Shown here: positions 1 to 64,000 of the stretch, in pieces
Position numbering within the stretch: position 1 is the stretch's first letter
Layout: every line of letters starts with the position of its first letter
Source: Pseudonocardiaceae bacterium
GTDB taxonomy: Bacteria; Actinomycetota; Actinomycetes; Mycobacteriales; Pseudonocardiaceae
Assembly (NCBI GenBank): GCA_035276605.1
Contig: DATELN010000126.1
Location: 641-64,640 of the forward strand
Direction of reading: 5' to 3'
Length of the DNA stretch: 64,000 nucleotides
The notes under the pieces: model-generated
The model's input: the letters and a program-made list of their open reading frames with translations, nothing else
Told to the model about the DNA's origin: nothing
Database searches by the model: none
Program-made: the position numbers and the translations under genes

Positions 1-179
1 ACAACGCGGTCAGCCTAGACGGGTAGCGTGAGATCAAACATCAACTAAGAGGTGGAGAACATCCCGCTAGCAGACTATACTCTTGAACTGCACTGATGCA
101 GTGATTGCAATCTGCGCCATCATCGCTCCTCCGATTCGCGCGCCACACCGCACCAGTCGATACAGCTGGAAGGAAAGCG

Positions 180-794
180 ATGACATGGAGCCGCGCTACG
201 GTTGGCCTGCTGCTGATGATGCTCCTCGCAACAGCGTGCGGCAACCCATCAAACTCACCCGGTTGGCTCGTTACTACCTACTACACAGCCGTCGAATCAT
301 TGCACAGTGGACCATTCACCCGTGTAATCGGCTGTCTCCGACTCGACTGCCAGAATGGGCATGACGATCTTGGCTACTACCCGGCTGATTTCGTGCGCGC
401 CGTGCATGACGAGGGCACCGGTCGAATCACTAACGGCCGGTACGCGGGCATGTATCTGAACTGGTCCGCGGGCGTCGGCTATTGGCTCGACACCGCGGCA
501 AGGGACGCATACGGCCATCCGCTGCAGAGGTTTCGCACTGCCGCGGCGGATGGCTTGGCTAAGGGCACTGCTGTTCGGTTAAGCAGCTGCGGCTATGTTG
601 ACAATGGAAAGCCACCGGCTACCGAGGTATGCGCGCGGCTGCGGGCCCCGACATGGGTCATCAACGACTCCTTCACACCTGGGTCGGGCGGGAGCTATCA
701 CATCGACCTGTACATCGGCGAGGAGACCGGGTCCGGCATCCGCTCAAGCCCCTTGTACACCACCTTGCATAATGCCGTCCTCAGCATCGGCTGA
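180..794 (+). CDS. secreted lipoprotein with C-terminal 3D (MltA/RlpA-like) domain
   Basis: ORF 105..794. The internal ATG at 180 gives a signal peptide plus lipobox (LLATAC-G). The C-terminal ...GSGGSYHIDLYIGEE... resembles 3D-domain proteins. Confidence 0.65.
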   Translation: MTWSRATVGLLLMMLLATACGNPSNSPGWLVTTYYTAVESLHSGPFTRVIGCLRLDCQNGHDDLGYYPADFVRAVHDEGTGRITNGRYAGMYLNWSAGVGYWLDTAARDAYGHPLQRFRTAAADGLAKGTAVRLSSCGYVDNGKPPATEVCARLRAPTWVINDSFTPGSGGSYHIDLYIGEETGSGIRSSPLYTTLHNAVLSIG

Positions 795-872
795 TACGGC
801 GACCCAATATCGCCAGCTACCGGTCGGTCACGACCGGACTAAGATCCGCGTCGACGGGGCAAAACGTTTAGG

Positions 873-1397
873 TTACTGCCGCAATTCAAAGGGCGGAGGC
901 GACGCAGCACGTCCTACCGACATGCCCAGGGCTTCCACCATGTCGTCGACGGTGATGGCTTGGGCGTCCCGGTGCATGGCCAGTTTCCGCCGGGCGAGCT
1001 CAGTAGCCAGCTGCTGCTGATGGTCGTCAACCTGCTCACCACGGGCCGGATCCCGGACAGCCAGGATCGGGTAGCGGCCGGCGTTGAGCGCGGCCAGCGC
1101 CGACCCGGTGCCGGCGTGGCTGATCACGATGTCCGCTTTGGCGAGCGCAGCGCCCAACTCAGCCGCCGGTAGTGCTGGTGTGGCCTGGATGGGGAGATCG
1201 TCCACCGGGGTGTCCGCGGTCTGCCACAGCACCTCCACCTGAAGCCCGGTCGCCTGAGCTAGCGCGCCTTCCGGCGTAAGCAGCGGCACCAAGTGCTCGA
1301 ACAACCGCCGGAACGGATATTGAGTGGCCGCCCCCACGGTGACCACGACCTGGATCACCGCATCGGGCTCCCGGGCCACGGCGGCGGCCGCCACCAC
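873..1397 (-). CDS. truncated paralog of the glycosyltransferase at 5882..6856: C-terminal Glyco_tran_28_C/Alg13-like half only, reading frame intact
   Basis: The 174-aa ORF is about 95% identical in protein to residues ~158-324 of ORF 5882..6856. The DNA is roughly 90% identical with mostly synonymous differences. The GTG start lies exactly at the duplication junction and no clear RBS is present. Confidence 0.5.
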   Translation of the reverse strand: MVAAAAVAREPDAVIQVVVTVGAATQYPFRRLFEHLVPLLTPEGALAQATGLQVEVLWQTADTPVDDLPIQATPALPAAELGAALAKADIVISHAGTGSALAALNAGRYPILAVRDPARGEQVDDHQQQLATELARRKLAMHRDAQAITVDDMVEALGMSVGRAASPPPFELRQ

Positions 1398-1491
1398 ATC
1401 GACTTGTATCTCGGCGAGGAGACTGCACTGGGTATCAGCCGCAATCCGCTCTATACCACGCTGCGTGGCGTGGTGCTTTTATATCGGCTGA
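1395..1491 (+). pseudogene. relic of the last ~30 codons of the 3D-domain lipoprotein gene
   Basis: HIDLYLGEETALGISRNPLYTTLRGVV matches HIDLYIGEETGSGIRSSPLYTTLHNAV at the end of 180..794. A 1-nt indel lies before the old stop codon. The relic abuts the duplicated glycosyltransferase fragment. Confidence 0.6.
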
Positions 1492-1721
1492 GCAGCGGTC
1501 GACCAAATGGTGCAACGCGGTCGACTGCCGCTACCCCATCTGCCGTAGCAAAGCTTTTTCATACCTTTTGTTAATCTGAAATTCCTTCAATGATAGCCCA
1601 TGTCGTGCAATATCGCCGGCTAACGGAACCGCATGACTCGCCGATTGTCCCAGTGTCACCGTCCACTGGAATCGAGGCGATCACGGTTGGGTGACTGCCC
1701 CAGTGAAAGGGAAGTTCCGCC

Positions 1722-2636
1722 ATGACCGTCTCCTTATTCGCGATTTTTGCCGTGGTGTTCGCGTTGGTCGCGCTCGTGATAATGCTCGACCTGCTGCGTA
1801 TCACCCGACGATTGCGTCATGCCGGCGCGACCCGCGCTGTAGTTGTCGCCACAGCTGTGATCGTGGCGATCATCGACATGTACCGCGCCGCACTGCCCGA
1901 CGCGGTCGCAGGACCCTTCCAGATAGCCACACTGACACTAAATATGGTGGCCCTTGCCGGCATCCCGCTCCTGCTCGACGCCCAGCGAATTACTCCCCGC
2001 ACCACACGCTTGCCCCGGCGCATCCTCGCAATCGGAGCCCATCCCGACGATCTGGAAATTGCTTGCGGAGGCACGCTGGCGAAGTTCGTGGACTCTGGTC
2101 ATGAGGTGCATGGCCTGGTGATGTCCGGTGGTGGGAGGGGCGGCGACGGCTGCGCCCGGCCTGGCGAGGCGCTGGCGGCCGCACAATTCATGCGGCTGAC
2201 CAGTCTCAGTGTGCTCGGGCTGCCAGATACGGAGCTGCCTGCTCACCAACGGACGATGATCGAGGCGATTGAGACAACGCTGTCCCGGCTCAATGCCGAC
2301 ATCGTACTGACTCATTCGATCAATGATGTCCATCAAGACCATCAAGCGGTGTACCTGGCGACGATGCGTGCCGCGCGCAATCATCCCGCAATCTTGTCTT
2401 ACGAAAGCCCGTCGGCGAACGAGCAATTCATGCCCCGCTGGTTCGTCGATATCGACCAGTACTTCGACGTCAAGGCCACTGCTGTTTCGGCGCATAGAGA
2501 TCAGGCGGGCAAGTCGTACTTATCCAAGAAGCACATGAAGGCGGTAGCGGTTGTCCGCGGCGCGCAGGCGAGGACTCGCTACGCCGAAGGCTTCGAGGTT
2601 GTCCGCTTGCTTGATACCCGCGCCGCCGACCTGTGA
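1722..2636 (+). CDS. PIG-L/LmbE-family de-N-acetylase with ~3 N-terminal transmembrane helices
   Basis: ILAIGAHPDDLEIACGG motif plus HSINDVHQDH. The N-terminal ~90 aa are hydrophobic. RBS AAGGGAAG lies upstream of the ATG at 1722. Confidence 0.8.
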   Translation: MTVSLFAIFAVVFALVALVIMLDLLRITRRLRHAGATRAVVVATAVIVAIIDMYRAALPDAVAGPFQIATLTLNMVALAGIPLLLDAQRITPRTTRLPRRILAIGAHPDDLEIACGGTLAKFVDSGHEVHGLVMSGGGRGGDGCARPGEALAAAQFMRLTSLSVLGLPDTELPAHQRTMIEAIETTLSRLNADIVLTHSINDVHQDHQAVYLATMRAARNHPAILSYESPSANEQFMPRWFVDIDQYFDVKATAVSAHRDQAGKSYLSKKHMKAVAVVRGAQARTRYAEGFEVVRLLDTRAADL

Positions 2637-3487
2637 GTGCCGCCAGGGTCCTCGTCACGGGCGTCGGTGGTCCCGCTGGCCGTAGCCTGTACACCCAGCT
2701 TGGCCAGCGCGGCATCGACGTGATCGCGGCCGACATGGCCGCGATCGAGCTGCCCAGCGCGCATCGGATACCGCCTGCAACCGAGCCCTCGTTCGCCGCC
2801 AAACTGGCAGCATTGGCTCACTGGGAACGGGCCGACCTAGTCGTGCCGACGGTCACAGAAGAGCTCGATGTGCTGGCGCAGCCAGGGCAATGGGCAGGTC
2901 CGCCCATTGTTCTCGCACCATGGACGGCGGTACGGCTCGCCGCAGATAAGTACCTGACGTGCATAGAGCTTGAACGCGCCGGTATCGCCGTACCCCGTTT
3001 CGCGCTGCCGTCAACGTTGGGCAAAAGATGGCTTGGTACACGTTATCTCAGTAAACCACGGATTAGCCGGGGTAGCCGCGGCATTGCCATCCATAACGGC
3101 TACGACAAATGCGGCCTTGACGATCGGTGGGTATTGCAGGAATACCTGCCGGGACGCGAGTACGCACCCAATGTCTACTTACACGCCGATCCACAACGCG
3201 ATGTCGTCATCGTGCTGGAAAAGACCGCGTGCAGCCACGGTGACTACGGCAATGCGACGAGCGTAATCCGGAAACACAACGCCGCGGTGGCTTCCCTCGC
3301 GCGGGCGTCAGCACGGGCACTCGGATTGCGGGGACCCGCTGACATTGATATTCGGTACAACGCCGACGGAGTTCCTGCCGTACTCGAAATCAATGCGCGG
3401 TTCGGAGCGAACTCCGCGCATGCCCCTGAGATTGTCGACGCACTGCTCGACGAGTGGTTGCCGCAGTTGCGCAGCGAGGTCGCATGA
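2633..3487 (+). CDS. ATP-grasp domain ligase
   Basis: The GTG start overlaps the upstream stop (GTGA). Motifs: LSKPRISRGSRGI, LQEYLPGREY, DGVPAVLEINARFG. Confidence 0.7.
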   Translation: MSAARVLVTGVGGPAGRSLYTQLGQRGIDVIAADMAAIELPSAHRIPPATEPSFAAKLAALAHWERADLVVPTVTEELDVLAQPGQWAGPPIVLAPWTAVRLAADKYLTCIELERAGIAVPRFALPSTLGKRWLGTRYLSKPRISRGSRGIAIHNGYDKCGLDDRWVLQEYLPGREYAPNVYLHADPQRDVVIVLEKTACSHGDYGNATSVIRKHNAAVASLARASARALGLRGPADIDIRYNADGVPAVLEINARFGANSAHAPEIVDALLDEWLPQLRSEVA

Positions 3488-4719
3488 CGAACGCCGCCGC
3501 TGCGACATTCTTCGCGATGAGCATGCCTATCTTCGTGCTCGGGCTGCTGCGACTGGTCTACTTCCCACTAGCGGTGGCTTTCGAACTACGTCCGGGGCGA
3601 AACATGGTTTTCAACAGCTCTGTGCCACTGGTGACAGTGGTGGTTCCAGCTTTCAACGAGGGTCGAGTCCTGCGCAATTGTGTGGACTCAATCTTGGCGT
3701 CGACCTACCGAACGATCGAAATCGTCCTTGTCGATGATGGCTCCACCGACGATACGCTGGCCGTGATGCGCTGCTACGCGGACCATCCAGCGGTGACTGT
3801 GCTTACCCGGCCGAACGGGGGTAAGGGCGCCGCCCTCAACGCCGGTATCGCCGTGGCCAAGGGCGAAATCGTTCTACTGGTCGACGCGGATGGGATTTTC
3901 ACCGCAACCACGGTTGTCGACATTCTTCGAGGCTTCGACGGACCGCGAGTAGGCGCAGTGTGCGGCAACGACACGCCAGTGAACCTGGACCGCTTGCAGA
4001 CTCGCCTGCTCGCTGTACTCACCCATACCGGGACGGGTTTCGTCCGCCGAGCGCTTGCGCTCATCGGCTGCCTACCGATCGTGTCAGGCAATCTCGGTGC
4101 ATTTCGCAAGTCAGTCCTCGATGAGGTCGGCGGCCTGCGGGAAGACATCGTCGGAGAGGATCTCGAGCTCACCTGGCGGATTCGCCGCGCGGGCTACTCG
4201 GTCAGCTTCCGCCCCGACGCGAAGGTCTACGCGGAAGTACCCTCCACCGTCCGGGGATTGTGGCGTCAGCGGATTCGCTGGAGCCGCGGCTTCATTCAAA
4301 CCGTACGGCTACACCGGGACCTGCTCTTCCGCCCGCGTTACGGCCTTTTCGGCTGTTGGCTGCCGATCAATGTGACTTCTATGCTCGTCGTTCCGGTGTT
4401 GCAGGTGGCAGCTCTGCTGCTGGTGCCGGTGCTGGCCGCGACGACTAACTCGCCGGTGCCCCCTTCGGTGCTGGGTGCGCTCGGCTGGCTTGGGCTTGTC
4501 GTCGGCGTGATCACCGCATTTTGTGCGATCCTGCTGGACCGCGCGTACGCCGACCTGCGTCTGCTTTATGTGGTTCCGTTGTGGGTGGTCTACTCGGCGC
4601 TCCTTTCGCTCGTGGTGGTGGTTGCGCTTTGGCAGGAGATCCGGGGCAGCGAAGCGCGCTGGAACAAGCTGGCCCGTACGGGCGTCGTCAGTCGTGACGG
4701 ACTGGCGCAGGGCGGTTGA
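3484..4719 (+). CDS. processive family-2 glycosyltransferase, PgaC/IcaA-like, with C-terminal TM helices
   Basis: ATGA overlap with the upstream stop. Motifs: VVVPAFNE, VDDGSTDDT, LLVDADG, GEDLELTWRIRRAGY, QRIRWSRG. Four or more C-terminal TM segments. Confidence 0.85.
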   Translation: MTNAAAATFFAMSMPIFVLGLLRLVYFPLAVAFELRPGRNMVFNSSVPLVTVVVPAFNEGRVLRNCVDSILASTYRTIEIVLVDDGSTDDTLAVMRCYADHPAVTVLTRPNGGKGAALNAGIAVAKGEIVLLVDADGIFTATTVVDILRGFDGPRVGAVCGNDTPVNLDRLQTRLLAVLTHTGTGFVRRALALIGCLPIVSGNLGAFRKSVLDEVGGLREDIVGEDLELTWRIRRAGYSVSFRPDAKVYAEVPSTVRGLWRQRIRWSRGFIQTVRLHRDLLFRPRYGLFGCWLPINVTSMLVVPVLQVAALLLVPVLAATTNSPVPPSVLGALGWLGLVVGVITAFCAILLDRAYADLRLLYVVPLWVVYSALLSLVVVVALWQEIRGSEARWNKLARTGVVSRDGLAQGG

Positions 4720-4720
4720 C

Positions 4721-5854
4721 GTGTGCCCCAGCGTGCTGCTTCCGGCGTATCTGCTGGTGCTGTCTCTGCTCACAGGTCAGCTGTTCACGCAGATCTCGTG
4801 CGATCCGCCCGAACGGGAACCGTGTTCGGCGCCGGTCGCCGCCGCACCGGCTGGACGTGCTCCACTGCGCGCCGTCAGCCTGGGATTTGACGACGTACAG
4901 CGCACCCCGGAGCAACTCGCCGGCCTCGATACCCAGATGTCGCGCAGCGGAGTCACGGCCGTTGGGGTGAGCGCCGGTCGGGCGGATTGGACGACATTCC
5001 CGTGGCCGGCCGCGCCGGATGCCTGGTCGGCCCCCGTACGCGCCGACGGACACGATTTGTTCGGCGACGCCATCCGAGTGCTAGGGGCTGGCAAGTACAC
5101 CTCGGCCGTCGTGGACGTCTTCGCTGAGCGTTATCTTGCTGCCCACCCCGACCTCGCTGCGCGCGATAGCAGCGGCCAGCGGGTGCCATATCAGGCCAGC
5201 ACGGTCGAGCTTGTGAATGGTGAGTTAGGCCGGCGGCTGCTCGCAATGATCGACTATCTAGCTCGGACGTACCCGATCGACTCAGTGGATCTCACTGAGC
5301 TGCAGTACCACTCAGAGGGATTCGGGGAGGACGACAAGCAGGCCTATCTCGCGGCCACGGGTCACAGTGACTGGCCTCGGGACTCCAGTGGCGCCATTGC
5401 CGTTGATGACCCATCGATTGGGCGGTGGCGCTCAGGGCTGATTGCGGATTTTGTTCGCCGAGCTGCGGACATCGTGCACGCTCAGCACAAGGAGCTCATT
5501 GTTGACGTTCGAGTCTCGCGCGATGATCCCAGTCGCGATGGCGAGGAGAACGGCCAGTGCTATCGGGCGCTGCTCGTTCATGCCGATCGGCTTCTGGTAT
5601 GGAATTATTTCGGCTTGGCGTCCGGTTCACCGGAGGACACCCGCAAACTTGCCAAACACCTGTCTCAGCTAGGACGCGGCCGATTCATCATGAGTATCGG
5701 GCTGTGGGGACCTGACAACAGTGTAGTCGGCCCGGACGACCTCACCATCGCGCTACGTAGCTCAGAGCGGGGCGGAGTTCCGGATGAATGGGTGACACCC
5801 TACGGCCTCATGACCGACGTCCACTGGAAGGCACTCGCCTTCAACTGGACGTGA
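4721..5854 (+). CDS. exported or membrane-anchored protein, possibly a TIM-barrel glycoside-hydrolase-like (GHL) fold
   Basis: The GTG at 4721 lies 1 nt after the GT2 stop codon. N-terminal hydrophobic segment (VLLPAYLLVLSLL). ...YPIDSVDLTELQYHSEGFG... resembles GHL-type families. The functional call is weak. Confidence 0.55.
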   Translation: MCPSVLLPAYLLVLSLLTGQLFTQISCDPPEREPCSAPVAAAPAGRAPLRAVSLGFDDVQRTPEQLAGLDTQMSRSGVTAVGVSAGRADWTTFPWPAAPDAWSAPVRADGHDLFGDAIRVLGAGKYTSAVVDVFAERYLAAHPDLAARDSSGQRVPYQASTVELVNGELGRRLLAMIDYLARTYPIDSVDLTELQYHSEGFGEDDKQAYLAATGHSDWPRDSSGAIAVDDPSIGRWRSGLIADFVRRAADIVHAQHKELIVDVRVSRDDPSRDGEENGQCYRALLVHADRLLVWNYFGLASGSPEDTRKLAKHLSQLGRGRFIMSIGLWGPDNSVVGPDDLTIALRSSERGGVPDEWVTPYGLMTDVHWKALAFNWT

Positions 5855-5881
5855 CCGGTGAGTTGGTCACGCATTGCAACG

Positions 5882-6856
5882 CTAATGGCGTAGTTCCAAA
5901 GGCGGAGGCGAGGCGGTGCGTCGCACCGACATGCCCAGCGCCTCCACCATGTCGTCGACGGTGATGGCTTGGGCGTCGCGCTGCATCGCCAGCTTGCGCC
6001 GAGCAAGTTCGGTAGCCAACTGCTGCTGATGGTCGTCGACCTGCTCACCACGGGCCGGGTCTCGGACGGCCAGGATCGGGTAGCGGCCGGCGTTGAGCGC
6101 GGCCAGCGCCGATCCGGTGCCGGCGTGGCTGATCACGATGTCCGCCTTGGCGAGTGCGGCGCCCAACTCAGCCGCCGGCAGTGCTGGCGTGGCTCGAATG
6201 GGCAGATCATCCACGGGGGTATCCGCGGTCTGCCACAGCACTTCCACCTGAAGCCCCGTCGCTCGGGCCAGTTCCCCTTCGGGTGCCAGCAACGGCACGA
6301 GGTGCTCGAACAACCGGCGGAACGGATACTGGGTGGCCGCCCCCACGGTGACCACGACCTGGATCACCGCATCGGGCTCCCGGGCCACGGCGGCGGATTC
6401 ATAGCCGTCGAACACGCTGCCGGCGTACTGCCAGCGCTCATCCGCCCAGCTCGGATACTGGGTGTAGGTGCGCACGCCCGGCACCCGCTGGAGGACCCGT
6501 CCGGTTACCGACGGCCCGCTCACCCGCGTGGCGCTCTCGATGTAATGGCACTCCACGCCCCGGGCCGCCAGGTAGGGCAAATAACCCAGCGCGATCCCGG
6601 ATCCGGTTGACACCGCTCTGGTCAGCTTCCGGCGCGCTAGCAGGCGATGCGCGTTAGGGATGCACCGCAGCACATCGGGCACGCTGCGCACGCCGACGTA
6701 GGGCACGAACTCCACGTCCCGATCCGCCAGCATTGACCGGCTCTGCTCATTCGCATGAGTGACCCATACTTCGCCGCCGTTGGGCGGGATACGGCTCGCC
6801 AGGCTGTCGAGCTGCGTCAAGTGCCCACCTGTCGTGGCGACAAAAAGCGTGGTCAT
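5882..6856 (-). CDS. glycosyltransferase, fused Alg14-like N-terminal and Alg13/GT28-C-like C-terminal halves
   Basis: N-terminus MTTLFVATTGGHLTQL. C-terminal half reads ...IVISHAGTGSALAALNAGRYPILAVR...DDHQQQLA. Confidence 0.75.
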   Translation of the reverse strand: MTTLFVATTGGHLTQLDSLASRIPPNGGEVWVTHANEQSRSMLADRDVEFVPYVGVRSVPDVLRCIPNAHRLLARRKLTRAVSTGSGIALGYLPYLAARGVECHYIESATRVSGPSVTGRVLQRVPGVRTYTQYPSWADERWQYAGSVFDGYESAAVAREPDAVIQVVVTVGAATQYPFRRLFEHLVPLLAPEGELARATGLQVEVLWQTADTPVDDLPIRATPALPAAELGAALAKADIVISHAGTGSALAALNAGRYPILAVRDPARGEQVDDHQQQLATELARRKLAMQRDAQAITVDDMVEALGMSVRRTASPPPLELRH

Positions 6857-6984
6857 CGAGAATTACCCCTGTTCACCCTTGAGCACTCACTGCGACGAAC
6901 TGAATCCGCAGAGTCACAGTACTCCTCCAACGCGTTATCTGACATATCGCGCCGAGGCCAAAGAGGAGAACGTGCACACCACCA

Positions 6985-7050
6985 CGACACACTGTGCACG
7001 AGAGCGCGACACGCGGGGCACGGCGGCGCGACACGCCGGGCGGAGGTGGG
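6985..7050 (+). repeat. 66-bp element made of three tandem 22-nt units (copy A)
   Basis: cgacacactgtgcacgagagcg / cgacacgcggggcacggcggcg / cgacacgccgggcggaggtggg. It lies in the divergent spacer between 5882..6856 and the FemAB-like gene. Confidence 0.8.
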
Positions 7051-7068
7051 GAAGGTACGGTCGGCGGC

Positions 7069-8121
7069 GTGAACGAGGCAGAGGGGGAGACCGTACTCAT
7101 TGATCCGCGTTGTGATCCGCGGTGGCGGGAGCTGGCGTTGGGGCCGCACGGGAGCGTGTTCACCTCGCCGCTGTGGATTGATGCGGTGTGTGGCACGTAC
7201 GGGTTCACGCCGGTCGCCAGTGTCCGGCTGGACTGGGACGGCACGCCGCGGGCTGGGCTGGCGTGGGTGCCGATCAGTGACATACGCGGTGACCGGTTGT
7301 CCAGCTTGCCGTTCTCGGACCGGGCCGAGCCGCTGACCGACGACCCCACGGACTGGAAAGCCCTCGCCGACACCGTCATTACCAGCACCGCACCGCTCAC
7401 GCTGCGCTGTTTTGATACCGCAGTAGCCGTCGCCGATCCCCGCTTCCGCCAGGTCGGTGAAGCGGCATGGCACGGTACGCCCCTGGACTCAGACATCGAC
7501 GAGATTCGGCGGCGGCTGTCCCAGCACGCCCGCCGCAACATCACCATCGCCGAACGGGAAGGCGTGCGAGTCGAGGCGCGCACCGATCGCGACGCCGTGC
7601 ACCGCTTCCACGAGCTGCATGTCCTGCTGCGCAAGCGCAAGTACCAGCTGCTGGCCCAACCCGTCGAGCTGTTCGACCACATCTGGGACGCCTTCGCACC
7701 GAACGACGCCATCGTCACGATGCTGGCCCACGCCGGAGACGAACTGATCGCCGGCGCGGTATTCCTCACCTGGCACAACACCCTCTACTACAAATTCGGG
7801 GCCTCCCGCCACGAACACCTGGCCAGGCGACCGAACGACGCGATCTTCTGGGCTGGTATCCGCTGGGGCATCCAACAAGGCGCGCACCTAGTCGACTGGG
7901 GGCTGTCTGACCTCGATCAGCCTGGCCTGATCGCCTATAAGCGCAAGTGGGCGACCGAAGAAAAGCGGATCGTCACCCTGCGCGCCGGCGGTGAGCACGC
8001 CCGCAGCAACCCACAGGCCGGCCAGATGCTCGGTAGGCTCACCGAACTGCTCACCGCCGAATCGGTTCCGGATGACGTGACGCAGCAGGCCGGTGCGCTG
8101 CTATATCGCTACTTCTGCTGA
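7069..8121 (+). CDS. FemAB-like / GNAT-fold acyl(aminoacyl)transferase
   Basis: ORF 6994..8121. The GTG at 7069 was chosen because it lies downstream of the repeat; the start is uncertain. DPRWRELALGPHGSVFTSPLWIDAV and the overall length (~350 aa) are typical of FemAB/CelD-like proteins in EPS loci. Confidence 0.65.
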   Translation: MNEAEGETVLIDPRCDPRWRELALGPHGSVFTSPLWIDAVCGTYGFTPVASVRLDWDGTPRAGLAWVPISDIRGDRLSSLPFSDRAEPLTDDPTDWKALADTVITSTAPLTLRCFDTAVAVADPRFRQVGEAAWHGTPLDSDIDEIRRRLSQHARRNITIAEREGVRVEARTDRDAVHRFHELHVLLRKRKYQLLAQPVELFDHIWDAFAPNDAIVTMLAHAGDELIAGAVFLTWHNTLYYKFGASRHEHLARRPNDAIFWAGIRWGIQQGAHLVDWGLSDLDQPGLIAYKRKWATEEKRIVTLRAGGEHARSNPQAGQMLGRLTELLTAESVPDDVTQQAGALLYRYFC

Positions 8122-8644
8122 ACGGCTGCCGAGGGGCTGTGGCCGAGCGTCCGCGCGGCGTCTTACCCCACGGTTTGACCACCGACAAACCGGTCGCCAC
8201 CAACAACAACGCCAGCGCAGCCGCTCTGCCGATCAGCAACTGCATCCCGACTGGCTCGGCATCCCCGATGATGATCTGGTGCAGTCGGGGCAGCATCACC
8301 ACCAACCCGGCTGCCGTCAACACCCCGGCTATCCCGCACTTGATGATGACCCACCAGTACCGCACCAGACCCCAGGGTGTGGACAGCGCCAACACCAGCC
8401 CACTGAGCAGCGAGGCCGCCACTACCGGAACCAGTACCCATACGACGAGTGCAGCCATGGCAGCGGCTATCCCGGCCCGCTCACTAGGATCACCAGTGCC
8501 CAGGCCGGTCACTTCCAACGCCACCAGTGCACCGTCGAGCCCGAGCCACCCCACCGACACTGTGATGTGCGCGGTAAGTAGCGCACTGCGGGCCCGACGC
8601 GTAAGTCGGGGAATCGCGAAACTGGTCGTAGCGACTGCAGTCAA
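8051..8644 (-). CDS. integral membrane protein, unknown function
   Basis: Four to five hydrophobic helices. It is the last gene of the minus-strand EPS operon. The 3' end overlaps the convergent gene by ~70 nt. Confidence 0.5.
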   Translation of the reverse strand: MTAVATTSFAIPRLTRRARSALLTAHITVSVGWLGLDGALVALEVTGLGTGDPSERAGIAAAMAALVVWVLVPVVAASLLSGLVLALSTPWGLVRYWWVIIKCGIAGVLTAAGLVVMLPRLHQIIIGDAEPVGMQLLIGRAAALALLLVATGLSVVKPWGKTPRGRSATAPRQPFSRSSDIAAHRPAASRHPEPIRR

Positions 8645-8676
8645 GGCTGCCCCCCAAGCTGCCTAATACCAATCGG

Positions 8677-9333
8677 TTAGCGCGCACCCTGCCCCCGCAA
8701 CAATGCCGGGACGGTACGCAGCAAGATCCCCAGGTCACTCCAGAAACTCCACCCGCGCACGTAGGCGAGATCGAGTTCGAGCATCTCCAAGGTACCCATC
8801 GTGCTGCGCCCACTAACCTGCCAAAGCCCGGTAAGTCCGGGCGGGACATCGAAGCGCTCGGCGAACCGGGCCGGGAACATCTCCGCTTCCCAGTCCAGGC
8901 AGGGCCGGGGCCCCACCAACGACATTTGCCCCCACAGTACGTTGATCAACTGAGGCAGCTCGTCGATGCTGGTGCGCCGCAGGAAGGCCCCGACCCGAGT
9001 CACCCGCGGGTCACGATCGATCTTCCAGCTGCCGTTCACCGAGGTGTCCTCGCCGCGCAGTTCGCGGGCAATGAGCTCGCGGTGCTGCGCGTCGGAGCCC
9101 CCTACCCGCATGGTGCGGAACTTGTACATGGTGAAAGGTCGCCCACCCCGGCCGATCCGCCGCTGGCGGTAAAACGCCGGCCCGGGGCTGCTCAACCTAA
9201 TAGCCATCCCGATGACCAACATCGGGATCATCAGCACCAGCAGGGCGACGACCACCACCGACAGGTCGACGGCCCGCCGAGCAATCGGTTCCCATCGAGC
9301 GGGTAACCGTGTCTGTTCAACGCCGCTGGACAC
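8677..9333 (-). CDS. polyprenyl-phosphate sugar phosphotransferase (bacterial sugar transferase, WbaP/WecA-type priming enzyme)
   Basis: Motifs: PGPAFYRQRRIGRGGRPFTMYKFRTM, DELPQLINVLWGQMSLVGPRP. Confidence 0.85.
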   Translation of the reverse strand: MSSGVEQTRLPARWEPIARRAVDLSVVVVALLVLMIPMLVIGMAIRLSSPGPAFYRQRRIGRGGRPFTMYKFRTMRVGGSDAQHRELIARELRGEDTSVNGSWKIDRDPRVTRVGAFLRRTSIDELPQLINVLWGQMSLVGPRPCLDWEAEMFPARFAERFDVPPGLTGLWQVSGRSTMGTLEMLELDLAYVRGWSFWSDLGILLRTVPALLRGQGAR

Positions 9334-10756
9334 TGAGCCTCCCCGCGGTGATTCCGATCAGCATGAACAGCAGGTCCCCGGTACCGCGCAAGGTCAGGTG
9401 CGGATCGAGGATGGTGAGGATGAGCACGAACCACCAGCACACAAACAGCGCCGACGCCGCGGCACCGATCGCGCCCGGCTGCGCCATGAGCTCGCGCGTG
9501 CGGCGCAGCACCACGACCGACAGCCAAGCGAACGCGGCCAGTAGCGGGATTCCGCCGACCCACAGCAGCTCCAGGTAGCCGCTTTCCAGGTAGATGACAT
9601 CGCGCCATCTCTCCGGCGCGTCCAACACCGAGTCGGGCGAAACCCCCATTAAGACGTTGATGAAGCCAAACCGCGGCAGATAGAAGTTGGACAGGTTGTT
9701 CCAGCGGCCGATCCAGCTGCGCGGCACGCCGAATTCGCTGAATCCTTGCAACCGCCCGACCAGCGCCGGCGCACCGATCGCCAGCGCCACGGGAATCAAC
9801 CACACAAACCGCAGTGAGCCGTGGCGCACGCTGCTGAAGCGCCACAGGATCAACCCCGCCGCAACCACCGCGGAGATCCAGGTGGAGAACTGACCGGTGG
9901 CGAGCACTCCGGCGCCGAGTACCAATCCCAGACCCAGCCGCTCCCGGCGATCCAGCAACCCGCGCATCCCGCAGCAGACGATCAAGGTCAGGCAGATGAT
10001 GATGTAATCGCCGGTCGCGATAGGCGAGGCGAGCGTGGTTGAACCCCGCTCGGCCAGCGCGGCAGGGTTACTGTCCGGAGCCCAGACCGCCTGCAGCATC
10101 GCGACAACCGGGCCGAAATGCAGAGTTTGCATGATTGCGATCACCGCTACTACCGCGCCCGGCCAGATGATCAGCCGGAAGCAGCGCACCAGCTGGGCTT
10201 CGGTACTGACGGTGAAACGCACTAGCAGGTAGATGGCCATGAGCTTGCAGACCGGCAGCACCGCCGCCAGATCAGGACTTGCGGGCACGTGGCCACGCAA
10301 CAACATCGATAGCAGCGGCCACGCGGTCGAGGCCAGCAGGAACACGCCAAGCGGGATATCCAGCTGATGCAGCTGTAGGGGTATCCGTTCGCCCCGACAC
10401 CATCGGATATAGCCACCGACCAGCGCTCCGGCCAGCAGCACTACCAGCAGCGCTTCGTTGGGCCGCACCAGGGGAATCAGGTGCCCACGGTCGATCCCGG
10501 CGATGAGCGGCAAGGCGCCGAGATAGGCGTAGGTGGCAAAGACCGGCCGGTAGGCGGCTATGGCAAACATTCCGGCCAGCGCCAACACGCCGATCGCGGC
10601 CAGCGCGATGAGCGGTCCAGTCGCGACCGCGAGGACCCCACCGGCCACAGCGCAGCCGGCAGCCCCCATCGCCAACGAGCGACTGATCAACGGGGTTGGT
10701 AAATACCCACCAGAGGCGGGAGGCGAGCTAGAACCCGGCGGAAGGGTTTGCGTCAT
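9317..10756 (-). CDS. O-antigen ligase/polymerase-like (Wzy-type) membrane protein
   Basis: About 10-12 TM segments. The ATG at 10756 overlaps the upstream stop (ATGA), so the longer ORF start at 10888 was rejected. Confidence 0.7.
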   Translation of the reverse strand: MTQTLPPGSSSPPASGGYLPTPLISRSLAMGAAGCAVAGGVLAVATGPLIALAAIGVLALAGMFAIAAYRPVFATYAYLGALPLIAGIDRGHLIPLVRPNEALLVVLLAGALVGGYIRWCRGERIPLQLHQLDIPLGVFLLASTAWPLLSMLLRGHVPASPDLAAVLPVCKLMAIYLLVRFTVSTEAQLVRCFRLIIWPGAVVAVIAIMQTLHFGPVVAMLQAVWAPDSNPAALAERGSTTLASPIATGDYIIICLTLIVCCGMRGLLDRRERLGLGLVLGAGVLATGQFSTWISAVVAAGLILWRFSSVRHGSLRFVWLIPVALAIGAPALVGRLQGFSEFGVPRSWIGRWNNLSNFYLPRFGFINVLMGVSPDSVLDAPERWRDVIYLESGYLELLWVGGIPLLAAFAWLSVVVLRRTRELMAQPGAIGAAASALFVCWWFVLILTILDPHLTLRGTGDLLFMLIGITAGRLSVQRR

Positions 10757-12366
10757 GACCCACCACCTATCCGTCGCACCGCGACTCGGAGTACTAGGAC
10801 GTAGACCCCGAGGGCCGCGACGCCACCCAGGGACAGGATTGCAAGATCGACGAGCTGATTTCCGTGGTCGATCTGCTGCAGCCACCACATCGCGGCCGCC
10901 ACCGGCAGCAGCGCGAGGGTTGCCATCAGCGCGGCAGCCAAACCTCGGGTTTCCAGGAACCGTTCGGGATGAATCGCCTGCCGCACCCGGGTCAACACTG
11001 TCCCCGCGGCGGCGAGTTCACCGGCCAGGATGGCCGCCACCAGCCATACCAGCCGAGTGGCGTCCGTGGGCAGCAACAACCCCCCGGCTGCAGCTACCAC
11101 GACCACGCCGAAGGCCACCTCGCTGGCCCGCCGCGGGATCCGGTCGTCGAGCCGGGCGAACAGCGCCCGGCGGCCGATGTCATGCACCCCACCGACCAGT
11201 TGAGCCACCGCCACGATCGCCAGGCAGGCGGCGAGGGGCCCGATCAGAGCGGCATGCCGCAGCTCGCCGTTGGCCAGCAGGTTAGCCGCGGGTCCCGACA
11301 GCACCGCGAGCAGCACGAGGAGCGGCAGGCTGGCGATCACGGCATAGGACAGGCCTTGGCGCCACCCCGAAGCGAACGTGGCGGCGTCGTCGCGATGTGC
11401 AGCGTCGGCCAGGCCCGGCAGCGCAGCCACCGACACCGCCCGGGCACTGACATACGACAGCGCGAAAAAGACGGAGTAGGACAGTTGCACGACGAAGGTC
11501 CCACCCGGCACCGTGCCGGCCAGCGCAAGCAGCACATACATCGCCGCGGTCGGCCAAGCCGCCACGCCCACCGAGCGCACCAGCCTGCGGGTGATCTCCC
11601 GAGTTTCGGGATCACCCCGCCAACGCATCGACGGCCGGCTCAACAATCCCGCCCGGGCGGTGCCGAACAGCTGCAGCGCCGCGTGGAGGGCAACGGCCAG
11701 GGTGCTGCCAATCCCCAGGGTGAGCATCAACCCGATCGAGACATGATCGAATTCCAGGCCGGTTCCGTAGTACCAGCCGGCGAGGAGCACCGTCAGAATC
11801 AGCACGCCGTTCTCGACCACCTGCGCGCCCGCCGCCAGCGCAAACCGGCCGCAAGCCTGCTGGGCGGATATGCCCAGGTGCACCAGCACGTACAACGGCA
11901 CCTGCGGCGCCACGAGCAATACCAGCAATGTGGTGATCCACAGGCCACGGGCCTGTGCACCGGCATCCGGAATCCCGAAGGTCAGCGTCCAGGCGACCGC
12001 CGGGGACAGGATCATCAGCAGCCCGACCAACGCGGCCGAGACGGCCAGCAGCCACCCGGCTACCCGGCCGAGCACCTCCCGGGCCCTCGGCACGCCGCCA
12101 GCACCGACGGCGTGCACGAGGCCCGGCACCACCACCATCCCCAGCACCGGGCCGGCGATCATCGTAAAGACCATGTTCGGCACGACGTATCCGGTCTGGA
12201 ACGCGTTCGCGAAGAACGTCGGGCCGAGCACCGCCCCGATCACCACTACCCGCAACAACCCCGTAACCCTGCTGACCAGCGTCCAGCCCGCAACGGTGGC
12301 CGAGTTCCGAGCCGTGGTGGTCGGAGGTGTGGGATCTTCAAGCACTGTCACCGTTGAGGCGGCCAC
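10753..12366 (-). CDS. MurJ/MviN-family flippase
   Basis: SRVTGLLRVVVIGAVLGPTFFANAFQTGYVVPNMVF at the N-terminus. 537 aa, polytopic. Confidence 0.8.
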   Translation of the reverse strand: MAASTVTVLEDPTPPTTTARNSATVAGWTLVSRVTGLLRVVVIGAVLGPTFFANAFQTGYVVPNMVFTMIAGPVLGMVVVPGLVHAVGAGGVPRAREVLGRVAGWLLAVSAALVGLLMILSPAVAWTLTFGIPDAGAQARGLWITTLLVLLVAPQVPLYVLVHLGISAQQACGRFALAAGAQVVENGVLILTVLLAGWYYGTGLEFDHVSIGLMLTLGIGSTLAVALHAALQLFGTARAGLLSRPSMRWRGDPETREITRRLVRSVGVAAWPTAAMYVLLALAGTVPGGTFVVQLSYSVFFALSYVSARAVSVAALPGLADAAHRDDAATFASGWRQGLSYAVIASLPLLVLLAVLSGPAANLLANGELRHAALIGPLAACLAIVAVAQLVGGVHDIGRRALFARLDDRIPRRASEVAFGVVVVAAAGGLLLPTDATRLVWLVAAILAGELAAAGTVLTRVRQAIHPERFLETRGLAAALMATLALLPVAAAMWWLQQIDHGNQLVDLAILSLGGVAALGVYVLVLRVAVRRIGGGS

Positions 12367-12376
12367 AACCGGGGCC

Positions 12377-13300
12377 TCACGGCTTCGTCCGGCGCCGGAC
12401 AGTCATCGCGACCACTGCGCCGGCCACGATCACGCCGACCAGGGCACCTGTGCCGGCCGCGATCAGCGGCTGCGGGAACACTGGATCGGGCAGCGAGTAC
12501 GGCGGCGTCAGCAGCTGCGCATCGGGCCCGTTCTGACCGGTGAGGTTGATCTCGTCGATGCGGGCTTGGATCGCCTTCTCGCGCTCCAAGGACGCCGTCA
12601 GCTGCACTCGCGCGTCGTTGAGCGCCGCTTGGGTGGCCGTTCCGGCCGTCACCGCAGTGGTCAGCTGCTGCACCCGCGTCTGGATCTGTGCGGTGTTCTG
12701 CTTGGCGTCGGCGAGTTGGGTGTCCAGGTTGCGCGACACGCCGGTGGGTTGGCCGATCAGCGTCATGTAGCCGTCCATGACCGATTGCAGCGTCTGCAAC
12801 GCGGCCAGCTTGGTCGGACCGTCAGCCTCGACTTCGATGACATTGCTGTTTTCCAGGACCTCCACGGTGACGGCCTTGTCGAGGTCCTTGAACTGCCGAC
12901 CTTCTTTGGTGGCGACCGGCCCCAGCACGGCCCGACTCTTGAGATACACCAGCTGGGTGGACAGGTCACGGCCCTGCTTGAGCGGGTCGCCGCTTTGCTG
13001 CTGCTGGCCGACGGCGTAGAGCACCTCCGCGCGTGCACCGTAGGTTTTCGGCAAGACCAGCGCGGCGCCCAGCCCGGCAGCGGTGCCGAGCAGGATGATC
13101 GTCAACGCCAGGAGAACGAGGCGCGTGGTTCCTGAACCACCACCCTCGGGTTCTTCGGCGGGGATGTCGAAGCGGCCCCCTGACCGCTGCGGAGGCACGT
13201 CACCCATCCCGGGGGACGTGTCCAGTTGCTCTTTCTGGCCCATCGAACGTCCATTCGATTCGCTAGCCCCGTACTGGAAGACATTGGAAACATCGGTCAC
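12377..13300 (-). CDS. polysaccharide chain-length determinant (Wzz/PCP-like, no kinase domain)
   Basis: Two TM helices flank a coiled-coil-rich exported domain. The GTG start overlaps the upstream stop (GTGA). Confidence 0.65.
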   Translation of the reverse strand: MTDVSNVFQYGASESNGRSMGQKEQLDTSPGMGDVPPQRSGGRFDIPAEEPEGGGSGTTRLVLLALTIILLGTAAGLGAALVLPKTYGARAEVLYAVGQQQQSGDPLKQGRDLSTQLVYLKSRAVLGPVATKEGRQFKDLDKAVTVEVLENSNVIEVEADGPTKLAALQTLQSVMDGYMTLIGQPTGVSRNLDTQLADAKQNTAQIQTRVQQLTTAVTAGTATQAALNDARVQLTASLEREKAIQARIDEINLTGQNGPDAQLLTPPYSLPDPVFPQPLIAAGTGALVGVIVAGAVVAMTVRRRTKP

Positions 13301-14430
13301 AGCACACCTCCGAGCACATCGCAGACCCGCGCAACCTGCTCAACACTCAGGGTCGGGGACATCGGAAGGGACAAGATTCGGCTGGCCGCGCGTTCGGCGA
13401 CCGGTAGTTGCTGGCTGGCTGGCACCGACTCGTGAAGAGCGGTCAGGGCCGGCTGCTGATGGCAAGGGATCGGGTAGTGCACGCCCCAGCCGATACCGGC
13501 CGCGGTCAGCGCATCACCGACCTTCGGGCGGTCGTCGACCTGAACGACTGCCAGGTGGTACACGGGTTCGGCGCCGGACTGCACCGACACCGGTGAGCAA
13601 CTCGGCGGCAGCATCTCGCGGTAAGCCGCCATCGCTGAGGCGCGCCGGGCGTTGCCGGCGTCCAGCCACGGCAGCTTGGCCGACAGCAGTGCTGCTTGCA
13701 GCGTATCGAGCCGGCTGTTACGGCCCGCTCGGTCGTGCCGGTAACGATCTGCGGCGCAGCGCCCGTGATTGGCCATACTGCGGATCGTCTCGGCCAGGGC
13801 GAGATCGCTGGTGACCACCGCACCACCATCGCCCAGGGCACCGAGGTTCTTGCCGGGATAAAAGCTGAACCCGGCGGCGATACCCACGCTGCCGGCACTG
13901 GCGCCCCGGTGCCGGGCGCCGTGGGCTTGCGCGGCGTCTTCGATGAGAGCCAGCCCGTGGGCCGCAGCGATCGACGAGATTGGTTCGGGGTCGACCATCT
14001 GGCCATACAGGTGCACGGCGATGATCGCTGCCGTCGAACTGTTGATTGCGGCTTGGGCCGCGGCGGGATCGATCAGCAGCGTGTCAGCACAGACATCGAC
14101 GAACCTCGGTCGGGCACCGGTCGCGCAGACCGCCTCAGCCGTCGCGATGAAGGTGTTCGTGGGGATGATGACCTCGTCGCCGATCCCGATGCCCAGGCCT
14201 CGCAGGATGAGTTCCAGGGCGTCGGTCCCGTTGGCTACCCCGATGCAGGCTTCGGCGCCGCAGTACATCGCGAATTCCCGCTCGAAACGCTCGACCTCGG
14301 GTCCGCCGACGAAATGACCGTGATCCAGCACGGTTTTCCATGCCAGGTCGAACTCCTCGCGCAGACCGTTGTTCACGCTGTGGAGATCGAGGAAAGGGAT
14401 ATTGAAAGAAGCGCGGTCACCGGCGGTCAT
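13297..14430 (-). CDS. DegT/DnrJ/EryC1/StrS-family sugar aminotransferase
   Basis: IPFLDLHSVNNGLREEF..., GVANGTDALEL. The ATG at 14430 overlaps the upstream stop (ATGA). Confidence 0.85.
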   Translation of the reverse strand: MTAGDRASFNIPFLDLHSVNNGLREEFDLAWKTVLDHGHFVGGPEVERFEREFAMYCGAEACIGVANGTDALELILRGLGIGIGDEVIIPTNTFIATAEAVCATGARPRFVDVCADTLLIDPAAAQAAINSSTAAIIAVHLYGQMVDPEPISSIAAAHGLALIEDAAQAHGARHRGASAGSVGIAAGFSFYPGKNLGALGDGGAVVTSDLALAETIRSMANHGRCAADRYRHDRAGRNSRLDTLQAALLSAKLPWLDAGNARRASAMAAYREMLPPSCSPVSVQSGAEPVYHLAVVQVDDRPKVGDALTAAGIGWGVHYPIPCHQQPALTALHESVPASQQLPVAERAASRILSLPMSPTLSVEQVARVCDVLGGVL

Positions 14431-15563
14431 GAGGCCACCCCCCGCATGCGGTCCGCGCTGGAGACGTTGATACCAGCGGACACGAAGGCTGGGCGCCCGG
14501 TGGCTTCGGCAATGTCGGTGGCGGCCAAGACGCGGACGATGTCGAGGCCACGCTGCCCAGGCGTGTTCGGCGTGGCGCCGGTGCGGATACATTCAACGAA
14601 ATGGCTGTCTTGCACCAGCAGTGGCTCGTTGAACTGGATAAATGGCGAGACAATGTCGCCATTCCGGTAGGAAACCGGCATGGCGTGCGATTCACCATGG
14701 TCGTCGGAATCGGCCGGGTCGACGCCGATGTCGTAGACGCGGATCCGCTCATTGTCCGACGTATCGTCGTAAACGGCCATCTTTCGATCCCCGACGACGG
14801 TAACCCGGCGGACCCTGCAGGGGTCTAGCCAGCTGACGTGGACGAAAGCGTGAGTGGCCGCCTGCTCGAAGTCCAGCCGCAGGTAGGCCACATCGGCATA
14901 GCGGTTCCCGACATGCCGTTTGGCCCAGACGGAAGTAGCTCTGGGAACCTCGTCGAGTAAGTAAGAAACGATCGAAATGTCGTGCGGAGCGAGATCCCAG
15001 ATAACGTTGCAATCACGCTGGTACTTGCCCAGGCTCAACCGGGCGGCGTCGATGTACAAGACTCGGCCGAGCTCACCGGAGGCGATGAGCTCCTTGAGCT
15101 TCCACACCGCAGCGTTGTATTCGAACGTATGACCCGCCATCAAGTGCACGCCATTCGCCGCCGCTGCATCGACCATCGCTTGTGCGTCTTCCACCGTGGT
15201 GGCCAGCGGCTTTTCTACCAATGCGTGCCGCCCGTTACGCAGCGCTTGAAGCGCGATTGCAGCGTGCGCAGAGGGCGGGGTCGCGACGACGACGGCGTCG
15301 ACCCGACCTAACACCTCGTCAAGCCGTCGGGCGGCTTCCGCCGCCGGGTACGCTCTTTTAGCCTCTGCGATCCGCTCGGCGTCCTGGTCGACGATGGTCA
15401 CCTGGACACCTGGCATGCTGCTGAGCACCCGCATGTGCTTGGAGCCCCAGTAGCCGTAGCCCACTACCGCCACGCGGACATCGGGATCGAAAGTGGTGAC
15501 GCTCCCGGATTCGCGGCGCGCGGAATTAGCTGCCGGTTGGGTGGGAGTTGCAACGAACTTCAT
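14427..15563 (-). CDS. Gfo/Idh/MocA-family NAD-dependent sugar oxidoreductase
   Basis: VAVVGYGYWGSKHMRVL Rossmann N-terminus. First gene of the minus-strand operon. Confidence 0.85.
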   Translation of the reverse strand: MKFVATPTQPAANSARRESGSVTTFDPDVRVAVVGYGYWGSKHMRVLSSMPGVQVTIVDQDAERIAEAKRAYPAAEAARRLDEVLGRVDAVVVATPPSAHAAIALQALRNGRHALVEKPLATTVEDAQAMVDAAAANGVHLMAGHTFEYNAAVWKLKELIASGELGRVLYIDAARLSLGKYQRDCNVIWDLAPHDISIVSYLLDEVPRATSVWAKRHVGNRYADVAYLRLDFEQAATHAFVHVSWLDPCRVRRVTVVGDRKMAVYDDTSDNERIRVYDIGVDPADSDDHGESHAMPVSYRNGDIVSPFIQFNEPLLVQDSHFVECIRTGATPNTPGQRGLDIVRVLAATDIAEATGRPAFVSAGINVSSADRMRGVAS

Positions 15564-15864
15564 CGAGACGGGCCCCCTGCCGTTACTCGAAACGTCTCAC
15601 GACACTGACTGTTGCGAAACACACACAAAGAGTGAGCACCTCCGATTGACCTAAGACGGCCGATCGCGAGCCGTACTCACCCTCTCGAACAGTGGGTTCG
15701 CCCCTCCCCACACTGCGTATATCTATTGCCCACTGGCTGTCGTTACTTGGTTACTGTAACACCCAGGTCTTTCACCCGAACGGCGCAAGTAGGTTCCGCA
15801 GCGTGTTGGATGCGCACAGTGAGTAATCCGGTTACGCAGCGAAGTAACCGGTGCTTGAGGCTAC

Positions 15865-16815
15865 TCAGACGGTGGCCCGTGCCGAGATCTTGGCCAGCCG
15901 CTGCGGGGTCGGCCAGCGGACGTTCCATACCCAGCCGAGCTTCTCGAAAAGCCAGATAACCCGAGCGGAGATGTCGATCTGACCGGGCAGCACCCCATGC
16001 CGGGCCGAGGTCGGATCGGCATGGTGCAGGTTGTGCCAGGACTCCCCCGCGGACAGGATCGCCATCGGCCAGAAGTTCGCGGCCTTGTCGCGAGAGGCGA
16101 ACGGTCGGTCACCGATCATGTGGCAGATCGAGTTCACCGCCCAGGTCACGTGGTGTAGGAACGACACGCGCACCAACCCAGCCCAGAACAGCCCGGTCAG
16201 CACAGCCCACCAAGACCAGGTCACCAACCCGCCGATGATTCCGGGCAACACCAACCAGATCCCGGTCCACAGCCAGAACAATTTGCTGACGCGCACCATC
16301 GTCTTGTCCGCCAGCAGGTCCGGGACGAACCGGCGGGGATTGGTCATGTCACGGTTGAACAGCCAGCCCATATGGGCATGCCAGAAACCCTTGGCCACTG
16401 CGACCGGGGAGGTGCCAAACAGCCACGGCGAATGCGGGTCACCCTCCCGGTCGGAGAATGCGTGATGACGCCGGTGGTCAGCCACCCAATGCAGCAGCGG
16501 ACCCTGCATCGCGGTGCTACCCAACACCGCCAGGCTGACTCGTAACCATCGCTTGGCCTTGAACGAACCATGCGTGAAGTGGCGGTGGTACCCGACCGTC
16601 ACGCCCAGCAGGCTGACGGTGTAGGTGATGGCGAACAACACGATGTCCGTCCAGCCCAGACCCCACCCCCAGGCGATAGGCACCGCCACGATCAGCGCCA
16701 GCATGGGCGCGAGAACGAAGAGGTACACCAGGACCTGCGGGCCCATGGGCCGCCGACCGGACACAATGGGCTCGGGCTGCGTGCGCGGCTGGTCGGCTTT
16801 GGCGCTCAGCGTCAT
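15865..16815 (-). CDS. membrane acyl-CoA (stearoyl-type) fatty-acid desaturase
   Basis: Histidine boxes HRHFTH, HRRHHAFSD, HNLHHADP. The ATG at 16815 is preceded by GAGGAG. Confidence 0.85.
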   Translation of the reverse strand: MTLSAKADQPRTQPEPIVSGRRPMGPQVLVYLFVLAPMLALIVAVPIAWGWGLGWTDIVLFAITYTVSLLGVTVGYHRHFTHGSFKAKRWLRVSLAVLGSTAMQGPLLHWVADHRRHHAFSDREGDPHSPWLFGTSPVAVAKGFWHAHMGWLFNRDMTNPRRFVPDLLADKTMVRVSKLFWLWTGIWLVLPGIIGGLVTWSWWAVLTGLFWAGLVRVSFLHHVTWAVNSICHMIGDRPFASRDKAANFWPMAILSAGESWHNLHHADPTSARHGVLPGQIDISARVIWLFEKLGWVWNVRWPTPQRLAKISARATV

Positions 16816-17085
16816 CGGCCGGTGCTCCTCATCTCGGCAGACGCGGCCGGCTGCCACGCCGCAGCGGGTGCCATCATGCTCACACCCGCAGCGGAACCGC
16901 AGGTGGCGCTCGTGGCGTCACTAGGCCCAACCGTAGATTATTGACCTGACGCCCGTCACGACACGCCACGCTAGTGGCGGGTACCGCGCGTGTCGTCAAG
17001 CCTGGTTCTGGGAGGCTGCGCGTACTCGATGCAGCGCACATGCCACCATGTGCGCGTGGGTGTCATGCGCGCATGAGCCCGCCCA

Positions 17086-17156
17086 TCCGCCGTAGTGTAA
17101 AGGCAGCACCTCGGATTTTGGTTCCGATGGTCCAGGTTCGAATCCTGGCGGCGGAG
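17086..17156 (+). tRNA. tRNA-Gln, anticodon UUG
   Basis: Manual fold. Acceptor TCCGCCG/CGGCGGA; D-stem GTGT/GCAC; anticodon stem TCGGA/TCCGA with loop TTTTGGT; T-arm CCAGG-TTCGAAT-CCTGG. CCA is not encoded. Confidence 0.85.
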
Positions 17157-17304
17157 CAGCTGCGCACGGCAGAGCCTGCCCGGGATATCCCGTTCACCGT
17201 CCTGAGGCTCCGGTTCGAGCAAGACCCGCCGTGTAGCGTGGCCGGCCTGAATGGCTGGGGCCAGCGCCACGTATACGGGACCGCGCCGACGGAGGGTGTG
17301 CATC

Positions 17305-18189
17305 ATGTCCACGAGCCTTGAGTGCCGTCTGCTGTGCGCGAGTGTGACAACGTATTCGGTCCTCAACGACGGCCCGATCGTCCCGCCGCCGCCACCGTAT
17401 TTCGATGCGGCGCAATTCGTCGATGACCCCCCGGTGGGATTTGTTGGCGGAATTGAGGCAATCAACGCCTGCCTGGTCGGCACGACGATCGACGGCGTGG
17501 TACTTGCCTTCCGCGGGACGTTGCCGCCAACCAGCCCCGATTACGAGCAGACCACGCGCGACTGGATCAACGACTTGGACGCCGAGCTAGTGCGTGGCAA
17601 TGGCGTGCCGGGCCTCGTGCACGCCGGGTTTTGGGGATCTCTGGGCAGCCTGTGGGCCGCAGTCGTGCCGGAGGTGCAAAAACGGCTCACGAAAAACGCG
17701 CCGAACTCCCAGCTTTTCATCACTGGACACAGCAAGGGCGGGGCGATGGCCAACCTCGCAGCGATGCGTTTGTTGATCGAGCGAGGAGTGGAGGCAAAGG
17801 TCTACACCTATGCCGGGCCCCATCCGGGGAACGAGGACTTCGCGGCTGCCTACAACCAGCACGTCGATGGCGTCCGCTATGAATACGCCGATGATATCGT
17901 GCCGCTCTTGCCGCCGAGCCTCGCGTTTCGTGAGATGTTCGAACACGTGCCGTTCATGGTGCCTTATCTGCACCGGTTCGACCTCGATTACTCCGCGGTC
18001 GGTACGCTACGTTACATCACGAAGGCGGGAAATGTGGTTCCCGCTTCGCCGATGCTGCCCTTCCAGCGTTACCTGAGCCTGGCCGAGTTGATCGTCACCA
18101 GCCGATTTGCGGAAATCGTCGAAGATCACAGTAGTGAGTGTGGAGCAGGATACATGACGGCTGTATGCCCGCATGATGTCTGCGCATGA
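17305..18189 (+). CDS. class-3 lipase-like alpha/beta hydrolase
   Basis: Nucleophile elbow ITGHSKGGAMA. The ATG at 17305 is preceded by GGAGGG. Confidence 0.7.
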   Translation: MSTSLECRLLCASVTTYSVLNDGPIVPPPPPYFDAAQFVDDPPVGFVGGIEAINACLVGTTIDGVVLAFRGTLPPTSPDYEQTTRDWINDLDAELVRGNGVPGLVHAGFWGSLGSLWAAVVPEVQKRLTKNAPNSQLFITGHSKGGAMANLAAMRLLIERGVEAKVYTYAGPHPGNEDFAAAYNQHVDGVRYEYADDIVPLLPPSLAFREMFEHVPFMVPYLHRFDLDYSAVGTLRYITKAGNVVPASPMLPFQRYLSLAELIVTSRFAEIVEDHSSECGAGYMTAVCPHDVCA

Positions 18190-18228
18190 CAGCGCAAACA
18201 AAGGACTCGCTGTCAGGTCGCCACCGCC

Positions 18229-18459
18229 TCAGTCGTCCGATGGACGAGGTGCTCCCACCCGATACTCCCACGGTTTGTTACCACAGCGAGGGCATACCCT
18301 CCGCACATCCCGGTTCGACCACCACGTCGTGGTACGTAAATATCCTGCGCCGCGACACCGCTTACAACCTTTCTGTGGCCACCAATAAACACGACCCAGG
18401 TGCCAAATACCCCACACCACGACCGCCAGCCACAGGGCCTGCGAAATAAGATCGCTCAT
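18229..18459 (-). CDS. small membrane protein with CxxC...CxxC zinc-ribbon
   Basis: One TM helix (ALWLAVVVWGIWHL), then CKRC...CPRC. The start was chosen at the internal ATG. Confidence 0.45.
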   Translation of the reverse strand: MSDLISQALWLAVVVWGIWHLGRVYWWPQKGCKRCRGAGYLRTTTWWSNRDVRRVCPRCGNKPWEYRVGAPRPSDD

Positions 18460-18918
18460 TCTGGACAACCCTTTCCCCGCCCACCATCCGTCCGCTGCGA
18501 CCACAGTTACAGATCGATTGGTCGTAGTAGCTCACCGAGCATGATGGGCGCCCCTATCCATGCTTTCGCTAAATCGGCCCTGAATCCAGTCATTCCTTAA
18601 GCTTGTGATTTCAGGTATTGGCATGCCGCATACCGCCGTTGGTAGCGGGCTTTCCAGCTCGTACACCCCTCGACTCCACGAGCGGACTAGCTACTGAAAC
18701 CGACTGTAATGGGCCGCGGCAAACAGGCATAGCTTTTTAGCCCACTTGGACCATCTTGAACAACAACGACACAAGGAAGTGATTGGTTGACAACGCAGCG
18801 TGGTCACCGCGCTAAGGACGATCAATAGAGCTTTTCCTTATCGCGACCAGGTGATTACGTACCGTGCGCCGAGGCACGATTGCGAAGATTGGCCCGGCAT
18901 GTTCTGTTCGCGAAATTT

Positions 18919-21528
18919 CTATAGAGTTCTATATCCCGCTTTGGATAACAGGTCGGCCAGGGCATGCTCAGCGGTGGCCCGGTCGGGGCACACCGTCGCC
19001 ACAAGATTGCCGAAGCAGACGCTGTTATCGGCATCGACCACGCGAATGATCCCGGGCAGGGTCGTAGGAAGTCTCGACGCATTCGGACCGGAACTATCGC
19101 CGCGCAGCTCGGCGGCGAGCATCCCGAGCGTCCTGGTGAGTTCTCGCGGATTGCCGCTCAGGTGGTTGAGCAGCACTGCCGCGAGGCGGTGGGCACGTTG
19201 CTCGACGGGGTTTCCAGCGGCACGAGACAGGTAGTTGGCGAGGTTGTGGTGCGCCGTGGAGATCTCCCGGGAATTGTGGTGGAGGTACCAGAGGTGCAAC
19301 GAGGTGCGCTGGAGGTCCACAGCCTTCTTCGGGTGGTGACGCTTGTCTGTCAGGTCAGCGCGGGCACCGTAGACAGCTGCCAGCTGGGTGATGTCCCGGG
19401 CGGTGGCGACAATGTCCTGGCAGTCACGCAATAGCTGGTCAGCGTCGGCAGCCCGGCCGAGGTGGAACAGCGGCAGGTAGTCGTGGCACCGGCTACCGGC
19501 GATCTCCGAGGTACTAGACCCGCGGCGCTGCTTGGTTTTCACCACCTCGTCGTTGAGGTCGAGCGCTTCATCCCAGCGCTCCAAGGCCAGTGCGGACAAG
19601 CGGCCGATATCAAGAACGCACTCGCGAATGTTCCATGGGTTCACCCGGTCGTTGGAGGCACGTTCGTCGGGCAGGTCGGCCATCTGGGCGCGCAGCGCGG
19701 GTAAGTCCAAAAGGACCTGCTCGTGGCGGCCGAGCAGGTTGAGAATCTGCAGCCGCCGCCCGTAATCGCTGAGTCGGGTCCAGTGCCCGAACCCGGCCTG
19801 GGTAGTGTGCTCAATCTTCTGATTGGCCATCGCGAGAGCGTCAGAAAGCCTGCCTTGGTCGCGCAGCAGGGTGACCAGTTCCCCGGCGGTGGTGGAGGCG
19901 ACTTGGTAATCGCCGTCGGACGTGGCTTGGTGGTAGGCGCGGCGCAGGAATATTTCGGCCTCGCCGGGGTCCACCTTCCGCAGCGCGGCACCGAGTACGA
20001 CCAGGTCCTTGACAGCGCCGGTGGCCTCGGTGATGCGCCGCAACGGCGGTATGGCAGCAAGCGCGGTGACCGGCGAGTAGCCATCCCGGATCAGCGCGCG
20101 TTCGAGGAGGCAGCTGGCCCCGTCCCAGTCGCACTGGCGCAAGAGGTAGCGGGCCGCAGCCAGGCTGGCCTCCACGCCGGCCTTCTGCGGAGTGCTCTGC
20201 CAACCACCGACCACAGCGGTCCACCAGGCGGCAAGTTGCCCGTCGACGGCGGCAATGACCGGCTCCGGGGTCACTGCGTGGACGACCTCGGCGACACCGG
20301 GGTGGATCCGGTAGTGCACCTGATCGGTGGCGAGCAGTGCGGCGCTGATCAACGGACCGACTGTCGAGGCAACCGGCGGGGGCTCACCAGGCTGGTCCAA
20401 GCGCCGCCACAGGGCAGGCCAGTTCGCCTCGATGACAGCCGGGTCCCGGTCGGCTTCTTCCATCCGGCACAGGGCTTGCAGCAGCAGCCGTGCCGGGGCG
20501 GGCGCTGTCGCGGCAATAGTGTTGATCCACGTGGCGAAGATCTGCCGCAATTGCTCGGCGTCCAGCCCGGTGCTGCCCTTGTTCACGAACGCGGCCAGGG
20601 GCGCTGCCCCATCCACCGCTGTTTCGATCTCTGTCAGCTGGTAGGCCAGCCGAGCCGGGTCGGTTGCGGCCGCGTTCGAGAATTCCAGCAGCTGGGGATG
20701 ACCTTGGGTCAGGGTAAGCAGGCAGCGGGCCAGCGCCACGCTGTGCAGCAACGCGCGCAGACTTGGCAGCTCAGCAACTAGCAGCAGGGACTCGTCCCGG
20801 GACAGCGCGTGCACCGGCCGGATCAGCACGGCGTCAGCGCTAAGCTCCGCCGGCACGACTCGGCTGGTCAAGATCACCCGCGACGGCCCGGCGTGGCCGG
20901 TGAACGCGCCGATCAGCAGCGCCCAGCGCGGATCGCACCACTGGCCATCTGGGCTGAGCAAGGTTTCGAGATTGTCCAGGACGAGCAGCACGCCCGCGTC
21001 GCCGAACACGGTGGCGAGGGCGGACAGGGACTTCGCCAGGGTCGCTTCGGTGGCGATCTTGTCCACCATCGTGAACCCGTGCTTGCCCAGTTGCGTGTCC
21101 AACTCTAGGGCCAACAGGCGCAGCGCATCGCCGGAACGGTCCGGATCGGTGGGCGCAGACCAGAACGCCGATGCGCCGAAGGCGTCCCGATGACGGTAGG
21201 CCAGCTCGACCGCGCAGCTGGTCTTGCCCGTACCCGCCGTCCCGTAAAACAACACCGCGGTACGCCCAGACGCCGGGTCCAACGCGGCGCTGGCCGCAGC
21301 CATCGGCACAGCGCGACCGACAAACCGGGTGGACTGTGCCGGGAACCCGGCCATCGTCTCACCAGTAGTCTCGTAGGCCGGCTTCCCGGTCGGAGGCGCC
21401 GGGGTCAGCCCAACCGAAGCGGCCTTTGGCCTGTTTAACCTAATTATCCGTCCCAGGAATAGCGAAAGCAGGATCGATATCAGAATCCACGCGAGAATTC
21501 CGAGCCCAATCACCGCGATCGCCGTCAC
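18919..21528 (-). CDS. membrane-anchored STAND (NB-ARC-like) P-loop NTPase with C-terminal helical/TPR-like repeats
   Basis: N-terminal TM helix (IAVIGLGILAWILISILLSLFL), Walker A GTAGTGKT, Walker B LLVLDNLE, and a ~500-aa helical repeat region. The GTG start is preceded by GGAGG. Confidence 0.8.
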   Translation of the reverse strand: MTAIAVIGLGILAWILISILLSLFLGRIIRLNRPKAASVGLTPAPPTGKPAYETTGETMAGFPAQSTRFVGRAVPMAAASAALDPASGRTAVLFYGTAGTGKTSCAVELAYRHRDAFGASAFWSAPTDPDRSGDALRLLALELDTQLGKHGFTMVDKIATEATLAKSLSALATVFGDAGVLLVLDNLETLLSPDGQWCDPRWALLIGAFTGHAGPSRVILTSRVVPAELSADAVLIRPVHALSRDESLLLVAELPSLRALLHSVALARCLLTLTQGHPQLLEFSNAAATDPARLAYQLTEIETAVDGAAPLAAFVNKGSTGLDAEQLRQIFATWINTIAATAPAPARLLLQALCRMEEADRDPAVIEANWPALWRRLDQPGEPPPVASTVGPLISAALLATDQVHYRIHPGVAEVVHAVTPEPVIAAVDGQLAAWWTAVVGGWQSTPQKAGVEASLAAARYLLRQCDWDGASCLLERALIRDGYSPVTALAAIPPLRRITEATGAVKDLVVLGAALRKVDPGEAEIFLRRAYHQATSDGDYQVASTTAGELVTLLRDQGRLSDALAMANQKIEHTTQAGFGHWTRLSDYGRRLQILNLLGRHEQVLLDLPALRAQMADLPDERASNDRVNPWNIRECVLDIGRLSALALERWDEALDLNDEVVKTKQRRGSSTSEIAGSRCHDYLPLFHLGRAADADQLLRDCQDIVATARDITQLAAVYGARADLTDKRHHPKKAVDLQRTSLHLWYLHHNSREISTAHHNLANYLSRAAGNPVEQRAHRLAAVLLNHLSGNPRELTRTLGMLAAELRGDSSGPNASRLPTTLPGIIRVVDADNSVCFGNLVATVCPDRATAEHALADLLSKAGYRTL

Positions 21529-21726
21529 CGAGCCTCCGATCTGGCGAGCCTTACCTTAGTCGTCAGGTAAGCCGCATGTCGAAGTTACCCAAAACTACTG
21601 CATAAAGAACAATCGCTAACTGATCGCCAGGCGTGACGAGGGCATGGACTGATCACTCGAATAGCCTAAATGCAAACTCGACGTGCGCCGTCGAGTTCAC
21701 GACAAGGTCCTAGGCGTGCAGCCTGG

Positions 21727-22264
21727 CTCAGGGTGGGGTGGGCACGGTGAACAGTTCCGCTGCGCCGGGCGCCATGGTCAGGGCTACCAGAGCGGCGGCG
21801 ATGCGGTGCAGCGGCAGCACGGCAGCGACGCACCCGGTGGCGATGACACTGGAAGGCATGCCGGCGGCGCGGGCGGTAGCGGGATCCTAAGCAAGAACGC
21901 GGCGCTGCTGAGCAGGGCACCACCCCCATTGAGGGCATCAGCGTCGATGATGCTGAGCCTGCGTGTCTCGTCGACGGTCGCAGTGGCGCCGCCCGGGATC
22001 ACCGTCACGCCCGGCGCGTCGACGCTGGCCCAGGCGGGCCGTCCAGACAGGCAGCCTCGTGAACCGTTGCAGCAAGCAGGACAAGTGATCCGGTTGCTCG
22101 CTACGGCGGCCGTGTTGCACCACCAACAGCGGCACCGAGAAGGCGGCCGGTAGCTCGGTCAGGATCGAGGAGACCGCGCTCAACCCGCCGAGCGAGGCAA
22201 CCATCACGACAAGGTCAAAGTGAATCATCTCGCGGCTCGGCCCGGTCACTGACGCGGCGACCAC
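21727..22264 (-). pseudogene. stand-alone CheB-type methylesterase domain, disrupted
   Basis: The homology is split over three frames: FDLVVMVASLGGLSAVSSILTELPAAFSVPLLVVQH; GVTVIPGGATATVDE; DPATARAAGMPSSVIATGCVAAVLPLHRIAAAL. The last segment is preceded by an in-frame TAG where Q is expected. Confidence 0.65.
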
Positions 22265-22337
22265 GGTACCTGTTTGTGTCCGCTACCGGACATAGGCACG
22301 GTCTCAACTGGGTATTCCAGCAAGGAGATTCCCAACG

Positions 22338-22879
22338 ATGGGCAAACTATGAACACGGACATTTTCGGCGTAACGCCATCCTCGCCAACTTGTTCGAATC
22401 GGAGTTCGATCGCATACGTCACCGGTGGAGCTGGTCGACACCGAGATTCGCCAGCAGGTCTACCAGCCCGGCCAGCCGATTACCGAGGTCTTCTTCCCCT
22501 GTCGTCGGTCTTTTCCTGGTAGCGGTGGCTGACGAAAAGGAAGTAGTGGTCGAGATCGCCACGGTCGGTTGGAAAGGCATGGTCGGCCTGCCGTTGTTTC
22601 TCGGCGTCGGCAGCAGTCCACACGCCGCGTTCTGCCAGATCCCCGGGCCGGCTGCCCGGCTTGGCGCCGACGACCTGCGCCGTGCCTTGACTGCCGATGG
22701 CGCGCTGCACCGTGCACCGGCCAACAGTCTCGGAGATCGCTGGCCGGCTGCAGGCGGCCGGCCTGGTCCGCTATACCCGTGGCATTATCACCGTCGCCGA
22801 CCGGAGCGGCCTCGAACGCATCACCTGTGACTGCTACCGGATTGTCAATGCCGAGTTCGACCGCCTCTATGACGACTGA
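22338..22879 (+). pseudogene. Crp/Fnr-family transcription regulator, multiply frameshifted with an internal deletion
   Basis: The fragments lie in different frames: RNAILANLFESEFDRIRH; PVELVDTEIRQQVYQPGQPITEVFFP; EVVVEIATVGWKGMVG; and the C-terminal HTH RPTVSEIAGRLQAAGLVRYTRGIITVADRSGLERITCDCY. Confidence 0.6.
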
Positions 22880-23013
22880 AGAACCCGCAGCGCAACGGCC
22901 AGATGGCTACCAGTTGAACAACGAATTGCCACGGCATCGGCCCGCCGCGCGTCGCGCCCCGTAGGATCCGGCCTGTTACGGCTGCACGACATCATGAGGG
23001 AAGGACACTGGCG

Positions 23014-24474
23014 ATGCTCCCAGACGGGAGCCTCACGACAGCGATCGTGCTGGCCGCCGGTGAAGGCACCCGGATGCACTCGGCGATCCCCAAGGTGCTG
23101 CACCCGCTGGCCGGCCGGACCCTGGTGGAACACGCTGTTCGAGCCGCCGCTGGGCTCGACCCCGAGCACCTGGTTGTGGTGATCGGTCACGGTCGAGACG
23201 CGGTGGATACCCACTTACGCACGGTCGCGGCCGCCCTGGGACGCCAGTTGCGCGCCGCGGTACAGGCCGAGCAGCACGGCACCGGGCACGCGGTTCGTAC
23301 CGCGTTGGACATCTTGCCGGCCGAGCTGTCCGGCACCGTACTGGTCAGCTACGGCGACGTGCCGCTGCTGGATACCGCCACGCTGGCCGAGCTGCTCACC
23401 GAGCATCACCGCGCCGGGCACGCGGTCACCGTCCTGTCCGCGCTGGTGGACGACCCCACCGGGTACGGCCGAGTACTGCGGGACTGTTCCGGCGGGGTGT
23501 CGGGGATCGTCGAACACCGCGACGCCACCACGGCCCAGCGGACCATCCGTGAGATCAATTCTGGAGTGTTTGCCTTCGACGCCACGGTGTTGCGCGACGC
23601 CCTGGGTCAGCTGCGCCCGTCCAATAGTCAAGGTGAGCTGTACCTGACTGACGTGCTGGGCCTGGTCCGCGACAAGGGGCTGCCGGTCGGCGCGCACCCG
23701 TGCTCCGATCCGTGGCTGGTGGCCGGGGTGAACGACCGGGTGCAGCTCGCCGCGGTGGGCGCAGAGCTCAATCGTCGGTTGCTGACGCACTGGATGCGCG
23801 CCGGGGTCACCGTCATTGATCCGGCCTCGGTGTGGCTGGACACCGACGTCCAGCTGTCCCCTGACGTGCTGCTGCATCCCGGGGTTCAGCTGCACGCGGG
23901 CACCGTGGTCGGTCCGGGGGCGGTGATCGGGCCGGACTCGACACTGTCGGGCTGCACCATCGGCGCAGCGGCCACGGTGGTGCGGACTCATGCCGTCGGC
24001 GCGGTCGTCGCCGAGGGCGCCCAGATCGGCCCGTTCGCCTACCTTCGGCCGGGCAGCCGGGTCGGCGAGCGGGCCAAGGTCGGCACCTTCGTGGAGACGA
24101 AGAACGCCGAGTTGGGGCCGGGTGCGAAGGTGCCGCATCTGAGCTACGTCGGGGACGCGACGATAGGTGAGGGAACCAACATCGGCGCGGCTACCGTGTT
24201 CGTCAACTACGACGGCGTGGCCAAGCACCGGACGTCCGTGGGTGCCCATGCCCGGACCGGCGCGGACAATATGTTCGTCGCGCCGGTGACCATCGGTGAC
24301 GGCGCGTACACCGCGGCCGGCTCGGTCATCACGCAAGATGTGCCGCCGGGCGCGCTGGCAGTGGCCCGCAGCCGGCAACGAAATATCGAAGGCTGGGTGA
24401 GCCGGCGCCGCCCGGGCACCCTGGCAGCGCGCGCAGCACAGCAAGCCGGCGGCGAGACAACGCGGCAGGAGTGA
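23014..24474 (+). CDS. glmU: bifunctional UDP-GlcNAc pyrophosphorylase / GlcN-1-P N-acetyltransferase
   Basis: LAAGEGTRM at the N-terminus, a left-handed beta-helix hexapeptide region, and conserved position upstream of prs. Confidence 0.95.
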   Translation: MLPDGSLTTAIVLAAGEGTRMHSAIPKVLHPLAGRTLVEHAVRAAAGLDPEHLVVVIGHGRDAVDTHLRTVAAALGRQLRAAVQAEQHGTGHAVRTALDILPAELSGTVLVSYGDVPLLDTATLAELLTEHHRAGHAVTVLSALVDDPTGYGRVLRDCSGGVSGIVEHRDATTAQRTIREINSGVFAFDATVLRDALGQLRPSNSQGELYLTDVLGLVRDKGLPVGAHPCSDPWLVAGVNDRVQLAAVGAELNRRLLTHWMRAGVTVIDPASVWLDTDVQLSPDVLLHPGVQLHAGTVVGPGAVIGPDSTLSGCTIGAAATVVRTHAVGAVVAEGAQIGPFAYLRPGSRVGERAKVGTFVETKNAELGPGAKVPHLSYVGDATIGEGTNIGAATVFVNYDGVAKHRTSVGAHARTGADNMFVAPVTIGDGAYTAAGSVITQDVPPGALAVARSRQRNIEGWVSRRRPGTLAARAAQQAGGETTRQE

Positions 24475-24476
24475 TC

Positions 24477-25463
24477 ATGAGCTTTTCCACCATGTCAGCA
24501 ATCCCGAAGAAGAGCCTGATGCTGCTGTCCGGGCGCTTCCACCCCGAGCTGGTCGAGGAGGTGGCCAAGCACCTCGACGTCGCCGTCACCCCGCAGTCGG
24601 CCTACTCCTTTGCTAACGGTGAGATCTTCGTGCGGTTCGAGGAGTCGGTCCGCGGCTGTGACGCGTTTGTCATGCAGGCGCACACCGCCCCAATCAACGA
24701 CGCGATCATGGAGCAGCTGATCATGGTGGACGCGCTCAAGCGGGCGTCGGCCAAACGGATCACCGCCGTGATGCCGTTCTGGGGGTACAGCCGCCAGGAC
24801 AAGAAACACCGCGGGCGCGAGCCCATCTCCGCTCGGCTGATCGCGGACATGTTCAAGGTCGCCGGCGCTAACCGGATCATGACGGTGGATTTGCACACGT
24901 CGCAGGTGCAGGGCTTCTTCGATGGCCCGGTGGACCATCTGTTCGCGCTGCCGGTGCTTGCTAGCCACATCAAGCAGACCTACGCCGACCGGGCGCTGGC
25001 GGTGGTATCGCCCGACTCCGGCCGGGTGCGGCTGGCCGAACGCTGGGCCAACACCCTCGGCGGTACCCCGCTGGCGTTCATCCACAAGACCCGCGACACC
25101 AGCCGGCCCAACCAGGCGGTGGCCAACCGGGTGGTCGGCGACGTCGACGGCCGGCTGTGCGTGGTGATCGACGACATGATCGACACCGGCGGGACGGTGA
25201 CCAGCACCGTGGCGGCGCTGCACGATGCGGGGGCGGCCGATGTGGTCATCGCGGCCACCCATGGTGTGCTGTCCGACCCGGCGACCAAGCGGCTGTCCAG
25301 CTGCGGTGCCCGGGAGGTCATTCTCACCAACACGCTGCCCATCCCGGACGAGAAGCGGTTCCCGGGAATGACGGTGCTGTCCATCGCACCGCTGCTGGCC
25401 CGCGCGATCCACGAGGTCTTCGACGACGGCTCTGTCACCAGCCTCTTCGACGGCAACGCCTAG
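24477..25463 (+). CDS. prs: ribose-phosphate pyrophosphokinase
   Basis: LLSGRFHPELVEEVAKHL, ...VVIDDMIDTGGT. The alternative GTG at 24471 overlaps the glmU stop. Confidence 0.95.
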   Translation: MSFSTMSAIPKKSLMLLSGRFHPELVEEVAKHLDVAVTPQSAYSFANGEIFVRFEESVRGCDAFVMQAHTAPINDAIMEQLIMVDALKRASAKRITAVMPFWGYSRQDKKHRGREPISARLIADMFKVAGANRIMTVDLHTSQVQGFFDGPVDHLFALPVLASHIKQTYADRALAVVSPDSGRVRLAERWANTLGGTPLAFIHKTRDTSRPNQAVANRVVGDVDGRLCVVIDDMIDTGGTVTSTVAALHDAGAADVVIAATHGVLSDPATKRLSSCGAREVILTNTLPIPDEKRFPGMTVLSIAPLLARAIHEVFDDGSVTSLFDGNA

Positions 25464-25473
25464 CTCGCCTACT

Positions 25474-25541
25474 TTCTCCCCTCCCCGGCGTGTCGCTCCC
25501 CCCGTGCCCGGTGTGTCCGGCCCTGGTGCCCAGCCGGTGAA
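25474..25541 (-). repeat. 66-68-bp element of three ~22-nt units (copy C, inverted orientation)
   Basis: The reverse complement reads ...ggctgggcaccagggc / cggacacaccgggcacggggggag / cgacacgccggggaggggagaa. It lies in the prs-rplY spacer. Confidence 0.75.
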
Positions 25542-25722
25542 CGCGGACTGCCTATACTCCATGGGTTGCCTCGGCGAGGGAGAGCCCGGCGCTCTTCGTG
25601 ATCGACGCGGCGGTCTCGCGTTCAGCGTGCCCGTGCCCGATCGTGAGTGCGTCACTCCCCGCCGCTGAACCGGCGTCCCGCCTTACCGGGCGTTGCGCCT
25701 TGCATTCGTTAAGGAGTCCATC

Positions 25723-26343
25723 GTGTCCGAGGTCCGCTTGGCCGCCGAGCCGCGCACCGAGTTCGGCAAGGGCGCCGCCCGTCGCACCCGGCGGGCCGGC
25801 AAGATTCCCGCGGTGCTCTACGGGCACGGCAGCGATCCACAGCACCTCGCGCTGCCCGCCTTGGAGTTCGCCCGGGTAGTACGTGAACAGGGCAGCAACG
25901 CCGTGCTCAGCCTGGATCTGGGCGGGGCACCGCAACTCGCGCTGACCAAGACCGTCACCGTGCATCCCATCCGTCGCTACATCGAGCACGTCGATCTGCT
26001 CATCATCCGGCGCGGCGAAAAGGTCGTGGTAGACGTCCACGTCGTCGTCACCGGCGACGCATCGCCGGGCACACTGGTCACCCAGGAGCTGACGAATCTC
26101 CAGGTCGAGGCCGACGCGCTGGCGATCCCTGACGAGATCGAGGTATCCGTGCAGGACGCCGAGGTGGGCACCCGGGTACTGGCCGGCGAGATCGCACTGC
26201 CGCCGGGTGTCACACTGCGGACCGATCAGGATCAGCTCATCGTCAACGTTGTCGCCGCGCCCAGCGGTGAAGAGCTTGAGACTGAGGGTGCCGAGGAGGA
26301 AGAGGCGGCACCGGTTACCGGGTCTTCCGCCGAGGCGTCCTGA
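25723..26343 (+). CDS. rplY: 50S ribosomal protein L25 / general stress protein Ctc
   Basis: [22 protein letters not shown]. The GTG at 25723 is preceded by AAGGAG. Confidence 0.9.
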
Positions 26344-26364
26344 GGCCAGACCTTCGATTCGGCC

Positions 26365-26961
26365 GTGACCACTGCGGACAGTACCAACGGGGTCGCCGGT
26401 GAGATCGGGTTAGTCGTGGGCCTGGGCAATCCGGGCCCCGGCTACGCCGGCAACCGGCACAACGCCGGGTTCATGGTGGTCGACGAGTTGGCGCGCCGGG
26501 TGGGTGGCCGCTTCACCACCCATAAGACCGGAGCTGACGTGCTGGAAGCGCGTCTGGCCGGGCGGCGTGTCGTCCTGGCGAAGCCGCGCTCGTTCATGAA
26601 TCTTTCTGGTCCAGCGGTTACCGCCACGGCACGGTACTTCAAGATTCCACCCACCGACGTGGTCGTCGTGCATGACGATCTTGATCTCGATTACGGCGTG
26701 CTCAGGCTCAAGCGCGGCGGCGGCGAGGGTGGACACAACGGGCTGCGCTCCGTCTCGGCGTATCTGGGCACCAAGGACTACTTGCGAGTGCGGTTCGGTA
26801 TCGGCCGGCCGCCGGGACGGATGGATCCGGCGGACTACGTGCTGCGCGACTTTTCCCTCATCGAGCGCCGGGAGCTAGACCTGCTGGTGGACCGCTGCGC
26901 CGACGCAGTCGAGCAGTTGCTTACCCAAGGGCTCGCAGCGACGCAGAACCAGCTGCATTGA
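26365..26961 (+). CDS. pth: peptidyl-tRNA hydrolase
   Basis: [23 protein letters not shown]. Confidence 0.95.
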
Positions 26962-27022
26962 CGCAGGGCACGAGGCCGCGACACACCCGGTACCGGGGCG
27001 CGACACGCCGGAAGAGAGGGCG
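26957..27022 (+). repeat. 66-bp element of three 22-nt units (copy B)
   Basis: attgacgcagggcacgaggccg / cgacacacccggtaccggggcg / cgacacgccggaagagagggcg. It overlaps the pth stop codon and fills the gap to the convergent ligase stop. Confidence 0.8.
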
Positions 27023-27028
27023 GGCGGG

Positions 27029-28705
27029 TTAGGGTAGGTGCTCGGTGATGCGGGCGCGCAGTGCGGCGCGGCGCAGTTTGCCGGAGGGGGTCTTGGGGAG
27101 CGCTGCTGGTGGAAGAACCACCACAGCGCCTGGGCGCAGGCCGACCGCGTCGACCACCCGCGCAGCGACCTCCTTGCGCAGCATCCGCTCGGCCTCGGCA
27201 TCTCCGGCCCGGGTGGACTCGACCGCCACCGCGAAGGACTCCCGCCGCTCGCCGGCGTCCAGGCGCACCGCCGCCACATTGCCCGGACGGACGCCCTCAA
27301 CCCGCCCGGCGGCGCGTTCAATATCAATGGGATAGATGTTGCGCCCGCCCATGACGATGACGTCCTTGCGCCGCCCGCAGACCACCACGTCGCCCTCGAC
27401 GAGATAACCCTCATCGCCGGTGTCCAGCCACCCGTCGGCGTCCTGCGTGGCGCGGGGTCCGGTGGTGGTCAGGTACTCGCGGGTCACCGAGGTGCCGCGC
27501 ACCTGAAGCCGGCCGACGACGCGCTCCCCCACTTGACGACCGTCGTCGGCGACCACCCGCACCTGCATCCCGGACAATGGCGGCCCCAGCCGGGGAAACG
27601 CCCGGACATGCGGGCCGCCGGCGCCGGCCACGACGGCCCGGCGCTGGGTCTCCAGCGCGTCGGCGTCCACGGAGTCGACCTGCATGCCGACTCCGAGCGG
27701 GGCGAAGGACACCCCCAGCGTTGCCTCGGCCATCCCGTAGGCGCACACCATGCACGTCTCTGGAAGCCCGAATCGGGCGCCGGCGGCGAGAAAAGCCCGC
27801 ACTGCGGCGGGTTCGATCGGCTCGGCACCGTTGAGCGCAAAGCGCAGGCTGGACAGGTCGAACTGCTCGTCGGTGTTGGCCAGCCGCCTGGCCAGCAACG
27901 CATAGCCGAAGTTCGGCGCCGCGGTGATCGTGCCCCGGTGCCGGCTGATCAGATCCGCCCACAGCAGCGGGTGCGAGATGAAATCGGCCGGGGTGACCTT
28001 GACCAGCTCCAAGCCCAGTGCCATCGGGATGGTGAGGAAGCCCACCATGCCCATGTCGTGGAACAGCGGCAGCCAGGACACCATCACGTCGTGTGCCGGG
28101 TCCAGCGCCGCAACCTGCACCATCGCGGTCATGTTGGCGTAGAGATTGCCGTGGGTGATCCGGACGGCCTTCGGTTCCGCGCTCGAGCCGGAGGTTAGCT
28201 GCAGCAAAGCGGTGTCGTCCTCGTCGACCGCCACCGGGCCGCTCAGCGGCTCGATAGCCGGGTTATCTAGATCGGTGAGCATCAGGTAGCTGATTCCGCG
28301 CTGGCCCAGCAGCGGGGCGAGCCGATCGAACGGCGGGCCAAGCAGCACCAGCTTGGCGTTGATCATGCTGAGTGCCCGAACAGTGTCGGTCGCCCAACTC
28401 GCCAGATCGGCCCGCGGGGTGGGTTGGTGCAGCATGGTCACGCTACCGCCGGCCAGCCAGACACCTTGCACGGCGGGCGCGATCAGCGCCGGGTCACCGG
28501 CGAGGACGGCGACCGCGTCACCGTGCTGGAGCCCGGGCGCAGCGGTGCCGATCAAACAGCCGGCGGCGCGCAGCGCCTTCCGGTGCACCTCGGTCCAGGT
28601 GGTGCGGCGCGGCTGGGAGGGTTCACCGGTGGTGATGCCCCGGTCGGACCGGGTCGGTGAATCCGGCGAGCAGTGGGCCAAAAGCGTGTCGAGGAAGGCA
28701 CTCAC
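27029..28705 (-). CDS. AMP-dependent acyl ligase (FadD/FAAL-like; positional equivalent of M. tuberculosis Rv1013/pks16)
   Basis: LQLTSGSSAEPKAV adenylation motif, ...GWLDTGDEGY..., PKTPSGKLRR. Confidence 0.85.
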   Translation of the reverse strand: MSAFLDTLLAHCSPDSPTRSDRGITTGEPSQPRRTTWTEVHRKALRAAGCLIGTAAPGLQHGDAVAVLAGDPALIAPAVQGVWLAGGSVTMLHQPTPRADLASWATDTVRALSMINAKLVLLGPPFDRLAPLLGQRGISYLMLTDLDNPAIEPLSGPVAVDEDDTALLQLTSGSSAEPKAVRITHGNLYANMTAMVQVAALDPAHDVMVSWLPLFHDMGMVGFLTIPMALGLELVKVTPADFISHPLLWADLISRHRGTITAAPNFGYALLARRLANTDEQFDLSSLRFALNGAEPIEPAAVRAFLAAGARFGLPETCMVCAYGMAEATLGVSFAPLGVGMQVDSVDADALETQRRAVVAGAGGPHVRAFPRLGPPLSGMQVRVVADDGRQVGERVVGRLQVRGTSVTREYLTTTGPRATQDADGWLDTGDEGYLVEGDVVVCGRRKDVIVMGGRNIYPIDIERAAGRVEGVRPGNVAAVRLDAGERRESFAVAVESTRAGDAEAERMLRKEVAARVVDAVGLRPGAVVVLPPAALPKTPSGKLRRAALRARITEHLP

Positions 28706-28744
28706 AAGCGATCACCTTACGGCTGTAGGAGGCGGACCCGCACC

Positions 28745-30505
28745 TCAGCCGGCGGCCTCGGCGACCTCCAGCCAGCGGGTCTCCAGGTCATCTTTCGCAG
28801 CAAGTACCTCGCGAAGTTCGCCTTCCAGCTCGCGGAACGCGGCGGGATCGGCGGCCTGCTGGATGATCTGCTGCTGCAGTTCGGCTTCCCGCCCCGCTAG
28901 TCGCTCGATCTGGCGCTCCAGCCGGGCCAACTCCTTGCGAGCCGTGCGCAGCTGGGCAGCTGGGGTTGGCCCGGTAGCCGCCGGTGGCGCCGCAACCTGC
29001 GCCGGTGCTGGCCGGTATCGCGTCAGATACTCGTCGATGCCGCCGGGCAGGTGGGTGATCCGCCCATCACCGAGCAACGCCACCACCGTGTCGCAGACCC
29101 GTTCAACCAGGTAGCGGTCGTGCGAGACGACGACCAGGGAGCCCGGCCAGCCGTCGAGCAGATCCTCCAACTGCTGCAAGGTGTCGATGTCCAGGTCATT
29201 GGTGGGCTCATCGAGCAGCAACACATTCGGCTCGGCCATCAGCAGCCGGGTCAACTGCAGCCGGCGGCGTTCTCCGCCGGACAGCTCCGCCACCGACGTC
29301 CACTGCCGCGAAGCTGGGAACCCGAGGCGTTCCGCCAGTTGCGAGGCGGACAGTTCCTGGCGGCCCAGCTGAACCCGGTGGGCGACCTCTTCCACCGCCT
29401 CCAGGACCCGCAGCGATGCCGGCAGGTCCTCCAGTTCCTGGCGCAGGTGCGCCAGCCGGACGGTCTGACCCTGCATCCGGCGACCCGCCTCCGGCGCCAG
29501 CTCTCCGGCAAGTAGCCGCAACAACGTCGTCTTGCCCGATCCGTTGACCCCGACCAGGCCGATCCGCTCGCCGGGGCTGAGGCGCCATGTTTCGGCGTCC
29601 AGCAGCCGGCGGCCGGCGATGGTGACGGTGACATCCTCGAGTTCCAGCACGGTGCGCCCTAGCCGGCGGCGCGCGAAGGCACACAGCTCGACGGTGTCCC
29701 GCGGTGGCGGCACGTCAGCGATCAGCGCCTCGGCGGCCTCGATACGGTAGCGCGGTTTGGAGCTGCGCGCCGGTGGTCCCCGGCGCAGCCACGCCAGCTC
29801 CTTGCGGGCCAAGTTGCGCCGCCGCTGCTCGGCTGCGGTGGCCAGCCGAGCACGTTCGGCGCGGGCGTACACCCAGTCCGCGTAGCCACCGTCGTAGCCG
29901 TCCACCCGTCCGTCGACGACCTCCCAGGTGCGCGTGCACACGGTGTCCAGAAACCACCTGTCGTGGGTCACCACGACCACCGCGCACCGGCACGCCAGCA
30001 GGTGCTCAGCCAGCCAGCGCACGCCGTCGACATCGAGGTGGTTAGTCGGCTCGTCGAGGATCAACAAGTCCGGCTCACCGACCAGCGCGGCGGCCAGCGC
30101 GACCCGGCGGCGTTCCCCGCCGGACAGATCCGCGACCGGCCGGTCCAATCCGAGCGCCGACATACCCAGCCCGTCGAGCACGGCCCGCACCCGCGGATCG
30201 GCGGCCCACTCGTGCTCGGCGCTGACCTGCAATGCAGCCAGCACCGCCTGGCCTACGGTGGCCTGCTCGGGAAGTTCAGTGTGCTGGGTGAGCACTGCGA
30301 TGCGCAGTCCTCTGGCGCGGCTGACCCGGCCTGCGTCGGGCGGTTGGAGGCCGGCGAGCAACCGCAGCAGGGTGGTCTTGCCGCCGCCGTTGAGCCCCAC
30401 CACACCGATCCGGTCGCCCGTGTCGACGCCGAGCGAGACTTCTGACAGCAGCAGGCGGACGCCGTAGGACTTCGAGACCGCCTCGACGTTGACCAGGTTG
30501 GCCAT
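28745..30505 (-). CDS. ABC-F family ATPase (two NBDs, no TM domain)
   Basis: Two Walker A motifs (GLNGGGKTT, GVNGSGKTT), two LSGGE signatures and a C-terminal coiled coil. The ATG at 30505 shares 1 nt with the ispE stop. Confidence 0.9.
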   Translation of the reverse strand: MANLVNVEAVSKSYGVRLLLSEVSLGVDTGDRIGVVGLNGGGKTTLLRLLAGLQPPDAGRVSRARGLRIAVLTQHTELPEQATVGQAVLAALQVSAEHEWAADPRVRAVLDGLGMSALGLDRPVADLSGGERRRVALAAALVGEPDLLILDEPTNHLDVDGVRWLAEHLLACRCAVVVVTHDRWFLDTVCTRTWEVVDGRVDGYDGGYADWVYARAERARLATAAEQRRRNLARKELAWLRRGPPARSSKPRYRIEAAEALIADVPPPRDTVELCAFARRRLGRTVLELEDVTVTIAGRRLLDAETWRLSPGERIGLVGVNGSGKTTLLRLLAGELAPEAGRRMQGQTVRLAHLRQELEDLPASLRVLEAVEEVAHRVQLGRQELSASQLAERLGFPASRQWTSVAELSGGERRRLQLTRLLMAEPNVLLLDEPTNDLDIDTLQQLEDLLDGWPGSLVVVSHDRYLVERVCDTVVALLGDGRITHLPGGIDEYLTRYRPAPAQVAAPPAATGPTPAAQLRTARKELARLERQIERLAGREAELQQQIIQQAADPAAFRELEGELREVLAAKDDLETRWLEVAEAAG

Positions 30506-31452
30506 CAGGCGCGCGCGAGAGGTTCGTGGGGCGGTACCGGCCGGGGATCCTCCACAATCCGGGCGCCAGGCACCGGGCCGCTGGCCACCCGAACGGTCCG
30601 GCATACGCCGGCACCGGCCAGCTCGGCGGCCACCCGGACCGCGGCGTCGGCGCCGGCGCACAAAAACGCGCAGGTGGGACCGGATCCGGACACGATGCCG
30701 GCCAGCGCGCCGGCGTCTACTCCAGCCCGCAGGGTGCGGCGCAGGTCCGGGCGTAGTGAGACCACGGCCGCCTGCAGATCATTGCCGAGCAGCAGGGCGA
30801 GCCGCCGCGGGTCTCCCGAAGCAAGCGCCTCCAGCAGCGGCTCGGCGTCACCAAGCCGCTGCGGCGGTGAACCGTGCGCCCGCAGCCGGTCCAGCTCGCG
30901 GTAGACGTCCGCAGTGGACAGCCCACCGCGGTCCAGCGCGATCACCCAGTGGAAGGTATGCCTGGCCAGCACGGGCACCAGGGACTCCCCGCGACCAGTG
31001 CCCAGCGCGGTGCCGCCGCACAGCGCGAAGGGCACGTCACTGCCCAGCCGGGCGGCTAACTCGACGAGCTCTTCTCGGCCGATGTCTAGGCGCCACAATG
31101 CGGCCAGGGCGACCAGGGTGCCCGCGGCGTCGGCGCTACCCCCAGCCATCCCGCCGGCTACCGGGATGGTTTTACGCAGCACAACCCGCACGTCGGGCTG
31201 ACGCCCGACGTGCTCGGCAAGCAGGAGCACGGCGCACCACGCGAGGTTGCGCTGATCAGTGGGCACCGTCGCAGCGCCCTCGCCGTATACCTGCACACCG
31301 GGTTCGTCGGTGGCCGCGACGGTCACCTCGTCGATCAGGGACAAGGCTTGGAACACGCTGACCAGTTCGTGGTAGCCGTCCACGCGCCGGCTTCCGACCG
31401 CCAGGTGCAGATTGACCTTGGCAGGGACACGCACGGTGACCGGTTGCGGCAC
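30505..31452 (-). CDS. ispE: 4-diphosphocytidyl-2-C-methyl-D-erythritol kinase
   Basis: [26 protein letters not shown]. The start was set at GTG 31452; the longer ORF N-terminus lies inside the palindrome and is mirrored on the other strand. Confidence 0.85.
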
Positions 31453-31488
31453 AACGGCAAGCACTACCCCAGGGTACGGGCCTGCGGC

Positions 31489-31534
31489 CTTGTGAGTGGC
31501 GATGCGCGCTATAGCGCGCATCGCCACTCACAAG
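31489..31534. repeat. perfect 46-bp palindrome
   Basis: cttgtgagtggcgatgcgcgcta|tagcgcgcatcgccactcacaag. It covers the rsmA stop codon and lies upstream of ispE. Confidence 0.95.
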
Positions 31535-32382
31535 CAGCTCAGGATCCGTGCAAAGTCGTGGATTCTGAGCTGCTCCGCCCGCAACCCCGGGTCTACGCCG
31601 GCGGCGCGCAGCAACCGCTCGGCGGTGGCCGCTGAGCCCGCCCATCCCGCCAGGGCGGCCCGCAGCGTCTTGCGGCGCTGCGCGAACGCGGCGTCGACCA
31701 GCGCGAAGACCTCTTCTCGTGGCACCGGGGATGGTGCTGGTCGGACGGTTAATGCAACCAGGCTGGAGTCCACATTGGGCACCGGCCAGAACACCGCACG
31801 GGGGACGTGCCCGGCCCGGCGGGCCTCGGCGAACCAAGCCAGCTTGACGCTGGGCACGCCGTAGCTTCGGGTGCCCGGCGGCGCGGTCAGCCGATCGGCC
31901 ACCTCGGCCTGCACCATCACCAACCCGCGGCGCAGGCTCGGCAGCTCGGCCAACAGGTGCAGCAGCACCGGAACACCGACGTTGTAGGGCAGGTTCGCGA
32001 CCAACGCGGTCGGTTCCCGGCCATCAGCGGCTTCGACCAGCTCCGCGCGCCGCATCCGCAGCGCGTCGGCGTGGTAAACGCGTAGCGCCTCGACCCGGTC
32101 TGGGACGCGGTTGGCCACCGTCGCGGGCAGCGCACCGGCCAGCAGTGGATCCACCTCCACCGCCAGCACCGCGTCCACCGCGTCGAGCAAAGCCAGGGTC
32201 AGCGACCCGAGCCCAGGACCAACCTCGAGCACGACGTCATCTGTCACCAGGTCGGCTGCCGCGACGATCCGGCGCACTGTGTTGGCATCATGCACGAAGT
32301 TCTGGCCCAGCCGCTTGGTCGGTCGCAGCCCGAGGCGATCGGCCAACTCGCGCAGCTCAGCCGCTCCCAGCAACTGGTTCAC
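31528..32382 (-). CDS. rsmA: 16S rRNA (adenine1518/1519-N6)-dimethyltransferase
   Basis: [28 protein letters not shown]. Conserved position between rpfB and ispE. Confidence 0.95.
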
Positions 32383-32467
32383 TCCGCGGTCTTACCACCA
32401 CTGCACCGGGTCGTTGTCTCGCGGATACGAACTCGGCGACAGCAGGGAGCTGAAGCTCTGGGCCTGA

Positions 32468-33751
<1,284 letters not shown>

Positions 33752-34594
33752 TCAGAAGCGCTCAGCGGTATCGGTTGCACTGAATCCGAAGACCCGCTCA
33801 GCGGTCGCAGAAACCGACGCCGCCAGCTCGGCCTCGTCCTGCCCGCGCAGCGCCGCCAGATCGCGGACGGTGTAGGGCAGGTTGACCGGTTCGTTGGCCC
33901 TGCCCCGGTGCGGATGCGGGGTCAGGAACGGGGCGTCGGTCTCCACCAGTAACTGCCCGTCGGGCACCAGCTTGGCCGCTTCGCGCAGCGCGTGGGCATT
34001 GCGGAAGGTCACGGTGCCGGAGAACGACAGCACGTACCCGGCGTCCACGCACGCCCTTGCCATCGCGGCGTCCCCGGAAAAGCAGTGAAATACCACCGTC
34101 GGAGGTGGTTTTTCCTGGTCGAGGACAGCGAGCACATCAGCGTGGGCGTCCCGGTCGTGGATCACGAGCGGCTTGCCCACTCGCTTGGCGAGATCGATGT
34201 GCCACCGGTAGACCTCCTGCTGGGCCTCGGGCGGCGAGTAGTCCCAGTAGTAGTCCAGGCCGGTCTCCCCCACCGCGACCACCCTGGGCGCTACTGCGAG
34301 TCGCTCCAGCTCGGTGCGGTCGTCGTCAGTCATCGCTGCGGTGCGGGTGGGGTGCAGCGCCACAGCCGCAAAGACCCGATCATCCCAGCTGGCTGCCTGC
34401 ACCACCCAACGCGCCGACGCCATGTCGTCGGCGACCGTCACCACCGCGGCGACCCCCACTGCCTCGGCCCGATCCAGCGCCGCGCGAACCCCCGCCGGAT
34501 CGGTGGCACCGCAGGCATCCAGATGCGTGTGCGCATCGATCACCGTCACAGGCAACGGCGGCGGGGGTGGCGGTAAACCGCTCGTGAGTGGCAT
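33752..34594 (-). CDS. tatD: TatD-family metal-dependent hydrolase/DNase
   Basis: IDAHTHLD..., VVFHCFSGD, ETDAPFLTP. Confidence 0.9.
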   Translation of the reverse strand: MPLTSGLPPPPPPLPVTVIDAHTHLDACGATDPAGVRAALDRAEAVGVAAVVTVADDMASARWVVQAASWDDRVFAAVALHPTRTAAMTDDDRTELERLAVAPRVVAVGETGLDYYWDYSPPEAQQEVYRWHIDLAKRVGKPLVIHDRDAHADVLAVLDQEKPPPTVVFHCFSGDAAMARACVDAGYVLSFSGTVTFRNAHALREAAKLVPDGQLLVETDAPFLTPHPHRGRANEPVNLPYTVRDLAALRGQDEAELAASVSATAERVFGFSATDTAERF

Positions 34595-34619
34595 TCGGTG
34601 CTATAACACTGTTACGCAC

Positions 34620-36422
34620 TCACGAGGCTGGTTCGATCGGGGCCCAGCTGGGGCCTGATTGAGCCAGCCCAGGCTCTAGTTTGGCGAACAGGGGGGTGGG
34701 CTTGGCCAAGGGACGGTCTACCTCAATGGGGACACTGGCCCAGCGAGCCTGCTCGGCGGCGTAGTCCCCGGTGAGCACGGGGTAGTCCGGTCCGCTGCCC
34801 TCGACGAGCTCGCTGACTTCCCGGATCTCCGGCATAGCCGACCACACCCCGGTGCCGCCGAGCTGCGCGTGTACCTGCTGGGCGGCATGCGGCAGGAACG
34901 GGGTGAGCAGCGTGTTGGCGTCAGAGACGACCTGCAGCGCGGTGTGCAGGATGGTGTCGCGCCGCGCCGGGTCGTCGGTGCGCTTCCACGGTTCCTGCTC
35001 AGACAGGTACTTGTTCGCCGCGCCCACTACCCGCATCGCCTCGGTGATCGCCGCCTTGAACCGGTTGCGCTCCAGCAGCTCCCCCACCGTGTCGAAGGCC
35101 GCCCGCGAGGTGGCCAGCAATTCGGAATCAGCGCGCTGCAACGTTGAAGGCCGCGGCACCGCGCCGACGTTGCGGTGCGCCATCGAGATAGACCGGTTGA
35201 CCAAGTTGCCCCACTCGTTGGCCAGCTCAAAGTTGATCCGGCGGACGAACTCCTCCCAGGTGAAGTCGGTGTCCTGGGTCTCCGGACCAGCCACCGAAAT
35301 GAAGTAGCGCAGCGTGTCCGGACCGAATTCGCGCAGGAAGTCCCCGACGTAGATCACCGTGCCGCGGGAGGTGGAGAACTTCGAGCCGCTCATGGTGAGG
35401 AACTCGCTGGAGACAATCTCTGTCGGCAGGTTCAGGACGCCGAACACGCCCGGCTGGCCACCCCGATCCCCTGCGCCGTTCTGACCGAGCAAGGTGGCCG
35501 GCCAGATCACCGTGTGGAAGGTGATGTTGTCCTTGCCCATGAAGTAGTAGGAGCGCGCATCCGGGTCGCACCACCACTGCTGCCACGCATCGGGTTGCCC
35601 GACCCGCTGCGCCCACTCCACCGACGCCGACAAGTAGCCCATGCACGCGTCGAACCACACGTAGAACCGCTTCATTGGCGCGTCTCGCCAACCGTCCAGC
35701 GGCACCCGCACGCCCCAGTCCAGGTCGCGGGTGATCGGGCGGGGGCGCAGGTCGTCGAGCAGGTTCAGAGAGAACTTCAGCACGTTGGTCCGCCACTCGG
35801 TGCGGTTGGCCAACCAGGTTCCCAACGCGCCGGTGAACGCCGGCAGGTCGAGGAACAGATGCTCGGTTTCCACGAACTCGGGGACCTCGCCGTTGATCCG
35901 GGACCGTGGATTGATCAAATCGGCCGGGTCGAGCTGGTTGCCGCAGTTGTCGCACTGGTCGCCGCGGGCGCCGTCGTAACCACAGATCGGGCATGTGCCC
36001 TCGATGTACCGGTCGGGCAGGGTGCGGCCGGTGGACGGGCTGATCGCGCCGAGCGCGGTCTTGGTGAGGATGTAGCCGTTGCGGTACAGGGCAAGAAACA
36101 CGTCCTGCACCACCCGCGCGTGGTTTGCCGTGGTGGTGCGAGTGAACAGGTCGTACGACAGCCCCAGACCCTGCAAGTCCTCCACGATCAGCCGGTTGTA
36201 TTTGTCCGCGAGCGTGCGTGGCGTGACGCCCTCGGCGTCGGCCTGCACCTGGATTGGGGTGCCGTTCTCGTCGGTTCCCGAGACCATGAGCACCCGGTTG
36301 CCGGCCATTCGCTGGTAGCGCGAGAAGATGTCCGACGGAACACCGAAACCGGAGACGTGACCGATGTGCCGCGGGCCATTAGCGTAAGGCCAGGCCACCG
36401 CGGTAAGTACGGGTGCATTCAT
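34620..36422 (-). CDS. metG: methionyl-tRNA synthetase
   Basis: [12 protein letters not shown] (HIGH motif) and FSTSRG (KMSKS-like). The ATG is at 36422. Confidence 0.95.
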
Positions 36423-36606
36423 AGCGCCCAGCCTATGGGGCAACCGCAACGCCGTTTCCACTGGGGATCAACGAGCGCGCAGCCATTCCGCCACGGGTAT
36501 GCACTACCAAGCCACGCGGGTACCTGATCGTATTACGGCGTGGGCCTGGTGTGGGGTTTTAGGATCGTGGCCATGGTGAGCGTGGCGAGGTTCGGTTTTC
36601 TGGTAG

Positions 36607-38787
36607 TTGGCCCCTTCGGCGCGCGCAGTTAGGTTCGTGCCGTTGAGCATCCACGACGAGAGCCGGCTGGGCGGGGATTCCCGCGTGCCGGGTGCGGCGG
36701 GACAGGCTGAGCTGGTGCAGCGGTGGGCGAAGGCGTTACGGACGACCGCTTACGTGCCGGCATCGTCGCTGCAGATCCAGGATTTGTTGGAAGAGCTGCT
36801 TGGTGTTGTGGTCTGCACGCTGCGGGCCAAGAAGTTCTGTCCGGACCCGGCCCGCGAGGTCGGTGAACGGTTGGTCCGAGGCGGGTTCACCGGGGAGCAG
36901 AGCCTCAGCCGCACGCTTGAGGTGCTCGGACAGGCATTACCGGCGGATTCCGGGCTACGGGGTGTCGAGGATCTTGCCGGCCGGGTGGTTTCCGTGCTGG
37001 GTGCGGTGGCGGCGGGTTATGCGGCTGGCCTGCGTGCGCTGACTTTGGATCAGCAAGAGGAAGTGAAGCAGGCCCTGCTGGTGGCCAAGGAAGACGCCGA
37101 GCGGGGGCTGAGGGTCAGCGAGGCAAAGTTTCGGGAGCTGTTCACCTCCTCAGCGGTCGGGATCGCGATCAGCGATCTCGATGGCCGGCTGGTGGAGACC
37201 AACCAGGCCTTGCGGGAAATTGTTGGTGAGTCCGCGGTCGAGACGGCGGGACGCTCGGTATATGAGCTGTTCGACGTCAATGATGCTGCTGTGCTCAGAT
37301 CTGCTCACCGCAGGCTGGTGGGGGGTCACAGCGCGCGATCTCGGCTACCACAGCGGCTGCGGTTGATCGACAAGGATGGCGAGCCGGCGTGGGCTTACCT
37401 GGCAATCTCGCTGCTGCACGACGCCGAGGGCCAGCCGACCCAGCAGGTGACGATCGTCGAGGACGTCACGGAGCTGCACTTGTTGGGTGAGCGGCTGGCT
37501 CACCAGTCATTGCATGACGCGCTGACCGGGCTGCCCAATCAGCAGTTCTTCCTGTCCCGTCTGGAGGGCGTGCTGGGACGCGCCGGTCCGGCGGCGCGGA
37601 TCAGCGTATGCACGATCGACGTGGACCGGCTGGTTGTGATCAACGATGCATTCGGCCGGGAGGTCGGCGACCAGGTGTTGTGCACGATGGCCGAACGTCT
37701 GCAATCGGTGATCTCCGGTGCGAACGCGATGGTCGCCCGGCTCGGCTCGGATGAGTTCGCCATGTTCGTGGAGCACTCGGCTAGCACGCCGGACGTGGTT
37801 GATCTCGCGGCGAGCATGCAACGAGAACTTGCGCAGCCGCTGCCGGCTCAGGGTGATGAGCTGGTCGTCTCGTGCTGCATCGGCATTGCTGAGCACCACG
37901 GGACCGGGGGTGATCCAGTCAAGTTGCTGCGCGCGGCGGAGGCTGCCTTGCATGACGCCAAAAGCAGCGGACCGGGCCGATGGCAACTGCTGGATCTCCA
38001 GCGCGATGCCGACCAGCGTCTTCGGTGCCGGTTGGCCGCGGCCCTGCCGGCAGCCTGGAGCAGCGGCGAACTCGGCCTGCTTTATCAGCCACTGGCGCAG
38101 TTGACCGAGGGCAAGATCGTCGCTGTCGAGGCGCTGTTGCGGTGGGACCACCCACACAGCGGCCCGCTATGCCATCACCAGTGTTGGGAGCTGGCGGCGC
38201 GGGCCGGGCTGGAGATGGCGTTAGGGCAGTGGCTGCTGCGCAACGCCTGTGCACAGCTGTCGTCGTGGCGCCAGCACCTCGCTGAGGCGATGCCATCGCT
38301 GCACGTCGATGTCACCCCTCCGCAGTTCCAGCACCCAGAACTAGTGACCGGCGTCCGCTGCGTCCTGGAGCAGGCGGGAGTAGCGGCCGAGAGTGTCCAA
38401 ATCGGGGTACCGGTCAACGTGCTGGACACCAAGGCAGGCCAGGCCGCAGACAACGTCCGGGCCCTTGCCAAGATGGGCGTCGCTGTGGTGTTGCTCGGAT
38501 TCAACGGCGTCGGCCACCTCGTCCACCTGGAACAACTGCCGATCCAGGCGGTGGAGATAGCGCACCAGATCGTTCAGCAGGCCGCCCACTCCAGGGACCT
38601 GGCCAGCCCGGTAGCCGACCTGCTGCAGAGGATCCGTCGTTGCGGTGCGACGAGCATCGTCCGTGGGATTCCAAGCCGCGATGGAGCCGACTGGTGGCGC
38701 TGCGCCGGAGTTGATGTCGGCCAGGGCACATTCTGCGCATCACCGGGTGCGGGGAAGCAAATTATGGCGCTACTCGGCTCTCCGTAG
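36607..38787 (+). CDS. PAS-GGDEF-EAL signalling protein; GGDEF motif reads GSDEF and the EAL domain looks degenerate
   Basis: RLGSDEFAMF and EALLRW are present. The expected DDFGTG reads LGFNGVG and EITE reads QIGV. The TTG/other start is uncertain. Confidence 0.75.
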   Translation: MAPSARAVRFVPLSIHDESRLGGDSRVPGAAGQAELVQRWAKALRTTAYVPASSLQIQDLLEELLGVVVCTLRAKKFCPDPAREVGERLVRGGFTGEQSLSRTLEVLGQALPADSGLRGVEDLAGRVVSVLGAVAAGYAAGLRALTLDQQEEVKQALLVAKEDAERGLRVSEAKFRELFTSSAVGIAISDLDGRLVETNQALREIVGESAVETAGRSVYELFDVNDAAVLRSAHRRLVGGHSARSRLPQRLRLIDKDGEPAWAYLAISLLHDAEGQPTQQVTIVEDVTELHLLGERLAHQSLHDALTGLPNQQFFLSRLEGVLGRAGPAARISVCTIDVDRLVVINDAFGREVGDQVLCTMAERLQSVISGANAMVARLGSDEFAMFVEHSASTPDVVDLAASMQRELAQPLPAQGDELVVSCCIGIAEHHGTGGDPVKLLRAAEAALHDAKSSGPGRWQLLDLQRDADQRLRCRLAAALPAAWSSGELGLLYQPLAQLTEGKIVAVEALLRWDHPHSGPLCHHQCWELAARAGLEMALGQWLLRNACAQLSSWRQHLAEAMPSLHVDVTPPQFQHPELVTGVRCVLEQAGVAAESVQIGVPVNVLDTKAGQAADNVRALAKMGVAVVLLGFNGVGHLVHLEQLPIQAVEIAHQIVQQAAHSRDLASPVADLLQRIRRCGATSIVRGIPSRDGADWWRCAGVDVGQGTFCASPGAGKQIMALLGSP

Positions 38788-38830
38788 ACTGCGCACACGA
38801 AACGAACTGCGAAAAGAGGGGCGGTTTGCG

Positions 38831-39640
38831 GTGGATCACAACGCCAGCTGGGTGCCCGGCGAGGTCAACCTTCAAATACCCAGTTCGGCTCGTATCTATG
38901 ACTACGTGCTCGGCGGGGCCCACAACTTCGATGTAGACCGGCAAGCGGCCGAACGGCTGCTCGCCGCGGTACCCGCCCGGGACATGGCTAGGCTCAACCG
39001 CAGCTTCCTGCGCCGTGCGGTGCTGTTTTTGGTCAACGCCGGAATTCGGCAGTTCCTCGACCTTGGCTCCGGTATTCCCACCGTGGGCAACGTTCACGAG
39101 GTCGCCCAGCAAGCCGACCCAGCATGCCGCGTGGTGTATGTCGACATCGAACCTGTCGCGGTCGCCCACAGCCAATTGATGCTCGCGGATAACAACAATG
39201 CCTCGATCATCCGAGCTGACCTACGCAAACCCGAGACCATCCTGGATCACCCGGAAACCCACCGGTTGCTGGACCTCGACCAGCCACTCGGGCTGCTGAT
39301 GGTGGGTGTGATGCAATTTGTCCCCGACTCCGATGACCCCGGGGCTATCGTGGCCGGCTACCGCGACACCCTCAGCGCCGGCAGCTACCTGGCCATGTCC
39401 CACTTCACGCCGGATGGCATGCCCGACCGGATGGCTAAAGCCGTCGAGGTTTTCAAGACCACCCAAGAACCGGCATACCCCCGCACCCATGCGGAGATTC
39501 TGCGCATGTTCGACGGGTTCGAGTTGGTTGAGCCCGGGCTGGTGTACACCGCGCAGTGGCGCCCGGACACGCCGGAAGAACTTGGCGACACCCCAGCACA
39601 CCACTCCAACCTCTACGCGGCCGTCGGCCGCAAGGGATAA
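38831..39640 (+). CDS. SAM-dependent methyltransferase (actinobacterial DUF574-like family)
   Basis: ARIYDYVLGGAHNFDVDRQAAE, FLDLGSGIPT. The GTG at 38831 follows AGAGGGG. Confidence 0.7.
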   Translation: MDHNASWVPGEVNLQIPSSARIYDYVLGGAHNFDVDRQAAERLLAAVPARDMARLNRSFLRRAVLFLVNAGIRQFLDLGSGIPTVGNVHEVAQQADPACRVVYVDIEPVAVAHSQLMLADNNNASIIRADLRKPETILDHPETHRLLDLDQPLGLLMVGVMQFVPDSDDPGAIVAGYRDTLSAGSYLAMSHFTPDGMPDRMAKAVEVFKTTQEPAYPRTHAEILRMFDGFELVEPGLVYTAQWRPDTPEELGDTPAHHSNLYAAVGRKG

Positions 39641-39736
39641 ACCGTCAGGGCCGTGCGGGCGGACGCAGCAGCCATGTTGTCGAACTCGGCGACAGCAGAG
39701 CTGAGCAGCGTTTCACCCCTTGAGCCGCGGCGGACA

Positions 39737-42700
39737 ATGGCGCGCGTGAGGCGCCTTCCGTTTGTTGCTCGGGCCGGCGTCATGGCCGACGTGGGCGCGG
39801 CGCTAGACGCTGCCCGTCACGGACGCGGCACGTTATTGCTAGTGAGCGGGGAAGCGGGGATCGGCAAGACTCGGCTGGCGGAAGAGGCCGCGCGGCACGC
39901 CAATGGGTTCCAGGTGGTGTGGACTTGGTGCACGCCGGAAGGCACGTTGCGTCCGTGGTCCCGGGTTGTCCGGATGCTGGCCGGCGCGGATGCCGCCGCA
40001 GAGCGGGTCATCCAGCAGTCGGACTACCTCGCCGATCTGGTGGCCGAGCGGCCTGATACACCGCACCGGGACCCAGAGACGGCTCGGTGGCTGTTGTCGC
40101 TAGACCTCGCCGACTTGCTCGCCACCACGTCACGGCCCCTGCTGCTGGTGATCGACGACCTGCATGACGCCGACCCGTCGTCGCTGCAGCTGCTGGCGAA
40201 GCTGGCCCCGTCGCTGCGCTCTACGGCAGCGGTCGTGCTGGCCACCGCGCGCGACGGTGAACGCGACTGGCTCGGCCGGAGTGAGGTGTGGGCCACGCTG
40301 AACCGGCTCGGCGAGACGGTCCAGCTGTGGGCGTTCCAGGAAGCCGACATCGCGGCATTGCTGTCCCAGACGCTGCGTGGCCCCCACCCGCCGAGGCGGT
40401 TCGCACCATCGCCACCCGTACCCGGGGCCACCCGCTGCTGGTGTGCGAGCTGGTTAGGTCCCAGCCTGAACTCGCTGACCTGACGCATGCCGTGCCGGCG
40501 TCGATCCGGGCGATGGTCGGTGCCCGGTTGGACGGTTTGACTGCACTGGCCCGTCAGATACTGCCGATCGCTGCGGTGCTCGGTACCAGGTTCCGGCTCG
40601 ATGTACTCGCCAATGTCGCCGAGAGGCCCCTCGGTGAGCTCGGCGCGGCGGTGAGCGAGGCACGGGTAGCGGGCCTCCTCGATGACGCGGACCCCGGGGA
40701 GGGCCGCTTTCGCCACGAGCTGATCCGCGACGCCGTCTATGGAGCTCTGCCCGTCAATGAGCGCGCCAACCTGCATCGTCGGACCGCGACGGTGCTGGCC
40801 GCATTCGTGCATCGGGGACACGATGTCGAGGCCGGCCAGGTCGCCGATCACTTGCTGCGCGCCGGCCCGGCAGCTGCCCGAGAGGCCGCCGAGTTCGCCG
40901 GCCAGGCCGGCGAGGCGGCACTGCGGCGGTTCGCGTTCGAGGACGCGGTGCGCTGGTATGCCGTTGCCGACGCGAGCCTGGCATCGGCCGGCGCCAGTGA
41001 CGTGGACCGCGCGCAGACCAAGCTGACACTTGGCGAGGCTCGGCACGCCGCCGGCGACCGGGTAGGCGCGCGCTCCGACTTACTCCAGGCAGCTGACCGG
41101 GCCAGGCGGGCTGCGCGGCCGGATCTGCTGGCCCGGGCAGCCTTGGGCCTGGGCGCCGGACCGGTTGGGTTCGAGGTTGGGTTACTCGATCAGGACCAGG
41201 TCGTCCTGCTGGAGGAGGCGCGGGCCGCTTTACCAGTCGACCAAGCCGCGCTCATCGCGCTGGTCACGGCACGGCTGTCGGTCGCGCAGACCCTGCTGGA
41301 AAGTCCCGAGCACCGTCGTGACCTGGCTCAGGACGCCCTGCAGGCCGCCCGCCGCGCGGATGACGACCGCGCAGTGGCTGTCTCGCTAGCCGCGCTGTGC
41401 GACGCGCTGGCCGGCCCCGACCACTGCGGTCAGCGGCGGCAGTATGCGACCGAGATCATCACCCTGGCCCGCCGGCTGCGCGACCCGGCTCTGGAGTTGC
41501 TCGGCCGGCGACTGCGGGTGGTGGTGATGCTTGAGACCGGGGCAATTGTCGAGGCCGACGCCGAGATGTTGGCCTACCGGACCGTCGGGCAGGCGCTGCG
41601 TCATCCGCTGTACTTGTGGTACGTGCCGCTGTGGCGGGGAATGCGGGCGTTGCTGGAGCGCCGCTACGACGACTGCCGCTCCGCGCTGGACGAAACCGTA
41701 ACGCTGGGCACGCAGGCGGCCAGCGACAACGCTGCGATGCTGGCGGCAACCCAGCGCTGGTGCCTGCTCGCCGAGCTCGGCGACCAGCAGTCCCTGACGA
41801 CGATGCTGGCGCAGTTCGAGGCAATGCACCTGCCCGGTGTGTGGCCGCAGATCGCGCGCGGTTTGCTGCTCGCGCAGCTCGGGCGCATCGATGATGCGCG
41901 GGCGCAACTCGACGCGGCCGCGCCGCAGCTGCCCGCCGCCCCTCGCGACTCCGAGTGGTTGCCCTTGCTGGCTCAGGTCGCCGAGCTCATCGGGCTCATC
42001 GGCCCGCATCCGGCCGCAACCTGGGCCTATGCGGTGTTATCGCCCTACGCGGAGCTGTTCGTGGTGGAAGGAATCGGGGCGGCGGTGCGCGGCCCCGTGC
42101 ATCACTCACTGGGCGTACTCGCCGATTCGATGGGTGACAACACGGCCGCCGCGAAACACTTCGCCGCCGCCGACCGGGCAGCCAGCAGCGTCGGCGCTCC
42201 CCGACTCCTTGAGCGGACCACTGCCGAGCACGACGGCAACGTCTTTCGCCGCGATGGCGACTACTGGACCATCCGGCACCGCAGCGTCGAGTTCCGGCTG
42301 CGGGACAGCAAGGGGCTTCGCGACCTGCGGGAGCTGCTGTCTCGGCCGGGCACGGCGATCGCCGCCCTGGATTTGGCCACCTCGCTGGGCGCAGATCGCA
42401 CACCGCAGCGCCCCCTGGATGGGCTGCACCCGCCCTCGGACACCGGCGAGGCACTGGATGCGACCGCACGGGCGGCGTACCGGCAGCGCCTGCAGGAACT
42501 CGAACTCCAGGCCGACGACGCCGACACCATGGGTGATACCGAACGCAGCGCCCGGCTGGCCGCCGAACGCGACGCCCTGCTCACCGTGCTGACCACTGCC
42601 TACGGCCTCGGCGGTCGGGCCAGGCGAACGGGGTCAGCCGCCGAGCGGGCCCGGACCGCGGTGACCACCCGCATCCGCGACGCGATCCGCCGAATCGGCC

Positions 42701-42810
42701 AGGCCGATCCCGACCTCGGCGAGCACCTGTCCCGTTCAGTGCGCACCGGCACGTTCTGTGTCTACGACCCGGCTGCGCCGGTGCACTGGTCGGTGTCAGA
42801 CCCGAGCTGA
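39737..42810 (+). pseudogene. large P-loop ATPase / TPR-like regulator (MalT/AfsR-like ATPase core), split by a frameshift
   Basis: ORFs 39653..40483 and 40288..42810 are one gene (SGEAGIGKTRLAEE, LLLVIDDLHDAD, then ...TRGHPLLVCELV). The frame changes at the C5 run near 40378-40384. Confidence 0.7.
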
Positions 42811-42868
42811 CACTGTGCGGGGCGCTCTGACGCCTATGCGGTGACCCTATCTCTCTAAGGAGCCCGCT

Positions 42869-43264
42869 ATGCCCCGCACCAGCAAGGCCGATGCCCCTAT
42901 CGCCATCGACGAATCCGTGATCGAAGGCCGTTACGTCGAACTCGACGGCTACACCGTCGGCTTCGAGACCCACAAAGCTGACATGGATCCCGGCCCGTTG
43001 TTTGAAGGGCTGCCCGACAACCGCTGCCAGTGCCCGCACTGGGGCATCGTCGTCACCGGCCGGGTCATTTTCCGCTATGCCGACCATGACGAGGTCTTCC
43101 AGGCCGGTGACGCCTACTACGGCCGGCCGGGTCACCTGCCGCTGATCTTCGCAGGCACGGAGCTGATCGAGTTCAGCCCTACCGATGCGCTCAACGCCAC
43201 CATGGCCGTCATCGGCAAGAACCTTGAGGCCGCCAAGACCGTCGGCGTGAGCAACGGAGTGTGA
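42869..43264 (+). CDS. small cupin-like protein
   Basis: The 131-aa ORF has an AAGGAG RBS. The beta-rich sequence contains CPHWGIVVTGRV. The family call is weak. Confidence 0.5.
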   Translation: MPRTSKADAPIAIDESVIEGRYVELDGYTVGFETHKADMDPGPLFEGLPDNRCQCPHWGIVVTGRVIFRYADHDEVFQAGDAYYGRPGHLPLIFAGTELIEFSPTDALNATMAVIGKNLEAAKTVGVSNGV

Positions 43265-43268
43265 AGCC

Positions 43269-43658
43269 ATGGACACCGCTGTAATCGCTGATCTCAGTGC
43301 GAAGATGATTACCTTCCTGGAGACCGGCTGCGCGCCGGAGGGTTTGTTCCACCCCGACGCGTTGCTCGATGTCAGCGTGCCAACCTGGCGCGTCCAGGCC
43401 CGAGGCGTGGAAGACCTGATTCGGGTGCGTAAGGACAGTCACCCGTGGCTAGGCACGGTCACCGCCACTCGCCAAGACCCGATGCCGAACGGCTTTGTGC
43501 TCGAGGCCGAGGAGCGCTGGCAACACGACGGCCAGCACTGGTACTGCCGGGAAATGCTGCGGGCGGATGTCAGCGACGGCCGGATCGGGGCGCTTACCGT
43601 GTACTGCACCGGCGACTGGGACGAAGCCCGCCAGCAGGAATTCGTCCGGTCTATTTAG
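43269..43658 (+). CDS. NTF2/SnoaL-like fold protein
   Basis: The 129-aa ORF starts 4 nt after the previous gene. The family call is weak. Confidence 0.45.
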   Translation: MDTAVIADLSAKMITFLETGCAPEGLFHPDALLDVSVPTWRVQARGVEDLIRVRKDSHPWLGTVTATRQDPMPNGFVLEAEERWQHDGQHWYCREMLRADVSDGRIGALTVYCTGDWDEARQQEFVRSI

Positions 43659-44004
43659 GTTCCAAAACCCCGATTTGTCTCCATGTCAGGGGAAGTGCGT
43701 CAGGCAGCGCTCGGTAGTAAATCCAGGTCCCGCGGCGTGTCCCCTCGATCAGGCCGGCCTCGCGCAGCACCTTGAGGTGATGGCTGATGGTGGGGCTGGT
43801 CACCGAGAACCCGCTGGCAGTCAGCTCGCACACACATGCCTCGCCGCTGTGGTGGCTGGCAATCATGCTCAGCAGCCGCAGCCGCAGCCGCAGCCGGATC
43901 GGGTCGGCGAGGGCCTTGAACATCGCAGCTAGCCGCTCCGCTTCTTCGATCGGCAGCGGCTCGCGGAGCATCGGCGAGCAGCACCCTACGGGATATTTCG
44001 ACAT
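43651..44004 (-). CDS. ArsR/SmtB-family metal-sensing repressor
   Basis: ADPIRLRL...ACVCEL...SHHLKVLREAGL. Divergent from the CadI-like gene. Confidence 0.85.
   Translation of the reverse strand: MSKYPVGCCSPMLREPLPIEEAERLAAMFKALADPIRLRLRLRLLSMIASHHSGEACVCELTASGFSVTSPTISHHLKVLREAGLIEGTRRGTWIYYRALPDALPLTWRQIGVLEPK
43872..43895. repeat. hexanucleotide repeat (GCAGCC)x4 inside the ArsR gene
   Basis: It encodes RLRLRLRL where ArsR proteins normally have RLRL/RLRI. Confidence 0.9.
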
Positions 44005-44050
44005 AGCTCTATATTGGCAGTGTTCAAATTAAGGTTCGAGGGAGTGCGCG

Positions 44051-44470
44051 ATGTCCCGAGTACAGCTGGCGTTGCGGGTAGCCAACTTGGACCGCTCGAT
44101 CGAGTTCTACCGGAAGCTGTTCGCGGCCGAGCCGGCCAAACGACGCCCTGGCTACGCCAACTTCGCGATCACCGAGCCGCCGCTCAAGCTCGTGCTCATC
44201 GAAGGCGACCCGGACCAGGTCACCGTGATGGATCACCTCGGGATCGAAGTGGAGTCCAGCGAGCAGGTTCGCGCGGCCACTGCACGCCTGGATGGCGCGG
44301 ATCTCGACACGACGGTGGAGCACGCGACGACGTGTTGCTACGCCGTACAGGACAAGCTGTGGGTGCACGGGCCCGGCGCTGAGCCCTGGGAGGTGTACAC
44401 AGTGCTGTCCGACGCTCCCGGGACCGTCAGCATCCACCCTGAAACCGGCGACTGCCTGTGCGCGTCGTAG
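44051..44470 (+). CDS. CadI/ArsI-like glyoxalase-fold (VOC) protein
   Basis: MSRVQLALRVANLDRSIEFYRKLF..., TTCCYAVQDK. Confidence 0.8.
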   Translation: MSRVQLALRVANLDRSIEFYRKLFAAEPAKRRPGYANFAITEPPLKLVLIEGDPDQVTVMDHLGIEVESSEQVRAATARLDGADLDTTVEHATTCCYAVQDKLWVHGPGAEPWEVYTVLSDAPGTVSIHPETGDCLCAS

Positions 44471-44708
44471 ACGCGGGCAATTCGGCGTGACCGCTATCTG
44501 CCCGTGCCACGACCGCTGGCCGTCTCGCCTCCTGTCGGGCCGAGCCCAGCACCTGTATCAGCTCGTCGACCTTGGCGGGTTCCATGATCGCCTCCCAGGT
44601 GAAAGGCGGCACGATAGACATCCAAACATCTCCCCGATAGACCGTCACAACAACCGTGACAACCACACCCTCACGGCCTTTGACAACGACCCTTCGAGGA
44701 ACACTCAT
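44427..44708 (-). CDS. hypothetical small protein (doubtful)
   Basis: The ORF lies downstream of the XRE gene and its 3' end overlaps the CadI-like gene. No recognisable motif. Confidence 0.25.
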   Translation of the reverse strand: MSVPRRVVVKGREGVVVTVVVTVYRGDVWMSIVPPFTWEAIMEPAKVDELIQVLGSARQEARRPAVVARADSGHAELPASTTRTGSRRFQGGC

Positions 44709-44794
44709 TCTGCGCGACTTCTTTCTGCTTAGGCTATCGCGGCGAGGGTATGCAACGGGAGACGCCACGTTCCAGCCCTATGCGCGTCCTCGAA

Positions 44795-45646
44795 TTATTC
44801 GTTGCCTCGGAATGAGGCAGCCAGCGCCTGCAGAACACGTCTAGCCTCATCTGCCCACAGTGCGTGGACAGCGAAGAAATCAAAAAGCGCGCAGTAGAAA
44901 TCTATGTCCTTGGGATCGCGTAGCACGAGCCGGCCGGTGAACAGCTCGATGGTTACCAGGCGACGATCATAGGTGACAAAAGTATGGAACGCGCCATGAT
45001 GCACCTGCGTCGACAGTGGCAATACGCCAATGCGAATGTTTGACTGCCGCGACAACGACACGAGCCGATCGATTTGCACCGCCATGATCGACGGCTCACA
45101 CAGCTGCCATCGTATCGCCGACTCCGTCAGCAGGAACTCAAAGGTTTTGTTCTTATCGTACAGTATCGCTTGTCTTCCCAGCTTCAGCACCATCGCCTTG
45201 CCCACGTCACCTGCCGCCGGTTCAACAGGCGTACTCATGGCCGCCCGCATGTACTCAGGTATCTGAAGTAATCCTGTGACGAGGGTGGGCAAAAAGTGCC
45301 GCATCAGTGTGGCGTTGGCTTCCAGCACGGCCAACTCGCGCTGCCGGTGGTGGAGGCCTCGACGTACCGAAGCCCGCAGATCCTGATATTCAGCATTAGC
45401 AACGCGAGCGAGCGCCAGCAGTTCCCTCCGCGTCTCATCATCTACCTGAAGGGCAGTGAGTATTTGTTCCACGTCAACGACGCTGGGTATCAAACGGCCG
45501 GTCTCAATGCGGCTCACTTTGCTTTGACTCATGCCACAGCGCCGGGCCAACCGGTCACCAGACAGGCCCGAAGCTTTGCGCAGGTCATGCAGTGCGCTCG
45601 CCAAGTTCTGACGATCTCGTCCGGCATGTGCGGGGTCGAGTGTCAC
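44795..45646 (-). CDS. XRE-family HTH regulator with a long C-terminal domain (DUF5753-like)
   Basis: SGLSGDRLARRCGMSQSKVSRIETGR. Confidence 0.8.
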   Translation of the reverse strand: MTLDPAHAGRDRQNLASALHDLRKASGLSGDRLARRCGMSQSKVSRIETGRLIPSVVDVEQILTALQVDDETRRELLALARVANAEYQDLRASVRRGLHHRQRELAVLEANATLMRHFLPTLVTGLLQIPEYMRAAMSTPVEPAAGDVGKAMVLKLGRQAILYDKNKTFEFLLTESAIRWQLCEPSIMAVQIDRLVSLSRQSNIRIGVLPLSTQVHHGAFHTFVTYDRRLVTIELFTGRLVLRDPKDIDFYCALFDFFAVHALWADEARRVLQALAASFRGNE

Positions 45647-46161
45647 CAGCCTCGCTTCACCCAGTTCTTAAACGGCTCGGCATGGTCCAGAGCCAATCGC
45701 TTCCATGCTACGTAGGGAGCAGGGTCAACGTCCTCAAGGAGTTCACGCCCGACCTGGGTGCCGTCTGGGTCATAATCCATACGAACGACAGCGGTGTCAT
45801 CGAAGAGCCAAAAGTCTTGCGCGGGCAATCCTGGGTTGGGCCGGTCGGTGAGATCGAGGATGCGAACGTCCTCCCCGGCGTCCATGCCGCGGCAATAGCC
45901 CGCGAATTCATACCTTAAGTAATCGGTTAATGGCCTGCGGACGACATGCACCCGGCCAATCCAGCGACCGGTTCGCCGAAAATGACGAACCCGCACGAGC
46001 CAGGGATCGTCATCTAGAATATTCAGCTCGCCGGTTGCCAAAAATTCTTCAAATTCGGCCCGTTCCTTGGTTACGTTATAGCAAGGTAGCGTTTCAAGGC
46101 GGAATGCCTCTCGTTGACATGAGTCGAAAAATGTTCGCCAGGGGTCACCATCCAAGCGCAC
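45643..46161 (-). CDS. DUF6879-like protein
   Basis: FRLETLPCYNV...EFEEF. It shows the typical gene pairing with XRE/DUF5753 regulators in actinobacteria. The 4-nt overlap with the XRE start indicates coupling. Confidence 0.55.
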   Translation of the reverse strand: MRLDGDPWRTFFDSCQREAFRLETLPCYNVTKERAEFEEFLATGELNILDDDPWLVRVRHFRRTGRWIGRVHVVRRPLTDYLRYEFAGYCRGMDAGEDVRILDLTDRPNPGLPAQDFWLFDDTAVVRMDYDPDGTQVGRELLEDVDPAPYVAWKRLALDHAEPFKNWVKRGW

Positions 46162-46330
46162 AAGCCGCCTCCTTGAACACGGCTAACGGGATTTCGACGA
46201 CCGCCTCACCTGCCGGCGTATTTCTGTCCAGGAGGTAACCCTGGACAGCAACCGTGCCCTTGTCTGTCGTGAAGACAGCGGGGCAGTCGTCACTACGGCA
46301 ATCGTCACCGGCAACTCGCGTGAGCTCCAT
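46145..46330 (-). CDS. small 61-aa protein, first gene of the XRE operon
   Basis: The ATG at 46330 is preceded by GGGGAGGG. The sequence contains CPAVFTTDKGTVAVQGY. It overlaps the next gene by 17 nt. Confidence 0.45.
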   Translation of the reverse strand: MELTRVAGDDCRSDDCPAVFTTDKGTVAVQGYLLDRNTPAGEAVVEIPLAVFKEAACALGW

Positions 46331-46429
46331 ATCGCCCTCCCCTTTATGCAAGCACGCGACTTGACGCTAGGCAAGCAAACCCCCGGTCGTCAAGATGCAT
46401 GCACGTTGCCGCATAGACTCGACCCATCC

Positions 46430-46457
46430 CTTGACATGGAGACATCTCCATGTCAAG
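46430..46457. promoter_or_regulatory. 13-2-13 inverted repeat, candidate operator upstream of the XRE operon
   Basis: cttgacatggaga-ca-tctccatgtcaag. A second related repeat, CTTGACG-N24-CGTCAAG, overlaps a TTGACG-N18-TAGCGT promoter-like site at ~46365-46402. Confidence 0.5.
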
Positions 46458-46462
46458 AATTT

Positions 46463-48490
46463 TCAGGCGGAAAGGTGGCGCCAGAGGAACTCATAGGCCA
46501 GGGCTGACATGAAGGCGGCTTGCTCGTTGTCGGCCGCGCCGCCGTGACCGCCCTCGATGTTCTCGTAATAGGTGACGGGCAGGCCGTATTCGCGCATCCG
46601 GGCCACCAGCTTGCGGGCGTGACCAGGGTGCACCCGGTCGTCGCGAGTGGAGGTGGTCAGCAGCGTCGGCGGGTATCGACGGTCCGCGCGCAGCTGGTGG
46701 TACGGGGAGAAACGCAACAGGTGTTCGCGATCGGCCGGGTCGTCAGGATCGCCGTACTCGGCCATCCAGGAGGCACCGGCTAGCAGCACGTGGTAGCGCA
46801 GCATGTCCAGCAGCGGAACCGCCGCGACGATGGCACCGAATAGCTCCGGGTAATGCGTGAGCATCACGCCCATGAGCAACCCGCCGTTGCTGCCGCCCTC
46901 GGCACCAAGGCGAGCGGGTGTGGTGATGCCCCGAGCGACCAGGTCTCGGGCCACCGCAGCGAAGTCCTCATAAACCAGGTGGCGGTTGTGCTTGAGGGTG
47001 GCGGAATGCCAGCGCGGACCGTACTCCGCGCCACCGCGGATGTTCGCGCTGACGTAGCAACCCCCGCGGGCCAGCCAGCCGCGTCCCCGGCCACCGCGGT
47101 AGCCGGGCTGCAGGGAGACCTCGAAGCCGCCGTAGCCGTAGAGCAGGGTGGGCCAACCCCCGGCTGGCACGGCCGAATCGGGTGCCACCACGAAGTACGG
47201 GATTCGGGTGCCGTCATCGGAGACCGCGAAGTGCTGGTGCACCGCGAAACCGGCCGCGTCAAAAAAGGACGGTGCCTGCTTGAGCACCACAGCCGGGCCG
47301 TCACCAATGGTGCCGATCGCCAGGGTGGAGGGAGTCAGGAAACTGTCGACGTCAAGCAGGTACTCGTCGTCGATGTCCGCATCGGTGCCGTACGCGCTCG
47401 CGCTGGACAGCGGTGGGGTGCCGATCAGTGGCTCGGCGCGCCAGTCCTCGGCGGGTGTCAGCACCGACAGCTGGCTGACCACGTCGCGCATGACGTCGAG
47501 AATGAGGTGGTGGCGGGTCCAGCTGTAGCCCGACAGCGAGCTGTGCTCGTCGGGGGTGAACAGCACCCGCAATACCGCGCGGTCGGCGCCCCGATCCATG
47601 AACTCGTCGAAGTCGGCCACCAGCAGGCAACCCGCGGGATAGGTCTGCCCGACCGTCCAGTCGCTGCGCAGCTCAATGAGGAGCCACTGGCGGTGCGCGC
47701 CGACGATCGCGTCGTCAGGGACCTCGACGCGGCGCAGACCCCCCTCACAACGCTGGTACCACTCGCAGCGGTAAAACTCCAGCGCGCGCTGGACGAAGTC
47801 ACGCTCGAATCCCTCCGTGTCGTCGTGGTAAGCGGACACGCTGACGTCGTCGGGTTTGCCCTCGTAGACCAGTTGCGCCTCGGGCAACGGCGTGCCACGC
47901 CGCCACTGCCGGACGGTGCGCGGGTAACCGCTGGTGGTCAGCGTTCCTGGACCGAAGTCGGTGGCGACGTAGATGTGGTCGGCGTCGATCCAGTCCACCA
48001 CGGACTTCGCCTCGGGCAGCAGGAATCCGTCGGTGACGAACTCACGGCGTTCGATGTCGAATTCCCGCACTACCGATGCGTCCGCACCGCCGCGCGACAG
48101 GGATATCAGCGCTCGGCGGTAGTCCGGCCGCAAGCACTGGGCGCTCTGGAAGATCCAGTTCTCGTCCTCGTCGCGAGCCAGCGCGTCGACGTCGAGGAGG
48201 ATTTCCCAGTCCGGCGCGTCCTGGCGGTACTCCGCCAGAGTGGTGCGCCGCCACAAACCGCGCGGGTGCTCGCGATCCCGCCAGAAGTTGTATCGGTATT
48301 CCCCGCGCCGGGTGATGTACGGGATGCGATCGGTGGCGTCGAGGACCTCACGGATCTCGGCTCGCAACGCCTCGAACCGGTCTCCGCTGGCTAGCTGCGC
48401 AACGGTCTCGGCGTTGCGCTCCCGCACCCAGGACAGGGCGCGCTCGCCGGTCACGTCCTCCAGCCACCGGTACGGGTCATCAATGCTCAT
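46463..48490 (-). CDS. prolyl oligopeptidase (S9A) family serine peptidase
   Basis: DPYRWLED at the N-terminus and GGSNGGLLMG as the catalytic serine motif. Confidence 0.9.
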   Translation of the reverse strand: MSIDDPYRWLEDVTGERALSWVRERNAETVAQLASGDRFEALRAEIREVLDATDRIPYITRRGEYRYNFWRDREHPRGLWRRTTLAEYRQDAPDWEILLDVDALARDEDENWIFQSAQCLRPDYRRALISLSRGGADASVVREFDIERREFVTDGFLLPEAKSVVDWIDADHIYVATDFGPGTLTTSGYPRTVRQWRRGTPLPEAQLVYEGKPDDVSVSAYHDDTEGFERDFVQRALEFYRCEWYQRCEGGLRRVEVPDDAIVGAHRQWLLIELRSDWTVGQTYPAGCLLVADFDEFMDRGADRAVLRVLFTPDEHSSLSGYSWTRHHLILDVMRDVVSQLSVLTPAEDWRAEPLIGTPPLSSASAYGTDADIDDEYLLDVDSFLTPSTLAIGTIGDGPAVVLKQAPSFFDAAGFAVHQHFAVSDDGTRIPYFVVAPDSAVPAGGWPTLLYGYGGFEVSLQPGYRGGRGRGWLARGGCYVSANIRGGAEYGPRWHSATLKHNRHLVYEDFAAVARDLVARGITTPARLGAEGGSNGGLLMGVMLTHYPELFGAIVAAVPLLDMLRYHVLLAGASWMAEYGDPDDPADREHLLRFSPYHQLRADRRYPPTLLTTSTRDDRVHPGHARKLVARMREYGLPVTYYENIEGGHGGAADNEQAAFMSALAYEFLWRHLSA

Positions 48491-48495
48491 AGCGA

Positions 48496-49524
48496 TCAGT
48501 CTGCCTCGTCGGGAAATGCGGGAAGTACGTGGCGAGCGAACTGACGGATCTGTTGGCGCATCTCGGGGACCGTGTTACCCACGAACAGCAGCGCGGTGAG
48601 GTGATCCAGCCCGGCCCGCTGGTAGGCAGCGATCTTCTCGCAGACCTGATCGGGAGTGCCGACCAGGTTCATGTCCAAGTATGCGTCCAGGCCGACACCC
48701 TTGGTCATGGTGTTTTTCAGTGAGGTGCGAAACAGGTCGAACGAGGAGTTCAGAAAGGTCTCGCGGGCCCGCTGCGCAGTAGCGCCCAGGCAGACGACAG
48801 ACTGCAACGCGACGGCGATGCCGGCTGGGTCGCGGCCGACCGCGCGAGCATAACGGGCCAGCGTGGCCCGCCCTTCGCCCAGCCGGGTCGGGCCTATCTT
48901 CGCCGGCAGCCAGCCCTGGCACAGCTCGGCGGCGCGACGGATCGAGCCGTCCGCATTTCCGCCGGAGTAGATCGGCAGCGGCGCCTGCTGCGGCTTCGGG
49001 AAGCTCTCCACATCCTCGAAATGCACGTACTTGCCCCGGTAAGTGGCGCGAGGCTGGTCGAAAAGCGCACGGAGTGACTCGATCGTCTCGCGGGTCAACT
49101 CCGCCCGGTTGGCGCGGTTCAGGTCAGGGCGGACCGCCTCAAACTCATCACGGTAGCCGCCGACCGCGACGCCGAGCATCACCCGGCCGCCGCTGAGCCG
49201 GTCGAGCGTAGCCACCTGCTTGGCCAGCAGGACCGGCTCGCGCATCGGCACCACCATGATCCCAGTAGTCAGCCGCAACACCGAGGTCTTTGCCGCGATG
49301 TGCGCGAGGGTTATCAGCGGCTCGAAATAGTCCGGTGGAGTCGGCCACGCGTCGCGGACGAACCGCATGGTGCTGAGGTGATCGTTTCCACCGGCGTCGT
49401 AGTAGCCGAGTTGCTCGGCCTCCAGCGCGGTGTCCACCACCTCTGAGACAGTGGCGAACGGAACCGGATACATCATCCCGGATGTGCATGTCGGGATCTC
49501 GATGCCGACCTTCATCGAGGGCAC
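48496..49524 (-). CDS. luciferase-like (LLM class) F420-dependent oxidoreductase
   Basis: Overall LLM pattern, including ...GGRVMLGVAVGGYRDEFE.... Confidence 0.8.
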   Translation of the reverse strand: MPSMKVGIEIPTCTSGMMYPVPFATVSEVVDTALEAEQLGYYDAGGNDHLSTMRFVRDAWPTPPDYFEPLITLAHIAAKTSVLRLTTGIMVVPMREPVLLAKQVATLDRLSGGRVMLGVAVGGYRDEFEAVRPDLNRANRAELTRETIESLRALFDQPRATYRGKYVHFEDVESFPKPQQAPLPIYSGGNADGSIRRAAELCQGWLPAKIGPTRLGEGRATLARYARAVGRDPAGIAVALQSVVCLGATAQRARETFLNSSFDLFRTSLKNTMTKGVGLDAYLDMNLVGTPDQVCEKIAAYQRAGLDHLTALLFVGNTVPEMRQQIRQFARHVLPAFPDEAD

Positions 49525-49541
49525 CTTTCTGCGCGTAAACT

Positions 49542-49574
49542 GCTAACGCTACGATACGGTATCGTAGCGTTAGC
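49542..49574. promoter_or_regulatory. 16-1-16 perfect inverted repeat, candidate TetR operator
   Basis: gctaacgctacgatac-g-gtatcgtagcgttagc. It is centred in the 66-bp divergent spacer between the LLM gene and the TetR gene. Confidence 0.65.
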
Positions 49575-49590
49575 TACCCGAGGGACGGTA

Positions 49591-50181
49591 GTGGTGGCGA
49601 AGCAGGCATCGAGTGATCCGACCGATCCTCGGGTGACCCGATCGCGGCGAGTGATCATCGAAGCCGCGGTCGCGCTCCTGGTGGAGGGCGGCTTCGGAGC
49701 CGCCACGGTGGAGGCCATCTCGGCTCGTTCCGGCGTCGCCAAGACCACCATCTACCGGCACTGGCCGGACAAGGACGCCGTGCTGCGCTCAGCCGTGGAG
49801 TCGATCGTGCCCATCGCGACCGCACCGGACACCGGAAGCCTGCGCGGCGATCTGACCCACTTCGCCGAGGACCTGGCTCGGATTCTGACCACCCCGCCGA
49901 CATCGGCATTGATCCCCGGGTTGGTGGCCGCCGCCGAGCACGACCCGGGCCTAGGCCGGCTGCTCGCCGAATTCACCGCCGGTCGGCGCCGACCCGTGCA
50001 CGACGCAGTGATCCGGGCTGTGAATCGCGGCGAGATCAGCGCAGGCAGTAACCCCGAAGCGGCCGCGGAGCTGTTGCTGGGGCCGCTGTTTTACCGACGG
50101 CTGCTGTCGCGCATGCCGCTCACCGCGGGGATGATCGAGCACACCGTCGAGGCTGTCGAGGGCATGCTGGCTGCGAAATAG
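49591..50181 (+). CDS. TetR-family transcription regulator
   Basis: ATVEAISARSGVAKTTIYRHW. Confidence 0.9.
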   Translation: MVAKQASSDPTDPRVTRSRRVIIEAAVALLVEGGFGAATVEAISARSGVAKTTIYRHWPDKDAVLRSAVESIVPIATAPDTGSLRGDLTHFAEDLARILTTPPTSALIPGLVAAAEHDPGLGRLLAEFTAGRRRPVHDAVIRAVNRGEISAGSNPEAAAELLLGPLFYRRLLSRMPLTAGMIEHTVEAVEGMLAAK

Positions 50182-50204
50182 GGCTGATCTACCGACCCGG
50201 CTAG

Positions 50205-50873
50205 TCACGGCAGGCCAGTGACCCGGATGCCGGCGTGCGTCCGGTAGCGGCGATTGACCGCAATCAGGTTGGCGGTCAGCGCCTCCACCTGGCTGGCATT
50301 GCGCAGCCGTCCACCGTAGACGCCGCGTACCCCCGGGATCGCGTCGGCCAGCGCCCGCACCTGGTCGACGGCCGCCCGATCATCGCCCAGCACCAGCACG
50401 TCGCAGTCCACTTGGGCAATCGACAGGTCAGCCAGGATTACCGCCGACACGTGGTGAAACGCCGCGGTCACCCGCGAGTCGGGCAGTAGCACCGCGGCCC
50501 GTTGCGCGGCGCTGCCTTCGGCGACCTCCAGCGGGTACGGTCCGCGCTGGTCGAAGCCCAGCGGGTTGACGCAGTCGATGACGATCTTGCCGGTGAGTGG
50601 TTTGCGCAGTGACCTGAGCAGCGTGTCGTGCCCGTCCCACGGCACCGCAACCAGCACGATATCCGCGGCTGTCGCGCACCCGGCGTTGTCCGTCCCGGTG
50701 ACCGTATCCGTGCCGACTCGTTCGGCCAGTTCCCGGGCGGCCTTCTCGGCCCGCCCAGCGTCCCTGGACCCGATGATCACCCGAAGCCCGGCGACGGCCC
50801 AGCGAAGGGCGAGACCATTGCCCTGCGGCCCGGTGCCGCCCAGCACACCAATGGATACCTTGTCGTCGCTCAT
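50205..50873 (-). CDS. NADPH-dependent F420 reductase (Npd/FNO-like)
   Basis: IGVLGGTGPQGNGLALRWAVAGLRVIIGSR. Confidence 0.8.
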   Translation of the reverse strand: MSDDKVSIGVLGGTGPQGNGLALRWAVAGLRVIIGSRDAGRAEKAARELAERVGTDTVTGTDNAGCATAADIVLVAVPWDGHDTLLRSLRKPLTGKIVIDCVNPLGFDQRGPYPLEVAEGSAAQRAAVLLPDSRVTAAFHHVSAVILADLSIAQVDCDVLVLGDDRAAVDQVRALADAIPGVRGVYGGRLRNASQVEALTANLIAVNRRYRTHAGIRVTGLP

Positions 50874-51745
50874 GAACTGTCCAAAGTCGCCTGGTAGAGG
50901 TCACGTTTAGGAACGCCATACGCGGTCGCCACGTCCGCTACCGCCTCCTTGAGTCGCTGCCCGGCCGCTACCCGCTGGCTGACCTCGCCAACCAGGTCGG
51001 CCACCTCCGGTAGCCTGGGCGCCGGCGCGCCCGCCAGGACCACGGTGATCTCACCGCGCACCCCGCCGGCGGCCCACTCGGCAAGCGCGGCCAACCCACC
51101 ACGGCGGATCTCCTCGTAAGGCTTGGTGAGCTCCCGGCACACCGCCGCGCCGCGGTTGGCCCCGAGTACCTCCGCGGCCTCAGCCAGCGTGGCCGCCAAC
51201 CGATGTGGCGACTCAAAGAACACGCAGGTGCGCTGCTCCGCGGCCAGGCCAGCCAACCATCGCCGGCGCGCACCGTCGCGGCGCGGCGGGAAACCCTCGA
51301 AGCAGAACCGGTCGCAAGGCAACCCGGACACGGCCAGCGCGGTGGTCACCGCCGATGGTCCGGGCAGGCAAGTCACCCGCAACCCTTCCTGCACGCACGC
51401 GGTCACCAGCCGGAAACCCGGATCGGACACCGCCGGCATCCCGGCATCAGTCACCATCAGCACCGTCGCGCCACCACGGATGGCCGCCAGCAACACGGGG
51501 ACCCGGGCCGCCTCCACCGCGTCGTAGTGGGAGACGATCCGGCCGCTCACGGTCACCTGCAACGCCGCGGCGAGTGCCCGCAACCGGCGGGTGTCCTCCG
51601 CGGCCACCATGTCCGCACTACCCAATGCCGCCACCAAACGCGGTGAGGCGTCCCGCGCGTCCCCGAGGGGGGTGGCGGCCAGCACCAGCGCCCCACCAGC
51701 TGGTGATCCAGAGCCGGAGACAGCAGAGTCTGGGTTGCGGGGCAC
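50870..51745 (-). CDS. rsmI: 16S rRNA (cytidine1402-2'-O)-methyltransferase
   Basis: LVLAATPLGDARDASPRLVAALGSADMVAAEDTRR, CLPGPSAVTTAL. The start is uncertain: GTG 51745 or GTG 51685. Confidence 0.85.
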   Translation of the reverse strand: MPRNPDSAVSGSGSPAGGALVLAATPLGDARDASPRLVAALGSADMVAAEDTRRLRALAAALQVTVSGRIVSHYDAVEAARVPVLLAAIRGGATVLMVTDAGMPAVSDPGFRLVTACVQEGLRVTCLPGPSAVTTALAVSGLPCDRFCFEGFPPRRDGARRRWLAGLAAEQRTCVFFESPHRLAATLAEAAEVLGANRGAAVCRELTKPYEEIRRGGLAALAEWAAGGVRGEITVVLAGAPAPRLPEVADLVGEVSQRVAAGQRLKEAVADVATAYGVPKRDLYQATLDSS

Positions 51746-51770
51746 GCGCCCGAGCCTACGATCGTCTCCC

Positions 51771-53321
51771 GTGACGGTGGTCCGGGAGGCGAGTGCCGGC
51801 GCCTCCGTGGCGCCGGCCAGTCCGGACGGTCGCCTCCTGCGGCTGGTACCGCCGCCACTGACCGACCGGCTGCGTAGCTGGGTCGTCACGCTGAGCCTGA
51901 CGCTGATCGCCGGCCTGGTGCGGCTGTGGAACCTGGGCTATCCCACCGATCGTGGGACGCCGGTGTTCGACGAGAAGCACTATGCGCCCCAGGCCTGGCA
52001 GATGCTGCGCAACGGTGGCGTGGAGGACAACCCGGGCTACGAGTTGGTCGTGCACCCGCCGCTGGGCAAGCAGCTCATCGCGCTGGGCGAGGCGGTGATG
52101 GGCTATGACAGCTGGGGATGGCGACTATCGGCCGCGCTGGCAGGCACGGTCTGCGTGCTGCTGATCGTGCGGATCGTGCGGCGGATGACCCGATCGACCC
52201 TGCTCGGCGGGATCGCCGGGGTTTTGCTCATCGCCGATGGTGTCAGCCAGGTGCAGTCCCGCATCGGGATGCTCGACATCTTCCTCGCGATGTTCGTGCT
52301 CGCCGCGTTCGGCTGCTTGATCGTGGATCGGGAACAGGTGCACCAGCGACTGGCCACGGTGGTCCGGGAAGGCCGCATCGCCGACACCGCCTTCGGTCCG
52401 CGGTTGGGCGTGCGCTGGTGGCGCTTCGGCGCTGGGGTGCTGCTTGGGCTGGCAGGCGGGACGAAGTGGTCCGGGGTGTACTACCTCGTCGCCTTCATGG
52501 TGCTGAGCGTGGTGTGGGACGCCTGCGCGCGGCGCAGTGCGGGGGTGCACCGGCCCTGGGCCGGCGCGTTGGCCCGGGATGGCGGGCCAGCGTCGTGGGC
52601 GTTGGCAGTGGTGCCCGTCGGCGCCTACCTGGCGACCTGGTGGGCGTGGTTCAGCAGCGAAACCGGGATCGATCGGCACGCGGTCGGCCACCAGATCGGT
52701 GCCGGCGGACTGTTTTCCTTCGTCCCAGACGCGCTGCGTGGGCTGTGGTATTACAGCGCCGCTGTGCTGCGCTTCCACGAGCACCTGTTCACGCCTGCCC
52801 ACCCGCACCCGTGGGAGTCCAAACCGTGGAGCTGGCCAATGGGGCTGCGGCCGATGCTCTACTACTACCAGTCCGGGGCAGGTGCGCCCGGCTGCGGGCG
52901 GCAAGACTGCGTGGCGACCGTGATGCTCATCGGCACGCCGGCACTGTGGTGGCTGACCCCGGCCGTGCTGGCGTGGGCACTGTGGCGGGCCGCCAGCGGA
53001 CCTGACTGGCGCTACGCCGCCGCGTTAACCGGCTACGCCGCCGGCTGGCTGCCTTGGTTTTCCAACATTCACCGCCAGATGTACTTCTTCTATATGACGC
53101 CGGTGGCGCCGTTTCTGGTGATCGCGATGACCCTGGTGCTCGGCGAGATTCTCGGTCGGGCCGCGGACGGTGCCGAGCGGCGTGGGACCGGGCTGCTGGT
53201 GATTTCGCTATATGTGGGGCTGGTGGTGGCCAACTTCGCCTGGCTGTGGCCGATCCTCACCGGTGAGTCGATCACCCCGGAGCACTGGAACGCCGAGTTG
53301 TGGCTGCCGTCCTGGCGCTGA
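51771..53321 (+). CDS. pmt: protein O-mannosyltransferase (PMT family; Rv1002c-like)
   Basis: PVFDEKHYAPQAW; polytopic. The GTG is at 51771. Confidence 0.85.
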   Translation: MTVVREASAGASVAPASPDGRLLRLVPPPLTDRLRSWVVTLSLTLIAGLVRLWNLGYPTDRGTPVFDEKHYAPQAWQMLRNGGVEDNPGYELVVHPPLGKQLIALGEAVMGYDSWGWRLSAALAGTVCVLLIVRIVRRMTRSTLLGGIAGVLLIADGVSQVQSRIGMLDIFLAMFVLAAFGCLIVDREQVHQRLATVVREGRIADTAFGPRLGVRWWRFGAGVLLGLAGGTKWSGVYYLVAFMVLSVVWDACARRSAGVHRPWAGALARDGGPASWALAVVPVGAYLATWWAWFSSETGIDRHAVGHQIGAGGLFSFVPDALRGLWYYSAAVLRFHEHLFTPAHPHPWESKPWSWPMGLRPMLYYYQSGAGAPGCGRQDCVATVMLIGTPALWWLTPAVLAWALWRAASGPDWRYAAALTGYAAGWLPWFSNIHRQMYFFYMTPVAPFLVIAMTLVLGEILGRAADGAERRGTGLLVISLYVGLVVANFAWLWPILTGESITPEHWNAELWLPSWR

Positions 53322-53328
53322 GCGGTAC

Positions 53329-53820
53329 TCAGCTGGCCAGCAAGATCTCCCCGTCCGACACCGTGATCTCACGCGCCGCGAGCGATCGCGGCGCGGGGCC
53401 GTTGACGACCGAGCCATCTGCGATGGCGTATTTGCTGCCGTGGCATGGGCAGTCAATCGTGCCGCCAGCGACCTTGTTCACCGTGCAGCCCTGATGGGTG
53501 CAGATTGCCGAAAACGCCTTGAACGTGCCCGACGTCGGCTGGGTCACCACCACCTTGTCGCCGGGGAACACTTTGCCACCACCGACGGGGATGTCACTGG
53601 TGGACGCCAACCGCTCACCGGTAGGTGCGGCGGAACTCGAGGTCGTCGGCGGCTGCTGCGTAGCGGCGCCCGGCGCTGCCGGGGCCTGTGGCGCTGGCGC
53701 CGCACCCTGGCTCCGGTTGCTGGTGCACGCGGCGAGTGCAGCCGACACCGCCAGGATCCCGGAACCAGCCACGATGGCGCGCCGGGTAAGTTGGGATCCG
53801 GGTCGGGGAATGCGGAACAT
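53329..53820 (-). CDS. exported Rieske [2Fe-2S] protein (Tat signal plus lipobox)
   Basis: TRRAIVAGSG...LAAC; CTHQGC...CPCHGS. Confidence 0.8.
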   Translation of the reverse strand: MFRIPRPGSQLTRRAIVAGSGILAVSAALAACTSNRSQGAAPAPQAPAAPGAATQQPPTTSSSAAPTGERLASTSDIPVGGGKVFPGDKVVVTQPTSGTFKAFSAICTHQGCTVNKVAGGTIDCPCHGSKYAIADGSVVNGPAPRSLAAREITVSDGEILLAS

Positions 53821-54024
53821 CATCACTCCTTGCCAGTGGAGGGTGCAGGTCACCCAGGTTAGGAATACTGCCCCCGAACCGGGTGAATGCTATCACCGGT
53901 TGTGATGATTTAGATTGATCTTAACTCGATTGATAGACGCCCTTGAAGGTGGCGGGCCCGCGCGTCCCCGGGCCGCCGAACCGCTTCCCGTCCCGGAACG
54001 AACGTTTCGCGTAGGGAGGTCTTT

Positions 54025-54330
54025 ATGAGCAACCCAGCCCACCACGCCTCCGGCCGGCCGCGGGCAGCTCAGCCACAAAATCGGTACTCCGATCTCGCCC
54101 CCCAACATCTCCACTGGGCAGACAATGGACGGACCAAGCCCGTGCGGCGCAGCGTCGACCTGTCCCCGACCTACCACGCCCAGCTGACCCAGTGGTGCGT
54201 CGAGGCCGCGCAGATCATCGGCACCCCCCGGGTAACCGGCCAGGACGTCATCCGTGCGCTGGTCGCTCGGCTGCTGATGGACGAGTCGCTGGCCCGCCGG
54301 ATCCGCGACGACCTCAGCATGAATCTGTAG
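54025..54330 (+). CDS. hypothetical 101-aa protein, possibly ribbon-helix-helix-like
   Basis: GGGAGG RBS. The C-terminal half is amphipathic-helical (VTGQDVIRALVARLLMDESLARRIRDDL). Confidence 0.45.
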   Translation: MSNPAHHASGRPRAAQPQNRYSDLAPQHLHWADNGRTKPVRRSVDLSPTYHAQLTQWCVEAAQIIGTPRVTGQDVIRALVARLLMDESLARRIRDDLSMNL

Positions 54331-54393
54331 ACGCTTCGCCAATCGCCCTGATCCGCGCCGCTATGGTGCACCGTCGACGACGGGAGGGCTCGG

Positions 54394-54741
54394 GTGCACG
54401 GCGGATTTCTGGTAGACGTGGGCGCGCTGGGCCAACTCATCAGCGCGCTGTCTGAGGCCGCGGAACGGATGCATAGCGCTACCGACCGGTTGCGCGCCGC
54501 GTCGGCGGCCGAGCTGGGGAGCGGCGACCTCGACCATGCCGCCGCAGACTTCCAGAGCCGGTGGGACTACGGCATCGGGAAGGTCAGCCAGGCGTCGGAG
54601 AAGATGACCGACTCGCTGCGCGAGGCCGCAGCCCTCTACGAGCAAACCGATCAGACCGTCGCGGCCCTGTTCCGCACGCCCAGCCCGGCCGCACACGTTT
54701 CCCCGATTAGCCGGGCCCTCGATGCTGGGATGGCCCAGTGA
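54394..54741 (+). CDS. small helical WXG100/EspC-like protein
   Basis: The GTG start follows GGGAGGG. A 115-aa two-helix pattern is present, with ...FQSRWDYG... and ...YEQTDQTVAALF. Confidence 0.5.
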   Translation: MHGGFLVDVGALGQLISALSEAAERMHSATDRLRAASAAELGSGDLDHAAADFQSRWDYGIGKVSQASEKMTDSLREAAALYEQTDQTVAALFRTPSPAAHVSPISRALDAGMAQ

Positions 54742-56087
54742 GCACCGCGACGGTGCGTGCGTATCCCGCTCTGGGCTTCGATCCGGCGCCGGGCGCGACG
54801 GAACGGGTCGGCGCGCTCGCGACCGATCTCGGATCGGTGGCCAGCGAACTCGGTGCCGCCCGCCAGGCGCTGATGGGGATTGGTCGCAGCGGCGGTATCT
54901 GGCAGGGTGACGCTGCGGAGGCCTTCCACCGCAAGCTCGGCGAGCTGCCGGACTACCTGGACAAGGCCAACGGCTCGCTGGGTGACGCCGCGCGAACCCT
55001 AGACCAGTGGGCTGCCGACTTGACGTCGATGCAGGTCACGGCCGCCCAGTACGAAGCCGAAGCGGCGCAGATGCTGCAACGGCTGCGCGCCGCCCAGCCC
55101 AATCCCGACCTCGCCCTGGCCGGCCAGACATTCCCCGACGAGGCCTCCCTGGCCCAGGCGCAGGCCCGTTATGACGCCGCCACCGCCGAGCTGAATATCG
55201 CGTCGAAGGAGCTTGATGCCATCCGGGATCTGGCGCGGCGCCTGCTCACCCAGCACGACGAGCTGGTCAGCGAGGTCGCTGCCGCACTGCGGCGGGCCAA
55301 AGACGAGGCCCCGAAGGAACCGGGCTTGCTTGACCGGCTGGTCAGCGGATTCGTCGACGGCCTCACCAAACTCGCCTCGGCCGCGTGGCAGTGGGTCCAA
55401 GACCACGCCGACCTGATCGCCCAGTTCGGCGACATCACCAGCAAGCTCAGCACCGCGCTGGGCGTGCTGGCCATTGTCACCGCCCCCTTCGAGCCGGTCG
55501 GCGCGATCGTCGCGTGCGCTGCTGCCGGAACCGCCCTGATGGCGTTAGGCGCGCGCGGCCTGGCCAAGGCAGCCGGCGCGAAACTGGGATGGGGCTCGAT
55601 CGCTGGCGACGCACTGGGAGCACTGCCATTCATCGGCGGTATCGGCCGGGGCGCGAAGGTCGTCAGCGGTGCTGAGCGGGCATTGGGTGCTACCCGCGGT
55701 GAGGTGCTTAGCTACGCCGCCTCCCGGGCATCGAAACTTGGTGCGCAGGCCGTCGAGGTCACCGGACGGCACGCAACCCGCACCATCGCCGTGATCAAGG
55801 GCGAGGGCGTGTTAGGGCGTCTTGACGCCGGGATGGAGGCGGCCTACCAGGACGTGCGGGGAGGCGAACTGATCGGCACCAAGGGGCTGAACAAGGCCAT
55901 CGAGAAGCTGGGCGGCACGGGCGGGATCGATCCGCTCTCAGCCGGCGGCCGGGCGGTGGATGCCACGATCAAGTCCGGCCACGCAGTCGCCAAGGAGGTA
56001 TACCACCATCTTGCCGGTCCGGATGGCCCGCCGGCCCTGGCATCGCAGACGTTCTGCTCGCGGGTAGCGGCTCGAGGTGTGACATGA
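54738..56087 (+). CDS. protein with an N-terminal T7SS-signal/WXG-like domain and a C-terminal glycine-zipper membrane region
   Basis: YPALGFDPAPGA...GIWQGDAAEAF, then a coiled coil, then ALGVLAIVTAPFEPVGAIVACAAAGTALMALGA and GSIAGDALGALPFIGGIG. GTGA overlap with the upstream gene. Confidence 0.55.
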   Translation: MSTATVRAYPALGFDPAPGATERVGALATDLGSVASELGAARQALMGIGRSGGIWQGDAAEAFHRKLGELPDYLDKANGSLGDAARTLDQWAADLTSMQVTAAQYEAEAAQMLQRLRAAQPNPDLALAGQTFPDEASLAQAQARYDAATAELNIASKELDAIRDLARRLLTQHDELVSEVAAALRRAKDEAPKEPGLLDRLVSGFVDGLTKLASAAWQWVQDHADLIAQFGDITSKLSTALGVLAIVTAPFEPVGAIVACAAAGTALMALGARGLAKAAGAKLGWGSIAGDALGALPFIGGIGRGAKVVSGAERALGATRGEVLSYAASRASKLGAQAVEVTGRHATRTIAVIKGEGVLGRLDAGMEAAYQDVRGGELIGTKGLNKAIEKLGGTGGIDPLSAGGRAVDATIKSGHAVAKEVYHHLAGPDGPPALASQTFCSRVAARGVT

Positions 56088-56662
56088 CCGGGTTCAGCAT
56101 CGAGCTGCCGGAAGGCTTCATCGAGCTCCCTGCCGCCCCGGCGACCGCAGAGGTGCAGCACAAGCTGGAAAAGCTGCTCGGCCTGCCGGCGGGCGATACC
56201 AGCGCCGCAGAAGTCGCGAAGTCGCTGTCCGTGCTGGGTGCGCTCGCTGCCGACAGCGGCGCGCAATACTCCTCGATCGGTTTGTTCCGCTCCCCCGACG
56301 ATCTGCAACGCCCGGTCAGCGTGGTGCTCACCGCAAGCCGGATGACCTCAGAACACGACGACGCCAGCACGGTGATCACTGGGCTGCGTGAGGTTTACGC
56401 CGCAGATCTCGATACCGACACCGAGGTACTCCAGCTGCCGGCCGGTCAGGCCCTGGCCACGATCCGCGAACAACCGTTGATGCTCCAAGTCGACGGCGTT
56501 GCCCCGGTAGCGCTGCTTCAACGTCAAGTAGTCGTCTGGATCCCAGATCGCGCCGGGTCCGCGGTGGCCGTCGTCGGCGTTGCGTCGAACTGCTGGCAGG
56601 ACTGGCCGCACGTGTGCGATCTCGCGCTGGACTTGTTCGAGTCCGTCTCCTGGACGCCTTAG
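56084..56662 (+). CDS. hypothetical 192-aa soluble protein coupled to the preceding gene (candidate chaperone or immunity protein)
   Basis: ATGA overlap with the upstream gene. N-terminus FSIELPEGFIELP. Confidence 0.5.
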   Translation: MTGFSIELPEGFIELPAAPATAEVQHKLEKLLGLPAGDTSAAEVAKSLSVLGALAADSGAQYSSIGLFRSPDDLQRPVSVVLTASRMTSEHDDASTVITGLREVYAADLDTDTEVLQLPAGQALATIREQPLMLQVDGVAPVALLQRQVVVWIPDRAGSAVAVVGVASNCWQDWPHVCDLALDLFESVSWTP

Positions 56663-57390
56663 GACTCGTGTTCGGCTAGCGCGTTATCGGGGCGGTAGCA
56701 CGGTGTCGGGTTACCGAGCCGCACCGTCGGCCCAGCCGGAATCGGCCCGGGCGCGGCAGCGTAGGCGGTTTCCAACTCGCGCTGCATCCGGCGCAGTCCC
56801 ACGTGGCGGCGGGGATTTCGGGACGCGCGCTCGCCGCTGACTACGGTGGCCAAGATCAGCCAAGCCAGCACCGGGGCGACCGCCGCCCGGCTCGGTACGT
56901 CCAGATCCGCGGTGGCGAGGAAGGCACCGAACAGCAGCGCGAGGCCGGCCGAGGCGCTTAGCGCCAAGGACCAGTTGAGCATGGACGCGCGCATGCCGCC
57001 CGACTGGTCGAAGGCCAGTTCCGCGCGCACCAGCCACAACCGTCGTAGCCGCGCATCCGGCGGTACTTCAGCGCTGGGGGCGCCAGGACGCGGGCCCAGC
57101 CGTGGCCGGCGTGGCAGGACATCCGGCAGCTGCGCCCAGGCGTGCTGCGGTAGCCAGCCGGCGCCGTGGCTCGGTTCCCAGTCCAAGCTCGACACGCCTT
57201 GGTTGCCACGCCGGCGCAGCAGGAGCTTGGCGCCGCCGAGGCAGGCCAGCGTGATCGTCCCGAGGATGGCGGCCGTGAGCATCGCCGGGAGGCGATCTGA
57301 ATAGGTCACGGCCTGCCCGGCGGACATCCCGGTCAAGCCCGACCCGACCACCCCGGCGACCACCAGTACCCACCCCAGGCCACGTTGCAC
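56659..57390 (-). CDS. integral membrane protein (about 4 TM)
   Basis: Hydrophobic segments are present. It is convergent with, and overlaps by 4 nt, the preceding operon. Confidence 0.5.
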   Translation of the reverse strand: MQRGLGWVLVVAGVVGSGLTGMSAGQAVTYSDRLPAMLTAAILGTITLACLGGAKLLLRRRGNQGVSSLDWEPSHGAGWLPQHAWAQLPDVLPRRPRLGPRPGAPSAEVPPDARLRRLWLVRAELAFDQSGGMRASMLNWSLALSASAGLALLFGAFLATADLDVPSRAAVAPVLAWLILATVVSGERASRNPRRHVGLRRMQRELETAYAAAPGPIPAGPTVRLGNPTPCYRPDNALAEHES

Positions 57391-57402
57391 GCCGGTGCCC
57401 CC

Positions 57403-58110
57403 TCACTGCGCGTTGCGGCCTCCCAGCTGCGCGTGGAGGAAACCTACCGTCGCGTCCCACGCCTTGGCGGCCTGGTCCGGGTCGTAGGTGCCGAGCAGGT
57501 TCTCGTCGTTGAAGAAGGCGTGTCCGGCCGGGTAGAAGCGGAAGTCAGGTCGCCGCCCGGTCTGCTGTTCGATGCTCGCCGCCAGCTCGCGAACCTGTTC
57601 GGGACCCTGAAAGTCGTCTTGCTCCCCGAAGTGACCCAACACCGCGGCGGAGAGGTTCTCGAAGCTGGGGTACGGCTCGCCGAGGACTGCGTAGAACGGC
57701 ACCGCGGCGCCGATCTTGTCGCCCTGCTGCGCGGCGAGTACGAGCACGAAGCCGCCACCCATGCAGAAACCAACCGCGCCGACCGTTGAGCTGGTGACTG
57801 CTTCGTGGCCAAGCAGGTAGTCCACCGCACCACCCAAGTCGCGGGCCGCCTGGTCTACCGGTAGCTGCTGCATGAGCTTGCCCGCCTCGTCGGCGTCGTG
57901 GGTGGTGGTACCGCCGTATAGATCGGGAGCCAGGGCGACGAAACCCTCGGCGGCCAGCCGGTTGGCCACATCGGCGATGTGGCTGGTCAGCCCCCACCAC
58001 TCCTGGATCACGACAACGCCCGGTCCCCGACCACCCGCAGGCAACGCCAGGTAGCCGTGCGCGGTCGCCCCATTACTCCCGAACGTCACATTCTGTACCC
58101 GATTCTCCAT
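57403..58110 (-). CDS. dienelactone hydrolase family protein
   Basis: PGVVVIQEWWGL, GFCMGGG. The ATG is at 58110. Confidence 0.85.
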   Translation of the reverse strand: MENRVQNVTFGSNGATAHGYLALPAGGRGPGVVVIQEWWGLTSHIADVANRLAAEGFVALAPDLYGGTTTHDADEAGKLMQQLPVDQAARDLGGAVDYLLGHEAVTSSTVGAVGFCMGGGFVLVLAAQQGDKIGAAVPFYAVLGEPYPSFENLSAAVLGHFGEQDDFQGPEQVRELAASIEQQTGRRPDFRFYPAGHAFFNDENLLGTYDPDQAAKAWDATVGFLHAQLGGRNAQ

Positions 58111-58176
58111 ACCCAAATCCCACCACACCTCCTCCCCCACCGCGTTCTGGATGCAGACTGCCGTTTTCGAGGTCCT

Positions 58177-58209
58177 AAAAACGGCAGTCTGCATCCAGAC
58201 TGCCGTTTT
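58177..58209 (-). terminator. intrinsic terminator downstream of the moeA-like gene
   Basis: The minus-strand RNA reads AAAACGGCAGUCU-GGAUGC-AGACUGCCGUUUUU. A third copy of the arm at 58155..58167 allows an alternative 21-bp hairpin. Confidence 0.6.
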
Positions 58210-58218
58210 GCGGGGGGC

Positions 58219-60105
58219 TCAGACGACGAGGTGGCCGGTTTCCGCGCACGAGTAGCCGTCGAGGGTTGCGATCTTGTTGTGGAATTGGGGGTTGGCGAGA
58301 AGGGTCCAGAGAGGGGCTAGTAGCGGCGACTCGTAGGTATCCCGGGTGAGCACCAGGTCGTAGGGCTCCTGGGTGACGGGCACGAAGTCCAATCCGTGCA
58401 GCCGCGCCGCGGCGAGGATGCCCATCCCGGCATCTGCTCGCCCGCCAGCCACCGCCGCGGCGACGGCGAGGTGAGTGCGTTCCTCGCGCCGGTAGCCGGC
58501 GACGTCGTCGGGCTCGATACCCCGGCGGCGCAGCTCGTAGTCGAGCAGCATCCGGGTTCCCGACTCCGGTTGCCGGTTGACGTAACGCAGGCCCGGACGG
58601 CGCAGGTCCTCGATACCGGCGATCTGCAGGGGGTTACCCGGCGCGACGATCAGCCCTTGTTCGCGGTGTACCAGGCGGATCACGGTGACCTCGACCTCGC
58701 CGAGCACCCGCGGCAGGTAGGGCAAGGTGTACTCGCCGGTATCCGGGTCGAGCAGGTGGCAGCCGGCGAGATGGCACAAACCGTCGCGCAGTGCCTGCAG
58801 TCCAGCCAGCGAGCCGACGGTGGATGAGGCAAGCGTGATGGTCGGGTCGACGTCGCGTAGCGCCGACGCGGCCACGTCGATCACCAGGTCGTGCGAGCCG
58901 ATGACCACGATGGTGCGGTCGATCTCCTCCAGCCCGCGCAGGAGGTTTACCTGGATGTCGGTGCCCGCGGGGAGGCCGCCCTGCCCGATCGGGACGACCG
59001 CCAACCCGTCGGCCCTGACCAGCGAGGTGAGCGCCCCGGCGCCGCGCGGCAGGGGCGTGGCGACCAGCCTCCCGCCGACCCTGCCTAACCGGAGTCGCAC
59101 CCAGTCGTCCTTGCCGATCGGGGAGGTGAGTGTGCGCGCGAGCCGGGCCTGCGCCCGCGGGCGAGTCAGGGTTGTGGTGCCTTGAAGAGCAGCCAACAAC
59201 GGCGCGGCGAACAGCTCAAAGCTCAGCGCCGCCGACACCGGGTACCCGGGCGCACCGAGCACTGCGGTAGTCCCCACGGTCCCCAGCACCACAGGATGCC
59301 CGGGCCGCACCGCCACCCCGTGCACCGCCAGGGTGCCTACCCGGGCCACCACGGAGGCGGTGTGGTCACTGCGGCCGCCGCTGGATCCGGCGATGATCAC
59401 CACCAGGTCGGCGCGCGGCGCAGCGGCGAGCACCGCCGCAGCGATCCGCTCGGGATCGTCCGGCTCGATGGGCAGCGGCAGCACCGCGCATCCGTGCTCA
59501 CCGGCCTGCCCGGCGAGCATCAGCGAGTTGGTATCGAGGATCTCCCCGATCCCGGGCTCCCAACCCAAGGGGCGGATCTCATCGCCGGTCGGCAAGATCG
59601 CGACGACCGGGCGGCGGCGCACCAGAATCTCGCTGACACCGGCGGCGGCTACCGCGGCGACATCGACGGCGCGCAACCGGTGCCCGGGCGGCAACAGCAA
59701 CTCCCCGGCCGCGACATCCTCGCCGATGGACCGGACGTGCTGGTACGGCGGCACCGCCGCGACCAGCTCCACGCCCTGGCCGACCGGGCGGACGTGCTCG
59801 CGCATCACCACCGCGTCCCGCTGCACTGAGAGTGGGTCGCCGGTGTCGATGAGATCAAAGTCAGTCAGCGTCAGCGGGGCGGCGGCGCTGGCGCTGGCAG
59901 TGTCCGCAGCGCGCACCGCGATGCCATCCATCCCGGCGGAGTCGAACGCGGGCGAAGAGCGCCGCGCCCACAGCGACTCGGCCGTGACCCGGCCGATCGC
60001 GGCCGCCAGTCCTAGCCGCTCGGTACCTACCCGATCCGGGCACCCGGCCGCGGCGCAGGCCGCGCGCCATGCGTCGAGCGCCTGAGCTGCCGGAAGGTCA
60101 CCCAC
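58219..60105 (-). CDS. moeA: molybdopterin molybdenumtransferase MoeA fused to a C-terminal periplasmic-binding-protein-like domain
   Basis: The N-terminal ~400 aa have the MoeA pattern (...RSIGEDVAAGE..., PTGDEI). The C-terminal ~220 aa are PBP/ModE-like. Confidence 0.8.
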   Translation of the reverse strand: MGDLPAAQALDAWRAACAAAGCPDRVGTERLGLAAAIGRVTAESLWARRSSPAFDSAGMDGIAVRAADTASASAAAPLTLTDFDLIDTGDPLSVQRDAVVMREHVRPVGQGVELVAAVPPYQHVRSIGEDVAAGELLLPPGHRLRAVDVAAVAAAGVSEILVRRRPVVAILPTGDEIRPLGWEPGIGEILDTNSLMLAGQAGEHGCAVLPLPIEPDDPERIAAAVLAAAPRADLVVIIAGSSGGRSDHTASVVARVGTLAVHGVAVRPGHPVVLGTVGTTAVLGAPGYPVSAALSFELFAAPLLAALQGTTTLTRPRAQARLARTLTSPIGKDDWVRLRLGRVGGRLVATPLPRGAGALTSLVRADGLAVVPIGQGGLPAGTDIQVNLLRGLEEIDRTIVVIGSHDLVIDVAASALRDVDPTITLASSTVGSLAGLQALRDGLCHLAGCHLLDPDTGEYTLPYLPRVLGEVEVTVIRLVHREQGLIVAPGNPLQIAGIEDLRRPGLRYVNRQPESGTRMLLDYELRRRGIEPDDVAGYRREERTHLAVAAAVAGGRADAGMGILAAARLHGLDFVPVTQEPYDLVLTRDTYESPLLAPLWTLLANPQFHNKIATLDGYSCAETGHLVV

Positions 60106-60132
60106 GAGGGCACGGTACCGGGACTCAGCCAG

Positions 60133-61995
60133 TCAGGACTGCGCTCCGGTACCGGCGAACTGGCCGTTCTGGCTGGTCCCCTGAGACGGGTCAGTGGGGT
60201 GATGGAGCTGGTAAAGGTGGGCGTACTGGTTGTTCTTCGTCAAGAGCTGGTCGTGGGTTCCGGTTTCGGTGATGCGACCGTGCTCGATGTAGATAATTTG
60301 ATCGGCGTCGGTGACGGTGAGCAGGTTGTGGGAAATGATGATGGTGGTGCGCCCGCTCATCAGCCGGCGTAGCGGGTCCAGGATGCGCTGTGCGGCGTCG
60401 GCATCGAGGCTGGTGGTGGGCTCGTCCAGGAGGAGGATGGGCGCATCGCGGATCATTGCTCGGGCGATCGCGAGGCGTTGGCGTTGCCCGCCGGACAGCA
60501 GCCGGCCGCGTTGCCCGACGCGGGTCTGGTAACCGTCGGGCAGCGCTTCGATGAACTCGTGCGCGTCCGCGGCTTTAGCCGCGGCGATAAGTTCGTTTTC
60601 GGTCGCATCGGGTCGACCGGCTCGGACGTTGTCGGCGATGGTGCCGTCGAGCAACAGGGTTTCCTGCAGCACGATCGCGATGTTGGCGCGCAGCTCGTCG
60701 GGATCGAGCTCCCGTAGATCGTGACCGTCGAGGATGATCTTCCCGGCGGTCGGGTCGTAGAACCGCAGCAGCAGTTTGAGCAGAGTGGTCTTGCCCGCAC
60801 CGCTAGCGCCCACGATGGCAGTGGTCTGGCCGGCTCCCACGGTGAAGCTGACGCCGTTTAGGACATCGGTCTGGGTCTGCGGGTAGGCGAAGCTGACGTG
60901 GTCCAAGACGAGCTGCCCGCGCGCCCGGCCCAGCGCGATCGGACGCTCCGGCGCGGTGACACTAGGTTGCTCGTCGAGCAGTTCGATGATCCGCTCCGCG
61001 GCCGCAGCAGCGGCGAACAGCGACGTGGACAGCGCACCCAGGCCCTGCACTGGCCCGTATAGCTGGGACAGAAACACCAGGAAAGCCAATAGCCCACCCA
61101 GTGTGATGTTGCCGGCGGTCAACTCCCAGATGCCAACCCCCAGGATGGTCAGGATTCCGAGCACCTGCACCAGGTCGACCAGCGGGGAGAACATCGCCCC
61201 GAGCCGAGTGGCCGCCAGCTCGGCGTTGACACTGCCGATACTTTGCGCAGCGAAGCGCTCCACCTCGGCGCCCTCGCGGCCGTAAGCCTGGATCAAGGTG
61301 GCGTTGCCCAGACTCTCTTCAGCGACCACACCGATGGACCCCGCGCGGCGGCGGACCTCCCGGGAGGCGATCTTGATGCGGCGGGCGAATATCCGGGCGG
61401 CGATCCAGAACACCGGTATCGCGATCAGCGACGCCAACGCCAGTCGCCAGTCCAGGAAGAACAGCACCGTGCCGAATACGCCGATTCTCAACACGTTGGC
61501 GAACAGGCCGATGACTCCGGAGAGCACCACAGACTCGATTGCGGCCACGTCGCCGGTCAGCCTGGACATCAGATCACCGAGCGGGCGGCGATCAAAGAAG
61601 CTCACCGACAGGGTGTGCAGATGCGCGAACACCCGGGTGCGCATGCGGTGCAGGAAATTCTCCCCGATCCACGCCCCCAGATACGTCCCGAGGAAGCCCA
61701 ATGCCCCCACCAGGAGCGTGATACCGATGAACGCTGCGGCAACCGGCGGGAACGCGGAGAAATCGCGCGGCGTCAACACCTTGTCGACCAGCACCTTGAA
61801 CAGCAAGATCGCGCCGGTGTCCACTGCTGGCGTGATGATGATCAACACCAGGCTCAGCCACAACCACCGCCAGAATGGCCGAGCATCGGGCCAGAACCGC
61901 CGGAACACCTCCCGCAGGCTTGCTGCCGGTGCCGCCTCCACCAGACCGCCGTCAGGCGACGCGGGACGCGTCAACGACCGCAGCATCTCCCACAC
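60133..61995 (-). CDS. ABC exporter, fused permease-ATPase (MsbA-like)
   Basis: Six N-terminal TM segments; GASGAGKTT, LSGGQRQR, ILLLDEPTT. Confidence 0.9.
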   Translation of the reverse strand: MWEMLRSLTRPASPDGGLVEAAPAASLREVFRRFWPDARPFWRWLWLSLVLIIITPAVDTGAILLFKVLVDKVLTPRDFSAFPPVAAAFIGITLLVGALGFLGTYLGAWIGENFLHRMRTRVFAHLHTLSVSFFDRRPLGDLMSRLTGDVAAIESVVLSGVIGLFANVLRIGVFGTVLFFLDWRLALASLIAIPVFWIAARIFARRIKIASREVRRRAGSIGVVAEESLGNATLIQAYGREGAEVERFAAQSIGSVNAELAATRLGAMFSPLVDLVQVLGILTILGVGIWELTAGNITLGGLLAFLVFLSQLYGPVQGLGALSTSLFAAAAAAERIIELLDEQPSVTAPERPIALGRARGQLVLDHVSFAYPQTQTDVLNGVSFTVGAGQTTAIVGASGAGKTTLLKLLLRFYDPTAGKIILDGHDLRELDPDELRANIAIVLQETLLLDGTIADNVRAGRPDATENELIAAAKAADAHEFIEALPDGYQTRVGQRGRLLSGGQRQRLAIARAMIRDAPILLLDEPTTSLDADAAQRILDPLRRLMSGRTTIIISHNLLTVTDADQIIYIEHGRITETGTHDQLLTKNNQYAHLYQLHHPTDPSQGTSQNGQFAGTGAQS

Positions 61996-62159
61996 AGCTG
62001 CTCCCTCTCTCGGTCTGGCTGCCGACTCTACTCTGCCCGATTTACTGAAGCCGGGTCTTGCAAGTGGGGCTGAATCTTGCCGCGTCGAATTGTGAGCATA
62101 GCGAGGCGGTGGCCCTTACCCGCTAGAGCGAGATCGAGCCACCGCCGACGAGGCGTCGA

Positions 62160-62390
62160 CTACAGGATTCCCAGGAGCCGGTAGTGGCCCTCGTAGGTGT
62201 AGCCGCCGAAGTTGTAACCGTTGTAGTAGAAAGGCTTGCGGCCGTAGTCCCGGCTGTAGTCGTAGCCGTTGAAGTACGGGTAGAAGCCTTGGGTGCAGTC
62301 GTCACGGTTGCAGTTGTACCCCGGCACGCTAGCGTCGTTGTTACTGCCGTTACCGCCGCCACCCAGTGCGAAGACTGCTGAGATCCTCAT
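62160..62390 (-). CDS. 76-aa Tyr/Gly/Asn-rich small protein (paralog 1)
   Basis: The ATG at 62390 is preceded by AAGGAGCGAT. 12 of 76 residues are Tyr, with two Cys (NCNRDDC). No signal peptide is evident. Confidence 0.5.
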   Translation of the reverse strand: MRISAVFALGGGGNGSNNDASVPGYNCNRDDCTQGFYPYFNGYDYSRDYGRKPFYYNGYNFGGYTYEGHYRLLGIL

Positions 62391-62598
62391 ATCGCTCCTT
62401 ATTCCTGCTCGCTGAAGAGCCATGCAAGGAAAAAGACCCAGACCCGACGCGAGGAAATCATGCGCCACCGTGGCACAGCGCGAGGTCGCAAGACCTCATT
62501 GACGTGCGGTACGGCGCCGGGACAGTTCCGCGAGATAGTTCCGCCCCAAAGATGACGCGATGCAGCGTCCTAGCGAACCCTCCCCAGCACCACACAGA

Positions 62599-62730
62599 CA
62601 GCTTGTCAATCCGCTGTGTTCGGCGGTATCCCCCTAGGTGATCCGAGCTGGCCCCCTACTCTCCGTGGTCAAGCACACACAAAATAAGGGATACGGAGCG
62701 TGATTGCAATAAGCAACTCTAAGTACACGT
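62599..62730 (-). promoter_or_regulatory. conserved non-coding module upstream of paralog 1
   Basis: Blocks shared with 63325..63452 (minus strand): AGTTGC.ATTGC; TGCTTGACCACGGRGAGTARGGGG..CCAGCTCGGATCA; ATTGACAAGCTG. Confidence 0.55.
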
Positions 62731-62943
62731 GTGGGTACGCACAGTGAACACAGCAGCACTCGCCTCGCCCGGTGGCGGGCATGCCCCGCCCGCCATCGAG
62801 CAGGCCATCACTGTCCGCACTGTCGGCACGTTCCGCCGGCTGTGACGGTCACGGCGTCGCGACCGTACCGGGCAGCGTCTCGTCGGTGTGCGTAACCTCA
62901 CCAGTCGTCGACGCTCAGCGACGACGACCCGGCTCCGGCTCGA

Positions 62944-63174
62944 TTACCCTATGAGAGTGCCCATTCTATGGCTGTGGGTGAAACCGTAGCCCTCGCCGGT
63001 GGGCGGCCAGTTGTAGTTATCCGGGCTGACGTAGGTCCAGCGGCCGTAATCCGGGTAGTACCCGCCCGGCTTCTCGACTGTGCCATACCTGAGGTAGGTT
63101 TCCCGGCCACCGGTGTATCCACAGTATCCGCCCCGGTCGCAGTTAAGCCTTGCAAAGATTTCCGAGACCCTCAT
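62944..63174 (-). CDS. 76-aa Tyr/Gly-rich small protein (paralog 2)
   Basis: The ATG at 63174 is preceded by AAGGAGCGAC. 10 of 76 residues are Tyr, with NCDRGGYC. It has the same length and N-terminus (MRVSEIFA versus MRISAVFA) as paralog 1. Confidence 0.5.
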   Translation of the reverse strand: MRVSEIFARLNCDRGGYCGYTGGRETYLRYGTVEKPGGYYPDYGRWTYVSPDNYNWPPTGEGYGFTHSHRMGTLIG

Positions 63175-63324
63175 GTCGCTCCTTTCTCGCTGATGGTGGA
63201 GGAGCCAAGCAGGCCAGAAGGCCGAAATCAGCCTGCGAATTTGCCCGCAGCCACCTGAGCGCGACGCCGTATGCACTCCGTCAGACAGCGTCAGCTGCGT
63301 CAGCGCAGCCGGCCTCAATGCCGG

Positions 63325-63452
63325 CAGCTTGTCAATCGCCGCACTCGGTAACAACCCCAAGATGATCCGAGCTGGCTCCCCCTTACTCCCCGTGGTCAAG
63401 CAATCTCGAAAGTAAGCCATCCGAGTGGTGAAAGCAATGGCAACTTCACGTA
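63325..63452 (-). promoter_or_regulatory. conserved non-coding module upstream of paralog 2
   Basis: Same three blocks as 62599..62730. Confidence 0.55.
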
Positions 63453-63556
63453 TTCGAGTGGTTACAGTCAGTACTAGACGCAGGCTATGGCCTTTCAAAG
63501 CACTGCTGCCGGGTGCAGAGCGTGCGCACACCATCACGCTCGGGGCTCGCGCTGGC

Positions 63557-64000
63557 TCACCCGCCCGCGTCTGCACAGCTGAACACGATGTTGTCCCCGG
63601 TGACCAGTGGGATGTCGCCGTCGGAGTCGATCGCACTGCTGTTTAGCGTGGTGACTAGCCGGCTGGGCAGGCCGAGACCCACCGCGGCGGCGGCGCCGAA
63701 CAGCGTGGCGGCACGAACGGCATGTGGTCCGCCGCGGCCGTCGATCGTCACCGTTTGCACGGTCACCTGTGGTGCCAGCCGTTGCCGGGCGGCTTGGTAC
63801 TCGTCGGGAGTATTGACGTTGACTACCGACTCCAGCGCCGGATCAGCCGTGGCCAGCGCGGGATCTACGAGTAATGCGGCATCGTCCAGGTGCAGCGTGG
63901 CGCACCGGCGAAACAGCAGGGTCACACGCAGCTCACCGGCCGCGAGCAGCTCAGCGAGCAGTGGCGCGAGGGTGACCCGATAAGCCGCGGCCAGCGGCTG
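63557..64000 (-). CDS. mobA: molybdenum cofactor guanylyltransferase MobA (3' part; the gene continues beyond the window) with a C-terminal ThiS/MoaD-like extension ending in GG
   Basis: QPLAAAYR..., VVNVNTPDEY, then ~75 extra residues ...IPLVTGDNIVFSCADAGG-stop. Confidence 0.65.
   Translation of the reverse strand, partial: QPLAAAYRVTLAPLLAELLAAGELRVTLLFRRCATLHLDDAALLVDPALATADPALESVVNVNTPDEYQAARQRLAPQVTVQTVTIDGRGGPHAVRAATLFGAAAAVGLGLPSRLVTTLNSSAIDSDGDIPLVTGDNIVFSCADAGG

Follow-up and report, generated by a model that had tools for sequence, protein, structure and literature searches.

What kind of product is made by a gene quartet that joins a membrane-embedded glycosyltransferase to a deacetylase and an ATP-dependent ligase? 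The locus in question lies near the start of the window (the whole stretch of DNA analysed, 64,000 nucleotides). We favor, with moderate confidence, an autonomous and horizontally mobile exopolysaccharide module. It would be synthase-dependent, related to the PNAG (Pga/Ica) systems, and would edit its sugar in the cytoplasm by deacetylation followed by ligation. The features of the locus are the following.

1707..1714, + strand: Shine-Dalgarno-like AAGGGAAG, 7 nt 5' of the first gene's ATG, read from the sequence; putative role
1722..2636, + strand: membrane-anchored PIG-L/LmbE-family N-deacetylase, 304 aa (PF02585, motifs, TM segments)
2633..3487, + strand: predicted soluble ATP-grasp carboxylate-amine ligase, 284 aa (ATP-grasp_3, fold)
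3484..4719, + strand: PgaC/IcaA-like processive family-2 glycosyltransferase (GT2), 411 aa (HMM, motifs, TM segments)
4721..5854, + strand: exported or membrane-tethered (beta/alpha)8-barrel protein, 377 aa (AlphaFold2, Foldseek)
5851..5870, no strand: inverted repeat GTGACC-N8-GGTCAC, read from the sequence

The list of open reading frames and the DNA itself show four coupled genes on the + strand, with the overlaps and the abutment exactly as the earlier note described them. The PIG-L stop and the ATP-grasp start share GTGA (2633-2636), and the ATP-grasp stop and the GT2 start share ATGA (3484-3487), both overlaps of 4 nt. The GT2 ends with TGA at 4717-4719, and the fourth gene starts with GTG at 4721. 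Alternative upstream starts exist at 3454 for the third gene (versus 3484) and at 4523 for the fourth (versus 4721). The fourth protein has an identical NCBI-annotated counterpart of 377 aa, in agreement with the start at 4721. A non-coding gap of ~240 nt precedes the Shine-Dalgarno-like element. At the other end, the inverted repeat covers the fourth gene's stop codon, within the 27-nt gap before a convergent gene, and may form a bidirectional terminator hairpin. A Wzx/Wzy-type exopolysaccharide locus (5882-15563) adjoins the quartet in the window.

The third protein carries the motifs VDDGSTDD, VDADG, GEDLELTWR and QRIRWSRG in its translation. By hydropathy, one TM segment lies near the N-terminus and three near the C-terminus. 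The processive-synthase motifs and C-terminal helices claimed beforehand are therefore present. In Pfam, the protein matches Glyco_tranf_2_3 (5.6e-33), and GT21 (lipid glycosyltransferase) is also among its matches. Its top NCBIfam match is PgaC_IcaA (TIGR03937; 8e-56, full length), with 190 bits, under the equivalog cut-off of 422 bits. NodC is third-best with 90 bits (cut-off 550), and CelA scores 52. The identity to E. coli PgaC is 33% (E 9e-43). By sequence, the GT2 is predicted to be a processive-type enzyme embedded in the membrane, nearest to PgaC/IcaA. The PgaC_IcaA score, the identity to PgaC, the QRIRW motif and the C-terminal TM segments group it with processive membrane synthases.

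The first protein matches PF02585 (3e-25) and shows the motifs AHPDD and HQDH. Residues 1 to ~88 form three TM helices with the N-terminus outside, and the catalytic domain begins at residue ~100. This anchor, which had been noticed together with AHPDD, is kept among homologues. By the positive-inside rule, 53/53 homologues have a cytoplasmic PIG-L domain. In these 53/53 loci, loop 1 averages 5.4 K+R residues and the stretch after TM3 averages 3.5, whereas the N-tail has 1.1 and loop 2 has 0.7. These values support a catalytic domain on the cytoplasmic side of the membrane, where the earlier note had put it. The nearest solved structures are diacetylchitobiose deacetylase (8bgn), BC1534 (2ixd), TT1542 and BshB. 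GlcNAc glycosides, including chitobiose, are the substrates of these nearest solved relatives.

The second protein has no TM segments by hydropathy and matches ATP-grasp_3 (PF02655, 2.5e-13). Its translation contains EINARFG, as had been reported. Alignment A3 shows no variation at K141, E252, N254 and R256. The AlphaFold2 model (pLDDT 94.8) finds in Foldseek 2pn1 (function unknown), Ddl, PylC, an L-amino-acid ligase and LysX/ArgX. The protein is thus soluble by hydropathy, and its modelled fold resembles that of amino-acid ligases.

The fourth protein has a single N-terminal hydrophobic segment, a signal or an anchor. The Pfam search of this protein gave zero matches, PF02638 included. Some homologues show weak PF02638 (GHL10) matches. 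AlphaFold2 predicts an eight-stranded beta/alpha barrel (pLDDT 90.6). Foldseek puts Cwp19 (5oq2, GHL10) on top (E 1.6e-12, TM 0.66-0.69), and structures 4p7o and 6au1 of the PgaB C-terminal domain also match (E ~6e-12, TM 0.63-0.68). The model thus supports the exported TIM-barrel hydrolase that had been suspected, although the TM-scores are only 0.63-0.69 and the barrel's sequence shows no detectable homology to PgaB or any protein of solved structure. We describe the fourth protein as a predicted extracytoplasmic barrel of the Cwp19/PgaB C-terminal fold, and as a putative glycan-binding or hydrolase subunit. Cwp19 of Clostridioides difficile is a surface (beta/alpha)8 barrel (GHL10) whose substrate, peptidoglycan, is a glycan containing HexNAc (PMC5765458, PMC6016235). 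Both proteins are barrels of this type; however, their identity is only 12-13% and the fourth protein lacks the PF02638 match. Moreover, Cwp19 is a CWB2-anchored cell-wall protein outside any synthase operon. The PgaB C-terminal domain is a dPNAG hydrolase that requires GlcN in its substrate (PMC5933820).

The earlier note had suggested a neighbourhood survey, and the quartet does recur in other genomes. We surveyed 80 loci seeded on the ATP-grasp gene, a design in which the frequency of GT2/PIG-L without ATP-grasp is beyond reach. PIG-L, ATP-grasp and GT2 occur together in 73/80 loci and are collinear in 67/80. The barrel accompanies them in 51 loci (51/74 with enough flank) and is absent from about a third. 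Some actinobacteria have a two-component system 3' of the GT2 instead of the barrel. The hosts belong to Actinomycetota, Chloroflexota, Spirochaetota, methanogens (archaea) and several diderm phyla. Across phyla, the genes keep the order PIG-L, ATP-grasp, GT2, whether or not a barrel gene is present. Since the same order is found in 67 of the 80 independent loci, in several phyla and in archaea, the arrangement is beyond chance. In Roseiflexus, the quartet stands alone among housekeeping genes (MoCF, glycerate kinase, peptidase M3). When the neighbouring ORFs of the surveyed loci were clustered, the four families alone were broadly conserved, and no further broadly conserved enzyme was found beside the module. 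This makes a common metabolite the likely acyl donor. We found no paper that describes this module, which is apparently uncharacterised so far.

Diderm versions carry further parts. Three loci (L085, L061, L079) share an OMP-like protein that starts with a signal peptide and ends in an aromatic residue; it is called OMP-like only from these two features (F/W at the C-terminus), its composition and Pfam matches below threshold. The deacetylase is fused as signal peptide, TPR, 3TM and PIG-L in L085, L061 and L077. Fusions of GT2, TM and barrel are present in L085, L061, P0167 and P0170. These additions (OMP beta-barrel-like protein, periplasmic TPR, GT2-barrel fusion) mirror the domain inventory of PgaABCD.

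The module therefore invites comparison with PNAG/PIA synthesis (E. coli PgaABCD, staphylococcal IcaADBC). Both have a polytopic processive GT2 from one subfamily neighbourhood, and both combine a deacetylase with a (beta/alpha)8 barrel that has the PgaB C-terminal fold and lies outside the cytoplasm. The diderm TPR domain and outer-membrane barrel recall PgaA, and a small TM element of the module could replace PgaD/IcaD. Nevertheless, the module deacetylase is of the PIG-L/LmbE family and faces the cytoplasm, whereas that of PNAG is CE4 and faces the periplasm. An ATP-grasp ligase is added, obligatory in loci that were themselves ATP-grasp-seeded. Domain arrangements differ too: the deacetylase anchor carries a fused TPR, and the GT2 is either joined to the barrel in one protein or followed by it. 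The GT2 remains under the equivalog cut-off, and the barrel lacks sequence homology to GH153. The module is also found in archaea.

In the mechanism that we propose, the GT2 would polymerise and translocate a HexNAc glycan, probably of GlcNAc. The TM anchor would keep PIG-L next to the synthase, and may fill the PgaD/IcaD role. PIG-L would strip the N-acetyl group on the cytoplasmic side. Then the ATP-grasp enzyme would spend ATP to join the freed amine, through an amide bond, to a common carboxylate, for which an amino acid is the likeliest candidate. The claim of a GlcNAc-based polymer with re-acylation of the freed amine is kept in its synthase type and deacetylase topology, but not in the finished polymer as the editing substrate. 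The chain body of a processive GT2 is inaccessible from the cytoplasm, so the most plausible targets of editing are nucleotide sugars and terminal or primer residues. We regard the nucleotide sugar as the most plausible substrate (UDP-GlcNAc to UDP-GlcN to UDP-GlcN-acyl), and the edited sugar would be built in by the GT2, alone or mixed with GlcNAc. To our knowledge, no PIG-L enzyme acts on a UDP-sugar, which counts against this step. Outside, the barrel might act like the PgaB C-terminal domain, binding or trimming the polymer. Passage of the polymer through the outer membrane of diderms would depend on the TPR domain and the porin. With a deacetylase facing the cytoplasm and an ATP-dependent amide ligase, the product may be a new type of N-modified polymer.

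Other readings have to be weighed against this one. The product could be an ordinary, partly de-N-acetylated PNAG-like polymer, in which PIG-L replaces CE4 and the ATP-grasp enzyme does not acylate the sugar. For example, PIG-L might supply some UDP-GlcN or deacetylate chain ends, and the ligase might modify a protein partner, add a terminal cap or primer, or regulate. The affinity of the GT2 to PgaC/IcaA fits, as do the barrel, similar to a PgaB domain whose PNAG substrate must contain GlcN, and the lack of a CE4 gene, for which PIG-L could substitute. We consider it unlikely, however. The ATP-grasp gene is the most constant partner, lying between PIG-L and GT2 in 67/80 loci with overlapping codons. 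Its product works in the deacetylase's compartment and has the fold of amino-acid amide ligases. For so strict a coupling of deacetylase and amide ligase, the simplest explanation is that the two act one after the other on a single amine.

Quite unlikely, in our view, is a cytoplasmically made, N-edited oligosaccharide or glycolipid to which the ATP-grasp enzyme adds an amino acid. This follows Nod-factor logic (a chito-oligomer from NodC is deacetylated at its terminal residue by NodB and acylated there with a fatty acid by NodA) or GPI logic, where PIG-L works on lipid-linked GlcNAc in the cytoplasmic leaflet. The likeness to Nod factors covers the GlcNAc-chain GT2 and, in the chemistry proposed here, cytoplasmic de-N-acetylation and re-N-acylation. 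All three enzymes would act at the cytoplasmic face, NodC and GT21 are among the GT2 matches, and relatives of PIG-L remove the acetyl group from the terminal GlcNAc in chitobiose. An anchored deacetylase fits a membrane-bound substrate, which solves the accessibility problem. But the Nod pathway uses a CE4 enzyme (NodB) and an acyl-ACP transferase (NodA) in place of PIG-L and ATP-grasp, and the NodC score is 90 bits against 550. Nod products are short and exported by NodIJ, an exporter type not conserved among the clustered neighbour ORFs. The module instead has an exported, hydrolase-like barrel in 51 loci, fused to GT2 in several lineages, and the diderm TPR and OMP-like protein are hallmarks of polymer export. 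Very unlikely is a small-molecule pathway of the mycothiol/bacillithiol type (MshA-B-C, BshA-B-C), with the GT2 glycosylating a soluble acceptor. Its three steps are formally identical (glycosylation, PIG-L-family deacetylation, ATP-dependent amino-acid ligation to the GlcN amine), and BshB1 is the top NCBIfam match of PIG-L (2.8e-21). Nevertheless, BshB1 reaches 76 bits against a cut-off of 182, and BshB2 and Mca are likewise far below theirs; membership of PIG-L/ATP-grasp in these families was rejected. In those pathways, soluble GT4 enzymes and ligases outside the ATP-grasp family make cytosolic small molecules, whereas here a polytopic QxxRW synthase-type GT2 is always adjacent, PIG-L is membrane-anchored, and exported and outer-membrane parts occur. 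It is equally improbable that the quartet is a non-autonomous accessory of the Wzx/Wzy-type locus. The two are adjacent in the window and in a close relative (L086), but such genes are not nearby in Roseiflexus and most other loci, and the clustering of neighbours recovers the four families only.

The module consists of four genes on the same strand, as seen in the ORF listing and in the DNA read directly:

1722-2636 (+), PIG-L deacetylase
2633-3487 (+), ATP-grasp ligase, with a GTG start within the GTGA at 2633-2636
3484-4719 (+), GT2 synthase, beginning in the ATGA at 3484-3487
4721-5854 (+), exported barrel protein, with a GTG start one nucleotide past the TGA at 4717-4719

The DNA also shows a AAGGGAAG sequence 7 nt ahead of the first ATG, that of the PIG-L gene. 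An inverted repeat, GTGACC-N8-GGTCAC, lies across the stop codon of the barrel gene, just ahead of a convergent gene. The G+C content of the region is about 60-66%. The boundaries and overlaps agree with the earlier note, which had described four tightly coupled genes, and every motif it quoted is found in the translations. The quartet genes overlap or abut, so neither the ORF listing nor the DNA reading gives a separate small PgaD/IcaD-like ORF within them.

The GT2 shows the GT-A motifs DDGSTDD, DAD and GEDLE together with QRIRW, as expected of a processive GT2. The Glyco_tranf_2_3, Glycos_transf_2 and Glyco_trans_2_3 families all match it above their gathering thresholds. Hydropathy places one TM segment before the catalytic domain and three after it, followed by a basic cytoplasmic tail. 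These predicted helices could form a translocation path. Among NCBIfam models, PgaC_IcaA (TIGR03937) is by far the top match over the full length (8e-56), although its 190 bits fall below the 422-bit cut-off and do not confer PgaC/IcaA equivalog status. NodC reaches 90 bits against a cut-off of 550, and CelA 52 bits. The catalytic domain is 33% identical to that of E. coli PgaC (E 9e-43). Hence the GT2 groups with processive synthases, as had been proposed.

The first gene encodes a member of the PIG-L/LmbE family (PF02585, 3e-25, 89.6 bits against a cut-off of 28.2), with the metal-binding motifs AHPDD and HQDH. Its closest solved relatives are GlcNAc-glycoside deacetylases: diacetylchitobiose deacetylase, B. 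cereus BC1534, TT1542 and BshB. We rejected a thiol-type small-molecule pathway because the protein scores far below the equivalog cut-offs of BshB1 (76 vs 182.5 bits), BshB2 (39 vs 195) and Mca (26 vs 277).

Three hydrophobic segments precede the catalytic domain of this protein. In bacteria as in archaea, almost all PIG-L homologues that adjoin this ATP-grasp keep the resulting 3-TM anchor, of about 100 residues. The mean number of K+R is 5.4 in the TM1-TM2 loop and 3.5 just past TM3, against 1.1 in the N-terminal tail and 0.7 in the TM2-TM3 loop. This inside-biased pattern appears in 53 of 53 loci. Under the positive-inside rule, it clearly predicts that the catalytic domain faces the cytoplasm.

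The ATP-grasp protein matches ATP-grasp_3 (PF02655, 2.5e-13, 50.9 bits against a cut-off of 23.2), and the "carbamoyl-phosphate-synthase-like" PRK12767 models match it below cut-off. Its ATP/Mg-binding residues K141, E252, N254 and R256 are invariant in the ATP-grasp alignment, and hydropathy gives it no TM segment. The structural model (pLDDT 94.8) is consistent with the Foldseek matches. The nearest structure is 2pn1, which is uncharacterised, followed by D-Ala-D-Ala ligases, PylC, L-amino-acid ligase and LysX/ArgX. In the modelled fold, then, its neighbours are enzymes in which the carboxylate of an amino acid is activated and coupled to an amine. The domain, the lysine and the Mg-binding E/N residues place it among the ATP-grasp carboxylate-amine ligases.

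The fourth protein has no Pfam family match, and PF02638 (GHL10) is absent at E<=0.01; some homologues show weak PF02638 matches. An N-terminal hydrophobic segment is present, and many homologues carry lipoprotein-like signals. The model is a confident (beta/alpha)8 barrel (pLDDT 90.6), in line with the exported TIM barrel that had been predicted from the sequence. Residues D132, E193, D262 and D289 of this protein are invariant. The top Foldseek match is C. difficile Cwp19, a GHL10 protein (E 1.6e-12, TM 0.66-0.69). Close behind are the C-terminal domains of PgaB from E. coli and BpsB from Bordetella (E ~6e-12 to 5e-11, TM 0.63-0.68), and then GH14, GH20, GH42 and GH18 barrels. These last are the neighbours reported for the GH153 domain of PgaB, for which de-N-acetylated PNAG is the sole substrate cleaved (PMC5933820). 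The barrel profile finds no sequence match in the PDB or with E. coli PgaB. The tie to PgaB and other solved structures is thus at the level of the modelled fold only. The family is small: at E<=1e-3, a set of 1.84 billion proteins yields 243 representatives. Two of its members at large (P0167 and P0170) are further GT2-barrel fusions, and another (P0150) is a fusion of two barrels.

One locus presents the barrel in another setting. At 2648-8119 of L003, a lone homologue (53% identical) is divergent from an operon of response regulator, HEAT-repeat protein, 498-aa GT2 and histidine kinase. PIG-L and ATP-grasp are absent there. Therefore, the barrel can serve a different GT2 synthase.

To follow the module across genomes, the ATP-grasp alignment was scanned against one genome per prokaryotic species. 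This gave 80 loci, which were searched by tblastn with the four window proteins:

Actinomycetota, 50 loci: Arthrobacter, Paenarthrobacter, Trueperella, Actinotignum, Corynebacterium, Micromonospora, Isoptericola, and one copy on a Pseudarthrobacter plasmid
Chloroflexota, 15 loci
Methanogen MAGs, 7 loci: Methanosarcina, Methanotrichaceae
Spirochaetota, 3 loci
Other diderms, 5 loci

PIG-L, ATP-grasp and GT2 occur together in 73 of the 80 loci, and in 67 they stand side by side in strictly collinear order. The barrel is found in 51 of the 74 loci having enough downstream sequence. The same order (PIG-L, ATP-grasp, GT2, barrel) also surrounds the barrel homologues of Roseiflexus castenholzii and of an unrelated metagenome. 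The co-occurrence of the quartet, the grouping of the GT2 and the distance of the PIG-L and ATP-grasp from known small-molecule pathways were the three tests set by the earlier note. Their outcomes favour a real functional module.

Clustering of neighbouring ORFs in 85 loci, with clusters of antisense shadow ORFs from high-GC loci ignored, revealed no fifth broadly conserved gene that might indicate the acyl donor. The neighbours are only lineage-specific: PEP carboxylase, a sigma/anti-sigma pair and two-component systems. In some actinobacterial loci that lack the barrel (L007, L039), the gene after the GT2 is instead part of a pair encoding a HAMP histidine kinase and an OmpR-type regulator.

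Some loci present variants of the quartet. In Arthrobacter nanjingensis (L082, 7001-14876), one ATP-grasp is followed by two tandem PIG-L-GT2-barrel sets. Several Chloroflexota loci (L014, L033, L037, L060) have two barrel genes in tandem. Several Arthrobacter loci (L050, L053, L058, L067, L076, L080) show a second ATP-grasp, 35% identical, about 5.7 kb downstream, at ~12.7-13.7 kb. The plasmid copy (L052) is a full quartet on unnamed2 (131.5 kb) of Pseudarthrobacter sp. P1, and fits with horizontal mobility of the module. Its PIG-L match comes in two overlapping pieces, which may reflect a frameshift.

The diderm versions of the module lie in these loci:

L085 (Nitrospirae), 5148-11164
L061 (betaproteobacterial), 6968-13102
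L079, 6998-12410
L077 (Myxococcota), 1783-6666

In L085 and L061, the order is ATP-grasp, an OMP-like protein, a TPR-3TM-PIG-L fusion and a GT2-barrel fusion. In the OMP-like protein (333-340 aa in these two), a signal peptide is followed by an alternating sequence rich in Tyr, and the chain ends in F/W; its Pfam matches to OMP_b-brl and DUF2490 are sub-threshold only. It is kept in three lineages at 333-345 aa, with 44% identity between L085 and L061 and 35% for an Acidobacteriota counterpart in the same position. The PIG-L fusion (592-610 aa) starts with a signal peptide and continues with TPR repeats over about 290 residues, ahead of the 3-TM anchor and PIG-L; the TPR is firmly detected in L085, L061 and L077. 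Its TPR, a predicted periplasmic domain, stands at the N-terminus, which the topology model places outside. This is independent support for a cytoplasmic PIG-L domain. In the second fusion (789-793 aa), an additional TM links the GT2 to the barrel. The TPR and OMP-like features are not part of the monoderm window itself. From these parts, the diderm versions reveal a predicted secretion-system architecture. In one spirochaete locus (L020), a TPR protein lies divergently upstream at 4615-5868 (-), and a 7TM-GGDEF diguanylate cyclase is downstream at 12503-13909 (+). The latter hints at c-di-GMP control.

By domain content, the module can be mapped one-to-one on the PgaABCD inventory:

PgaA: OMP-like protein and TPR
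PgaB: deacetylase and barrel
PgaC: GT2
PgaD: possibly the 3-TM element, if the PIG-L anchor is, speculatively, a substitute

Compared with Pga, the deacetylase belongs to another superfamily and is predicted on the opposite side of the membrane, and the ATP-grasp is extra. In PNAG systems (Pga/Ica), a CE4 de-N-acetylase acts outside the cytoplasm (the N-domain of PgaB, or IcaB). In the module CE4 is absent, and the deacetylase is a PIG-L predicted to face the cytoplasm. The barrel resembles the C-terminal GH153 domain of PgaB in fold (TM 0.63-0.68, E ~6e-12), without sequence signal. PNAG is the known system to which the module is functionally closest, yet three of its defining features are absent: a PgaC equivalog, a CE4 deacetylase and PgaD/IcaD. 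The editing logic is like that of NodB/NodA, MshB/MshC and BshB/BshC, but the enzymes are unrelated or below cut-off.

From the architecture, topology, family and fold assignments and synteny found in this analysis, we infer the following mechanism. The GT2 would polymerise and export a HexNAc-based chain. PIG-L would take off the N-acetyl group on the cytoplasmic side, and the ATP-grasp would join a carboxylate to the freed amine. This carboxylate would be a common one, probably an amino acid; a conserved gene for the synthesis of a dedicated donor is not found near the quartet. The barrel would bind or trim the polymer extracellularly. In diderms, the TPR and the putative porin would carry the polymer out.

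The earlier note proposed a GlcNAc-based polymer that is de-N-acetylated on the cytoplasmic face and then re-N-acylated. The cytoplasmic position of PIG-L stands, given the 53 of 53 loci. The polymer as the substrate is less plausible. In processive GT2 synthases the body of the chain is threaded through the membrane, and therefore editing of a nucleotide sugar is easier to accept. In this route UDP-GlcNAc would become UDP-GlcN and then UDP-GlcN-acyl, and channelling would deliver the latter to the tethered synthase. No PIG-L enzyme with activity on a UDP-sugar is known to us. Alternatively, the edited unit may be a terminal or primer residue.

The module is probably a synthase-dependent exopolysaccharide system, with a substantial chance of a new polymer chemistry. 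The full reading is more tentative, a possibility that we hold with reserve. It consists of a new class of such machinery in Bacteria and methanogenic Archaea. The product would be a glucosamine polymer with its N-acetyl groups swapped for amides of amino acids or other carboxylates by an ATP-grasp ligase and a cytoplasmic PIG-L deacetylase tethered to the synthase. This exchange would probably take place on the UDP-sugar. A plain dPNAG-like polymer, with another role for the ATP-grasp, seems unlikely to us. We give slightly less credit still to a cytoplasmic oligosaccharide or glycolipid of the Nod-factor or GPI type. Such a product removes the problem of accessibility to the deacetylase but leaves the exported barrel, the TPR and the OMP-like protein unexplained. 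The module has no NodC equivalog (90 vs 550 bits), CE4 NodB or NodA.

To our knowledge, all polymer modification in the cellulose, alginate, PNAG and Pel systems is extracytoplasmic. The synthase, barrel, TPR and porin of the module would remain PNAG-like. Deacetylation would be shifted to the cytoplasmic face and coupled to an ATP-dependent amide ligase. If the tentative reading of a re-acylated glucosamine polymer is right, the product is a new N-substituted glucosaminoglycan. Its chemistry would come with a new editing route for such polymers, the first cytoplasmic one in a synthase-dependent system. New enzymes would follow, namely a GlcN-amine ligase and a hydrolase specific for the modified polymer. 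A full-text search of incomplete coverage found no account of PIG-L, ATP-grasp and a PgaC-like GT2 in combination. Nor is it mentioned in the passages retrieved from a systematic survey of synthase-dependent operons (PMC7112194).

The carriers include cultivable genera of medical or environmental relevance: Arthrobacter, Paenarthrobacter, Trueperella, Actinotignum, Corynebacterium, Micromonospora, Roseiflexus and Methanosarcina. Being compact and self-contained, the module can be tested in them directly. It could also explain matrix or aggregation phenotypes where no biofilm polysaccharide locus has been recognised.

In the window, the quartet adjoins a Wzx/Wzy-type exopolysaccharide locus (5882-15563), which contains:

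5882-6856 (-), fused PssD/E-like (WelK-like) glycosyltransferase, 324 aa
6994-8121, FemAB-like Acetyltransf_6 acyltransferase
Small phosphoglycosyl transferase, a 218-aa Bac_transf priming enzyme
523-aa polytopic polymerase-like protein with no family match
MurJ-like flippase
Wzz-like protein
DegT aminotransferase
GFO/IDH/MocA oxidoreductase

Dependence of the module on this locus was rejected, because the Roseiflexus quartet lies among molybdenum-cofactor, glycerate-kinase and peptidase M3 genes. The FemAB-like enzyme suggests that the Wzx/Wzy polymer may likewise bear an aminoacyl or acyl amide.

The two sides of the quartet are related. Upstream, a 174-aa ORF at 873-1397 (-) is 94% identical to the C-terminal half (PssE / Glyco_tran_28_C) of the glycosyltransferase at 5882-6856 (-). 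The DNA repeat is ~90% identical, with a spacing of 5009 nt. A fragment at 1389-1480 (+) resembles the 3' end of the lipoprotein-like ORF at 105-794 (+) and is joined directly to this copy. The quartet is therefore located between diverged copies of one junction. An 85%-identical relative has the same right flank and a different left flank. This comparison points to an old segmental duplication or a cassette-like insertion around the quartet. A chimera of two strains in the assembly is also possible, as the source is a MAG.

About 17 kb downstream of the quartet, at 23014-24474 (+), lies a GlmU-like bifunctional N-acetyltransferase/uridylyltransferase gene. It is probably a housekeeping gene and the source of the UDP-GlcNAc precursor for both polysaccharide loci.

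What the first reader, a model, noticed from the sequence alone, without database searches (positions are those of the whole stretch)
62160..63452. Tandem pair of 76-aa Tyr/Gly-rich proteins, each behind a conserved ~130-nt non-coding module, next to an ABC exporter
Seen: there are two minus-strand ORFs of identical length (76 aa). Their RBS-start contexts are near-identical (AAGGAGCGAT-ATG and AAGGAGCGAC-ATG). They share an N-terminus (MRISAVFA / MRVSEIFA) and a two-Cys motif (NCNRDDC / NCDRGGYC), contain 12 and 10 tyrosines plus many Gly/Asn/Pro, and have no obvious signal peptide. About 150-210 nt upstream of each start lie the same blocks (minus strand): AGTTGC.ATTGC, TGCTTGACCACGGRGAGTARGGGG(GA)GCCAGCTCGGATCA and ATTGACAAGCTG. 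The sequence between the blocks and the start is not conserved. Block conservation is uniform across codon positions, and paralog 1 has a stop in the frame that is open in paralog 2, so the blocks are non-coding. They could be a promoter plus activator site (two TTGAC motifs) or the 5' part of a structured leader. The pair lies directly upstream, on the same strand with a 165-nt gap, of an MsbA-like ABC exporter. It lies between mobA and moeA-like genes. Inference: these are unknown small proteins under a shared dedicated control element. They could be exported peptides, such as a bacteriocin or signal, or Tyr-rich low-complexity stress or assembly proteins.
Basis: partly seen in the sequence, partly recalled or inferred. 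Interest (0 to 1): 0.65.

Follow-up and report, generated by a model that had tools for sequence, protein, structure and literature searches.

The report
Shared leader RNA before tyrosine-rich miniproteins
The two 76-residue genes are real members of a previously undescribed, many-copy family of tyrosine/glycine-rich miniproteins in uncultured soil actinomycetes (Pseudonocardiaceae). Each member sits behind the same promoter and the same long 5' leader RNA, which probably controls translation, so the finding is a new gene-plus-regulator module, not a one-off pair.

Summary
Two 76-aa minus-strand ORFs (62160-62390, 62944-63174) each lie behind the same conserved blocks.

With related sequences the picture grows:
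- The blocks occur in more than 100 distinct copies, at 3-5 or more loci per genome, only in uncultured Pseudonocardiaceae MAGs.
- 87 of 90 testable copies precede a 55-80-aa ORF with a fixed N-terminus (MR[IV]S[ED][IV]F.mGG), a fixed C-terminus (..LLG[IL]L) and a hypervariable Tyr/Gly-rich middle.

What the blocks are:
- Block 1 is the -35 region of a sigmaA-type promoter (TTGCAA, 17 nt, TAnnTT).
- Blocks 2 and 3 lie downstream of the -10 and are covered by metatranscriptome contigs.
- They form the invariant 5' end of a 130-370-nt leader.

How the leader probably works:
- Its 5' arm is complementary to its own 3' arm (cognate versus non-cognate, p<1e-4).
- A CU-rich anti-SD can pair with SD+AUG or with the 5' G-run.
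- The best reading is a cis-acting translational switch with an unknown trigger.

Context:
- A BldD-box-like palindrome sits upstream.
- An orthologous ABC exporter follows a family member in 32 of 89 loci.
- One homologue carries a Sec signal peptide, so export is likely but unproven.

There is no Rfam, Pfam, NCBIfam or literature match. Formal covariation support is modest.

The parts
62160..62390 (-). Miniprotein P1, 76 aa (family 1). MRISAVFALGGGG...SVPGYNCNRDDC...GYNFGGYTYEGHYRLLGIL.
   Evidence: ORF. There are 12 homologue clusters at 65-91% identity with 35 invariant columns. Third-position bias is shown. Metatranscriptome contigs cover it.
62944..63174 (-). Miniprotein P2, 76 aa (family 2). 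MRVSEIFARLNCDR...KPGGYYPDYGRWTYV...GYGFTHSHRMGTLIG.
   Evidence: ORF. There are 10 homologue clusters at 59-97% identity. Third-position bias is shown. Metatranscriptome contigs cover it.
62391..62676 (-). 5' leader of P1, about 285 nt. The 5' end is predicted, not mapped.
   Evidence: The -10 ends at 62681. RNA contigs are continuous from the ORF to 62655 or 62678. The leader architecture is shared by 90 leaders.
63175..63403 (-). 5' leader of P2, about 229 nt. The 5' end is predicted, not mapped.
   Evidence: The -10 ends at 63409. RNA contigs reach 63382-63384. The same architecture is seen.
62639..62672 (-). Invariant 5' block of the P1 leader: TTGACCACGGAGAGTAGGGGGCCAGCTCGGATCA. It holds the G-rich SD-like run and the 5' strand of the long-range helix (GCUCGGAUC, 62640-62648).
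   Evidence: Exact matches. Invariant in 100 aligned copies. The helix with 62436-62444 is paired in 82.5% of cells.
63363..63399 (-). Invariant 5' block of the P2 leader: TTGACCACGGGGAGTAAGGGGGAGCCAGCTCGGATCA. The 5' strand of the helix is at 63364-63372; its partner GCUGAUUUCGGC is at 63221-63232.
   Evidence: The pairing was read, and the helix columns come.
62599..62611 (-). It is part of the 5' arm and is transcribed.
   Evidence: Covered by RNA contigs from X24, X26, X30 and X42.
63325..63337 (-).
   Evidence: Covered by RNA contigs from X26, X42 and X43.
62681..62709 (-). Predicted sigmaA-type promoter of P1: -35 TTGCAA (62704-62709), 17 nt, -10 TATTTT (62681-62686).
   Evidence: Position-specific conservation in 115 copies, with 17-18-nt spacing. 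A generic E. coli-type scanner does not call it.
63409..63437 (-). Predicted sigmaA-type promoter of P2: -35 TTGCTT (63432-63437), 17 nt, -10 TACTTT (63409-63414).
62735..62747 (-). BldD-box-like palindrome upstream of the P1 promoter: TCAC-TGTGC-GTAC.
   Evidence: A fixed-position motif 75-77 nt upstream of TGACC. T.AC-N5-GT occurs in 74 of 108 copies and TCAC-N5-GTG in 44 of 108. The consensus TNAC(N)5GTNA is from PMC4151990.
63462..63474 (-). BldD-box-like sequence upstream of the P2 promoter: GTAC-TGACT-GTAA. The first base deviates from the consensus.
62391..62424 (-). P1 anti-SD/SD module: CAUGGCUCUUC (62414-62424), loop, AAGGAGC (62394-62400), then the ATG.
   Evidence: The block is conserved in all leaders. 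GCUCCU:AGGAGC is paired in 87% of cells and CAU:AUG in 89%.
63172..63206 (-). P2 anti-SD/SD module: GGCUCCUCC (63198-63206), loop, AAGGAGC (63178-63184), ATG (63172-63174).
   Evidence: In the MFE fold the anti-SD pairs with the 5' GGGGGAGCC.
62105..62146 (-). Strong hairpin after the P1 stop codon (GGCGGUGGCUC...GGGCCACCGCC). Likely a terminator without a U-tract.
   Evidence: -35.9 kcal/mol here, and a family-wide mean z of -2.6 for the 70 nt after the stop. No RNA contig covers 62014-62127. The simple terminator scan is negative.
62891..62942 (-). Hairpin after the P2 stop codon (GUCGUCG..CGACGAC core).
   Evidence: One RNA contig (X42) nevertheless runs through it.
60133..61995 (-). ABCB-type half-transporter (exporter fold), 620 aa. 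No peptidase domain.
   Evidence: Pfam ABC_membrane+ABC_tran. Below the MsbA cut-offs. PDB relatives are ABCB1, Sav1866, TmrAB and MsbA. An orthologue lies directly downstream of a family member in 32 of 89 loci.

Best explanation
The two ORFs are translated genes of a lineage-specific superfamily of 55-80-aa Tyr/Gly(/Asn/Asp/His/Cys)-rich miniproteins. Members share a fixed N-terminus (MR[IV]S[ED][IV]F.mGG), a fixed C-terminus (..LLG[IL]L/G) and a hypervariable middle.

Each member is its own unit. In order it carries:
- a BldD-box-like palindrome;
- a 130-370-nt leader;
- the ORF;
- a hairpin after the stop codon.

Shown:
- the blocks are gene-specific and nearly invariant;
- they lie downstream of the conserved -10 and are transcribed;
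- the 5' arm is more complementary to its own 3' arm than to the arms of other leaders.

Inferred:
- The leader folds into a long panhandle.
- A CU-rich anti-SD (GGCUCCUCC, preceded by CAU) just upstream of the SD can pair with SD+AUG, which blocks translation.
- Alternatively it can pair with the invariant G-rich, SD-like 5' end (GGGGAGUAAGGGGGG), which frees the SD.
- Whatever sequesters, removes or releases the single-stranded 5' block would switch all paralogues together. Candidates are a protein, a small RNA, a ligand, temperature or 5' processing.

Also inferred:
- The miniproteins are exported, plausibly by the conserved neighbouring ABC exporter.
- They act outside the cell as structural, adhesive or antimicrobial peptides, possibly under developmental (BldD-like) transcriptional control.
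For: Family and coupling:
- The exact core 19-mer gave 116 or more stretches in GTDB genomes. The true copies are all in Pseudonocardiaceae/Pseudonocardiales MAGs, on several contigs per MAG.
- 87 of 90 distinct copies are followed by a family ORF.
- A third family on the opposite strand uses the same leader.

Coding:
-.

Promoter:
- Conserved TTGCAA, 17-18 nt, TAnnTT, with 9-11 nt from the -10 to TGACC.

Transcription:
- Metatranscriptome contigs cover ORF plus leader up to 62655 or 62678 (P1) and 63382-63384 (P2).
- Two runs reach depth ~36.
- In 7 of 8 runs nothing lies upstream of the predicted promoters.

Structure:
- Cognate 5'/3' arm duplex energy is -46.5 kcal/mol, against -42.2 for non-cognate and -37.1 for shuffled arms; permutation p<1e-4.
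- 77-79% of cells are paired in register, against 30-58% when the register is slid.
- The consensus fold of the short-leader subfamily shows the long stem plus the SD hairpin.
- MFE folds pair the 5' G-run with the anti-SD.
- The predicted unpaired probability of the SD is 0.52 with the native 5' block and 0.42 with the block deleted or shuffled (25 of 34 leaders, p=2e-4).

Export:
- An ABC orthologue lies downstream of a member in 32 of 89 loci, next to members of different subfamilies, and also where moeA is missing.
- Homologue P0024 has a Sec-type signal peptide fused to the family-1 domain and lacks the leader element.

BldD-like box:
- Found at a fixed position; consensus from PMC4151990.
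Against: Structure:
- Formal covariation is weak. The percentage paired equals the column-shuffle expectation.
- Double-change cells are only 21 versus 14.9 expected (17 of 500 shuffles) and 26 versus 15.6 (4 of 500). The tool itself warns that such values occur without any structure.
- RNAalifold returns no consensus on the gapped family-wide alignments.
- Anti-SD/SD pairing shows no cognate preference (p=0.6).
- The invariant 5' block cannot covary, so its RNA role rests on complementarity and in-silico folding alone.

Transcription:
- The TSS is not mapped.
- Contig ends inside the invariant block are probably assembly breaks at a repeat.
- One RNA contig spans the P2-P1 spacer, which means read-through or contaminating DNA.

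Export:
- No signal peptide is evident.
- The exporter has no C39 peptidase domain.
- No bacteriocin-leader model matches.
- Most paralogues are not next to an exporter.

Fold:
- AlphaFold gives no confident fold (pLDDT 39.6).
Confidence: 0.5

Rival explanations
1. The leader is a true ligand-sensing riboswitch of a new class. The invariant, mostly unpaired 5' nucleotides, together with the junction of the arms, form an aptamer. The anti-SD/SD hairpin is its expression platform.
For: - More than 100 copies share a near-invariant 20-35-nt core that is not explained by pairing.
- Conserved helices flank the core.
- An SD-sequestering platform is present.
- No Rfam family matches.
- The element is dedicated to one gene family, as with several orphan riboswitch candidates (my knowledge).
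Against: - The conserved core sits at the extreme 5' end and is predicted to be single-stranded, not enclosed by helices.
- No pocket-like multi-stem junction is supported by covariation.
- The apical part varies from 0 to more than 200 nt.
- The regulated genes give no hint of a ligand.
Confidence: 0.2
2. Blocks 2 and 3 work as DNA. They would be operators for a transcription factor, or a second promoter, located downstream of or overlapping the start site. The RNA complementarity would then be incidental.
For: - Invariance at the primary-sequence level without covariation.
- Two TTGAC motifs are present.
- Other conserved DNA motifs (BldD-like box, conserved spacer) show that the region is dense in DNA signals.
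Against: - The blocks are neither palindromic nor direct repeats.
- No -10 lies at a fixed spacing after either TTGAC, and a 3-7-nt indel falls inside the first candidate spacer.
- The blocks are present in RNA contigs.
- The arms show cognate complementarity.
- The native 5' block raises predicted SD accessibility.
Confidence: 0.12
3. The miniproteins are intracellular, intrinsically disordered stress proteins, hydrophilin-like, for desiccation or cold. They would be induced together through the leader (for example a thermosensor) and not exported. The ABC exporter would be only a syntenic neighbour.
For: - No signal peptide is evident.
- Low-complexity Tyr/Gly/Asn/Asp composition, with AlphaFold pLDDT 39.6.
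- The host MAGs come from soils, including desert and Antarctic soils (record names).
- A long structured 5' UTR recalls the cold-shock cspA mRNA (my knowledge).
- Most paralogues lie away from any exporter.
Against: - Orthologues are well conserved within subfamilies, with 35 invariant columns in family 1. That is unusual for disordered protectants.
- Cys pairs recur.
- The ABC orthologue always has a member upstream, even when the subfamily differs.
- A homologue with a signal peptide exists.
- The predicted temperature effect on the SD is small and generic: 0.48 at 10 C against 0.54 at 45 C.
Confidence: 0.25
4. They are RiPP or bacteriocin precursors. The conserved N-terminus, ending in GG, would be a leader. 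The conserved C-terminus would be a recognition or follower sequence. The hypervariable middle would be the core, processed by enzymes encoded elsewhere and exported by the ABC transporter.
For: - Conserved ends with a hypervariable core across many paralogues. This pattern is known from prochlorosin and cyanobactin precursor families (my knowledge).
- GG or GGG at residues 10-12 in most members.
- An adjacent ABC exporter.
Against: - No modifying enzyme, C39 peptidase or immunity gene at any of the loci inspected.
- No leader-peptide model matches.
- GG is missing in several subfamilies, and in the window's P2 residues 10-12 are LNC.
- The leader would be only 11-12 aa.
- Cores of ~55 aa are conserved within subfamilies.
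Confidence: 0.1
5. The conservation reflects recent duplication or gene conversion of a cassette (promoter, leader, first codons) without a specific regulatory function. It would amount to a gene-associated repeat.
For: - Multi-copy and dispersed.
- One subfamily carries a partial tandem duplication of the 5' block.
- One copy lies next to a transposase.
Against: - The block is invariant across MAGs whose orthologous ABC proteins are only 80-92% identical, and across paralogues whose coding regions no longer align.
- Conservation is patchy and position-specific (-35, -10, 5' block, anti-SD, SD), not a uniform recent copy.
- There are no hits in viral contigs or plasmids.
Confidence: 0.05

Closest known systems
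SD-sequestering 5' UTR switches with an anti-anti-SD (translational riboswitch expression platforms; the cspA cold-shock mRNA leader; ROSE/fourU RNA thermometers)
   Same: - A long 5' leader.
- A CU-rich segment complementary to the SD and the start codon.
- A distal upstream segment able to compete for that segment.
- Predicted control at translation initiation.
   Different: - No Rfam family matches.
- The competing segment is an invariant, SD-like G-run at the very 5' end of the transcript.
- The two ends of the leader form a panhandle around an apical region of very variable length.
- The same leader is used by 8 or more paralogous genes per genome.
- The trigger is unknown.
Orphan riboswitch candidates tied to a single family of hypothetical genes (Breaker-lab comparative-genomics motifs; my knowledge)
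   Same: A conserved non-coding element, always upstream of one gene family, with many representatives and an SD-occluding stem.
   Different: - The distribution is restricted to one uncultured actinomycete clade.
- Covariation support is weak.
- The conserved core is not enclosed by supported helices.
Families of precursor peptides with conserved leader and hypervariable core (class II double-glycine bacteriocins, prochlorosins, cyanobactins) exported by ABC transporters
   Same: Many paralogues, conserved termini, a variable middle, a GG near the N-terminus, and a neighbouring ABC exporter.
   Different: - No C39 peptidase domain and no tailoring enzymes.
- The N-terminal motif is only ~11 residues and not always GG.
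- The middle is Tyr/Gly-rich and hydrophilic, not amphipathic or hydrophobic.
Tyr/Gly-rich structural or adhesive miniproteins (Bacillus spore-coat CotC/CotU; mussel foot protein 3; Gly/Tyr-rich antimicrobial peptides of nematodes). Compositional analogues recalled from memory.
   Same: Size 45-80 aa. Extreme Tyr, Gly, Asn, Arg, Lys and His content. Predicted disorder.
   Different: There is no sequence homology. The cellular location and any cross-linking are untested here. The hosts are actinomycetes.
BldD regulon promoters of sporulating actinomycetes (BldD box TNAC-N5-GTNA; PMC4151990)
   Same: A pseudo-palindrome that fits the box at a fixed position upstream of the promoter. One copy (TCACGCTGCGTGT) matches the canonical TCACGCTGCGTGA in 12 of 13 positions.
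   Different: - Only 26 of 108 copies fit the full consensus.
- The site lies ~20 nt upstream of the -35.
- The presence of BldD in these MAGs was not tested.

Membership tests
Any Rfam RNA family | Covariance-model match | tested here: not met
   cmscan of 58000-64000 at E<=1 gave only a spurious mir-2067 hit elsewhere, at 58144-58201.
Riboswitch | Conserved aptamer whose helices are supported by covariation | tested here: inconclusive
   Cells are 77-79% paired in register, against 30-58% when slid. Double changes barely exceed the shuffles (17 of 500 and 4 of 500). The cognate-arm test gives p<1e-4.
Riboswitch | Expression platform that occludes the SD or a terminator | tested here: met
   GCUCCU:AGGAGC is paired in 87% of cells and CAU:AUG in 89%. 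The feature appears in the consensus fold. This is prediction only.
Riboswitch | Direct ligand binding | not testable with these tools
   Needs in-line probing or ITC.
RNA thermometer (ROSE/fourU type) | An SD paired by a short imperfect stem that melts over the physiological range | tested here: inconclusive
   The predicted unpaired probability of the SD is 0.48 at 10 C and 0.54 at 45 C. This is a small, generic effect. There is no Rfam match.
Double-glycine-leader bacteriocin / PCAT system | C39 peptidase domain on the ABC exporter | tested here: not met
   Pfam finds only ABC_membrane (45-316) and ABC_tran (379-528).
Double-glycine-leader bacteriocin / PCAT system | Leader matching curated bacteriocin-leader models, with an invariant GG | tested here: not met
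   No Pfam or NCBIfam hit at E<=1. GG is absent in P2 of the window and in several subfamilies.
RiPP biosynthetic cluster | A tailoring enzyme encoded next to the precursor | tested here: not met
   The neighbours are MobA, the ABC exporter, MoeA and DLH, or unrelated genes (MDMPI, hydrolase, DsbD, TldD, GGDEF-EAL, transposase). Enzymes encoded elsewhere are not excluded.
MsbA lipid A exporter | Score above the NCBIfam equivalog cut-off | tested here: not met
   TIGR02203 scores 485.6 bits against a cut-off of 602, and PRK11176 scores 382.5 against 867. It is a generic ABCB-type exporter.
BldD regulon | BldD box 5'-TNAC(N)5GTNA-3' in the promoter region | tested here: inconclusive
   At the fixed site, 26 of 108 copies show the full box, 44 of 108 show TCAC-N5-GTG and 74 of 108 show T.AC-N5-GT. 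The window's P1 and P2 each fit 5 of the 6 specified bases.
BldD regulon | BldD present and binding | not tested
   The MAGs were not searched for bldD. EMSA or ChIP would be needed.
Generic dispersed repeat (REP/MITE) | Copies independent of a particular gene, with terminal inverted repeats | tested here: not met
   87 of 90 copies precede a family ORF in a fixed orientation. There are only two copies in the 64-kb window and none in viral contigs or plasmids.
Upstream ORF / leader peptide | A conserved reading frame with third-position variation | tested here: not met
   The variable positions of the block (N of NTG, R of GGRG, RRR) are not third-codon positions. Indels of 1-7 nt follow the G-run. 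The frame is stopped in P1.

The most novel reading that the evidence does not exclude
A clade of uncultured soil Pseudonocardiaceae carries a regulon of 8 or more hypervariable, mussel-adhesive-like Tyr/Gly-rich exported miniproteins. All of them are switched together by one new class of sensory leader RNA, with an invariant 5'-terminal SD-mimic acting as anti-anti-SD in response to a ligand or factor. A BldD/c-di-GMP developmental control is layered on top. That would be a new RNA sensor class plus a new class of extracellular matrix or spore-surface proteins.
Probability: 0.15. Interest if true: 0.85.

Novelty: new variant of a known kind. Interest (0 to 1): 0.64.

Why it matters
If the reading is right, this is a compact and highly replicated natural system: more than 100 sequence-diverse copies of one promoter-leader-ORF design. 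Three things follow.

- **A new regulatory RNA.** It would be a new cis-regulatory RNA in Actinobacteria with an unusual logic, in which an SD-mimic at the 5' end acts as anti-anti-SD across a panhandle. Simple reporter mutants can test this.
- **A new protein family.** The Tyr/Gly-rich miniproteins have no entry in any family database. They are abundant in soil and rhizosphere metatranscriptomes. Their composition suggests adhesive, cross-linkable or antimicrobial extracellular material.
- **A handle on uncultured soil actinomycetes.** It offers a way into developmental or stress regulation in a widespread clade that has not been cultured.

It also shows that 'hypothetical' 70-aa ORFs in high-GC MAGs can be validated through their shared leaders.

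Tried and rejected
- **Rfam.** An E-value scan found nothing at the locus.
- **Pfam and NCBIfam.** Nothing matched the miniproteins.
- **Generic promoter/terminator scanner.** It found nothing. The promoter call therefore rests on conservation and the actinobacterial TAnnnT rule.
- **Local structure of the 5' domain.** A local hairpin (CUCGG/CCGAG, GCUUG/CAAGC) was considered by eye and dropped, because variants break it. The long-range partner fits better.
- **Cognate versus non-cognate test for anti-SD/SD.** No signal.
- **uORF or leaderless-ORF reading of NTG-ACC-ACG.** Rejected: the variation is not at third positions, and frame-shifting indels follow.
- **Second-promoter reading of the TTGAC motifs.** Rejected: no -10 follows, and the motifs lie in RNA.
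- **AlphaFold on family 1.** pLDDT 39.6, so no fold search was run.
- **Profile search of 1.84 billion representatives.** Only 4 clusters were found.
- **Viral contigs and plasmids.** No copies.
- **Literature searches.** Nothing relevant except the BldD box.
- **Contig ends as TSS evidence.** Rejected for P2: three contigs end inside the repeated block, which is probably an assembly break.
- **Molybdenum link.** Not supported: the ABC and miniprotein genes persist without moeA.


Full report
**1. The observation**

On the minus strand of the window there are two 76-aa ORFs.
- P1 is at 62160-62390: MRISAVFALGGGG...HYRLLGIL.
- P2 is at 62944-63174: MRVSEIFARLNCDR...RMGTLIG.

Their start contexts are nearly identical. 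Each block occurs exactly twice in the 64-kb window. Downstream lie a 620-aa ABC exporter and a MoeA-PBP fusion. Upstream lies the C-terminal half of a MobA-like protein.

**2. The ORFs are genes**

Neither protein matches Pfam or NCBIfam. Both have homologues, all labelled 'hypothetical' and all from Pseudonocardiales or Pseudonocardiaceae metagenome bins.
- Family 1 (P1) has 35 invariant columns, including SVPGY.C..D.C and GYN.GGY.Y.
- Family 2 (P2) has an invariant KPGGYYPD.GRW.Y. Its two Cys are not conserved.

Differences between orthologous coding sequences concentrate at third codon positions (1239/759/1844 and 1053/1066/1746), and 38-47% of differing codons are synonymous. A joint alignment suggests the two families are distant paralogues along their whole length. 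AlphaFold gives no confident fold (pLDDT 39.6).

**3. The pair is part of a large family with one shared leader**

In 17 homologous loci the order is conserved: MobA-like gene, family-2 gene, family-1 gene, ABC exporter, then (MoeA-PBP), then DLH hydrolase. Every small gene carries the core TGACCACGGRGAGTRRRGG 213-302 nt upstream. Three loci hold a third, Cys-rich family on the other strand behind the same element.

By my arithmetic about 140 chance hits would be expected, and hits in Kribbella, Bryobacterales and others are indeed unrelated. The true copies carry the other blocks as well. All of them are in uncultured Pseudonocardiaceae, Pseudonocardiales or 'Mycobacteriales' MAGs, with 3-5 separate loci per MAG.

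Of 90 distinct copies with enough downstream sequence, 87 precede an ORF beginning M[RKS][IV][SA].[IV][FL]. These ORFs share three features:
- length 54-80 aa;
- the N-terminus MR[IV]S[ED][IV]F.mGG (or MSIAGIFAMGG) and the C-terminus ..LLG[IL]L(G);
- completely different middles, rich in Tyr, Gly, Asn, Asp, His, Arg and Cys.

So the blocks are multi-copy but strictly gene-specific. They are not a generic repeat, and there are no copies in viral contigs or plasmids.

**4. What the blocks are**

Anchoring 115 copies on the conserved TAnnTT gives this consensus:

ttcAC.ga.cGTg...gTACggaAAGTTattgTTGCAATCgcCACcCGgATGGCTTActTTCGagtTtgc-TGACC

This reads as a -35-like TTGCAA, 17-18 nt, and a -10-like TAnnTT. 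That fits the actinobacterial housekeeping-sigma pattern TTGACA/TAnnnT (my knowledge). The E. coli-tuned scanner does not call it.

TGACC begins 9-11 nt after the -10, so blocks 2 and 3 should be the first ~75 nt of the mRNA.

Evidence from metatranscriptome contigs (88% identity or more):
- They run continuously from the P1 ORF into its leader, up to 62655 and 62678.
- They run from the P2 ORF into its leader, up to 63382-63384.
- In seven of eight runs nothing lies between 62698 and 62982, or beyond 63438.
- Two runs reach depth ~36.

Caveats:
- These are assembled contigs of related strains.
- The ends at 63382-63384 fall inside the repeated block and are probably assembly breaks.
- One contig spans the P2-P1 spacer, which means read-through or DNA.

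A coding reading of the block is rejected. Its variable positions are not third positions, indels of 1-7 nt follow the G-run, and P1 has a stop in that frame.

**5. Leader anatomy**

Besides the invariant 5' block, the last ~70 nt of every leader are conserved:

GGUCYGGGUCUUUU..GGCUUGCAUGGCUCCUCCAUCG....GAAAAGGAGCGAU-AUG

Findings on the fold:
- GCUCCU is complementary to the SD AGGAGC, and CAU to the AUG. In a 29-sequence alignment of diverse leaders these pairs form in 87% and 89% of cells.
- The consensus fold of the short-leader subfamily shows this hairpin plus a long stem that joins the 5' arm to the 3' arm.
- A column-pair scan picks GCUCGGA:UCCGGGU as the best long-range helix. It is 82.5% paired.
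- The 5' G-run pairs with the anti-SD in 85% of cells and in the MFE folds of both window leaders.

Statistics:
- The 5' arm of a leader binds its own 3' arm better than the arms of other leaders: -46.5 against -42.2 kcal/mol, with -37.1 for shuffled arms (permutation p<1e-4).
- In register, 77-79% of cells pair, against 30-58% when slid.
- The column shuffles are not clearly exceeded, and compensatory double changes are few (17 of 500 and 4 of 500).
- The anti-SD/SD pair shows no cognate preference.
- RNAalifold fails on the gapped alignments.
- In silico, the SD is more accessible with the native 5' block (0.52) than with the block deleted or shuffled (0.42). This holds in 25 of 34 leaders (p=2e-4).

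I therefore regard the panhandle and the three-way competition (5' SD-like G-run, anti-SD, SD) as the best-supported model. It is not proven. The trigger is unknown.

**6. Other signals**

- A pseudo-palindrome sits 75-77 nt upstream of TGACC. T.AC-N5-GT occurs in 74 of 108 copies, TCAC-N5-GTG in 44 of 108, and the full TNAC-N5-GTNA in 26 of 108. Shuffled controls give 1-12.
- This is the published BldD box (PMC4151990). One copy differs from the canonical TCACGCTGCGTGA by a single base. It is a lead towards developmental control, not a demonstration.
- The 70 nt after the stop codons fold unusually stably (mean z -2.6). No RNA contig covers the gap between P1 and the ABC gene. This suggests mostly monocistronic units.

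**7. What the proteins may do**

Points in favour of an extracytoplasmic role, with the ABC exporter as the route:
- The orthologous ABC exporter (80-92% identity) lies directly downstream of a family member in 32 of 89 element-bearing loci.
- The member next to it belongs to different subfamilies in different lineages.
- The linkage persists where moeA is absent.
- A profile search of 1.84 billion representatives found only four clusters. One of them (P0024) is a family-1 domain behind a classical Sec signal peptide, without the leader element.

Points against or limiting:
- Other paralogues have unrelated neighbours and no tailoring enzymes.
- The exporter has no peptidase domain. It is a generic ABCB-type half-transporter.
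- Most paralogues are unlinked to any exporter.

Composition recalls spore-coat CotC/CotU, mussel foot protein 3 and Gly/Tyr-rich antimicrobial peptides. That comparison is from memory and rests on composition only.

**8. Comparison and novelty**

No Rfam, Pfam, NCBIfam or literature record was found. In kind, the RNA is an SD-occluding leader, and the proteins resemble leader/core peptide families. In detail, I know of no described counterpart for these features:
- an invariant 5'-terminal SD-mimic;
- a panhandle around a variable apex;
- one leader shared by a whole paralogue family;
- Tyr/Gly-rich cores between fixed termini.

**9. Verdict**

This is a real, new promoter-leader-miniprotein module. 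The mechanism is inferred at moderate confidence and the function is unknown.

Noticed in passing
window 58144-58201 (-): A ~24-bp near-perfect hairpin (UCUGGAUGCAGACUGCCGUUUU..AAAACGGCAGUCUGCAUCCAGA) lies between the moeA-PBP stop codon and the DLH hydrolase gene. It produced a spurious Rfam mir-2067 hit (34.8 bits against a gathering score of 70). It may be a terminator or a palindromic element. The longest ORF call for the DLH gene runs through it.
   Followed up: no
window 63557-64000 (-): The MobA-like (NTP_transf_3) gene upstream has a C-terminal extension ending ...IVFSCADAGG. This resembles a MoaD/ThiS-type Gly-Gly terminus (from memory), which would make it a MobA-MoaD-like fusion. 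It is 68% identical to the homologue in L001.
   Followed up: partly
L007 1055-1440 (-), also L008, L009, L027: A third miniprotein family lies behind the same leader on the opposite strand: MRISDIFAMGGSCGQSYGGGCYSGCHGDC...KAHKGAY (57 aa, Cys-rich). It has a variant SD (GGGGGAAGG) and a matching variant anti-SD (CUUCUCC).
   Followed up: partly
L134 504-797: P0024 is a 97-aa homologue with a Sec-type signal peptide fused to the family-1 C-terminal domain. Its upstream region lacks the leader element. Its 3' hairpin resembles that of the window's P1. It comes from a single 926-nt contig.
   Followed up: partly
L050 ~1640-1700 (-), L084 ~2600-2660 (-), L120 ~6900-6960 (-): In the '...RRLGKL' subfamily the 5' block is partly duplicated in tandem: GCGTGACCGCGGGGAGT-TGCGTGACCACGGGGAGTAAGG.
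   Followed up: no
L035, L043, L046, L056, L114 (Kribbella genomes): Five Kribbella genomes share a different conserved sequence that begins with the same 19-mer (TGACCACGGGGAGTGAGGGCCGGGGCCGGAAGCGTGATGACGGCC...GGCATGG). It contains a GC-rich hairpin just before an ATG. It may be an unrelated conserved leader.
   Followed up: no
window 62210-63384 (run X42, one contig): A 1179-nt metatranscriptome contig at depth 36.5 from a related strain spans P2 leader, P2, spacer, P1 leader and P1. This is either read-through of the P2 hairpin or DNA in the RNA library.
   Followed up: partly
window 58219-60105 (-) and homologous loci: MoeA is fused to a PBP_like (PF12727) domain. The block MobA - miniproteins - ABC - MoeA-PBP - DLH - Rieske - PMT is syntenic across the clade. 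In some lineages moeA is missing while the ABC exporter and the miniprotein genes remain.
   Followed up: partly
leader 5' block, e.g. window 63363-63372 and 62639-62648 (-): The conserved GGAUCACCU / GGAUCAUCU in the leader is the same as, or one base from, the sequence near the 3' end of 16S rRNA that precedes the anti-SD (recalled from memory). The adjacent AAGGGGG is complementary to the anti-SD with one G-U pair. Whether the block mimics or engages the ribosome is unknown.
   Followed up: no
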